Source of the DNA: Candidatus Electronema aureum
Lineage (GTDB): Bacteria > Desulfobacterota > Desulfobulbia > Desulfobulbales > Desulfobulbaceae
DNA: 21,483 nt
Direction of reading: 5' to 3'
Assembly: GCA_004284765.1 (NCBI GenBank)
Contig: NQJD01000041.1
Span: 1-21,483 of the forward strand
Part shown: piece after piece, positions 1 to 21,483 of the stretch
Position numbering within the stretch: the first letter of the stretch is position 1
How the letters are laid out: the number at the start of each line of letters is the position of its first letter
Made by a program: the position numbers and the translations under genes
The notes under the pieces: generated by a model
Database searches by the model: none
The model's input: the letters and a program-made list of their open reading frames with translations, nothing else
What the model was told of the DNA's origin: nothing

Positions 1-200
<200 letters not shown>

Positions 201-389
201 CACGGACAACAGTATCTACGATGGTTGCAGCTTACGCAAGAGGTCTCATCAAACGCTCATCCCGGTCTAATAATCTCCTGACAGAGGCCGGGAAAAATGA
301 ACGGGCGGATTCAGCCGCCGCCTTGAACAGAATCCTTTTCTGTGATAGAGTGCTTTCTCCGTTTGCCCATCATCAGACCATCGTGCATA

Positions 390-417
390 GTAGGGGCGGT
401 TCGCGAACCGCCCCTAC
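390..417. repeat. Perfect 28-bp GC-rich palindrome (REP-like hairpin), GTAGGGGCGGTTCGCGAACCGCCCCTAC
   Basis: Read directly: the two 14-nt arms are exact reverse complements with no spacer. It lies in the non-coding gap between the transposase stop and pstB. No T-tract follows, so it is not a canonical intrinsic terminator. Confidence 0.85.
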
Positions 418-508
418 GGTGGGGGCCGTTCAATATCCGGCATTACGCCATCACCGTGCTGCTGCTCAACCTGACGGCGCATTTTATTATTGTGGGAGGA
501 AAAAAGAA

Positions 509-1402
509 ATGACTGCTGCCACGGATGCCGCCGAGCGGCTGCTGCGCCGCGCCGCCGAGGTCGAGGACAGCGAGGATGACGACGACAAGGTGCGGATTGA
601 CGCCTTCCTCCATCATTTCCGGGAGGAAGACAAGGAGGACGAGGCGGCTCCGGCCAAAATCTCCGCCCGCAACCTCAACTTCTATTACGGCAACCAGCAG
701 GCCCTGTTCGAGAACAACTTGGACATTGCCGAGGGCAAGATCACCGCGATCATCGGGCCGTCGGGCTGCGGCAAATCCACGCACATCCGCATCTACAACC
801 GCATCTTCGAGCTGTACGGCAACCAGCGGGCCGAAGGCGAGGTGCTGCTGGACGGCAAGAACCTGCTTGATCCCGGCACCGACCTGATCGAGCTGCGCCG
901 CCGCGTAGGGATGATCTTCCAGAAGCCGACCCCGTTCCCCCTCAGCGTCTTTGAGAACGTCGCCTATGGCCTGCGCCTCCATTTCAAAATGCCCAAGAGC
1001 GAGCTGAATGGCCGGGTGGAATCCGCCCTGAAAAAGGCCGCGCTCTTCGAGGAAGTGAAGGACAAGCTGGACAAGCCGGGTGTCGCCTTGTCCGGCGGCC
1101 AGCAGCAGCGGCTCTGCATTGCCCGCACTATCGCCTTGGAGCCGGAAATCCTGCTCATGGACGAGCCGACTTCCGCTATTGATCCGGTCGCCACCCGCAA
1201 GGTGGAGGAGCTGGCCGAATCGCTCAAGGGCAATTTCACCATCGCTATTGTCACCCACAGTATGCAGCAGGCGGCCCGCATCTCTGATTTCACCGCCTTC
1301 TTCTATAAAGGCCACATCGTCGAATACGGCCTGACCAGAGAGCTGTTCACCAATCCCAAGCAAAAGCAGACGGAAGATTACATCACAGGCCGTTTCGGCT
1401 GA
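509..1402 (+). CDS. pstB: Phosphate ABC transporter ATP-binding protein PstB (297 aa, with an unusual acidic N-terminal extension)
   Basis: Walker [13 protein letters not shown] signature LSGGQQQRL, Walker [14 protein letters not shown] and H-loop VTHSM are all present. PstB-typical blocks are also present: [19 protein letters not shown] and the C-terminal EDYITGRFG. The start is placed at ATG 509, which is preceded by GGGAGGA (494-500). The ORF-track start at 197 is an upstream read-through, not coding. phoU lies downstream. Confidence 0.9.
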
Positions 1403-1414
1403 TGGAGACATGTC

Positions 1415-1852
1415 ATGGCAGAAAGAAAAGCAGTCCTCTTTGTTTGCATTCACAACTCTGCCCGCAGCCAGATGGCCGAAGCCTTTCTCCAGCAGGCAGG
1501 CGGCGGACGCTTCGAGGCGGCCAGCGCAGGCATCGAGGCTGGGCGGCTCAATCCGCTCGCGGTCGAGACCATGCAGGAGATCGGCATTGACATCAGCGGC
1601 AACGCCGTGACCAATGTCTTTGACCTGCTCCGGCAAGGAAAAAAGTTTGACTATGTGATCACGGTCTGCGATGATGCTTCTGGCGAACGCTGCCCGCTGT
1701 TTCCCGGCCAGGCCGAGCGGCTGCACTGGCCCTGCGATGATCCGGCCAAGCTGACCGGCAGTCATGCGGAGCAGCTGGAGCGCATCCGGCAAATCCGGGA
1801 GCAGCTCAGGCAGCGGGTCGCCTGGTTTGTTGAAGAGCGAAGAAAACTATAA
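1415..1852 (+). CDS. arsC: Low-molecular-weight phosphatase family protein, thioredoxin-coupled ArsC-type arsenate reductase-like (145 aa)
   Basis: The N-terminal P-loop VLFVCIHNSARSQMAE (CX5R-S) resembles the Bacillus/Staphylococcus ArsC motif CTGNSCRSQMAEG. The downstream Cys pair VCDDASGERCPLFP and the block HWPCDDPA match the three-cysteine relay of that family. The symbol is tentative, because a protein-tyrosine phosphatase role cannot be excluded. Confidence 0.7.
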   Translation: MAERKAVLFVCIHNSARSQMAEAFLQQAGGGRFEAASAGIEAGRLNPLAVETMQEIGIDISGNAVTNVFDLLRQGKKFDYVITVCDDASGERCPLFPGQAERLHWPCDDPAKLTGSHAEQLERIRQIREQLRQRVAWFVEERRKL

Positions 1853-1885
1853 CATGCCTGCCACGAGCAAGGGAGAGCACACGGC

Positions 1886-2542
1886 ATGATTCTGCATCGG
1901 AAAATTCAGAAGATCAAGAAACGCCTGCTGGCTATCGGCGCGATCGTCGAAGAGCAGGTGGATCTGGCGGTGAAAAGCATCGTCAACCGGGACAGCGAGC
2001 TGGCGCAGAAGGTCATTGACGGCGACGTGGCCATTGACCTGATGGAGGTTGACTTGGAGGAGGAGTGCCTGAAGGTGCTGGCCCTGCATCAGCCCATGGC
2101 CGTTGACCTGCGCATGATCATCGCCGTGCTCAAGATCAACAGCGATCTGGAGCGGATCGGCGACTTGGCCGTGGACGCGACCGAGCGGGCCATCGCCTTG
2201 GTCAATCAGGCACCGATTGATTTCCCGTTCGACTTCACGACCATGTCTCAGGCCGTGCAGAAGATGCTCAAGCAGAGCATCGACGCGCTGATCAATCTCG
2301 ACATGGACTTGGCCATGCAGGTCTGCGCCTCAGACGACGCGGTGGATGCTATGCACGCTGAGGTGTACCGCCGGGTTGAAGAAGCAATTCTCCAGCACCC
2401 TGAAGATATTAAGCAAGAGCTGACCTGCCTAAGCGTGTCCCGTTATTTAGAGCGGATCGCTGATCACACCACCAATATTGCCGAGGATGTTATTTATCTG
2501 ATTCAAGGCAATATTGTCCGGCATCAGGACACGATTTACTGA
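1886..2542 (+). CDS. phoU: Phosphate signalling complex protein PhoU (218 aa)
   Basis: The two PhoU repeats carry the conserved metal-binding helices NSDLERIGDLAVD and SRYLERIADHTTNIAED. The gene lies downstream of pstB. Confidence 0.9.
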   Translation: MILHRKIQKIKKRLLAIGAIVEEQVDLAVKSIVNRDSELAQKVIDGDVAIDLMEVDLEEECLKVLALHQPMAVDLRMIIAVLKINSDLERIGDLAVDATERAIALVNQAPIDFPFDFTTMSQAVQKMLKQSIDALINLDMDLAMQVCASDDAVDAMHAEVYRRVEEAILQHPEDIKQELTCLSVSRYLERIADHTTNIAEDVIYLIQGNIVRHQDTIY

Positions 2543-2551
2543 TCTGTTTAG

Positions 2552-2590
2552 GAGTTCATCTACGGAGGATGAACTCTAATTCATATTTAT
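2552..2590 (+). terminator. Probable intrinsic terminator of the pstB-phoU unit
   Basis: A 9-bp stem GAGTTCATC (2552-2560) / GATGAACTC (2568-2576) encloses a 7-nt loop. It is followed by the T-rich TAATTCATATTTATT and starts 10 nt after the phoU stop. Confidence 0.6.
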
Positions 2591-2607
2591 TCCTGAGAGT
2601 GTAGATC

Positions 2608-4236
2608 ATGAAAAAATCCGTCTTGCTTCCTCTTGCTTTTTTGTGCCTTTTACTACCGAAACACTCCACAGCAGTTCCTGCATACCCTGAACCAGTTGAT
2701 TTCAAACAACCTGATGGAAGCCACGTCAATATCAAAATGTTCGGCGATGAACATTTTAATCGCGTTGAAAGCCTTGATGGTTATACACTTTCGGTGAACA
2801 ACAAAGGATTTTATGAGTATGCAATAAAAAATCAACAAGGAGCCTTAGTTCCCTCTGGCATTGTTGCAAAGAATGCGGTAAGCAGAACCGCAGTTGACAA
2901 CAGCTTACTTGAGAGAACGCCGAAAAATCTTCGGCTTAATCCTGATCAGGTCAATATGCTGAAACAGGTTGAAGCCATCTATGCCACTGAACAGCAACGG
3001 CAGGCATTCCCAACCACAGGGAACCGCAAACTGCTGTGTATTTTGATTGGATTTACTGACCGTTCCTTTACTAAAAGCAAAGCTGATTTTGAAAATCTGT
3101 TCAATCAGATCAAGTATACAACTGATGGGGCAACAGGAAGCGTTAAAGATTACTATTTGGAAAATTCTTGGGGAAAGCTGAACTTGGATGTCACTGCGGC
3201 TGGACCGTACATCGCATCAAACTCTATGGCTTATTACGGTGCAGACAGCGGTGCTTCTAAATTTCCGCGTGCAAGAGACCTTATTAATGAAGCCGTTAAT
3301 GCCGCTGATACTGATGTTAATTATGCTGATTTCGATAATGACAACGATGGTGTAGTTGATGGTGTGTATGTAATCTTTGCAGGGTACGGCCAAGAGGCAG
3401 GAGCTTCAACCGATACTATCTGGTCTCATGCTTGGGCAATCGATCCAGTTGAGCTTGACGGCAAAATAGTTTACAGTTACTCCTGCTCACCCGAACTTCG
3501 GGGAAACTCTGGTGCAGGCATCACCCGCATCGGGGTGATTTGTCATGAATTTGGCCACGTCATGGGTGCGCCTGATTTCTATGATACCGACTATGAGACG
3601 GGAGGTGAGTATGAAGGAACAGGAAGATGGGATTTAATGGCGGGCGGCACATGGAACAACAGTGGTGCCACCCCTGCACATCATAACGGTTTCACCAAAT
3701 CGTACTATTATAAGTGGACTTCAATGATTGAACTCGTTCCTGATCGTGAAGTTTCAATGCCAAAGATTGAAACAAATGAAGCAGTATATTCTTACGCTTC
3801 GCCGACAGCAGGTGAGTACTGGGTCTTGGAGAATCGTCAATTATCAGGATTCGATTCGTCTTTACCTGGGCATGGTTTACTTGTTTACCATGTTGACGAG
3901 AATAATATCATAAAGAACGAATATGATATCAATTCAACGCATCCGCAATACATGTATCCGGTTTGCGCTGGCGCAGCAATGAATCCATCTTCTGATCCCG
4001 CATCTTACGGTACAATCAACAGTGGAATTTGCTCTTTTCCCGGAACTATCGGGAAAACTGCTTTTACATATTCCACTTTCCCCGCAGCAATATCTTGGGC
4101 AGGTCAGCGTTCAAATAAAGCGATAACTGGGATTACCGAGATAGATGGTAGTGTAACCTTTGACTTCAATCTCAGCGAACCACCTCTGCCGAAAAGCAAT
4201 CCTGCGGCAGCAGCAATTATCAAGCTGCTGCTCTAA
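2608..4236 (+). CDS. Secreted M6-family (immune inhibitor A-like) zinc metalloprotease (542 aa)
   Basis: Signal peptide MKKSVLLPLAFLCLLLPKHSTA. The M6 N-terminal block PEPVDFKQPDGSHVNIKMFGDEHFNRVESLDGYT is present, as is the HEXXH zinc site ICHEFGHVMGAPDFYD. GC is visibly lower than in the flanking pst and asnB genes. Confidence 0.8.
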   Translation: MKKSVLLPLAFLCLLLPKHSTAVPAYPEPVDFKQPDGSHVNIKMFGDEHFNRVESLDGYTLSVNNKGFYEYAIKNQQGALVPSGIVAKNAVSRTAVDNSLLERTPKNLRLNPDQVNMLKQVEAIYATEQQRQAFPTTGNRKLLCILIGFTDRSFTKSKADFENLFNQIKYTTDGATGSVKDYYLENSWGKLNLDVTAAGPYIASNSMAYYGADSGASKFPRARDLINEAVNAADTDVNYADFDNDNDGVVDGVYVIFAGYGQEAGASTDTIWSHAWAIDPVELDGKIVYSYSCSPELRGNSGAGITRIGVICHEFGHVMGAPDFYDTDYETGGEYEGTGRWDLMAGGTWNNSGATPAHHNGFTKSYYYKWTSMIELVPDREVSMPKIETNEAVYSYASPTAGEYWVLENRQLSGFDSSLPGHGLLVYHVDENNIIKNEYDINSTHPQYMYPVCAGAAMNPSSDPASYGTINSGICSFPGTIGKTAFTYSTFPAAISWAGQRSNKAITGITEIDGSVTFDFNLSEPPLPKSNPAAAAIIKLLL

Positions 4237-4247
4237 TAATAAAAAAG

Positions 4248-4271
4248 GGGAGCTTCTTGCCGGAAGCTCCC
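4248..4271 (+). terminator. Hairpin just after the M6 protease stop (possible terminator)
   Basis: GGGAGCTTC (4248-4256) / GAAGCTCCC (4263-4271) form a stem with a 6-nt loop. The hairpin is preceded by an A-run and followed only by TT, so it has no proper U-tract on the + strand. Confidence 0.4.
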
Positions 4272-4342
4272 TTAGTACACAGCACCTACCTTGCTTTCCC
4301 TTCCCGCCTCGCAGTAAAAAACAGTCCGTTTACGCAAAACTG

Positions 4343-4372
4343 TTCGCCATTACTGTCGCTGCCTGCTATAAT
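4343..4372 (+). promoter_or_regulatory. Candidate sigma70-type promoter for asnB
   Basis: A perfect TATAAT sits at 4367-4372, 52 nt upstream of the asnB ATG. The -35 is weak: TTCGCC at 4343-4348 with an 18-nt spacer. Confidence 0.3.
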
Positions 4373-4423
4373 TTTTGCAGCGGCACGGAGCCGGTTTTCA
4401 CAACAATCACAACACGAAAGATC

Positions 4424-6292
4424 ATGTGCGGCATCTGCGGTTTCAACTGGAATGACGAGGGCCTGATCAAGGCGATGGCCGAGACCATTGCCCACCGGGG
4501 GCCGAACCAGAAGGGCAGCTTCTGCTGCGACGAGATGTCGCTCGGCTTCCGGCGGCTGTCGATCATTGACCTGAGCGAGCAGGGCCGCCAGCCGATGTTC
4601 AACGAGGACAGCACGCTCTGCCTCGTTTTCAACGGCGAGATCTACAACTTCCAAGAGCTGCGTCCTGAGCTGGAGCAGAAGGGCCACATCTTCCGCAGCG
4701 AGACGGATTCAGAAGTCATCCTCCACGCTTACGAGGAGTGGGGCGACGACTGCGTGCATCGGCTGCGCGGCATGTTCGCCTTTGGCCTCTACGACCAGCG
4801 GCGCAAACGGCTGCTGCTGGCCCGCGACCGCATCGGCATCAAGCCGCTCTATTACTCTTGGCAAAACGGCAAGCTGCGTTTCGCTTCGGAGATCAAGGCC
4901 ATCCTCGCTGATCCGCAGGTGGAGCGGCGCATCAACCAGCAGGCCATGTACGACTACCTCGGCTTTGAGTTTGTGCCTGCGCCGGAAACCATGTTTGCGG
5001 GCATCCACAAACTGCCAGCTGGACACCTGCTGGTCTTGGAGAACGGGCAGATCAACACCCGGCAATACTGGGATTTGCAGTTCCGTCCCGGCCAGAACCG
5101 GCTCTCCTTCCCAGAGGCGGTGGAGCGGATGCGCGAGCTGTTGGATCAGGCGGTTGCCAGCCATTTGGTCAGCGACGTGCCGCTCGGTGTCTTCCTCTCT
5201 GGTGGGCTGGATTCGAGCTGCATTGTCGCCCTGATGCGCAGGCACATCAGCGGGCCGCTCAAAACCTTCACCATCGGCTACAAGGACAAGTCCTACAGCG
5301 AGCTGGACTACGCCCAGATCGTCGCTGACCACTGCCAGACCGAGCACCAGGTGCTGCTGCTCGACAGCCTCAAGCCAGACTACGTGGAGCAGACGCTCTG
5401 GCACCTTGACGAGCCAATGACCGACCTGTCGACGGTGCCGCTTTATCTGCTCTGCAAGCAGGCCAAGGAGCAGGTCACGGTCTGTCTGTCGGGCGAGGGC
5501 GCGGACGAGAGCTTTGCTGGCTATGACCGCTTCAAGGCCAGCCGCATGAATGAGTGGTTCAGCCTGCTGCCGGGTGTTGTGCGCAAACAGGTGGTGGGGA
5601 GAATGGCGGCTCTGCTGCCGGATCAGCCGCAGAAGAAGGGAGCGGTCAACGTGCTCAAGCGCTTCATTGAGGGCGCAAACCTTGACCCGGCAGGCCAGCA
5701 CCTGCGCTGGCAGTATTTCCTCAATGAGTCGCTGGCGGGCAAGCTCTTCAGCAGCGGCTTCCGCAGCGCAATCACGGCTGACCCGTTCCGCCTTGTGCGC
5801 GAACACAACGCCCGCTGCGACGCAGGCAACGACCGCATCAACCGGGAGATTTACTTAGACACCCGCTTCATGATGACCGACTCGGTGTTGATGAAGGTGG
5901 ACCGGATGTCCATGGCCAGCTCGCTGGAAATCCGCGTGCCGCTGCTCGACCACGTGCTGGTGGAGTTCATGGCCTCGCTGCCTGGTGACTGGAAGCTGAA
6001 GGGCATGACCACGAAGTACATCTTCCGCGCCGCGCTGGAAGGACTGCTGCCGGAGAAGATCGTGCACCGGGGCAAGCAGGGCTACAGCCTGCCAGTCAAG
6101 CACCTGCTGCGGGGGGAATTGAAGGGCTACATGATTGAGCTGCTCAATGATTCAGCCGTGATCCGTGAGAACATGAATCTGGCCTACGTCAACCAGCTCA
6201 TCGAGGAGCATTGCAGCCAGCGGCACAACCATAACCACATCCTCTGGGCCTTACTCAATATCGCCATCTGGCATAAGAGGTTCTTCAGGTAA
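4424..6292 (+). CDS. asnB: Asparagine synthase (glutamine-hydrolysing), AsnB family (622 aa)
   Basis: The N-terminal MCGICGF gives the Cys2 nucleophile of class II Ntn amidotransferases. The PP-loop VFLSGGLDSS is present, along with the asparagine-synthase blocks LSGEGADE and MASSLEIRVPLLD. The ORF-track start at 4160 overlaps the protease 3' end and the hairpin, so it is rejected. Confidence 0.85.
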   Translation: MCGICGFNWNDEGLIKAMAETIAHRGPNQKGSFCCDEMSLGFRRLSIIDLSEQGRQPMFNEDSTLCLVFNGEIYNFQELRPELEQKGHIFRSETDSEVILHAYEEWGDDCVHRLRGMFAFGLYDQRRKRLLLARDRIGIKPLYYSWQNGKLRFASEIKAILADPQVERRINQQAMYDYLGFEFVPAPETMFAGIHKLPAGHLLVLENGQINTRQYWDLQFRPGQNRLSFPEAVERMRELLDQAVASHLVSDVPLGVFLSGGLDSSCIVALMRRHISGPLKTFTIGYKDKSYSELDYAQIVADHCQTEHQVLLLDSLKPDYVEQTLWHLDEPMTDLSTVPLYLLCKQAKEQVTVCLSGEGADESFAGYDRFKASRMNEWFSLLPGVVRKQVVGRMAALLPDQPQKKGAVNVLKRFIEGANLDPAGQHLRWQYFLNESLAGKLFSSGFRSAITADPFRLVREHNARCDAGNDRINREIYLDTRFMMTDSVLMKVDRMSMASSLEIRVPLLDHVLVEFMASLPGDWKLKGMTTKYIFRAALEGLLPEKIVHRGKQGYSLPVKHLLRGELKGYMIELLNDSAVIRENMNLAYVNQLIEEHCSQRHNHNHILWALLNIAIWHKRFFR

Positions 6293-6318
6293 ACCATGCA
6301 ACTGATTTGCACAATGCG

Positions 6319-7227
6319 TTACACTTTTTCTATGGTTGATTTGCCGAGTATGCCCGCAGGCCGGAAGATGAGGATCAGCACCAACAGCGAGAAGGCGAAG
6401 ACATCTTCATAATCGCTGGAGACATAACCAGCAGCAAACGCTTCGGTCAAGCCGAGAATAAAGCTACCCAACACTGCACCGGGGATAGAGCCGATGCCGC
6501 CCAGCACCGCAGCGGTGAAGGCCTTAATGCCCGCAATGAAGCCGATAGAGATGTTGATTTGGCCCACATGCGAGGCAATGAGCAGTCCGCCTAGCGCAGC
6601 TAAGGCCGAGCCGATGACAAATGTTGCCGAAATAACTCGATTGATGTCAATGCCGAGCAGCAAGGCCATTGTCTGGTCTTGGGCCGTAGCCCGCATTGCC
6701 CTGCCGAGCATAGTGAATCTGATCAACCAAGTCAAGGCGACCATCACAGCAGCAGTAATCGCCAGAATAACGAGGTCAGTCGAGCCAGTGACGGCAGCCA
6801 AGGCTTCAGGTAGCTCAAAGACCGGAATCAGCTCCGGGAAGGCGAGAAAGTCTGGTGTTTGCGCCAGCAGAACGTAGTTTTGCAGAAAGATCGACATGCC
6901 GATAGCGGAGATCAGTGGCGAAAGTCGGGGCGCAGTTCGCAAAGGCCGGTAGGCTAATCTTTCCACGGTAAAACCGTAGGCACCGGCCCAGACCGTTGCT
7001 GCCAATACCGTGAGGATGAACACTGTCACCGTAGAAAAACCATAAATGGACAGCACACTGGCGACAATGAAAGCAGTAAAGGCACCGATCATGTAAATTT
7101 CGCCGTGAGCGAAATTGATCAGGCCGATGATGCCATAAACCATTGTATAGCCAAGGGCAATCAGCGCATAGATAGAACCACGAGTCAGTCCGCTGAAAAA
7201 AAGTTCAATCAGGTAGTGAGCATCCAT
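6319..7227 (-). CDS. livH: Branched-chain amino acid ABC transporter permease, LivH/BraD family (302 aa)
   Basis: The start GSIYALIALGYTMVYGIIGLINFAHGEIYMIGAF is typical of the family. The protein is a polytopic membrane protein with the LivH-like C-terminal half GIKAFTAAVLGGIGSIPGA. Confidence 0.8.
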   Translation of the reverse strand: MDAHYLIELFFSGLTRGSIYALIALGYTMVYGIIGLINFAHGEIYMIGAFTAFIVASVLSIYGFSTVTVFILTVLAATVWAGAYGFTVERLAYRPLRTAPRLSPLISAIGMSIFLQNYVLLAQTPDFLAFPELIPVFELPEALAAVTGSTDLVILAITAAVMVALTWLIRFTMLGRAMRATAQDQTMALLLGIDINRVISATFVIGSALAALGGLLIASHVGQINISIGFIAGIKAFTAAVLGGIGSIPGAVLGSFILGLTEAFAAGYVSSDYEDVFAFSLLVLILIFRPAGILGKSTIEKV

Positions 7228-7240
7228 TGGTCGTCAGCCT

Positions 7241-7750
7241 TCATTTCTTCTTAAACACCTTCCATAATCCTGTAGAATGGGGCATTATCGGGCGGTAGAT
7301 TTTGTTGACTGCGGAAACCTGTTCTGTCACGTAAAAGGCAGTTGGCTCTATTTCCTGCACCGTATGCAAAATTTCCTTCAAGTCCCGGCGAAGACAAACT
7401 ATATACAGTTCAGCCACTGGACTATATTTACCTTCGCCATGAAAGATAGTGACTGTAAATCCATGATCGCGGACACGATCAGCTATTTCATGAAAATGAT
7501 CTTTGCTGATTACCCGCAGGATTATACTGCCTAAAGCTAACCAGCCCTCAATCTTGATGCCAACCATGTTACCAGTGGCGAAACCAAGGGCGTAAAATAT
7601 ACCAAGCACCGGCGTTGCTTGGATGCGCTGCATGACTGCGGAAATAACAATCAGCCAGATGGCAACCTCAAAGAAGCCAAGCCAAAAAGCCATCCACTTC
7701 CTTCCTTGAACAATGCTGATGGTTCTTACTGTCCCTAAAGAAACATCCAC
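7241..7750 (-). CDS. UPF0316 / DUF2179-family membrane protein (169 aa from GTG 7750; the true start may lie further upstream)
   Basis: The N-terminal membrane part (LGTVRTISIVQGRK plus hydrophobic helices) and the C-terminal soluble domain (GFTVTIFHGEGK....LYIVC.R.....I...V.EI.P.AFY) match my recollection of the UPF0316 family. The in-frame sequence upstream of the GTG encodes the rest of helix 1 but has no ATG/GTG/TTG start. Confidence 0.6.
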   Translation of the reverse strand: MDVSLGTVRTISIVQGRKWMAFWLGFFEVAIWLIVISAVMQRIQATPVLGIFYALGFATGNMVGIKIEGWLALGSIILRVISKDHFHEIADRVRDHGFTVTIFHGEGKYSPVAELYIVCLRRDLKEILHTVQEIEPTAFYVTEQVSAVNKIYRPIMPHSTGLWKVFKKK

Positions 7751-7817
7751 GATTCGAGATAGGAAAATAATCAGGCCGGTTGCGGCAATGGTGAGATTGA
7801 ATTCAAAAACAGGGATG

Positions 7818-7845
7818 ATTATACTAGACCTCTTGCATAAGTAAA
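7818..7845 (-). promoter_or_regulatory. Candidate sigma70-type promoter (minus strand) upstream of the UPF0316-livH pair
   Basis: On the minus strand, TTTACT (7845-7840), a 16-nt spacer, then a perfect TATAAT (7823-7818). Confidence 0.35.
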
Positions 7846-7906
7846 ATTTATATGCTAACGCATGGTGAATGAAATACGAAACAGTGCATAGCCTCAGCGA
7901 GGAATA

Positions 7907-10627
7907 TCACCTACCCAGTAAAAGAGCGCTTCGGTCCGATATAGTCATTGGAATGATTAGCCTCACCACTATCTCCATTGCTTCTTCCTTGCTGCTGACC
8001 TCGCCGTTAAGCTGGGCCTCCAGCACCTGATTGAGCAAGGTGCGGAAGCGCGGGCCAGGCTGCAAGCCCAGTTCAAGCAAATCCTGTCCGCTGATTAACG
8101 GTCTGACATCGCGCAGATTGGTCACATAGTGAGAAACCGCCTGCTGGATGTATTTTTTCCGCGCAATCACCATGAGATAAAGCAAGCCTTCATTATCTAT
8201 ATCACGCAGCAGCCAGTAGATTTCGCTCGCCTTGAGCAAGGGGCGGCGCAGCATCTCAGCAGCAATGTGCTCGGCCTTGCTTTTCCGTTCTATAAGATGC
8301 TTGCGGTGCTTGGGTGGCACCTCAAAACGGTCGCAGAAGTGGCGCAGTTCTACGTCTCGTGAGCGACTGAACAAGGCTAAGAGGCGCACGCTCCAGAAAT
8401 CGCAATGCTTGTTGGTTTCAGGTAGATAGAGAAACCTGAACCATGAGATGGCCTTCTCCGCTTGGGTCATCATATAGGAAAAGCGGCGGTCAATCTTTAG
8501 GTTTGGGCGCAGATCAGGCCAGAGAAGCGGAAAGAGACCAAAGCCCTCCAAGCGTCGCAATGCAATGAGCGGATTGTCTTCCGAGAGAATACGACGCAGC
8601 TCATTAAAGAAACGAAGACCAGTGAACTGTTCACGCATGTGCATCTGCACTGCGTTGCGAATTAGCTTCTCCGAATGCTTGGTGATACGGAAGTCTAAGC
8701 GTTGCTCAAAGCGTATAGCGCGAAATATACGAGTAGGGTCTTCAACAAAGCTGAGGTTGTGCAGCACTCTGAGCTGACGTTCTTTCAGATCATTCTGGGA
8801 GCTGAAGTAATCAACTAAGAGACCGAAGCGATCAGGGTTGAGATGCACGGCCATTGCATTCACCGTGAAGTCGCGGCGGAAAAGATCAAGTTTGAGTGAA
8901 CTCTTCTCAACTATCGGCAGGGCAGCAGGTGCAGCGTAGTATTCTAATCGTGCAGTAGCTACATCGATCTTCATGCCGTTGAGTAACGTGACTGTAGCAG
9001 TAGCAAACTTCTCGTGTGTGCGTACAGTTGCTTGCTTTGTAGCAGCAAAGGCTTGCGCAAAGACAATACCATCTCCTTCTACGACGATATCAATATCAAG
9101 ATTGCGGGTTTGCAAGAGCAAGTCGCGGGCAAAACCACCGACCACGTAGGCACGCATCTCAACAGCGTTTGCAATTTCACCAAGCTCGCGCAGCAGGAGG
9201 ATGATTTCTCTGCCTAAGGTATCAACCATCAAGCGAGTGATGTTGCGACTACGTTCTGCTGAAGGATGCTCGTCCTGTCTGAGCAAGCTACGTGACTGAC
9301 GATGAGGATCATGCACCAGCAGATTGAGCAGATCGGTACGCGTAATCACGCCAACAATGCTTGCCTCATCATTCTCTTGACGAACAATAGGAATCAATCG
9401 TTGATGATGTTCAATAATCAGGTCTTGAATATCGGCTTGTGTCGCGTTCTCTGACAAGGTTTCGATTTCTGTACTCATGTAGTCGCCCACTGCTACAGCA
9501 CCGAGCTGATGAGCAATCGCCTTTTCCACGACCCGACGTGAGATTAAGCCAAGTAAACCCTTAGGATACGCCTTGTTTGTGTTATCGCGCACCACAGGAA
9601 GTCCGGTGAGACTATAGCGGGTAAGTAGCTCGCTGGCCTCGTTCATACTGATCTCTGGCGTAGCGGTAATCACTGGTGATGACATGATTTCTTTCGCCAA
9701 AGCCTTAGGACGAATACAGCGATACAACAAGTGCAGCAGCTCTTCTTCTGCCTCAAAGATGGTCTTGTTGGCAATCACAGCAGAGGCAGCCGAGGCATGG
9801 CCACCACCACCAAAGGCACGGGCAATTGTTCCGGCGTTGACTTCAGGAATACGACTACGGCAGATTAAATACAGTCGCTCGCCCATGCAAACCAAGGAAA
9901 AGACCGCATCTAAATTCTCCATGACCATCATTCTCCGCACTAAAGCAGAAAAGTCGTCAGCATAGTCAGGCAACGTTAGCCTGCTGATTGTTACTTGTAT
10001 CGACTGAATGGTATAGACGGCTGAATGCTTGAGCAGCTGGCTGAGAAGTGAAACCTGTGCGGCAGAAAGATCGTGGCTAACAAAGTGATTCACCACATTG
10101 AGCTTGGCTCCTTGTGCTAACAACCACGCTGCTGCTTGCAGATCAGCGGGCGTAGTGCCCGTGTAGAGAAAGGAGCCGGTATCCTCATGAATACCGATGC
10201 TCATCAGCGTGGCTTCGTCCGCAGTCAGGATGATGTTTTGCTCTTGAAAGATGCTGACAAAGATAGAAGTGGTGGAACCAAGCAGTTCTACATGCTCGAA
10301 GTCGCCGCGTAGATCACCGGGCGCATCGGGGTGGTGGTCGTAGAGGTGAAGCTCTAAGCCGGGGTTGCACAGGCATTCTTGCAGCCGATCAAGGCGGTCA
10401 GGCTGACGGGTGTCCACCACGATCAGGCGACGGACGGAAGTTAGGTCAAGGTTCTTGAGCTTCTTGAAATCGTATAGATTGCGGAGATCAGCAGAAAGGA
10501 ACTCGCCTATCCGCCGCTCGGCAGCACCAGCAAAGACCAGCACCGCGCCGGGATAGAGCTTTCGGGCCGCGATCATTGAGGCAAGGCCGTCAAAGTCGGC
10601 GTTGACGTGGGTGGTGATGATGTCCAT
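7907..10627 (-). CDS. Multidomain DHH/DHHA1 phosphoesterase - CBS pair - poly(A) polymerase/CCA-adding (tRNA nucleotidyltransferase) family protein (906 aa)
   Basis: DHH motifs HVNADFDGLAS, VVDT and LYDHHPD are present. The DHHA1 motif is GGGGHASAASA. The CBS region contains IMSSPVITATP and IPIVRQ....IVGVITRTDLL. The nucleotidyltransferase head is YVVGGFARDLLL...LDIDIVVEG, followed by the RRDFTVNAMA and FVEDPTRIFRAIRF blocks of the PcnB/Cca family. Confidence 0.8.
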   Translation of the reverse strand: MDIITTHVNADFDGLASMIAARKLYPGAVLVFAGAAERRIGEFLSADLRNLYDFKKLKNLDLTSVRRLIVVDTRQPDRLDRLQECLCNPGLELHLYDHHPDAPGDLRGDFEHVELLGSTTSIFVSIFQEQNIILTADEATLMSIGIHEDTGSFLYTGTTPADLQAAAWLLAQGAKLNVVNHFVSHDLSAAQVSLLSQLLKHSAVYTIQSIQVTISRLTLPDYADDFSALVRRMMVMENLDAVFSLVCMGERLYLICRSRIPEVNAGTIARAFGGGGHASAASAVIANKTIFEAEEELLHLLYRCIRPKALAKEIMSSPVITATPEISMNEASELLTRYSLTGLPVVRDNTNKAYPKGLLGLISRRVVEKAIAHQLGAVAVGDYMSTEIETLSENATQADIQDLIIEHHQRLIPIVRQENDEASIVGVITRTDLLNLLVHDPHRQSRSLLRQDEHPSAERSRNITRLMVDTLGREIILLLRELGEIANAVEMRAYVVGGFARDLLLQTRNLDIDIVVEGDGIVFAQAFAATKQATVRTHEKFATATVTLLNGMKIDVATARLEYYAAPAALPIVEKSSLKLDLFRRDFTVNAMAVHLNPDRFGLLVDYFSSQNDLKERQLRVLHNLSFVEDPTRIFRAIRFEQRLDFRITKHSEKLIRNAVQMHMREQFTGLRFFNELRRILSEDNPLIALRRLEGFGLFPLLWPDLRPNLKIDRRFSYMMTQAEKAISWFRFLYLPETNKHCDFWSVRLLALFSRSRDVELRHFCDRFEVPPKHRKHLIERKSKAEHIAAEMLRRPLLKASEIYWLLRDIDNEGLLYLMVIARKKYIQQAVSHYVTNLRDVRPLISGQDLLELGLQPGPRFRTLLNQVLEAQLNGEVSSKEEAMEIVVRLIIPMTISDRSALLLGR

Positions 10628-10724
10628 CTGCCCACTTTACTCGATTTGGCGGGGAGTCGCAGTATTTTGTAACGTTTTCAGACTGAACGTGACTCAGGAA
10701 AGACCACTTGAAAAATCTTCCCTT

Positions 10725-10757
10725 TTCATCGTGCTTTCATCCTCCATCTGGTAATTT
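10725..10757 (+). promoter_or_regulatory. Promoter P-A1: direct repeat TTCATC-N5-TTCATC plus extended -10 (TGG TAATTT)
   Basis: The sequence is TTCATCgtgctTTCATCctccatcTGGTAATTT, with hexamers at 10725-10730 and 10736-10741 and TGG-TAATTT at 10749-10757. The same architecture and spacing recur at 11230 and 11731. It ends 74 nt upstream of the ATG at 10831. Confidence 0.65.
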
Positions 10758-10830
10758 TTAAAAAACAAGGACAGGGCTGCATAGCTTTAGCTCTCAATCA
10801 ACAAACGGTATCACGAAAAGGAAATTCATC

Positions 10831-11145
10831 ATGAACAAACTAACAACAGGATTAATCGCCAGTATTTTGTTTACATTCATGGCGTTTAGCTCGGCAAGTG
10901 CAGGTAGGGATGACAGATATGAGCATCATGAACGTCATGATTACCGTAACGACAGGCATGATAATCCATATTCATCCAGTGTCTATATCCATCGTAATAA
11001 TGGTAGATACAGGGATCGTGACCGGCATGGATATAATCACAATCGGTACAGCCACAACGACAACTACCGTAGGAGCCATGACGGTTACAGGCAACACAAC
11101 AATATTGGCTATGGCCACGATATGCATAAACGATATGAGCATTGA
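10831..11145 (+). CDS. Secreted low-complexity His/Arg/Asp/Tyr/Asn-rich protein, family A (A1, 104 aa)
   Basis: Signal peptide MNKLTTGLIASILFTFMAFSSASA is followed by an 80-aa chain. By hand count it has 13 His, 15 Arg and 11 Tyr, with no Cys and almost no aliphatic residues. The RBS is AAAGGAAA. The signal peptide and the HER(H/Y)(D/E)Y..N....NPY motif are shared with A2. Confidence 0.7.
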   Translation: MNKLTTGLIASILFTFMAFSSASAGRDDRYEHHERHDYRNDRHDNPYSSSVYIHRNNGRYRDRDRHGYNHNRYSHNDNYRRSHDGYRQHNNIGYGHDMHKRYEH

Positions 11146-11229
11146 CGATAGAAATTCTCATTATCATCTGGAGGCATAAAACAGGCATCAGCAAATCAAG
11201 CAAGCCAGTCGTTAAAAAAAACATATTCA

Positions 11230-11262
11230 TTCATCTTCTGTTCATCTTCCTTCTGGTAGATT
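11230..11262 (+). promoter_or_regulatory. Promoter P-B1: direct repeat TTCATC-N5-TTCATC plus extended -10 (TGG TAGATT)
   Basis: The sequence is TTCATCttctgTTCATCttccttcTGGTAGATT, with hexamers at 11230-11235 and 11241-11246 and TGG-TAGATT at 11254-11262. It ends 63 nt upstream of the ATG at 11325. Confidence 0.65.
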
Positions 11263-11324
11263 AAAGACAGAAGGAAAGAGAACAGTAGCACAACTAACAA
11301 ACCACCAAAAAAGGAGACCTCATC

Positions 11325-11672
11325 ATGAAACGCGCATTCTTTCTACTGGCAGCTGCTATCACCTTATCCGCCGGAGCAGCAGAAGCAAGTCGGCATGAAT
11401 ACGGATACGGATACGGATACGGCAGAGGATATGGCTACGAAAGCAGGGCAAAATTTTATGGCACGGTTGATGCCATGCCTCAGACTGGTTTTAACGGTGT
11501 ATGGATGGTGAACGGTCGGCAGGTTATGATTACTCCCAGCACCAGAATTAAAGAAAAGTACGCCAGACTTGCTCTTGGTTCCTATGTTGAAGTGGAAGGA
11601 TATCATTCCAATGGCGGCTTCACGGCGTATGAAGTCGAAGTGAAAGGCGGAAGACAGTACGGCTACCGGTAA
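11325..11672 (+). CDS. Secreted protein, family B (B1, 115 aa): YG-repeat linker plus one ~65-aa DUF5666-like domain
   Basis: Signal peptide MKRAFFLLAAAITLSAGAAEA is followed by the linker SRHEYGYGYGYGRGYGYESRA. The domain is KFYGTVDAMPQTGFNGVWMVNGRQVMITPSTRIKEKYARLALGSYVEVEGYHSNGGFTAYEVEVKG. The RBS is AAGGAG. The DUF5666 assignment rests on pattern recollection, not a search. Confidence 0.75.
   Translation: MKRAFFLLAAAITLSAGAAEASRHEYGYGYGYGRGYGYESRAKFYGTVDAMPQTGFNGVWMVNGRQVMITPSTRIKEKYARLALGSYVEVEGYHSNGGFTAYEVEVKGGRQYGYR
11399..11422 (+). repeat. Perfect hexanucleotide tandem repeat (ATACGG)x4 inside B1, encoding the YGYGYGYG tract
   Basis: Read directly: four exact in-frame tandem copies at 11399-11422. 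Confidence 0.9.
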
Positions 11673-11686
11673 GCCGTCTCTACGAA

Positions 11687-11716
11687 CAGGAGGGATTGGG
11701 AAAAAAATCTCTCCTG
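11687..11716 (+). terminator. Hairpin after B1 (weak terminator candidate)
   Basis: CAGGAGGGA (11687-11695) pairs with TCTCTCCTG (11708-11716) with one G-U pair and a 12-nt loop. A-rich sequence follows rather than a U-tract. Confidence 0.3.
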
Positions 11717-11730
11717 AAAAATAAGGTAGT

Positions 11731-11763
11731 TTCATCTTCTGTTCATCTTGCATTTGGTAAATT
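11731..11763 (+). promoter_or_regulatory. Promoter P-A2: direct repeat TTCATC-N5-TTCATC plus extended -10 (TGG TAAATT)
   Basis: The sequence is TTCATCttctgTTCATCttgcattTGGTAAATT, with hexamers at 11731-11736 and 11742-11747 and TGG-TAAATT at 11755-11763. It ends 54 nt upstream of the ATG at 11817. Confidence 0.65.
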
Positions 11764-11816
11764 AGATAATAAGCAAGGAACAGCAGCTTTCATCCAAAGA
11801 CAAAAGGACTCTTATC

Positions 11817-12158
11817 ATGAAGAAGATTGGATTAGGACTCATTGGCAGTGCTTTGTTTGCATTCATGGCAGTTAGCTCGGCACAGGCAAGTAAGCATGAG
11901 GGGTACGAAGATCACGAGCGGTATGAATACGGCAACCGTTATTACAACCCCTACGGATATACCAATTATGATTACAACAATCAGTACCGTAATCATGAGC
12001 AGTATGAGCATAGCAACAATAGGTATAATACCTACAATCCTTACAACGGCACGTATGGTTCTGTCTATAACAATGGCTATACGTACAACAACGCCTCCAA
12101 TGCTTATGGTTACAACAATAACTACAGGCATCATGAGCGGTATGAATACCACCACTAA
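11817..12158 (+). CDS. Secreted low-complexity Tyr/Asn/His-rich protein, family A (A2, 113 aa)
   Basis: Signal peptide MKKIGLGLIGSALFAFMAVSSAQA is homologous to that of A1. By hand count the 89-aa mature chain has 23 Tyr and 19 Asn. It is bracketed by His/Glu motifs, HEGYEDHERYEY at the start and YRHHERYEYHH at the end. The RBS is AAAGGA. Confidence 0.7.
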   Translation: MKKIGLGLIGSALFAFMAVSSAQASKHEGYEDHERYEYGNRYYNPYGYTNYDYNNQYRNHEQYEHSNNRYNTYNPYNGTYGSVYNNGYTYNNASNAYGYNNNYRHHERYEYHH

Positions 12159-12189
12159 TATCGCCATCTGAGTAGGCACAGAAATATCG

Positions 12190-12226
12190 TCACGGCTCTG
12201 AAGATGGCCACTCTTCTGAGCCGTGA
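12190..12226 (+). terminator. Long hairpin after A2 (probable transcript end or stabiliser)
   Basis: TCACGGCTCTGAAGA (12190-12204) pairs with TCTTCTGAGCCGTGA (12212-12226). This is a 15-bp stem with one central T-T mismatch and a 7-nt loop. No U-tract follows. Confidence 0.45.
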
Positions 12227-12351
12227 TACAAGAACAGCTTCGTGACGGGTATTTCCTGTATATAGAAAAGATGCAATTTATCATTTTCTACATCATGCTT
12301 TTCAAACATCCGCATGATGTGCAGCGTACATCATAAAAAGGGGAAAAAACT

Positions 12352-12666
12352 ATGAAACGTGCATTATTTCTACTGGCCGCAGTCTTGGCATTGTCAACTG
12401 GGCCAGCACAGGCAGATGACGATGATGACAGAGAACACCATACCAGCAGTGCTAAATTTTATGGCACAGTCGAAGCATTGCCTCCGTCAGTCAGGAATGG
12501 TATTTGGTGGGTAAATGGTAGGGAAGTGATAGTGAGTCCCAGAACGAAGATAAAAGAAAAGCGCGGCAGCATTGCTGTCGGAGCTTATGTTAAAGTGGAA
12601 GGCTATCTCTCCGGCATTGGATTAGCAGCTGATGAAATTGAAATCAAGGGCAGTAGAAGACACTAA
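12352..12666 (+). CDS. Secreted protein, family B (B2, 104 aa): poly-Asp/His linker plus one DUF5666-like domain
   Basis: Signal peptide MKRALFLLAAVLALSTGPAQA is followed by the linker DDDDDREHHTSSA. The domain is KFYGTVEALPPSVRNGIWWVNGREVIVSPRTKIKEKRGSIAVGAYVKVEGYLSGIGLAADEIEIKG. The RBS is AGGGGA. Confidence 0.75.
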   Translation: MKRALFLLAAVLALSTGPAQADDDDDREHHTSSAKFYGTVEALPPSVRNGIWWVNGREVIVSPRTKIKEKRGSIAVGAYVKVEGYLSGIGLAADEIEIKGSRRH

Positions 12667-12775
12667 ATCCTGATTGAAAAAATTCAGCAGATCAACTAAA
12701 TTTACATTTTGCTTCTTGATTAAGAAACAAGGTGGGCAGCACAACAACCCGATTGTCCAAAAGGAGGACATCATC

Positions 12776-13378
12776 ATGAAAAAGGCATTTCTTTCGTTGG
12801 CAGCAATTTTGGCATGTGTATCAATAACGACAGCAGCTCAAGCCAGTCGGGATGAATATTATGAGCGTGGTGAATACGGCGAGCGTTATGAAGGACGCGG
12901 CTACGATGACGGTGGCAGACGCTATGAAGAAAGCAAATTTTACGGCACAGTAGAAGCAATACCACAAGGCGGTCGGGATGGCATTTGGCGAATCAGCGGC
13001 CGCGATGTTGTGGTCAATCCGAATACGTTTATTAAAGAAGAATACGGCAGAATGGGAATCGGCGCACAAGTTGAAGTAAAAGGTGGCGGTGCTCCTTTCA
13101 TGGCGTATGAAATCGAAGTCAAGAGCGGCAGCAGAGCAATGGGCAACGCTCCTGTGATGAATGGTGGAATAAAGTTTTATGGTCCCATTGAGGCTATGCC
13201 CCAAGGTGGTTTTCTCGGCACTTGGCGGGTTGGTGGTCGGGACGTCCTTGTCACCCAGAACACCTTTATCAAACAAGAATACGGCAGAGTTGCCCCTGGT
13301 GTGCAAGTGGAGGTGAAAGGTAGCGGTACTCCTTTTGTTGCCTATGAAATTGAAGTCAAAGGTGGTACCATGCGCTGA
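12776..13378 (+). CDS. Secreted protein, family B (B3, 200 aa): Glu/Tyr/Arg/Gly linker plus two tandem DUF5666-like domains
   Basis: The start ATG at 12776 follows the RBS AAGGAGG (12761-12767). Signal peptide MKKAFLSLAAILACVSITTAAQA is followed by the linker SRDEYYERGEYGERYEGRGYDDGGRRYEES. Domain a runs KFYGTVEAIPQGG...AYEIEVKS and domain b runs KFYGPIEAMPQGG...AYEIEVKG. Confidence 0.75.
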   Translation: MKKAFLSLAAILACVSITTAAQASRDEYYERGEYGERYEGRGYDDGGRRYEESKFYGTVEAIPQGGRDGIWRISGRDVVVNPNTFIKEEYGRMGIGAQVEVKGGGAPFMAYEIEVKSGSRAMGNAPVMNGGIKFYGPIEAMPQGGFLGTWRVGGRDVLVTQNTFIKQEYGRVAPGVQVEVKGSGTPFVAYEIEVKGGTMR

Positions 13379-13391
13379 TTTTTTCAGTGAG

Positions 13392-13420
13392 CCTACAAGA
13401 GTAATTTTTACTCTTGTAGG
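13392..13420 (+). terminator. Perfect 13-bp hairpin after B3
   Basis: CCTACAAGAGTAA (13392-13404) pairs with TTACTCTTGTAGG (13408-13420) around a 3-nt loop. It is preceded by TTTTTT and not followed by a U-tract. Confidence 0.4.
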
Positions 13421-13457
13421 CAGAACTTCAATGATCACGAGCAAGGAAAAAGGTATC

Positions 13458-13811
13458 ATGAGGAATAGATTATTTTTGTTTGCCGCAGTTTTTGTTGTTT
13501 TTACAGGGGCAGCTCAGGCCGAAGAAAGCGGTCAAAAAAATCAGCTCAAGCAGCATCATTACCAGCCAGGTCAAGGATACGAGCAGGAACCTGAATATAA
13601 ATTTTCTGGTCGAATCACAAAAATTCCTGAAAATTCCTTGTCAGGTATCTGGGTTATTAATAATGATCGCCAAATTGTTGTTTCACCAACCACGAACATC
13701 AAGCAGGAGAATGGTAAGGCGATTGTCGGTGCCTCTGTTGCAGTGAAAGGTGTGCTGCAAGGAAGCAACTTCATGGCCACTGAAATTGAGGTTACGACTG
13801 ACATCCCTTGA
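13458..13811 (+). CDS. Secreted protein, family B (B4, 117 aa): divergent DUF5666-like domain
   Basis: Signal peptide MRNRLFLFAAVFVVFTGAAQA is followed by the linker EESGQKNQLKQHHYQPGQGYEQEPEY. The domain is KFSGRITKIPENSLSGIWVINNDRQIVVSPTTNIKQENGKAIVGASVAVKGVLQGSNFMATEIEV. Confidence 0.7.
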   Translation: MRNRLFLFAAVFVVFTGAAQAEESGQKNQLKQHHYQPGQGYEQEPEYKFSGRITKIPENSLSGIWVINNDRQIVVSPTTNIKQENGKAIVGASVAVKGVLQGSNFMATEIEVTTDIP

Positions 13812-13865
13812 TCACCGCTTGTTTCTCTCTCAAAAGCACCTTAATTCATTCAATCAGCAAATATT

Positions 13866-14471
13866 ATGATGAATAATCAGCAAGATGAAATTCAAAATGG
13901 CAACGCTCGTCTTGCCAATCCCATCCGCTTTTGGCATATAGCGATAATTGTCCTCGCCTTGGCCGCTTTGTTGACCGGCGATTTGGCAGATGACTACAAG
14001 AAGGTTGAACATGTCGGTTTCCTTTTGCACAGCAACATCGGCGTGGCCGTATTCCTCACCCTCTGCTTCTATGTTGCCTACGGACTTTTCGGCCCACAGG
14101 AATTCCGTCTCTCGCGCTGGTTCCCTTTCACCAAAGAACGGCTGCGGCAAACTGGCAAGGATTTGGTCATGCTCACTAAATTCAAGCTGCCAGAACACAA
14201 GCGGCGGCAGGGATTAGCTGGATTGGTGCAATTTTTCGGCATCTTAGTCTTTTCTTGGCTTGCGACCACCGGCACCTTGATGTATTTTCTCATAGAGCCG
14301 GGGAGCAAGGCGCAGGGTTTCGTCCGCGCGGTCAAAGAGGCCCATGAAGTTGGCACTGCGCTGATTCCAGTTTATCTGGCTTTGCATATCGGAGCGGTGC
14401 TTGCACATTCGCTGACTGGACAGCACGTTTGGAAGGAAATCTTTTTCTTCAAAAATAGCACGATTGAATAA
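13866..14471 (+). CDS. Membrane b-type cytochrome, cytochrome b561 / Ni-Fe hydrogenase cytochrome-b-like family (201 aa, about 4 TM)
   Basis: There are four hydrophobic helices with His at helix ends in the family-typical layout: RFWHIAIIVLALAALLTGD, GFLLHSNIGVAVF, and KEAHEVGTALIPVYLALHIGAVLAH. The length is about 200 aa. The assignment rests on pattern recollection. Confidence 0.6.
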   Translation: MMNNQQDEIQNGNARLANPIRFWHIAIIVLALAALLTGDLADDYKKVEHVGFLLHSNIGVAVFLTLCFYVAYGLFGPQEFRLSRWFPFTKERLRQTGKDLVMLTKFKLPEHKRRQGLAGLVQFFGILVFSWLATTGTLMYFLIEPGSKAQGFVRAVKEAHEVGTALIPVYLALHIGAVLAHSLTGQHVWKEIFFFKNSTIE

Positions 14472-14486
14472 GTAGCAAGGGAAGCA

Positions 14487-15161
14487 ATGAAAATTCTGGT
14501 GGTGGAAGACGACAAGCGGTTAGCTGCCTTAGTGAAACGAGGGCTGGAGGAACATGCCTTTGTCGTTGATCTGTGCTATGACGGCGAAGAAGGGCTGTAT
14601 CAGGCCGAAACTTCTCCTTATGACGCGATTGTACTGGATGTGATGATGCCTAAGATGGACGGCTTCACTGTACTACGCAAGCTGCGCGAGCAGGGCAGAG
14701 AAGTACCGGTGATTATGCTCACTGCCAGAGGCGAGGTGGAAAATCGGGTCAAAGGGCTGAACACCGGCGCGGATGATTATTTAGCCAAACCCTTTGACTT
14801 TGCTGAACTGATTGCCCGACTGACCGCAGTGATTCGGCGGAACAAGGGACAAGCTGCCTCGCAGCTGTGTATTGCTGACCTCCACATTGATCTGAACGCT
14901 AAAACCATCGGCAGAGCGGGTATCGATATCCCGCTTTCCGCCAAAGAATACGCCATCCTTGAATATCTCGCCCTGAACAGAAATCGGGTAATTAGCCGCA
15001 CTGAGCTGTCTGAGCATGTTTATGACATGAATTTCGATCTCGACAGCAATATCATTGATGTTTATATCAACCGCTTGCGCAGAAAAATCGATAAAGATCG
15101 TGATCAGCCGCTGATTCAGACCAGAAGAGGCGAAGGCTATATCATTCGTGATGAGGCATAA
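14487..15161 (+). CDS. OmpR/PhoB-family response regulator, CusR/CopR-like subfamily (224 aa)
   Basis: The receiver domain shows MKILVVEDD, phospho-acceptor AIVLDVMMP, MLTAR and AKPF. The winged-helix C-terminus VYDMNFDLDSNIIDVYINRLRRKID...IQTRRGEGY closely resembles the CusR block WDMNFDSDTN.IDV...RLR.KID. Confidence 0.85.
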   Translation: MKILVVEDDKRLAALVKRGLEEHAFVVDLCYDGEEGLYQAETSPYDAIVLDVMMPKMDGFTVLRKLREQGREVPVIMLTARGEVENRVKGLNTGADDYLAKPFDFAELIARLTAVIRRNKGQAASQLCIADLHIDLNAKTIGRAGIDIPLSAKEYAILEYLALNRNRVISRTELSEHVYDMNFDLDSNIIDVYINRLRRKIDKDRDQPLIQTRRGEGYIIRDEA

Positions 15162-15163
15162 TC

Positions 15164-16573
15164 TTGGTACGTTCGATCAAAGGCAGGCTGCTCCTCTGGA
15201 TTTTCATCTCCATGACTGCTTTATTTGCCGCGTTAGGTTACGCGTTGCATTTTAAGCTCCATTACGTGGTGGAAGATTCAGTAGATAAGATGCTTCATGC
15301 CAGCTTGCAGTTTGTGAAAGGTTTAGTCCATAGTCATGATGGAAAAAATATCGAATGCGAATCGAATGAATTTATGCAAGGTGACTACATCACCCCTGAT
15401 TCAGGCCATTATTACCAAGTCTTCCTTAATGGAGAACTACTCGCAGCAGCAGATTCTCTGTTTGATAAAAATTTTAATCTCACTCCCGGCAAAGCAGAAT
15501 CGTACAATGCCAAAGCTCAGGAGTGGCTGTATCATTCAATAGGTCCTAACGACGAACCACTGCGGGTTATTCAGCATGATTTTGTCTATATGGATACGCC
15601 AGTGCGTGTAATTGTTGCCGAAAATATCAGCGAAAGCCTGCTTCTTATCCATCAGCTTATCAATTACTTCTTGCTTATTGTGCCGGTGATGATTGTTTTG
15701 ATCGGCATGATCAGCTTGGTCATTGCTGAGGTTTCACTGCGGCCTGTGCAGCATTTTTCCGCTGCCTTAGAGAAGATCAGCCACAAAAATTTAGAAGAGC
15801 GGATTCCAGTAAATAAACAAGCACGAGAGCTGCGCAGGCTGGCGGAGAAGTTCAATTCATTGCTGGAGCGACTGCACCGCGCTTTCGAGGCAGAAAAAAA
15901 TTTGCTCGGCGATGCTGCCCATGAGTTGAAAACCCCGCTGGCAGTCATCAAAGCGGAATGTGACATCGCCTTGCAGCGAGAACGAACAGCGGAGCAACAC
16001 GCGGCCAGCTTGAAAAACGTGCGGGAAGTGACGAATGGAATGCTCGGTCAGATCAACGGACTCCTGACCCTGACTCGGCTTGATTCTGGCTTGCTCGATG
16101 CTTCAGCCTTTGAACCGATTTCACTCACTGATTGCGTGGAGGATGCGGCCTTGTTAGCCAAGTCTTTAGCTACAAAGAAGAACGTTGCTATCAGTTCCTC
16201 ATTGAACGGTGAACTGAGCGTACTGGGTGATCAAGACAGTTTGACTGAAGCGGTGCTGAACTTAGTTGAAAATGCGATAAAATACAATCATCCCGGTGGA
16301 TTTGTTGCCGTGGAGTTAAACCGCCGGGACAACAAAGCGGAAATCAAGGTCAGCGACACCGGCATCGGCATCAGCGAGCAGGATCAAGAGCGCATCTTTG
16401 ACCGTTTCTACCGCTCTGACGCTGCCCGCAGTAGCCAAGACGGCAGCGGTCTTGGTTTAAGCATTGTGCAAGCAATTGTGCAAGCCCATCACGGCGAGAT
16501 TGCTGTTGAAGCGCAAAGCACCGGTGGTAGTCGTTTCACGATCACACTGCCTTTGGTGACAAAGACCGTTTGA
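15164..16573 (+). CDS. Sensor histidine kinase (469 aa): two TM helices flanking a ~130-aa periplasmic domain, then HAMP, HisKA and HATPase_c
   Basis: TM1 is LLLWIFISMTALFAALGYAL and TM2 is YFLLIVPVMIVLIGMISLVIA. The H-box is AAHELKTPLAVI, the N-box is LVENAIKYN, G1 is DTGIGI and G2 is GSGLGLSIV. The TTG start at 15164 lies 2 nt after the response-regulator stop, and its N-terminus SIKGRLLLW is typical of this kinase class. Confidence 0.85.
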   Translation: MVRSIKGRLLLWIFISMTALFAALGYALHFKLHYVVEDSVDKMLHASLQFVKGLVHSHDGKNIECESNEFMQGDYITPDSGHYYQVFLNGELLAAADSLFDKNFNLTPGKAESYNAKAQEWLYHSIGPNDEPLRVIQHDFVYMDTPVRVIVAENISESLLLIHQLINYFLLIVPVMIVLIGMISLVIAEVSLRPVQHFSAALEKISHKNLEERIPVNKQARELRRLAEKFNSLLERLHRAFEAEKNLLGDAAHELKTPLAVIKAECDIALQRERTAEQHAASLKNVREVTNGMLGQINGLLTLTRLDSGLLDASAFEPISLTDCVEDAALLAKSLATKKNVAISSSLNGELSVLGDQDSLTEAVLNLVENAIKYNHPGGFVAVELNRRDNKAEIKVSDTGIGISEQDQERIFDRFYRSDAARSSQDGSGLGLSIVQAIVQAHHGEIAVEAQSTGGSRFTITLPLVTKTV

Positions 16574-16576
16574 ACA

Positions 16577-17413
16577 TCACATTCCACAGGCTTCTCGTTC
16601 AGAATCGGTCAGCTCGATAATAGTGGGGTTTTCGCCGCAAACTGGGCAATCGGGCCGTTTTCTCAGGATGATCCGGCGAAAATTCATGGTCTTGGCATCA
16701 AAGCTCAAGAGGCTATCGGTGAGCAGTGTGCCTGCACCGGTAATAAATTTGAGGGCTTCGGCAGCCTGAATGGTACCGAGCATCCCGGCTACTGCGCCCA
16801 GCACTCCGGCCTGTGAGCAGCTTGGTACGGATTTGGCGGGCGGCGGTTCGTGAAAGCAGCAGCGATAGCAAGCGGTGCGACCGGGCAGCACGGTCATCGT
16901 CTGGCCGTCAAAGCGGAGTATGCCGCCGTGCGAGAAAGGAATACCCGCCAGTACGCAGGCATCATTGATGAGAAATTTAGTGGCAAAATTGTCTGTGCCA
17001 TCGATGACAAAATCATATTGCCGGATGATGTTATCGATATTCGAGGCATCCAAGTAGAGCAGCCACGGCTCCACCTTAACTTCTGGGTTGATGGCCTTCA
17101 GCTTGGCCTCTGCTGATTCGACTTTAGGCCGGTTGAGATCAGCGGTAGTATGAATGATCTGCCGCTGAAGATTGGAGATATCAACTACATCAGCATCAAC
17201 CAAACCAATAGTTCCCACACCGGCAGCGGCAAGATACAACGAAACAGGCGAGCCAAGGCCGCCTGTTCCCACCACCAGCACTCTGGACTGTAGCAACTTA
17301 ATCTGACCTTCTGGCCCCACCTCTTTGAGAATCAGGTGACGGCTGTAGCGGTCCATTTGCTCGTCGGTCAGATTCATTGAAGCATCTGCTGTTCCGAATG
17401 TGCTGCTGGGCAT
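16577..17413 (-). CDS. thiF: ThiF/MoeB/HesA-family adenylyltransferase (E1-like), 278 aa from ATG 17413 (alternative start at 17377)
   Basis: YSRHLIL, the nucleotide loop VLVVGTGGLGSP, and the block LVDADVVDISNLQRQ are present. Two Cys pairs (CYRCC and CPVC) form the family zinc site. A ThiS-like GG protein lies directly upstream. ThiF versus MoeB cannot be resolved by eye. Confidence 0.75.
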   Translation of the reverse strand: MPSSTFGTADASMNLTDEQMDRYSRHLILKEVGPEGQIKLLQSRVLVVGTGGLGSPVSLYLAAAGVGTIGLVDADVVDISNLQRQIIHTTADLNRPKVESAEAKLKAINPEVKVEPWLLYLDASNIDNIIRQYDFVIDGTDNFATKFLINDACVLAGIPFSHGGILRFDGQTMTVLPGRTACYRCCFHEPPPAKSVPSCSQAGVLGAVAGMLGTIQAAEALKFITGAGTLLTDSLLSFDAKTMNFRRIILRKRPDCPVCGENPTIIELTDSEREACGM

Positions 17414-17465
17414 AATTAGTTTTTGTTGAAGAATAAAAATAAATGTCAGTGTGCGGGCCGTCTGA

Positions 17466-17672
17466 TCAACCTCCGGCCATAAAATAAAGCAGGTCAACTT
17501 GGTTACTGTCGCCAACCATCGTGTCGTGATAAGAACAACGATGCACGATTTCGCCATCGATCTGCACTGCTACCATTTCTGGTGACGGCACTTGCTCCAT
17601 CTCCAGCAGACCAGCTACGGTCAGGTTGGCCGCGTTGATGAAGCGCGGTTCTCCGTTCAGCCTGATTTCCAT
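17466..17672 (-). CDS. thiS: ThiS-family sulfur-carrier protein (68 aa, C-terminal Gly-Gly)
   Basis: The sequence MEIRLNGEPRFI....TVAGLL.......MVAVQIDGEIVHR..........NQVDLLYFMAGG* has the ThiS length, the NG motif and a terminal GG. The RBS is GGAGGAG. Confidence 0.75.
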   Translation of the reverse strand: MEIRLNGEPRFINAANLTVAGLLEMEQVPSPEMVAVQIDGEIVHRCSYHDTMVGDSNQVDLLYFMAGG

Positions 17673-17960
17673 AATTTTTCTCCTCCAGAAAATTAATGGC
17701 TTAGGTAGGCATCCTCTTCTTTCTCCAGTATAATCACATTGATTACAAGGACATATATTTACTACTTAACAATGCGGCAGACGTGAAGTCAAGGGAAAAA
17801 GAGTGGTTCCTTGATTATCTTTCTGCCGAGCAGGGGAACAGTTTGCTGCCTGTAAAGATACAATTTATGATACTCTGAAGCAAGAGGGATTGCAATATTT
17901 GAACGGATTGTCCTGCTGATCTGCCCGGCGGCCAACCGGGCAAGGCGGAGAACAGCGCAA

Positions 17961-18695
17961 TTACTGAAGTACCGCGCGGGCCTTGAGCGACTGCGGCGGA
18001 CGATTGTTTGGTCCCCCCAGCAATTCACTGAACTGTTTGACCTGTGCTTCTGATGTCGCAACCTGATTTTTCAGGATCAGCCAGAGTACGCCTTCAGTAC
18101 AGGGCGGCGTGGTCAGTGAGCCAGTGACCCGGTAATACTCCCGATTTTCCGGGAGCAGTTTGTCCGCCCGTACCTGAGTAGCCATGCCTACCTCTTGACC
18201 GGCTTCTGTTGGCATTTGCTGCCAGAGCTTTTTCAGAGCGAAATTTTCCTCGCCCAAGTTGTACAGAACTGAAATTACTGCAAGCTGGCCGTTGGCATCA
18301 GCATGGACGAACTGAGCTTCCAGCGGGAAGCTCTCGCCATCGATCTGATGTTCGCTGGGTGTGTGAAAATCAATCTGCTTCAGCTCGTAGCTCCTGCCGC
18401 CCAACGTGATAAACGAACCCGCTGAGTAATCAGCTTGAACCGTGCTGTTTGTCCGCCGCAGCTTGGTAACTAACCCACTGTAGTCAAAAGAAATCGGCTC
18501 AAGTTCGGCCTCAATAAAACCGGTCAGGTTGACCGGCGACTGATTGGCCCTCTGAGCGCAGAGCGCAAAAGATGGATCGAGTGCGGCCCAGTGTTCTGGG
18601 CCGTTTTCACCGGCATAGCCCCATTGTCCCTCGGCAGCGCACGCAGTTCCCGCCAGCAGAACCAAGGCAGCAGCGGCGGGCAGCATTTTTTTCAT
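17961..18695 (-). CDS. Secreted alpha-carbonic-anhydrase family protein with a non-canonical metal triad (244 aa)
   Basis: Signal peptide MKKMLPAAAALVLLAGTACAA is followed by the alpha-CA blocks WGYAGENGPEHW, NQSPVN, PSEH and GSLTTPPCTEGV. The zinc-ligand positions read KQIDFH (family FHFH) and EAQFVH (family EAHFVH). The RBS AGGAGAAGGA lies 22 nt after the gap stop. Confidence 0.85.
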   Translation of the reverse strand: MKKMLPAAAALVLLAGTACAAEGQWGYAGENGPEHWAALDPSFALCAQRANQSPVNLTGFIEAELEPISFDYSGLVTKLRRTNSTVQADYSAGSFITLGGRSYELKQIDFHTPSEHQIDGESFPLEAQFVHADANGQLAVISVLYNLGEENFALKKLWQQMPTEAGQEVGMATQVRADKLLPENREYYRVTGSLTTPPCTEGVLWLILKNQVATSEAQVKQFSELLGGPNNRPPQSLKARAVLQ

Positions 18696-18717
18696 ATCCT
18701 TCTCCTGATACCTTCTT

Positions 18718-19725
18718 TTATAACGCCTTGTTGGCATTCATGTGCAGGACGAGGTCCAGCATCCGATTGGAATAGCCCCATTCGTTGTCGTACCAGCTCA
18801 TCACCTTGACCGAAGTACCCATGACCTTAGTGCAGAGTCCGTCAACAATGGAGGAATGCGGATCGCCCTGAAAATCGATAGAAACCAACGGTTCCTCGCA
18901 GTAGCGCAAGAATCGTCCGGCGGCTTCTTGGAGAGCCTTGTTCACCTCTGCAACCGAGGTTTCTTTCTCCACTTCCATCACCACATCGACCAGTGAGACA
19001 TTGGGAGTTGGCACCCGCACGGCCAAGCCATCAAACTTGTTTTTCAACTCCGGGATAACCAAGGCTACCGCTGAGGCCGCACCGGTCTTAGTCGGAATCA
19101 TCGACAACCCAGCTGCCCGCGCCCGCCGCAGGTCAGAATGAGGGAAATCAAGCAGTCGTTGATCACCGGTATACGCATGAATGGTGGTCATCAGGCCGCG
19201 TTTGATGCCAAAATTGTCCAAGATCACTCGCGCTACCGGAGCAAGGCAGTTGGTGGTGCAGGAGGCGTTAGAAATCACGTGATGCGTGGTGGGATCATAT
19301 TCGTCTTCATTCACGCCCATAACGATAGTTTTGACATCCGCTCCCTTGGCCGGAGCAGAGATGATCACCTTGGCCGCGCCTGCATCGATGTGGGCCTTGG
19401 CAGTCTCACTGCTGCAAAAGATACCCGTGCATTCGAGGACATATTCCACGCCCATCTCGCCCCAAGGGATGTCAGCCGGATTGCGATGGTTCGTGATCGG
19501 AATTTCCTTGCCGTTGACCGTGATACTGCGCTCGCCCGCTTTGATGTCAGCGGCAAACACGCCCATGACTGAATCGTATTTAAGCAAATGGGCGATGGTC
19601 TTGACATCGGTAAGATCGTTGATGCCTGCCACCTCAATCTCTGCAAAGTCTTTATCTTGGCTGATCGCCCGAAAAATATTTCTGCCGATCCGGCCTAAAC
19701 CGTTGATGCCGATTTTAATGCTCAT
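18718..19725 (-). CDS. gap: Type I glyceraldehyde-3-phosphate dehydrogenase (335 aa)
   Basis: INGLGRIGRN forms the Rossmann N-terminus. The active site is SNASCTTNCLAP. The C-terminal block is WYDNEWGYSNR. The start ATG at 19725 follows the RBS AAGGAG. Confidence 0.92.
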   Translation of the reverse strand: MSIKIGINGLGRIGRNIFRAISQDKDFAEIEVAGINDLTDVKTIAHLLKYDSVMGVFAADIKAGERSITVNGKEIPITNHRNPADIPWGEMGVEYVLECTGIFCSSETAKAHIDAGAAKVIISAPAKGADVKTIVMGVNEDEYDPTTHHVISNASCTTNCLAPVARVILDNFGIKRGLMTTIHAYTGDQRLLDFPHSDLRRARAAGLSMIPTKTGAASAVALVIPELKNKFDGLAVRVPTPNVSLVDVVMEVEKETSVAEVNKALQEAAGRFLRYCEEPLVSIDFQGDPHSSIVDGLCTKVMGTSVKVMSWYDNEWGYSNRMLDLVLHMNANKAL

Positions 19726-19864
19726 GGCTCTGCTCCTTTTTTTGTGGTTATGCTGTGTCGTGCTTCCCAACCGGGAAAATGATTACAGAACAGCAGGGCG
19801 GAAGTCAACAACTTTGTGCAGCGGAGTAAGGAAGGGGTGACGCTGGAAGAAAAAAATCTGCGGC

Positions 19865-19895
19865 AAGTAAAGAAGGGGACAGCATTTCTGTCCCC
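19865..19895 (-). terminator. Intrinsic terminator of the SGNH hydrolase gene (minus strand)
   Basis: On the minus strand, GGGGACAG / CTGTCCCC (19895-19875) form an 8-bp stem with a 5-nt loop. This is followed by TTCTTTACTT and starts 8 nt after the stop at 19904. Confidence 0.6.
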
Positions 19896-19903
19896 GTACC
19901 GGT

Positions 19904-21223
19904 TCAGTTTGTTGACTGTTTTCTTTTGAAGATGCTGCGGGACTTTTCAAAGGCACCACTATCAAAAAAAACGGGTGATGGACTGAAAACTTTGTTAGCA
20001 AGCGCATCTGCGGCAGCAATCGGGCCGAGATCAATCGGCTGAATTCCGGCGGCAAAATTTTCGTTCAGGGTTTTAATCATTTCATTGGCGATCACGCCAT
20101 GCCCTAATTTTGTGGGATGAATACCATCTTTGGAAATAAGCCCTCCGTCATAGGCCAGCGTATAATGTTTGCCCTCGACAATAATCCCATTCCCTTGATT
20201 AACCAGAAAAAAATGCTTCTTGGCAGGCACCACCGCCATATTGCCGTGTTGTAGATTTTCAAAAAGCGTATCGAAATTCATCACGGCAACATTGTCATGC
20301 TGGCTTGCAATCCGCCTGATTGCAGCGTTAAACACCTTTGTGTGATTACTGATCTCATTAATTTCATCCTGAGTCAATATATCACCGACACATTGATATG
20401 AAGGACTGGAGGTGTTAGGACATTTCGTGAGAGCTGTGCTACTTTGAATCTTTTTTGCTCCGGTAAGCGTGATAAAGTCAGATGACTGAAGTTTATATTC
20501 AGTTTTATCCTCATTAAAGGCAGGATAAGTAATAGTCTCCGGGAAAATTTTACGAATTGGCACCAAGAAAGGAATATTGGCGACATCAGGTATGGTGGAG
20601 ACGACAACTGTCCTGTTGGCATCTGCGGCAAGTTTATCAACCATCTCTTCATACATTGTCTCAAAAGAGACCGCCGGAGTTTTTAACGCAATATTTGCAT
20701 AGATTGCTGCGCCCAGTATATCATTATTTCCGATCATCACTGCTAGTATAGTGGGATTTTCCTTTAACACATAATCTACAGGGGTTGTATCGCCATAGGT
20801 AACAAAATATTGCCCCATGACAAGTTGCGTAACTGAATTTTTTGCCAGCAATGCTGAATAATTATTTTCCATATCGGCCAATGTATAGCCTGGAACAGCA
20901 AGATTATCCGGCTTTGGCGCATAAAAAGGAAGTAACAATTCTGTCTCGGCCTGATCAGCAACCAGCTTAGGCCAAGAGTGAATCACCAGTGCTTGATCAA
21001 CTTGTGGTATCTCTGTTCCATCAGGTCGTTTGTAGCCAGCCATGTAGCCAAATGGAATTGAATCCCCCAGCACCATGAAGGAAGAAAAATTTGCCTTGAT
21101 AGGCTGCATTTTGGCATTTTTTGCGAGCAAATTTTCTTTTGCATTTACGTTCTGAAGTACTATGACTCCAGTCAAAATAAGACCTGCTACCGCAAAACAA
21201 AATGTTTCTTTTGCAACCTGCAT
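19904..21223 (-). CDS. Secreted or membrane-anchored SGNH/GDSL-family hydrolase (439 aa)
   Basis: The N-terminal hydrophobic segment is FCFAVAGLILTGVIVLQNVNA. Block I is FMVLGDSIPFGY, block III is VMIGNNDILG and block V is DGIHPT. The RBS is AAGGAGAAAG. Confidence 0.75.
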   Translation of the reverse strand: MQVAKETFCFAVAGLILTGVIVLQNVNAKENLLAKNAKMQPIKANFSSFMVLGDSIPFGYMAGYKRPDGTEIPQVDQALVIHSWPKLVADQAETELLLPFYAPKPDNLAVPGYTLADMENNYSALLAKNSVTQLVMGQYFVTYGDTTPVDYVLKENPTILAVMIGNNDILGAAIYANIALKTPAVSFETMYEEMVDKLAADANRTVVVSTIPDVANIPFLVPIRKIFPETITYPAFNEDKTEYKLQSSDFITLTGAKKIQSSTALTKCPNTSSPSYQCVGDILTQDEINEISNHTKVFNAAIRRIASQHDNVAVMNFDTLFENLQHGNMAVVPAKKHFFLVNQGNGIIVEGKHYTLAYDGGLISKDGIHPTKLGHGVIANEMIKTLNENFAAGIQPIDLGPIAAADALANKVFSPSPVFFDSGAFEKSRSIFKRKQSTN

Positions 21224-21483
21224 ATTCTTTCTCCTTTTATTGGGACGAGATGAGTTAACGAATTATGACCACTTTTACAAAACGATTTTCTCGGTAATAG
21301 AGATCTGTGAGTGATCAATGAAATAAAATACAATCGTTGTAGTGATTAATAAATCACCAAACAGATGCAGTTAAGTTTTCAATGCTTCTCGAAAACGACA
21401 ATGTCTTCCTGACTAATGCCGACACTCTCTGCCTGAATGTTAAATTAATCCTTTCGATATGACTTGTTTTTCCGCTTCCTTTA

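Follow-up and report, generated by a model that had tools for sequence, protein, structure and literature searches.

An OB-fold periplasmic protein adjoining a two-component system is a known arrangement, as in ygiW-qseBC. In the kinase ColS, ExxE motifs sense Fe3+ and Zn2+, and the same motif has been cited as iron-binding in the PmrA/PmrB system, FTR1 and HbpS (PMC4074579), and the PmrA box is known to replace the -35 element of its promoters (PMC10570014). A cluster of nine co-directional genes from Candidatus Electronema aureum (10831-16573, plus strand; positions refer to the window, the whole 21,483-nucleotide stretch of DNA analysed) shares features with these systems and, judged by its promoter box and sensor motif, looks more PmrAB/ColRS-like than CusRS-like. 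Handling of metal ions is the most likely role of the cluster, in the same periplasmic compartment as the cable bacterium's conductive fibres. The preferred reading, held tentatively and at somewhat below an even chance, is an autoregulated periplasmic response to hard metal cations, with iron as the first putative ligand and a quinone-linked redox component provided by a cytochrome.

The host is a freshwater cable bacterium, and the genes run in the order A1, B1, A2, B2, B3, B4, cytochrome b561, OmpR-type response regulator (RR) and histidine kinase (HK), all where the first-pass annotation had placed them. The ATG starts of B3 and B4 follow the public genome record (a mechanical list of open reading frames extends both to TTG), and a purine-rich ribosome-binding site precedes each ATG start used. 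The translations of all six small proteins confirm the signal peptides and AxA-type sites reported earlier, with a K/R start, a hydrophobic stretch and a cleavage motif (SASA↓G, AEA↓S, AQA↓S, AQA↓D, AQA↓S and AQA↓E). Neither experiments nor expression data for the cluster genes were found in the literature.

Family B is Pfam DUF5666 (PF18914), as had been suspected, an uncharacterised family with no known function. B1 (11325-11672, plus strand, 115 aa; E 9e-11, 42.3 bits against a cut-off of 27), B2 (12352-12666, plus strand, 104 aa; E 9e-9), B3 (12776-13378, plus strand, 200 aa; E 4e-13, two stretches) and B4 (13458-13811, plus strand, 117 aa; 28.4 bits against 27) all exceed the gathering score, in agreement with the five domain copies counted across four genes; the family is a widespread extracytoplasmic module and does not merit the label unusual that it had been given. 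Behind the signal peptide, B1 has a Tyr/Gly-rich tail and one DUF5666 barrel, B2 a DDDDDREHH tail and a single barrel, B3 an ExxE-rich tail (EYYE, ERGE, EYGE, ERYE) and two barrels, and B4 a HHYQPGQGYEQEPEY tail, conserved across Electronema, and a single barrel. B2 has a dN/dS of 0.07 against its orthologue on L007, the closest related contig. Family B proteins are secreted, with a disordered tail leading into a five-stranded OB-like barrel, as modelled for B1 by AlphaFold2 (core pLDDT > 90, five strands, first 17 residues disordered).

None of His, Met and Cys is conserved in the DUF5666 barrel, which would confine any metal site to the tails. This bears on a Cu(I)/Ag(I) resistance system of the CusRS-CusF or PcoE-SilE type, in which DUF5666 would be the CusF-like metallochaperone and family A the PcoE/SilE-like sponge, a reading that is highly improbable. 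CusF structures rank 3rd to 9th in the DUF5666 fold search (E 5e-3 to 1e-2, TM 0.5-0.65), but no match was obtained at E <= 1e-3, and the scores of generic OB folds are just as good; the CusR model gives the RR 222 bits, far under its 420-bit cut-off. In favour of this reading, a box-driven DUF5666 gene of Electrothrix marina is followed by an outer-membrane efflux gene and a broken adaptor gene. No Pfam match to CusF_Ec, SilE/PcoE or BOF was found in the cluster, and Cys is missing, and Met nearly so, from the A proteins and B tails; this speaks against Cu(I)/Ag(I) chemistry and leaves PcoE/SilE and YgiW as the analogies, not relatives, that they had been taken for.

Of the two families that could not be placed at first pass, family A alone remains so, with no Pfam or NCBIfam family matched. 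Among 1.84 billion representative proteins, about 8 are related to it; the family is confined to Ca. Electronema (the Electrothrix loci examined lack it) and is conserved in 10/10 Electronema-type loci read far enough upstream. Its members are Tyr/Asn/Gly strings with 1-4 conserved [E/D]xYE[Y/H] motifs. A1 (10831-11145, plus strand, 104 aa) is secreted and low-complexity (mature composition R 19%, H 16%, Y 14%, D 12%, N 12%) and is not present on L007; a strict RYEH-type motif occurs once, close to its N-terminus, with KRYEH at the C-terminus. A1 is also net basic (pI 9.3, with that 19% Arg), which is odd for a cation binder and counts against a cation-buffer reading. A2 (11817-12158, plus strand, 113 aa), likewise secreted (Y 26%, N 21%, His 9%), has three [E/D]xYE[Y/H] motifs spread along the chain, the first near the N-terminus, the second in the middle and the third at the C-terminus. 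Its dN/dS of 0.30 against the L007 orthologue without indels, together with conservation in all ten loci, indicates that family A is coding.

Since the [E/D]xYE[Y/H] motif of family A is also carried by the B tails, families A and B cannot be counted as independent of each other, which corrects the first-pass description. In 17 family A proteins the motif is counted 52 times where composition predicts 0.9 (0/2000 shuffles), and in 40 cable-bacterial B tails E-x-[Y/G]-E is counted 43 times where 7.5 would be expected, although, as ExxE is short and the counted sequences are related, this enrichment shows conservation, not chemistry. Under the hard-cation reading, disordered Tyr/Glu/Gly/Arg/His-rich segments bearing [E/D]xYE or ExxE motifs would bind and buffer hard or borderline cations, with Fe(III)/Fe(II) the first candidate and Zn, Mn or Ni possible. 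The B tails of non-cable relatives are short and without ExxE enrichment, so the core module may not need tails.

The same compositions (with G 18%, Y 17%, E 16% and R 13% in the B tails) would suit a self-assembling periplasmic matrix, in which the disorder of family A and of the B tails would follow a sticker-and-spacer design, their Tyr/Arg stickers and Asn/Gly spacers would yield a gel, condensate or coating, DUF5666 barrels would be cross-linking beads, and metals or pH would merely modulate assembly. The two barrels of B3 fit such a role, as do Chloroflexota DUF5666 proteins, which have 4-6 tandem repeats and in three cases also cohesin and dockerin domains, the latter being scaffold proteins. 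The conserved elements are, however, short acidic motifs and not spacers, and a sensor-inducible system fits a stress response better than a constitutive structure, making a matrix improbable. A cable-specific function, in which His/Tyr-rich proteins would serve the nickel bis(dithiolene) fibres as a store or supply of Ni (or Cu), or form part of the sheath, is very doubtful. In its favour, the DNA comes from a cable bacterium, only cable bacteria show the expansion of tails and of family A, cable fibres contain Ni and their junctions accumulate Cu, the fibre proteins being not yet identified (10.1101/2025.10.10.681601), and other His-rich Ni adaptations are found in these organisms, such as the RcnA loop (PMC11247825). 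Yet the Electrothrix loci examined lack family A though both genera make fibres, the core module also occurs in non-cable bacteria, His makes up just 5% of B tails and 9% of A2, and published searches for periplasmic Ni proteins did not flag the cluster genes (PMC11976967).

The cytochrome (13866-14471, plus strand, 201 aa) is a dihaem b561-family membrane protein (PF01292, E 2e-18) with four predicted transmembrane helices and His24, His55, His160 and His174 invariant in alignments, the last two spaced by 14. It would couple the quinone pool to the periplasmic side, altering the redox state of bound metal or removing radicals. A smaller but appreciable probability attaches to a periplasmic oxidative- or redox-stress regulon, in which the HK would sense oxidant or redox state as HprS does, a CybB-like cytochrome would pass electrons between superoxide and quinone, and the Tyr/His-rich proteins would be sacrificial radical sinks shielding the periplasm of oxygen-reducing cells. 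The HprR model is the third-best match to the RR (208 bits), PF01292 takes in CybB-type b561 proteins, and Tyr makes up 14-29% of the A proteins and B tails. A cytochrome b561 without an assigned role is present in all cable bacteria (PMC12093952). However, the cytochrome has no sequence match among solved structures at E <= 1, and the best solved fold for its AlphaFold2 model (pLDDT 87) is the four-helix FdnI (1kqf_C), not CybB; the module extends to lineages labelled Thermodesulfovibrio/Nitrospiraceae and Desulfobulbaceae; conservation lies on ExYE motifs rather than on Tyr alone; and Met, the usual oxidant scavenger, is almost absent.

The RR (14487-15161, plus strand) is an OmpR/PhoB-family protein (Pfam Response_reg and Trans_reg_C; orthologues 59-86% identical), and the HK (15164-16573, plus strand) has a periplasmic domain, HAMP, HisKA and HATPase, with a borderline 2CSK_N match at the N-terminus. 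The earlier CusR/CopR-like assignment needs correcting: the best NCBIfam matches of both proteins are heavy-metal subfamilies, over the full length, but these fall just below the curated cut-offs (RR, TIGR01387, 252 bits against 279). These sub-cut-off scores, and a sensor domain with no sequence relative among solved structures, count against a metal-sensing reading. The HK periplasmic domain keeps E66-x-x-E69 and P-x-SGHYYKV, and E-x-x-[E/D] is found in 14/14 kinase orthologues, a motif like that sensing Fe3+/Zn2+ in PmrB and ColS. For a hard-cation response, the domain would detect a periplasmic cation through this acidic motif and nearby His/Tyr.

Three promoter copies, recovered as a repeat family, by exact pattern match and by position-weight-matrix score, lie on the plus strand upstream of A1 (10725..10758, 40.5 bits), B1 (11230..11263, 53.7 bits; conserved in L007 and other Electronema loci) and A2 (11731..11764, 51.4 bits). 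Exact TTCATC-N5-TTCATC occurs at three sites (10725, 11230 and 11731), all on the plus strand, against 0.19 expected, and 0/100 shuffles reach three; in copy 1 the repeat is followed by TGGTAATTT, which reads as an extended -10-like element. The shared promoter proposed at first pass is thus real, and it is conserved, changing together with lineage: like the PmrA box, it takes the form of a hexamer-N5-hexamer direct repeat that covers and replaces the -35 region, with TTCATC in cable bacteria and TTTAAT elsewhere. All 27 cable-bacterial sites, which fit TTCATCTT-N3-TTCATCTT-N3-TCTGGTAnnnT, lie on the coding strand upstream of A or B genes, and in each non-cable locus a single TTTAAT-N5-TTTAAT + TGnTAnnAT site stands immediately ahead of the DUF5666 gene. 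No covariation between the RR recognition helix and the box variant was seen, a point against the autoregulated response.

Phosphorylated RR would bind these repeats for class II activation, as do PmrA and PhoB, and the box appears to have been copied three to four times in Ca. Electronema, each copy probably driving its own small gene. Hairpins follow B1 (11687..11716, plus strand; 11-bp stem, no U tract, -18 kcal/mol, z = -3.7; a candidate attenuator or 3'-end stabiliser), A2 (12189..12226, plus strand; a long hairpin, z = -2.9 for a 102-nt stretch) and B3 (13391..13421, plus strand; 14-bp stem, z = -4.5). With each box driving its own small gene and a stable hairpin after three of the small genes, induction would flood the periplasm with DUF5666 and tail-only family A proteins.

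The conserved core, promoter box, DUF5666, cytochrome b561, RR and HK, is seen in cable bacteria, other Desulfobulbaceae and Nitrospirota. The four genes are together in ten Electronema-type loci and in other lineages (L019, L040/L041, L042), and partially so in three Nitrospirota loci (L021, L023, L024). In Ca. Electronema the promoter, the DUF5666 genes and family A have all been amplified, the last a genus-specific addition to the DUF5666 and cytochrome b561 core. B4, immediately upstream of the cytochrome, matches the ancestral layout. DUF5666 lies directly upstream in 10/11 close metagenomic cytochrome orthologues having upstream sequence (~46% identity or more; L043-L054), with DUF5666 reading frames elsewhere on the contig of the eleventh; more distant cytochromes are without DUF5666 and without the two-component system. 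Such strong conservation in related genomes, an uncharacterised DUF5666 and an unmatched family A support the view that this is an undescribed two-component-linked periplasmic system.

That DUF5666, with the A proteins in Electronema, serves mainly as a kinase partner tuning signalling, in the manner of CpxP, ZraP, HbpS or YgiW, instead of as a bulk buffer is unlikely, though compatible with the hard-cation reading. DUF5666 is co-transcribed with or adjacent to the two-component system across phyla, under a box that is most likely self-controlled, the kinase and the A/B tails have an ExxE-type motif in common, and ygiW-qseBC provides a precedent. The tightest conserved pair is nevertheless DUF5666-cytochrome, not DUF5666-kinase, being kept without an adjacent two-component system in Electrothrix YB6 and L023, and the up to nine small genes of Electronema loci, with separate strong promoters, suggest a bulk product and not a stoichiometric partner. 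A parallel that favours the hard-cation reading comes from L040, where the operon also encodes a multihaem cytochrome c ending in a His/Asp/Tyr-rich tail.

In Ca. Electronema aureum, a freshwater cable bacterium (Desulfobulbaceae), all nine co-directional genes that the first-pass annotation had grouped together are present on the forward strand (10831-16573), in the order A1, B1, A2, B2, B3, B4, cytochrome b561, response regulator, and sensor kinase. The cytochrome gene has an identical copy on the 2.94-Mb chromosome OW818638.1 (GCA_942492785.1). The signal-peptide layout and AxA-type sites described earlier for the six small proteins are borne out when read directly from the translations, with the ATG starts of B3 (12776) and B4 (13458) taken from public gene calls and each having a purine-rich ribosome-binding site ahead of it. 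From B4 onward, the gaps to the cytochrome, the regulator, and the kinase measure 54, 15, and 2 nt, and stable hairpins, none with a U tract, lie 3' of B1, A2, and B3; a simple terminator scan returned nothing meaningful in the intergenic stretches of the cluster, and no Rfam families were found within the window. Long ORFs at 10886-11230 (-), 11364-11753 (-), 11832-12284 (-), and 12821-13459 (-), antisense or out of frame to the A and B genes, lack a family match, a signal peptide, or a conservation argument and were set aside as by-products of repetitive, biased codon usage.

The four B proteins belong to DUF5666 (PF18914; domain length ~60 residues), a possibility that had been flagged for checking: B1 (42.3 bits), B2 (36.0), B3 (49.9 over two stretches, reflecting two copies), and B4 (28.4) all exceed the gathering threshold of 27, and public annotation agrees. 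The view that family B has no place in a functionally characterized group holds as well, in that literature mentions of DUF5666 are table entries only, one of which counts it among the 20 proteins that are most abundant when Dissulfuribacter thermophilus disproportionates thiosulfate. Mature B1 was modeled with AlphaFold2 as a five-stranded barrel (core pLDDT above 90) behind 17 disordered N-terminal residues. Foldseek comparison of this model with the PDB returned only generic OB-fold matches, none at E ≤ 1e-3, with CusF, cold-shock domains, RPA, and the CcmE OB domain scoring about equally, and the DUF5666 profile searched against all solved sequences matched only IF-1 (E 0.08). Invariant barrel positions are K, F, G, P, R, T, I, V, A, and E, with a nearly invariant W; no His, Met, or Cys is conserved in the barrel. 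DUF5666 occurs in the Chloroflexota as 4-6 tandem repeats, joined in three proteins to cohesin and dockerin domains, because of which the domain is best regarded as a general extracytoplasmic building block. The fused proteins (loci L030, L031, and L033, Ardenticatenales-type) carry 4-5 repeats, two cohesin domains, and one dockerin domain, an arrangement that suggests surface scaffold proteins.

A co-occurrence survey, proposed earlier as a check, recovered the neighborhood in Electronema and in further lineages. The order DUF5666 genes, cytochrome, regulator, and kinase is kept in Ca. Electronema V4, TJ, PJ, KV, JM, and halotolerans and in related MAGs, and also in three further lineages (loci L019, L040/L041, and L042), while only the DUF5666 genes were detected in Ca. 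Electronema JC and parts of the module in three Nitrospirota loci (L021, L023, and L024). In Electrothrix YB6, the cytochrome and three DUF5666 genes occur with no two-component system next to them. Among metagenome contigs encoding close cytochrome orthologues (L043-L054), DUF5666 is directly upstream in 10 of the 11 that extend upstream; where identity is about 46% or lower, the cytochromes have unrelated contexts and are therefore uninformative on this module. The conserved core is thus the promoter box, DUF5666, and cytochrome b561, commonly followed by the regulator and kinase; in Electronema, the promoter, the barrel genes, and family A have been multiplied. Two further box-bearing loci were observed. 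In Candidatus Electrothrix marina (L015:9486-13156), a box-driven two-domain DUF5666 gene has no cytochrome or two-component system nearby. After it come an outer-membrane efflux gene of the NodT family and an RND-type adaptor gene, the latter broken across two reading frames in this MAG. A contig assigned by binning to a Hydrothermarchaeota archaeon (L025; WAQR01000207.1) has a bacterial-type TTTAAT-N5-TTTAAT box and a two-domain DUF5666 gene and is probably mis-binned.

The promoter said to be shared by three genes corresponds to a 34-nt repeat family at 10725, 11230, and 11731. The direct repeat TTCATC-N5-TTCATC occurs exactly three times in the window, all on the + strand, against 0.19 expected, and a matrix scan placed boxes upstream of A1, B1, and A2 only, with none before B2, B3, B4, or the cytochrome. 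Together with the hairpins and the short downstream gaps, this distribution suggests a layout in which several small transcripts are strongly inducible and a downstream unit is expressed at a lower level. Across cable bacteria (n = 27 sites), the consensus is TTCATCTT-N3-TTCATCTT-N3-TCTGGTAnnnT, and non-cable relatives have one TTTAAT-N5-TTTAAT plus TGnTAnnAT site per locus, directly upstream of the DUF5666 gene. The PmrA box consists of two XTTAAY hexamers 5 nt apart that replace the -35 element (PMC10570014); the non-cable TTTAAT sites conform to this format, of which TTCATC-N5-TTCATC is the cable-bacterial derivative. The regulators across loci are clearly orthologous, at 59-86% identity, and their recognition helix hardly varies, so that the TTCATC and TTTAAT boxes show no covariation with the regulator that could support their pairing. 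Based on adjacency and co-conservation, we infer that the adjacent regulator binds the box, by which a likely regulator-binding site is predicted.

Family A was considered unplaceable, and in Pfam and NCBIfam no family matches A1 or A2; the WGxxGxxG small secreted family (NF041742) was rejected at 16.5 bits for A2 and 13 for A1 against a cut-off of 35, with the matches beginning in the signal peptide. A2 has three relatives among 5.8 billion protein clusters by a word-indexed search, and eight relatives came from a profile search over 1.84 billion representatives. All relatives with readable context are in the same cluster in Ca. Electronema-type genomes, the ten Electronema-type loci with sufficient upstream sequence read all have at least one copy, and none was seen in the Electrothrix loci examined. 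The family A genes are under purifying selection, with a dN/dS of 0.30 and no indels between A2 and its orthologue. Mature A2 is rich in Tyr (26%) and Asn (21%) and mature A1 in Arg (19%), His (16%), and Tyr (14%), with no Cys and 0-1 Met in each. The conserved element is the short motif [E/D]xYE[Y/H], often after His or Arg-Asn-His, which contains nearly all of the Glu residues and is present 52 times in 17 family A proteins (0.9 expected from composition), at 1-4 per protein and mostly near the N-terminus, mid-chain, and C-terminus. That such chains form a self-assembling matrix is very unlikely as the primary role of the system.

The disordered tails of the cable-bacterial B proteins have a similar make-up (G 18%, Y 17%, E 16%, and R 13%; across 889 residues, a single Met and no Cys) and are enriched in the related motif E-x-[Y/G]-E (43 observed, 7.5 expected), and the A2 motif region shares 76% identity with the B3 tail over 41 nt at the DNA level (repeat family D1). 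Because of this composition, motif enrichment, and DNA identity, family A appears to be a relative of the B proteins that consists of a tail only, possibly of common origin. The motif-rich tails are absent from non-cable relatives. Other Electronema species encode a further member of the motif family, a 55-residue lipoprotein-like version situated between A genes (L009:11490-11657, L010:11426-11593, and L008:700-867), in which a signal peptide ending in Cys is followed by HGYGHDERHEHDDDDRYEYRNGSHRNHERYEHRY; none was seen in the window. A multihaem cytochrome c encoded within the operon of a non-cable locus (L040:9282-10568, also L041) likewise has a His/Asp/Tyr-rich C-terminal tail (…YRDSGYNYYDHDAGGHHDEDHDKHDDD).

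A role linked to nickel or to the conductive fibers would suit the cable-bacterial setting, the periplasm of these organisms housing the conductive fibers and the oxygen-reducing machinery along with proteins that are mostly uncharacterized. The failure to find family A in Electrothrix and the presence of the core outside the cable bacteria count against the fiber link, and we consider a nickel or fiber role decidedly improbable.

The gene following B4 had been described as encoding a membrane cytochrome b with about four transmembrane helices, which is substantiated by a PF01292 match (67.3 bits; gathering score, 30.1) and a confident four-helix bundle model. His24, His55, His160, and His174 are invariant in 33 sequences, and among solved folds the best, though weak, match to the model is FdnI, the dihaem quinone-reducing subunit of formate dehydrogenase-N. 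The cytochrome shares with the FdnI/CybB/YceJ group of PF01292 the four-helix bundle, the four His haem ligands, and an H-x13-H spacing in the last helix, and, as in yceI-yceJ, where a periplasmic protein gene is paired with a b561 gene, it is paired with a gene for a periplasmic protein. It differs from the group in having a partner, DUF5666, without an evident redox cofactor, and in having neither an NCBIfam equivalog nor a match at E ≤ 1 to any chain of solved structures; with no close sequence relation by either measure, assignment as a CybB-type superoxide:quinone oxidoreductase was rejected. All cable bacteria encode a cytochrome b561 without an assigned role (2025 paper, PMC12093952), and this protein can now be placed in a conserved, putatively sensor-controlled operon with a secreted partner.

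The regulator and kinase had been called CusR/CopR-like, a description that stands in so far as the heavy-metal families TIGR01387 and TIGR01386 (CusRS, CopRS, CzcRS, and SilRS) are the best-scoring families over the full length; the scores fall under the curated cut-offs for both the regulator (252.1 bits; cut-off, 279.2) and the kinase (251.2; cut-off, 292.55). The pair are thus best described as near relatives of the heavy-metal systems and not as members by the curated rule. Identification of the regulator as a PmrA equivalog was also rejected (185.1 bits; cut-off, 330). The kinase has a borderline 2CSK_N match at its N-terminus, and its sensor domain matches no solved structure and retains P-x-SGHYYKV, two His, and E-x-x-[E/D] in 14 of 14 orthologues. 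The two-component family resemblance argues for a hard or borderline cation and not for Cu(I)/Ag(I) or an oxidant, as does an ExxE-type motif that is conserved in the sensor and multiplied, as the same motif class, in the outputs. An oxidative-stress regulon, in which the cluster would answer to an oxidant, is for this reason unlikely.

Excess Fe3+/Zn2+ is sensed by ColRS/VgrRS (Pseudomonas, Xanthomonas) through a periplasmic ExxE motif, with a dimer-shared site proposed, and the motif is also cited for PmrA/PmrB, FTR1, and HbpS (PMC4074579). The kinase resembles ColRS/VgrRS in its conserved periplasmic ExxE-type motif, and the regulon content is unrelated. The enterobacterial PmrA/PmrB system shares both the box format over the -35 region and an ExxE-type motif within the kinase's periplasmic domain; it differs in that the outputs here are periplasmic proteins and a cytochrome instead of lipid A-modifying enzymes, and in that the cable-bacterial box is now TTCATC.

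A Cus/Pco-type copper system would account for the best family match of the two-component system and for outputs that combine a periplasmic OB barrel with disordered, metal-sponge-like proteins, as in CusRS with CusF and PcoE/SilE, and CusF is among the top fold matches of the B1 model. The cluster proteins differ in possessing no Met/His/Trp Cu(I) site, no Cys, and almost no Met, which argues for a hard or borderline cation over Cu(I)/Ag(I), and a copper system is extremely unlikely. The B barrel was rejected as CusF, the likeness being one of fold (E 5e-3, TM 0.5-0.65) with no Pfam match and no conserved His or Met, and A1 and A2 were rejected as PcoE/SilE sponges (no Pfam match; 0-1 Met and 0 Cys per mature protein). 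A CcmE-like haem chaperone was rejected as well, with no Pfam match, HxxxY not enriched (19 observed, 17.8 expected), and the CcmE OB domain only at rank 24 in the fold search.

In ygiW-qseBC and ygiW-firRS, a BOF-family periplasmic OB-fold protein is encoded beside a QseBC-type two-component system. The cluster is similar in encoding a small secreted OB-type barrel beside an OmpR-family system that probably controls it, and in the borderline 2CSK_N N-terminus of the kinase, and is distinguished by the added cytochrome b561, by disordered tails rich in motifs, by as many as six barrel genes, and by family A. B1-B4 were rejected as BOF/YgiW members (no BOF match at E ≤ 1; YgiW absent from the top 50 fold matches), and the initial judgment that the sequences are unrelated to PcoE/SilE and YgiW is upheld by the lack of a Pfam match to either. 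ZraP-ZraSR, CpxP-CpxAR, and HbpS-SenSR each involve a periplasmic or extracellular accessory protein that is induced by, and acts on, its own system. An equivalent accessory-sensor role for the small secreted proteins, which seem to be similarly controlled by the adjacent sensor system and share with HbpS the ExxE motifs that it uses for iron, is quite unlikely. The folds and families are unrelated to those of these systems. The cluster resembles ygiW-qseBC, PmrAB/ColRS, CusRS-CusF, and ZraPSR in its logic while belonging to none of them, its positive assignments by sequence being limited to DUF5666, PF01292, and the OmpR/HisKA superfamilies. We rate it as a two-component-controlled periplasmic stress regulon of uncharacterized parts with a lineage-restricted protein family.

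The reading that we tentatively prefer is an autoregulated periplasmic cation-stress and homeostasis system. Tyr, His, and carboxylates make up the classical Fe(III) ligand set. The cytochrome, to go by its gene linkage and haem ligands, would couple the quinone pool with the metal in the periplasm or with the proteins carrying that metal. The weak points of the cation reading are that A1 is basic and that the motif-rich tails are missing in non-cable relatives. Literature searches on the genes of the locus, DUF5666, and cable-bacterial b561 and two-component systems found no functional or expression data. A more speculative extension, which we regard as doubtful, is that DUF5666 and b561 constitute an unrecognized quinone-linked periplasmic metal (most likely iron) redox/buffering module with its own sensor, to which Ca. 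Electronema has added a genus-specific, inducible matrix of disordered ExYE-motif proteins that protects or services the fiber-housing periplasm. Such a matrix might, for example, offer protection from the swings in pH and the Fe2+/Fe3+ fluxes arising in freshwater sediment through the activity of the cable bacteria themselves. If the iron/metal reading is true, cable-bacterial physiology would be linked to the iron cycling that they drive in sediments. The genus-specific expansion comprises many motif-bearing disordered proteins with seemingly strong promoters, and study of the cluster would open a first way into the function of DUF5666, an extracytoplasmic domain of wide occurrence.

The upstream side of the cluster differs among loci. 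In Ca. Electronema sp. V4 (L009:5920-9793) and a related metagenome contig (L010:5650-9796), the genes directly upstream encode a small hypothetical protein, a 4Fe-4S protein, a membrane protein of NrfD type, and cytochromes c of tetrahaem type, a set that fits the 'pACIII' candidate alternative complex III (PMC11976967). The upstream neighbor in Ca. E. aureum is instead a poly(A)-polymerase-family gene (7907-10627, -), encoding a 906-residue protein with DHH, CBS, and poly(A)-polymerase/CCA-adding domains, which is divergent to the first promoter box and also adjoins the cluster in another locus (L007). In the non-cable loci L040/L041, the interval between b561 and the two-component system holds genes for a second membrane protein weakly resembling PF01292, for a methyltransferase, and for an amino-acid permease. 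The start of the window (1-2542) has ABC-transporter ATPase, low-molecular-weight phosphatase, and phoU genes, probably a phosphate-uptake locus, at 58-60% G+C against 43-50% in the cluster. Downstream of the cluster (16577-18737, -), ThiF/MoeB-like and ThiS-like genes converge on the kinase gene and are followed by an alpha-type carbonic anhydrase with an N-terminal signal-like sequence, and these genes also border the cluster in Ca. Electronema sp. V4.

What the first reader, a model, noticed from the sequence alone, without database searches (positions are those of the whole stretch)
10725..11763. Three near-identical promoters: TTCATC-N5-TTCATC direct repeat, fixed 7-nt spacer, TGG + TAnnTT extended -10; predicted binding sites of the adjacent OmpR-family regulator
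The three promoters align as follows. P-A1 is TTCATC gtgct TTCATC ctccatc TGG TAATTT. P-B1 is TTCATC ttctg TTCATC ttccttc TGG TAGATT. P-A2 is TTCATC ttctg TTCATC ttgcatt TGG TAAATT. The hexamers are 11 bp apart centre to centre, which is one helical turn. The promoter-proximal hexamer ends exactly 10 nt before the -10 hexamer in all three, so the repeat occupies the -35 region. Hexamer-N5-hexamer direct repeats that replace the -35 are the known site architecture of OmpR/PhoB-family activators such as the PhoB pho box, the PhoP box and the PmrA box. The only such regulator in the window is encoded 3 kb downstream in the same cluster. I found no other tandem TTCATC pair in the window. Upstream of B3 (about 12700-12735) only a decayed remnant remains, TTTACATTTTGCTTCTTGATTAAG. 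Upstream of B2 the box is absent.
Basis: partly seen in the sequence, partly recalled or inferred. Interest (0 to 1): 0.7.

Follow-up and report, generated by a model that had tools for sequence, protein, structure and literature searches.

The report
Response-regulator boxes at three activator-dependent promoters
Three promoters in a cable-bacterium gene cluster carry the same direct-repeat box in place of a -35 element, and comparison with other genomes shows it is very probably the binding site of the two-component regulator encoded next door, an ordinary kind of control element with a sequence not previously described.

Summary
TTCATC-N5-TTCATC-N7-TGG-TAnnTT occurs exactly three times in the window (10725, 11230, 11731, + strand). 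Shuffled sequence gives 0.01. Each copy lies 85-95 nt before a secreted-protein gene (A1, B1, A2).

Comparative genomics strongly supports the interpretation.
- I fetched eight loci by RR orthology alone (67-87% identity, Electronema, Electrothrix, other Desulfobulbaceae). They hold 9 exact and 5 one-mismatch boxes, against 0.03 and 0.5 in shuffles. All lie inside the cluster.
- In Electrothrix the box sits directly upstream of the RR gene, which points to autoregulation.
- A pattern scan of 185,579 species genomes returned 119 loci. Twenty-two carry a full-length homologue of this RR within 8 kb, where about one is expected. They come from at least seven lineages, including Desulfobulbus, four candidate-phyla-radiation groups and Betaproteobacteria.
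- An alignment of 28 sites shows about 2 bits per hexamer position, with nearly fixed spacing to a conserved TGnTAnnnT.

The architecture matches PhoB-type promoters, where the box replaces the -35. The sequence resembles the known TorR box (CTGTTCATAT) and the C. glutamicum CopR site.

Binding, start sites and the inducing signal are untested. I rate it a new member of a known kind, of moderate interest.

The parts
10725..10741 (+). Box P-A1: TTCATC gtgct TTCATC, predicted RR dimer site at about -39 to -23
   Evidence: Exact match. An identical promoter is present in Ca. Electronema nielsenii F5 (L023).
10749..10757 (+). Extended -10 of P-A1: TGG TAATTT
   Evidence: Sequence. TGnTAnnnT is conserved at this offset in the 28-site alignment.
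10831..11145 (+). A1: secreted 104-aa protein. The mature part is 85% H/Y/R/N/D/E/G, with 13 His. No Pfam or NCBIfam family.
11230..11246 (+). Box P-B1: TTCATC ttctg TTCATC
11254..11262 (+). Extended -10 of P-B1: TGG TAGATT
11325..11672 (+). B1: secreted DUF5666 protein with a Tyr/Gly-rich tail and a predicted OB-fold domain
   Evidence: Pfam PF18914, E 9e-11. AlphaFold model with pLDDT about 90 in the domain. OB-fold matches include CusF.
11687..11716 (+). Stable hairpin after B1 without a U-tract; possible terminator or attenuator
   Evidence: -17 kcal/mol, z -3.7.
11731..11747 (+). Box P-A2: TTCATC ttctg TTCATC
11755..11763 (+). Extended -10 of P-A2: TGG TAAATT
11817..12158 (+). A2: secreted 113-aa Tyr/Asn/His-rich protein, paralogue of A1
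12189..12226 (+). Long hairpin after A2 without a U-tract
12352..12666 (+). B2: DUF5666 protein with no intact box upstream
12701..12724 (+). Decayed box and -10 upstream of B3
   Evidence: Aligns with the boxed B3 promoters of L206 and L212, but the hexamers and TGGTA are lost.
12776..13378 (+). B3: protein with two DUF5666 domains
13458..13811 (+). B4: DUF5666 protein
13866..14471 (+). Cytochrome b561 family membrane protein (PF01292)
   Evidence: The same family lies behind the box in Desulfobulbus sp. (L050) and an unclassified MAG (L041).
14487..15161 (+). OmpR/PhoB-family response regulator, the predicted box-binding protein. Recognition helix SNIIDVYINRLRRK.
   Evidence: PF00072 plus PF00486. 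Best NCBIfam model is TIGR01387, 252 bits against a cutoff of 279. Orthologues at 62-99% identity (listed hits) in Electronema and Electrothrix.
15164..16573 (+). Cognate sensor histidine kinase (2CSK_N-like periplasmic domain, HAMP, HisKA, HATPase_c)

Best explanation
The three TTCATC-N5-TTCATC repeats are binding sites for a head-to-tail dimer of the phosphorylated OmpR/PhoB-family response regulator encoded at 14487-15161. Each box spans about -39 to -23 of a promoter that has a TGn-extended but otherwise weak -10 and no -35 hexamer. The RR therefore most likely activates transcription as PhoB does at pho promoters, with the promoter-proximal protomer standing in for -35 recognition and contacting RNA polymerase. 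When the partner kinase (15164-16573) senses its still unknown periplasmic signal, the RR switches on A1, B1 and A2. These genes encode secreted, His/Tyr/Arg/Asn-rich low-complexity proteins and OB-fold DUF5666 proteins.

Shown by computation: the motif, its spacing, its conservation, and its association with RR orthologues and homologues, including sites directly upstream of the RR gene.
Inferred: physical binding, activation rather than repression, start sites about 7 nt after each TAnnTT, and a metal or envelope-related signal.
For: The motif is real and non-random in the window: 3 exact copies against 0.01 expected.

Unbiased reverse test. Eight loci were fetched only because they encode an RR 67-87% identical to this one. 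They contain 9 exact and 5 one-mismatch boxes in 164 kb, against 0.03 and 0.5 in shuffles. Thirteen of the 14 are on the RR strand, and all lie in the cluster, upstream of A-type genes, DUF5666 genes or the RR or HK genes themselves. The other two loci carry TTAATC-N5-TTAATC in the same architecture.

Autoregulatory placement. The box lies about 75-95 nt upstream of the RR start codon in Electrothrix YB6 and AW2, and upstream of a small ORF plus RR-HK operon in Rat3.

Forward test. The pattern TTCATCN5TTCATCN7TGGTA, scanned over 185,579 species genomes, returned 119 loci. Twenty-two contain a full-length RR homologue (41-79% identity) within 8 kb, in stereotyped positions: 66-140 nt upstream of the RR, or directly after the HK. 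Background density predicts about 1, Poisson P about 3e-22, and P about 7e-4 even at ten times that background.

The 28-site alignment gives about 2 bits at most hexamer positions (1.1-2.0), 0.7-1.4 bits in the spacer, low information in most of the N7, and then a conserved TGgTAnnnT. Spacing is the same in nearly all sites.

Recognition helices of box-linked RRs share SN(I/V)(I/V)DV(Y/H/F). CusR-like DVAVRRLR homologues have no box.

Published OmpR-family sites share the core. TorR boxes are CTGTTCATAT and CCGTTCATCC (PMC9239176). The C. glutamicum CopR site TGAAGATTTgaTGAAGATTT has the reverse complement AAATCTTCATCAAATCTTCA, which contains TTCATC-N5-TTCA (PMC3140484).

Placement 10 bp upstream of the -10 is the known pho-box arrangement (my own knowledge; the repeat structure of the pho box is quoted in PMC3333781).
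Against: No experimental data exist: no binding assay, no mapped start site, no expression data.

An extended -10 promoter can work without a -35, so an RR bound at -39 to -23 could in principle repress.

In the window itself there is no box directly upstream of cytb-RR-HK, so autoregulation is not evident here.

RR homologues at 34-50% identity taken from metagenomes mostly lack the box. The association therefore holds for a subfamily, not for all relatives.

Confidence: 0.8

Rival explanations
1. The boxes are bound by a different OmpR-family regulator encoded elsewhere in the genome, for example PhoB (a pstB-phoU pair lies at the start of the window) or a paralogue, and not by the adjacent RR.
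For: Pho-type promoters have the same architecture. pstB-phoU lies at 197-2542. OmpR-family paralogues can share similar boxes; cross-regulation between HssR and HitR is described in PMC3968170.
Against: The box follows this RR's orthologues and homologues across genomes whose surrounding genes are unrelated, and it sits directly upstream of the RR gene in Electrothrix and in Desulfobulbus L084. Known PhoB boxes are CTGTCAT-N4-CTGTCAT in E. coli and (c/t)GTnAC repeats in Desulfovibrio (PMC3333781), not TTCATC.
Confidence: 0.07
2. The RR binds the boxes but acts as a repressor. It occludes an extended -10 promoter that is constitutively active without a -35.
For: TGn-extended -10 promoters do not need a -35 (established knowledge). 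The box overlaps the region RNA polymerase must occupy.
Against: Spacing between box and -10 is the same in nearly all of 28 sites, and orientation is always co-directional with the gene. That is what a precise activator-polymerase contact requires and more than simple occlusion would need. The -10 hexamers are weak (TAATTT, TAGATT, TAAATT). Boxes upstream of the RR's own operon fit the common positive autoregulation.
Confidence: 0.08
3. The similarity is only a by-product of recent tandem duplication of gene-plus-promoter cassettes and has no regulatory meaning.
For: A1/A2 and B1-B4 are paralogue families in tandem. The 5' UTR ends are also similar, AAAAGGAG..ATCATG.
Against: Conservation is confined to the hexamers, the spacer and the -10, while the flanks are unalignable. 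The box precedes non-homologous genes: A-type, DUF5666, RR, HK, PepSY, methyltransferase, cytochrome b561. It is also found in distant lineages.
Confidence: 0.02
4. The repeat is the -35 region of an alternative (ECF-type) sigma-factor promoter.
For: The reverse complement contains TGAAC, which resembles ECF -35 elements (my own knowledge).
Against: The orientation is wrong for the downstream genes. Two phased copies 11 bp apart are not a sigma-factor feature. The -10 is sigma-70-like with a TG extension. No sigma or anti-sigma gene is in the cluster.
Confidence: 0.02

Closest known systems
PhoB-dependent pho promoters (pho box)
   Same: Two direct repeats with an 11-bp period occupy the -35 position about 10 bp upstream of the -10. 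There is no -35 hexamer. The activator belongs to the OmpR/PhoB family and is encoded with its kinase.
   Different: The sequence is TTCATC rather than CTGTCAT (PMC3333781). The RR is not PhoB: the NCBIfam PhoB model scores 194 bits against a cutoff of 296. The target genes are unrelated to phosphate.
TorR tor boxes (E. coli and Salmonella torCAD)
   Same: An OmpR-family RR binds direct repeats with the core GTTCAT. The consensus CTGTTCATAT matches CTGTTCATCT of P-B1 and P-A2 at 9 of 10 positions. Box3 is CCGTTCATCC (PMC9239176).
   Different: TorR uses four decamer boxes spread over the promoter and controls TMAO respiration. No tor genes are present here. TorR is not among the 25 best NCBIfam models shown for this RR.
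Corynebacterium glutamicum CopR site
   Same: It is experimentally proven: two 9-bp direct repeats with a 2-bp linker, TGAAGATTTgaTGAAGATTT. The reverse complement reads AAATC TTCATC AAATC TTCA, that is TTCATC-N5-TTCA, nearly the Desulfobulbus version ATTTC TTCATC. CopR is a heavy-metal-type OmpR-family RR, and its site lies in the intergenic region next to its own gene (PMC3140484).
   Different: It is a single site 59-78 bp upstream of the copR start codon that serves two divergent operons. The targets are a Cu-ATPase and a multicopper oxidase. I did not compare the CopR protein sequence with this RR.
CusR/CopR/SilR/CzcR heavy-metal regulators (TIGR01387/TIGR01386)
   Same: These are the best-scoring curated models for both the RR and the HK. 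A predicted periplasmic OB-fold protein (compare CusF) and His-rich secreted proteins (compare PcoE/SilE, from my own knowledge) are among the targets.
   Different: Both scores fall below the family cutoffs (252 against 279, 251 against 293). The recognition helix is DVYINRLR, not DVAV(K/R)RLR. CusR-like homologues lack the box. No efflux pump, P-type ATPase or multicopper oxidase is in the cluster.
PmrA and BqsR boxes (TTAAK-N6-TTAAK)
   Same: They have the same 11-bp direct-repeat layout. The variant TTAATC-N5-TTAATC in L210, L211 and L033 differs from them by little (the box sequences are from my own knowledge). The Desulfobulbus targets (sulfatase family, PAP2, DedA/VTT) and the PepSY genes in Betaproteobacteria recall those regulons.
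   Different: The window's boxes have C, not A, at hexamer position 3. The RR scores far below the PmrA cutoff (185 against 330).
Thermotoga maritima DrrD (PDB 1kgs)
   Same: It is the closest solved structure by a wide margin, E 1e-66 over the full length.
   Different: To my knowledge the DNA site and regulon of DrrD are uncharacterised, so it gives no functional transfer.

Membership tests
OmpR/PhoB-type activator site replacing the -35 (class II, pho-box-like promoter) | Two direct-repeat half-sites with a 10-11 bp period | tested here: met
   TTCATC-N5-TTCATC, 11-bp period, three times in the window and in 28 aligned sites.
OmpR/PhoB-type activator site replacing the -35 (class II, pho-box-like promoter) | The box abuts or overlaps the -35 position at fixed distance from a recognisable -10, and no -35 consensus is present | tested here: met
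   The proximal hexamer ends 10 nt before TAnnnT in all three window promoters and in nearly all of the 28 sites. At most 2 of 6 matches to TTGACA at 16-18 nt spacing. Not called by the sigma-70 scan.
OmpR/PhoB-type activator site replacing the -35 (class II, pho-box-like promoter) | A winged-helix (Trans_reg_C) response regulator is genetically linked to the box across genomes | tested here: met
OmpR/PhoB-type activator site replacing the -35 (class II, pho-box-like promoter) | Direct, phosphorylation-stimulated binding of the RR to the box | not testable with these tools
   Needs EMSA, footprinting or DAP-seq.
OmpR/PhoB-type activator site replacing the -35 (class II, pho-box-like promoter) | RR-dependent transcription starting about 7 nt after the -10 | not testable with these tools
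   Needs 5'-RACE or dRNA-seq, plus reporters or in vitro transcription.
Heavy-metal two-component systems (TIGR01387 RR / TIGR01386 HK) | Score above the curated NCBIfam cutoff | tested here: not met
   RR 252.1 against 279.2. HK 251.2 against 292.55.
Heavy-metal two-component systems (TIGR01387 RR / TIGR01386 HK) | Adjacent metal efflux or detoxification genes (RND pump, P-type ATPase, multicopper oxidase) | tested here: not met
   None in the window or in the orthologous clusters.
Heavy-metal two-component systems (TIGR01387 RR / TIGR01386 HK) | CusR-type recognition helix (DVAVxRLR) and copper-box site | tested here: not met
   The helix is DVYINRLR. Homologues with DVAVRRLR (L126-L130) have no TTCATC box.
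TorR/tor-box system | Decamer CTGTTCATAT repeats | tested here: inconclusive
   9 of 10 identity to CTGTTCATCT in P-B1 and P-A2 (PMC9239176), but only two phased copies and a different context.
TorR/tor-box system | Control of torCAD-type TMAO reductase genes, with a TorS/TorT partner | tested here: not met
   No such genes in the window.
PhoB regulon | Pho box CTGTCAT-N4-CTGTCAT (or GTnAC repeats in Desulfovibrio) and a PhoB equivalog score | tested here: not met
   Different sequence (PMC3333781). The PhoB model scores 193.6 against 296.2.

The most novel reading that the evidence does not exclude
The TTCATC box marks a previously unrecognised, cross-phylum specificity subfamily of OmpR-type regulators. 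These are DrrD-like, with recognition helix SN(I/V)(I/V)DV(Y/H/F), and are found from candidate-phyla-radiation bacteria to Desulfobulbaceae and Betaproteobacteria. In cable bacteria this subfamily has been recruited to drive a tandemly amplified set of secreted His/Tyr-rich disordered proteins and OB-fold DUF5666 proteins. Together these would form an inducible periplasmic metal-buffering or redox-protection system, possibly tied to the metal economy of the Ni-containing conductive fibres.
Probability: 0.12. Interest if true: 0.7.

Novelty: new member of a known kind. Interest (0 to 1): 0.4.

Why it matters
It gives a concrete cis-element, and so a predictable regulon, for an uncharacterised two-component system conserved throughout cable bacteria (Electronema and Electrothrix). 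These organisms cannot be grown in pure culture, so regulatory knowledge comes almost entirely from sequence. The box, the PWM and the list of boxed genes make the system directly testable by DAP-seq or EMSA with recombinant protein, and by re-analysis of metatranscriptomes. The cross-phylum association of one box with one recognition-helix type is also a small, clean data point for the DNA-recognition code of OmpR-family regulators. The mechanism itself, a direct-repeat box replacing the -35, is textbook.

Tried and rejected
1. I first took the Desulfobulbus hits (TTCATCATTTCTTCATC...) for a conserved coding sequence. ORF and tblastn analysis showed they are intergenic and lie next to RR-HK pairs, so I dropped that idea.

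2. Literature searches for the exact hexamer with 'response regulator' and 'direct repeat' gave only primer sequences or unrelated motifs: BesR (PMC9426598) and Sulfurospirillum RR2 with CTATW-N17-CTATW (PMC7755780). I found no paper describing a TTCATC-N5-TTCATC box.

3. The D. vulgaris DAP-chip paper (PMC3333781) contains no TTCAT motif.

4. I recall the HssR box as GTTCATATT-N2-GTTCATATT but could not verify it in the held papers. I use it only as an unverified recollection.

5. Metagenome relatives of the RR at 34-50% identity (80 loci) were too distant. The box was mostly absent, with only L142, L132 and L125 carrying one-mismatch copies beside the RR.

6. An Rfam scan of 10600-14500 found nothing above chance, so no riboswitch or known leader lies in the 5' UTRs.

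7. The intrinsic-terminator scan found none between the genes. Folding did find stable hairpins without U-tracts.

Full report
WHAT IS THERE

The window comes from record OW818638.1 of assembly GCA_942492785.1, a 2.94-Mb chromosome. The tools did not name the organism. The cluster is 95-98% identical at protein level to a contig of Candidatus Electronema nielsenii F5 (L023). The accession also sits in the same series as Ca. Electronema halotolerans OW818675.1. It is therefore an Electronema cable bacterium, probably the closed Ca. E. aureum genome of PMC10030654; that last step is inferred.

On the + strand lies a cluster of nine genes:
- A1 (10831-11145)
- B1 (11325-11672)
- A2 (11817-12158)
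- B2 (12352-12666)
- B3 (12776-13378)
- B4 (13458-13811)
- a cytochrome b561 family protein (13866-14471)
- an OmpR-family response regulator (14487-15161)
- its histidine kinase (15164-16573)

A1 and A2 are secreted proteins with no family assignment. Their mature parts are 82-85% H/Y/R/N/D/E/G. B1 to B4 are secreted DUF5666 proteins. The domain is confidently modelled as a small OB-fold barrel. Its best PDB matches are generic OB folds, with the periplasmic copper chaperone CusF among them, but the match is weak.

THE OBSERVATION

TTCATC-N5-TTCATC occurs exactly at 10725, 11230 and 11731, all on the + strand, and nowhere else in the window. Shuffles give 0.01. Each copy is followed by 7 nt, then TGG, then TAATTT, TAGATT or TAAATT. 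The box therefore spans about -39 to -23 relative to a start site about 7 nt after the -10. No TTGACA-like hexamer is present, and the sigma-70 consensus scan called none of the three.

That region is homologous to the B3 upstream regions of two related genomes that still have TTCATT-N5-TTCATC-N7-TGGTATTAT. The window has lost both the hexamers and the -10.

DOES THE BOX BELONG TO THE ADJACENT REGULATOR?

I ran the test in both directions.

Forward test. I scanned one genome for each of 185,579 species for TTCATCN5TTCATCN7TGGTA. About 70 chance hits are expected from pattern complexity (my own estimate). Twenty-two of the loci contain a full-length homologue of the window RR (41-79% identity) within the 8-kb stretch. 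I estimated the background density of such RR genes from 870 kb of unrelated flanks, and it predicts about one. That gives Poisson P about 3e-22, and about 7e-4 even at ten times the background.

The positions are stereotyped:
- In about ten Desulfobulbus-type genomes the box, with spacer ATTTC, lies 105-140 nt upstream of the RR-HK operon and points away from it. It points toward a PEMT/ICMT-type methyltransferase, a sulfatase-family membrane protein, a PAP2 phosphatase or a DedA/VTT protein. In L084 a second copy sits 66 nt upstream of the RR itself, and L050 has the box before a cytochrome b561 gene.
- In four candidate-phyla-radiation genomes it lies immediately after RR-HK, before a secreted 315-333-aa protein.
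- In two Betaproteobacteria it precedes a PepSY-RR-HK operon.

Reverse test. I took RR orthologues from a protein search and fetched eight loci purely by RR identity (67-87%), spanning Electronema, Electrothrix and other Desulfobulbaceae. They contain 9 exact and 5 one-mismatch boxes in 164 kb, against 0.03 and 0.5 in shuffles. Thirteen of the 14 are on the RR strand, and all lie within the cluster.
- In Electronema-type loci the boxes precede A-type and DUF5666 genes.
- In Electrothrix YB6 and AW2 a box lies about 75-95 nt upstream of the RR start codon. In Rat3 it precedes a 53-aa ORF followed by RR-HK. In YB6 another box precedes the HK.
- The two loci without TTCATC boxes carry TTAATC-N5-TTAATC-N7-TGT-TAnnnT upstream of DUF5666-cytb-RR-HK. 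The same variant precedes the third A-type gene of E. halotolerans.

An alignment of 28 sites shows about 2 bits at most hexamer positions (1.1-2.0) and 0.7-1.4 bits in the spacer (consensus TTCTG). The real repeat unit is therefore about 9-11 bp, roughly GTTCATCTT. Most of the N7 carries little information, and then comes TGgTAnnnT. The spacing between box and -10 is the same in nearly all sites, and orientation always matches the downstream gene.

Recognition helices of box-linked RRs share SN(I/V)(I/V)DV(Y/H/F). RR homologues with a CusR-type helix (DVAVRRLR, L126-L130) at similar overall identity have no box.

MECHANISM

Four facts point to a PhoB-type, class II-like activation mechanism:
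- a phased direct repeat in place of the -35
- nearly invariant spacing to a TG-extended but weak -10
- co-orientation with the downstream gene
- copies upstream of the regulator's own operon

In that mechanism the phosphorylated RR binds head-to-tail and the proximal protomer contacts RNA polymerase; this is established knowledge for PhoB. The strict spacing argues against simple repression by occlusion but does not exclude it.

Stable hairpins without U-tracts follow B1, A2 and B3. This suggests that A1(-B1), B1 and A2 are separate short units. B2-B3 and B4-cytb-RR-HK would then be expressed from other promoters. A sigma-70-like TTGAAA-17-TAAATT lies at 12674-12702.

The signal is unknown. 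Several hints suggest a periplasmic metal or envelope cue, but they are only hints:
- The best curated models for the RR and HK are the heavy-metal subfamily, both below cutoff.
- The targets are His-rich or OB-fold periplasmic proteins.
- The Desulfobulbus targets are envelope-modifying enzymes.
- One orthologous locus lies next to ZnuA, ABC-3 and Zip transporter genes.

COMPARISON WITH WHAT IS KNOWN

I found no paper describing a TTCATC-N5-TTCATC box. Published OmpR-family sites share the core.
- TorR boxes are CTGTTCATAT, with CCGTTCATCC as box3 (PMC9239176). That is 9 of 10 identical to CTGTTCATCT in P-B1 and P-A2.
- The proven C. glutamicum CopR site TGAAGATTTgaTGAAGATTT (PMC3140484) has the reverse complement AAATCTTCATCAAATCTTCA, which contains TTCATC-N5-TTCA.
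- I recall the HssR box as GTTCATATT-N2-GTTCATATT but could not verify it.
- The PhoB box differs: CTGTCAT repeats in E. coli, GTnAC repeats in Desulfovibrio (PMC3333781).

The closest solved structure is T. maritima DrrD, whose regulon is to my knowledge unknown. The system fails the membership tests for CusRS-type, PhoB, PmrA and TorR families. It works like all of them.

VERDICT

It is a new member of a well-known kind of element. Its value lies in defining a testable regulon for an uncultured group, and in the unexpectedly broad phylogenetic association between one box and one recognition-helix type. Interest 0.4.

Noticed in passing
L210 8443-8459; L211 8642-8658; L033 612-628: Variant boxes TTAATC-N5-TTAATC (C to A in both hexamers) have the same N7-TGn-TAnnnT architecture. 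The three RRs of these genomes end the recognition helix with RLRN-K. The six RRs seen only with TTCATC boxes have RLR(R/K)K. This may be co-variation of protein and site, but n = 9 and the genomes are related.
   Followed up: partly
28-site alignment; in the window e.g. 10713-10716, 11218-11221, 11719-11721 and 10758-10772, 11263-11277, 11764-11778: Two further conserved features flank the box. An AAA(A) run lies 10-12 nt upstream of the distal hexamer, at a UP-element-like position. A purine-rich gaAgAcAtaaGgAag motif follows directly after the -10, at the start of the transcript. Neither has an explained function.
   Followed up: no
window 11687-11716, 12189-12226, 13391-13421: Stable hairpins without U-tracts follow B1, A2 and B3 (z -3.7, -2.9, -4.7). 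The terminator scan did not call them. They may be terminators, attenuators or mRNA stabilisers.
   Followed up: partly
L006, L026, L040, L066, L071, L077, L084, L098, L103, L110, L111 (Desulfobulbus-type genomes): The same box with a nearly invariant spacer ATTTC lies between an RR-HK pair (RR 44-50% identical to the window's) and envelope genes: a PEMT/ICMT methyltransferase, a 668-aa sulfatase-family protein, a PAP2 phosphatase, a DedA/VTT protein. It also precedes a cytochrome b561 gene elsewhere in the genome (L050). This regulon recalls PmrA-type lipid remodelling.
   Followed up: partly
L031, L038, L044, L091 (Woese-, Levy-, Collier- and Roizmanbacteria): In candidate-phyla-radiation genomes the box TTCATCTTCGCTTCATC-N7-TGGTA lies directly after an RR-HK pair and before a conserved 315-333-aa secreted protein with no Pfam family.
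   Followed up: no
L075 3712-3740 (Ca. Electronema sp. JC, second contig): A perfect box plus TGGTA lies outside the main cluster with no obvious gene behind it. Only a 30-aa ORF and a 51-aa membrane-like ORF follow. It could drive a small protein or an sRNA.
   Followed up: no
L033 454-602: In E. halotolerans a perfect box drives only a truncated A-type ORF (MKKLIAGLIGGV, then a stop). This is a pseudogenised copy within the tandem array.
   Followed up: no
window 15164-16573 (HK residues about 60-75); L033 4107-5516: The periplasmic segment IECESNEFMQGDY is identical in the window and in E. halotolerans. It contains an ExxE motif of the kind used for iron sensing in PmrB and BqsS (my own knowledge). 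Only two sequences were compared.
   Followed up: no
window 12270-12300: Upstream of B2, MAFFT aligned TTTATC..TACATC with the boxes.
   Followed up: no
window 197-2542 and 443-1792 (-): pstB (ABC_tran) and phoU lie at the left end of the window. The 449-aa ORF on the opposite strand has no family match and is probably spurious.
   Followed up: no
L205 1609-5386; L212 3167-7038: In two Electronema-type loci the A/B cluster lies directly downstream of a Fer4_11-NrfD-multihaem cytochrome c gene set. In the window it lies next to the DHH-CBS-PolyA_pol (CCA-type) gene. The cluster's left neighbour is therefore not conserved.
   Followed up: no

Follow-up and report, generated by a model that had tools for sequence, protein, structure and literature searches.

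A tyrosine-rich secreted protein family with HExxE motifs, encoded beside DUF5666 genes and a two-component system in Candidatus Electronema aureum

Two small genes, A1 and A2, in a 21,483-nt stretch of the Candidatus Electronema aureum genome (contig NQJD01000041.1; in the following called the window) belong to what is, judged by sequence searches, an unannotated, lineage-specific family of secreted proteins with a clear short linear motif. We delineated this family, the precise set of genes accompanying it (for DUF5666 OB-fold proteins, a cytochrome b561 and a two-component system) and a linking cis-regulatory box conserved from Electronema to Geobacter. To our knowledge, cable bacteria cannot so far be cultivated axenically, and no function is assigned to the majority of envelope proteins specific to their lineage. 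As the best explanation, held tentatively and with more doubt than confidence, we suggest by analogy that A1 and A2 may be inducible periplasmic cation sponges, similar to SilE with SilF and SilRS, using His, Glu and Tyr ligands.

A1 (positions 10831–11145, + strand) encodes a precursor of 104 amino acids and A2 (11817–12158, + strand) one of 113 amino acids, both at the places given in the initial annotation. Each begins with a 24-amino-acid signal peptide, whose AxA cleavage site supports the prediction of Sec-dependent export. With cleavage placed after ASA in A1 and after AQA in A2, the mature proteins are 80 and 89 amino acids long, with pI values of ~9.4 and ~6.2. Residue counts previously made by hand were exact: mature A1 contains 13 His, 15 Arg and 11 Tyr (as well as 10 Asp and 10 Asn), and mature A2 23 Tyr and 19 Asn. 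Cys is absent from both, as had been claimed, and so is Trp, while I, L, V, M and F together account for four residues in A1 and one in A2 (Met: one in mature A1, none in mature A2).

The proposed paralogy of A1 and A2 extends beyond composition, as the local alignment score of the mature parts (z = 4.6) was matched by only 1 of 2000 shuffles. The signal peptides are homologous with 15 of 24 residues identical, and the first 135 nt, from the ribosome-binding site to the N-terminal motif, are 70% identical at the DNA level (repeat family D2). In both genes an AAAAGGA-type ribosome-binding site lies ~8 nt 5′ of the ATG. Long ORFs also exist at 10886–11230 and 11832–12284 on the − strand and at 11842–12171 on the + strand, raising the question of whether A1 and A2 are chance low-complexity products or whether another frame is translated. 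This is almost certainly not the case: ribosome-binding site, signal peptide and conserved family are found in the annotated frame only, and A2 compared with its relative L001 yields a dN/dS of 0.30. Together with the ~45 frame-keeping homologues, this evidence identifies A1 and A2 as real coding genes.

Single-sequence searches returned three and one homologues only, and an alignment-based search raised this to the ~45 members detectable among billions of proteins. These homologues have a conserved signal peptide and, in at least eight clusters at 50% identity, keep both termini and the frame despite length changes; an exhaustive HMMER search yielded eight representative clusters, in line with a very small family. 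The family HMM recognizes A1 with an E-value of 2.5e-27. Metagenomes were scanned with a 6-sequence alignment, and the genome scan was based on two peptide patterns, by which loci may be missed. All named members are from Candidatus Electronema, and the family appears so far to be restricted to freshwater-type cable bacteria. It is absent from Electrothrix sp. YB6 and Geobacter, both of which retain the rest of the module. The A1 gene is missing from the close relative L001, and “Desulfobulbus sp. F5” holds a partial protein 98% identical to A1. Searching Pfam-A and NCBIfam with A1 and A2 gave no family at E ≤ 0.1 save one spurious match of 16 bits, and the family profile had no match among PDB sequences at E ≤ 10. 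One 218-amino-acid candidate member, P0042, was discarded as a false positive caused by composition, its gene context being unrelated. Literature searches on cable bacteria that covered nickel homeostasis, the conduction machinery and genes of sulfur metabolism brought up no mention of the family or the cluster.

Conserved across the family are the signal peptide, a Tyr content of ~24% and copies of the motif Y-R-N-H-E-x-Y-E-[Y/H]-G (peptide form GYRNHERYEYGR), which contains HExxE and is present 2–4 times per chain. The logo from 169 instances in 42 proteins reads, in percent, Y59 R38 N41 H51 E76 x Y75 E91 [Y63/H37] G56, and the columns of the motif His and the second Glu are conserved at ≥90%. 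A2 has four copies of HExxE and A1 a single clean one. The HExxH-like clusters of the initial annotation were not borne out, as neither protein contains a strict HExxH and the recurring motif is HExxE. ExxE occurs five times in A2 against 0.6 expected, a number matched by none of 5000 shuffles, and the same holds for the full motif count (0 of 5000); individual family members carry 2–6 ExxE.

In the mature family composition Tyr accounts for 24%, Asn for 14.5%, Gly for 13.7% and Arg for 9.5%, and aliphatic residues are nearly absent. A prion-like Asn/Tyr character, previously noted for A2, is not shared by the relatives, whose inter-motif spacers are instead Pro/Val-rich or His/Arg-rich. In A2 itself, N, Q, S, G and Y make up 73–75% across windows of 40–60 amino acids (best 60-amino-acid window: 73%, with five charged residues inside), and the longest uncharged run is a 34-residue Asn/Tyr/Gly stretch. 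A1, with 18 charged residues in 60, does not classify as a prion-like domain. Eukaryotic prion-like or FUS-like domains, mussel foot protein 3, squid beak proteins and histatins are comparators for such compositions. A2 resembles the prion-like or FUS-like domains and His/Tyr/Gly/Asn-rich proteins in its N/Q/S/G/Y share, and A1 resembles the histatins in its richness in His, Arg and Tyr. However, there is no homology to any of these proteins, the Asn-rich spacer is not conserved, charged motifs break the chain, and the predicted location is a bacterial periplasm. Nor do the A proteins qualify as curli- or Fap-type functional amyloids, with no CsgA or Fap Pfam match and no nucleator or secretion genes among the cluster neighbours. 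AlphaFold2 modeling of mature A2 (47-sequence alignment) gave a pLDDT <50 throughout and no secondary structure, thus predicting disorder for the entire mature A2, as had been expected from its composition; A1 and A2 both appear to be intrinsically disordered.

Looking at the gene neighborhood, all A genes with visible context adjoin DUF5666 genes. In the window, exported DUF5666 (OB-fold) proteins are encoded on the + strand by B1 (11325–11672; Pfam PF18914, E = 9e-11; with a YGYGYGYGRGYGY linker), B2 (12352–12666; PF18914; with a DDDDDREHH linker and a dN/dS of 0.07), B3 (12776–13378), which has two DUF5666 OB-fold domains, and B4 (13458–13811; PF18914). The N-terminal linker of B3, SRDEYYERGEYGERYEGRGY, bears the A-family motif; the A-family HMM matches this N-terminus with E = 7.5e-6, and B3 and A2 share a DNA-level repeat (family D1). 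Further downstream on the same strand follow genes for a membrane cytochrome b561 (13866–14471; PF01292) with at least seven invariant His among its orthologues, an OmpR-family response regulator (14487–15161) and a sensor histidine kinase (15164–16573). The cluster contains no metal transporter (RND pump, P-type ATPase or CDF protein) and no enzymes for Tyr modification or amyloid secretion.

AlphaFold2 modeled B3 as two beta-barrels (pLDDT 80–93), whose fold matches included S1/CSD/IF1 and CusF. For the DUF5666 models, CusF was among the best single-domain matches, with a target TM-score of 0.60–0.65 and an rmsd of 2.3–3.0 Å. Like CusF and SilF, the DUF5666 proteins are modeled as small five-stranded periplasmic beta-barrels. 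However, the similarity is confined to the fold (13–15% identity), IF1 and cold-shock domains are equally good matches, and Pfam assigns DUF5666 only. The His/Met/Trp Cu(I) site of CusF is not conserved, and candidate Met residues vary among the paralogues. The literature mentioning DUF5666 gives no function for it, and DUF5666 can rank among the most abundant proteins of a related sulfur bacterium (PMC13490349).

The promoters of the A genes and of some DUF5666 genes share a direct-repeat box, TTCATCTTnnGTTCATCTT, ahead of TGGTAnnnT. In 249 kb, both strands considered, this box was found 33 times against 0.16 expected, always on the coding strand and in 31 cases immediately 5′ of an A or B gene. 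The loci in which it precedes A and B genes number 20, and it also lies ahead of the DUF5666 genes of the module in Geobacter. Within the window, the promoter-like box of A1 (10725–10758, + strand; repeat family D7) consists of TTCATC-N5-TTCATC followed by TGGTAATTT, an extended −10-like element. Those of B1 (11230–11263, + strand) and A2 (11731–11764, + strand; conserved in L001) consist of TTCATCTTCTGTTCATCTT followed by TGGTAGATT and TGGTAAATT, respectively. A generic promoter and terminator scan showed no excess over shuffled sequences and missed the real box. An Rfam scan of positions 10500–14000 gave two sub-threshold chance matches only, so that no riboswitch or leader is evident there. 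Direct repeats with an 11-bp period are the usual binding-site layout of PhoB/OmpR-type activators. We infer that the OmpR-family response regulator at 14487–15161 is the candidate to bind the box, and the neighboring sensor system appears to activate the A genes.

The two regulatory proteins match heavy-metal subfamilies best. The top-ranked model for the response regulator was TIGR01387 (CztR/SilR/CopR) with 252.1 bits, and for the kinase TIGR01386 (CztS/SilS/CopS) with 251.2 bits, but both scores are below the curated cut-offs of 279.2 and 292.55 bits, which counts against a metal-related function of the cluster. The periplasmic part of the kinase contains E-x-E-x-x-E and several His residues, kept in all orthologues from Electronema to Geobacter. 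Searching PDB sequences with kinase residues 1–200 by phmmer found no related metal-sensing domain such as that of CusS and a single chance match (E = 0.75).

A different stimulus is conceivable. The regulator also obtains 208 bits against the HprR model, the operon includes a b-type cytochrome, and one periplasmic Cys of the kinase (in an ECE sequence) is conserved in cable bacteria only. On this basis the A proteins might be envelope stress protectants, either sacrificial oxidant scavengers via Tyr and His or periplasmic pH buffers, induced by an HprRS-like system sensing oxidants or pH, with cytochrome b561 as the membrane redox partner. The HprRS-MsrPQ arrangement of E. coli offers a comparison for such a combination of kinase, regulator and cytochrome b561. 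Cable bacteria generate steep pH and oxygen gradients, and the side chains of His and Tyr have pKa values of ~6 and ~10. The calculated charge swings between pH 5.5 and pH 10, from +13 to −3 for A1 and from +3.6 to −14 for A2. Yet the HprR score is far under the cut-off of 353 bits, the cytochrome belongs to PF01292 and not to the MsrQ family, and a reductase partner such as MsrP is lacking. A protectant role also leaves the conservation of a specific motif, beyond composition, unexplained. We consider this role distinctly unlikely.

Several observations speak for the cation sponge. Metal coordination had been proposed from the His/Glu clusters; it is plausible in view of an HExxE motif that is conserved, enriched beyond composition and common to the A proteins and the B3 linker, and in view of a kinase and regulator closest to heavy-metal families, while the HExxH part of that proposal has to be dropped. 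The ExExxE and His residues kept in the kinase periplasmic domain, the OB folds resembling CusF predicted for the neighboring DUF5666 proteins, the adjacency of A and DUF5666 genes and the box they have in common point in the same direction. As a metal-binding motif of the periplasm, ExxE is well established: ColS, PmrB, Ftr1 and HbpS bind Fe(III) or Zn through it (PMC4074579). The (H)ExxE core of the A family, predicted to face the periplasm, is shared with PmrB, ColS, VgrS, BqsS, Ftr1 and HbpS (PMC4074579), and the kinase next to the A genes has a periplasmic ExExxE as well. In PmrB, ColS, VgrS, BqsS, Ftr1 and HbpS, however, the motif lies within folded domains of sensors or transporters and mostly occurs once or twice, whereas in the A family ExxE is repeated in a chain predicted to be disordered and is always flanked by Tyr.

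The nearest parallel is SilE, a disordered periplasmic metal sponge that acts beside the OB-fold chaperone SilF and SilRS (PMC5008109, PMC10407283); SilE and PcoE are the silver/copper sponges of the sil and pco systems. Like SilE and PcoE, the A proteins are small, probably Sec-exported, disordered on their own (in the case of A2 by prediction) and have several short His-containing repeats, and in both settings an OB-fold gene (SilF/CusF there, DUF5666 here) and a heavy-metal-type OmpR two-component system lie alongside (PMC5008109, PMC10407283). In contrast to SilE and PcoE, to which the Pfam, NCBIfam and PDB searches revealed no homology, the A family would use His/Glu/Tyr ligands in HExxE rather than His/Met motifs, is extremely rich in Tyr, and is encoded with a cytochrome b561 and without an efflux pump or ATPase.

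Mechanistically, the functional units of such a sponge would be the 2–4 HExxE motifs flanked by Tyr and parted by fast-evolving low-complexity spacers. Each A gene has its own promoter, in which the 11-bp-periodic direct repeat takes the place of the −35 region, and would be turned on by the two-component system whose genes lie 2.5 kb downstream. Borderline or hard ions (Fe, Zn, Mn, Ni, Co or Cu(II), for example) would be coordinated by the imidazole of His, the carboxylates of Glu and the phenolates of Tyr; such ions are plentiful where cable bacteria acidify iron-sulfide-rich freshwater sediment. The soft metals Cu(I) and Ag(I) are unlikely to be bound because the A proteins are nearly devoid of Met and have no Cys. 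Binding would lower the free ion concentration, the OB-fold proteins of the cluster might take over bound ions, and cytochrome b561 might alter the redox state of these ions. Apart from the cut-offs mentioned, the lack of a sequence relative of the kinase sensor domain among solved structures, the missing metal transporter, the non-conserved CusF ligand residues, the single clean HExxE of A1 and the retention of the module without the A family in Electrothrix sp. YB6 and Geobacter argue against the sponge. Moreover, a Tyr content of 24% far exceeds the needs of metal sites, suggesting an additional or different role.

A rival reading is that of a scaffold, gel or condensate, in which Tyr and Arg “stickers” and multivalent motifs lead to self-association of A proteins or to DUF5666 binding. 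The family composition with hardly any aliphatic residues, the 34-residue uncharged run in A2, the 2–4 motifs per chain, the same motif on proteins with one or two OB domains and the strict adjacency of A and B genes are all compatible with it. Given their opposite pI, basic A1 might pair with acidic A2 into a periplasmic hydrogel, coacervate or coating, triggered by metals or pH. For assembly triggered in this way, squid beak, worm jaw and mussel foot with their His/Tyr/Gly-rich proteins offer a comparison. Tyr-Arg interactions have been proposed as drivers of condensates (PMC13339138). Against this stand the non-conserved spacer composition, an AlphaFold2 model showing the B3 N-terminal motif undocked on its OB domains (from a 4-sequence alignment only), the absence of assembly or secretion machinery encoded nearby and the dispensability of A1 in a close relative. 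Overall, we regard a scaffold as unlikely. A more speculative combination, to which we give little credence, is that the A proteins would make up a periplasmic hydrogel or condensate under regulation, induced by a signal such as metal, pH or redox via the adjacent kinase. Multivalent Tyr/Arg/His-rich chains would then fill the periplasm, cross-linked by metal-HExxE bridges and/or by binding of the one- and two-domain OB-fold proteins, and the phase could act as a Tyr/His proton or electron buffering matrix around the conductive envelope.

The A genes apparently form part of the regulon controlled by the adjacent kinase and regulator. They might also encode signaling accessories, whose motif peptides bind the kinase periplasmic domain or compete for its ligand in a CpxP/ZraP-like feedback. 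The kinase ExExxE and the A-family HExxE are both acidic-His sites and could share a ligand, and relatives possess a 55-amino-acid membrane-anchored lipoprotein carrying the motif. Periplasmic accessory proteins of this type have precedent (PMC4160245). Still, several paralogues with very different spacers and their own promoters suggest a bulk function rather than stoichiometric regulation, and the module operates without an A protein in Geobacter and Electrothrix sp. YB6. We regard this role as very doubtful.

Returning to the cation sponge, this hypothesis is concrete and can be tested cheaply with peptides. If true, the His/Met sponges for silver and copper would have a counterpart with His/Glu/Tyr ligands, and DUF5666 would gain a first functional context. 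If instead the A proteins formed condensates, they would represent a rare case of regulated phase behavior in the bacterial periplasm and a bacterial counterpart of the metal-hardened His/Tyr-rich biomaterials of animals. A core part in the conductive fiber was considered and is unlikely, since Electrothrix sp. YB6 retains the module without the A family.

A potential ATCUN (X-X-His) Cu/Ni site at the N-terminus of A2 (Ser-Lys-His) was rejected because it is not conserved in the homologues. With no genes for modifying enzymes in the vicinity, a RiPP precursor or a peptide modified on Tyr was rejected as well. Finally, a hairpin 3′ of A2 (12191–12225, + strand; CACGGCTC ... GAGCCGTG), not called by a simple terminator scan and without a T-run, was read from the sequence; it is conserved in L001 and is possibly a transcript end or stabilizer.

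Both open reading frames, A1 (10831–11145) and A2 (11817–12158), were recovered on the forward strand with exactly the coordinates of the initial annotation. Each is preceded by an AAAAGGA-type ribosome-binding site and opens with a Sec signal peptide, in which a Lys-rich start leads into a hydrophobic core and an ASA or AQA. The earlier hand counts were reproduced: the mature A1 protein (80 aa) contains 13 His, 15 Arg, 11 Tyr, 10 Asp and 10 Asn, and the mature A2 protein (89 aa) 23 Tyr and 19 Asn. Cys, said to be missing from both, is indeed absent, as is Trp, and aliphatic residues are nearly so. Three measures agree on the proposed paralogy: 15 of 24 signal peptide residues are identical, the alignment of the mature parts beats 1999 of 2000 composition-preserving shuffles (z = 4.6), and the DNA is 70% identical over the first 135 nt.

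Many length changes separate the A-family members, yet their reading frame is preserved all the way from signal peptide to C-terminal motif. The dN/dS of A2 against a close relative is 0.30, compared with 0.07–0.11 for folded neighbours, a sign of selection that is purifying yet relaxed, the usual situation for disordered proteins. A1 and A2 are genuine genes and belong to a small family restricted to one lineage, and the long open reading frames in other frames of the window are by-products of biased codon content; that A1 and A2 are not genes at all is scarcely credible. A closely related locus (L001) lacks the entire A1 gene together with its promoter box (window 10627–11150 versus L001 5258–5500). 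Its flanking tRNA nucleotidyltransferase is 95% identical to that of the window, and homology restarts just past the A1 stop codon. A1 was therefore subject to strain-variable gain or loss.

Single-sequence searches returned few relatives, and a profile search retrieved about 45 homologous proteins of 100–120 aa. When 1.84 billion representative proteins were scanned exhaustively with HMMER, only eight A-family clusters emerged. All named hits belong to Candidatus Electronema or to ‘Desulfobulbus sp. F5’, whose protein is a partial copy of A1 (98% identical). We surveyed the distribution by scanning genomes with the adjacent cytochrome b561 as seed and then running our own HMM searches. This approach located A genes in five Electronema genomes and one Desulfobulbaceae MAG, and none in Electrothrix sp. 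YB6, another Desulfobulbaceae MAG, Geobacter or a gammaproteobacterial MAG. DUF5666 genes still adjoin the cytochrome in the first three of these A-less groups; in the gammaproteobacterial MAG the same searches detected none. Nothing characterised shows detectable homology to the A family, and our literature search found no publication mentioning it or its cluster. In one MAG locus (L014, 5179–5394), masked or unknown bases interrupt an A-family gene, leaving the copy number there uncertain. Two other loci (L003, 700–867; L004, 9665–9832) encode, between two A genes, a 55-aa lipoprotein (P0041, P0045) with the lipobox VTGC. Its short mature part is rich in His, Asp, Arg and Tyr and bears A-family HERYEH motifs, making it a membrane-anchored mini-version of an A protein; the window has none.

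The mature A proteins consist of 24% Tyr, 14.5% Asn, 13.7% Gly, 9.5% Arg, 8.3% Glu, 5.5% His and 5.4% Asp. Position-specific conservation is concentrated in the signal peptide, in an N-terminal block (SGDDxYEYGERYEHGRYYNPY) and in a motif, Y-R-N-H-E-x-Y-E-[Y/H]-G, present in 2–4 copies, the last of which lies at the very C-terminus followed by (G)YRR. The suggested HExxH-like clusters were not borne out: HExxH occurs in neither protein, and HExxE recurs instead, four times in A2 and once in A1. The ExxE count and the full-motif count of A2 were each matched by none of 5000 shuffles. The spacers between motifs vary widely, being Asn/Tyr-rich in A2-like, Pro/Val-rich in other and His/Arg-rich in A1-like members. 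The prion-like look of A2 thus reflects the local make-up of one rapidly evolving spacer and does not define the family. Disorder had been expected, and for A2 AlphaFold2 (47-sequence alignment) gave no predicted structure beyond the signal-peptide helix, with all mature residues at pLDDT < 50.

Every A gene with visible surroundings adjoins DUF5666 genes on the same strand. In the window, the module runs A1, B1 (11325–11672), A2, B2 (12352–12666), B3 (12776–13378), B4 (13458–13811), a PF01292 cytochrome b561 (13866–14471), an OmpR-family response regulator (14487–15161) and a sensor kinase (15164–16573), B1–B4 being exported DUF5666 proteins. Next come ThiF, carbonic anhydrase and GAPDH genes; the same holds for other Electronema genomes, in which a small ThiS gene is also present. 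B3 was confidently modelled as two five-stranded beta-barrels behind a disordered N-terminal linker. A fold search returned OB folds, with the periplasmic copper chaperone CusF, IF1 and cold-shock domains among the best single-domain matches. The ERYE[H/Y] motif of the A family recurs in the linker of B3-type proteins, whose N-termini are matched by the A-family HMM (E = 1e-5 to 1e-11), and a DNA-level repeat links A2 and B3; these similarities suggest a common origin of A proteins and the B3 leader-plus-linker. The other DUF5666 paralogues differ in the low-complexity linker between signal peptide and OB domain (YGYGYGYGRGYGY in B1, DDDDDREHH in B2, YQPGQGYEQEPEY in B4), and B1 ends in GYR, as A proteins do.

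Upstream of A1, B1 and A2 lies a 34-nt element composed of TTCATCTTnnGTTCATCTT, 7–8 nt and TGGTAnnnT. PhoB/OmpR-type activator sites typically consist of an 11-bp-periodic direct repeat that takes the place of the −35 element beside an extended −10. A relaxed pattern of this box occurs 33 times in all collected loci (249 kb, both strands; 0.16 expected), always on the coding strand, and 31 of the 33 copies directly precede A or B genes, among them the first DUF5666 gene in three Geobacter loci. Since box and module stay together across families, we infer that the module's own response regulator probably binds it. The Geobacter copies (L016, 6707; L018, 6713; L019, 2195) accompany a module of DUF5666 genes, cytochrome b561, response regulator and kinase; as the box is kept there although A genes are absent, it predates the A family. 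B2 lacks the direct-repeat box and is preceded by a perfect 8-bp inverted repeat (CATCATGC-N13-GCATGATG, 12291–12319), which may be a separate operator for the B2-to-kinase operon. This inverted repeat is mostly conserved in L001 and was not seen in more distant Electronema.

The mode of action with most support has a known counterpart. SilE, a ‘molecular sponge’ of the periplasm that is itself disordered, works alongside the OB-fold chaperone SilF and the two-component system SilRS (PMC5008109, PMC10407283). In ColS, PmrB, Ftr1 and HbpS, experiments support ExxE as a periplasmic Fe(III)/Zn site (PMC4074579). The A cluster closely parallels the SilE system, with a disordered repeated-motif protein, OB-fold proteins and a heavy-metal-like two-component system. 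Owing to this parallel we rank first, if tentatively and at somewhat short of even chances, that A proteins act as an inducible periplasmic cation sponge. Given His/Glu/Tyr ligands, Fe, Zn, Mn, Ni, Co or Cu(II) would be better candidates than Cu(I)/Ag(I). Against a sponge, the cluster lacks a transporter, and the scores of the response regulator and kinase with their best models, the heavy-metal subfamilies TIGR01387 and TIGR01386, fall below the curated cut-offs. The Tyr content also far exceeds the need of a metal site. A scaffold or condensate driven by Tyr and Arg, in which the DUF5666 domains might take part and A1 (pI 9.4) and A2 (pI 6.2) would be complementary partners, is unlikely. Somewhat less likely still is a role in buffering oxidants or pH under the control of an HprRS-like system, for which the cytochrome would be the redox partner. 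In the periplasmic domain of the kinase, E-x-E-x-x-E, SGHY and other His residues are kept from Electronema to Geobacter. That A proteins serve as a feedback modulator of this kinase appears improbable. Within the conserved E-x-E-x-x-E (domain at 15164–15763, around IECESNE) lies a single Cys, present in every cable-bacterial orthologue and replaced by Leu in Geobacter.

In Ca. Electronema sp. VV, ferredoxin-like, NrfD and cytochrome c7-like genes (L004, 4475–7985) directly precede the A/B cluster and may correspond to the candidate alternative complex III described previously (PMC11976967); the window has a CBS/DHH tRNA nucleotidyltransferase in their place. Composition is heterogeneous along the window: G+C is 0.43–0.47 across 2001–4500, which includes a secreted protein gene (2608–4236), versus 0.58–0.62 in the flanks (1–2000, 4500–6000), and it is likewise low, at 0.44–0.45, in the A/B cluster.
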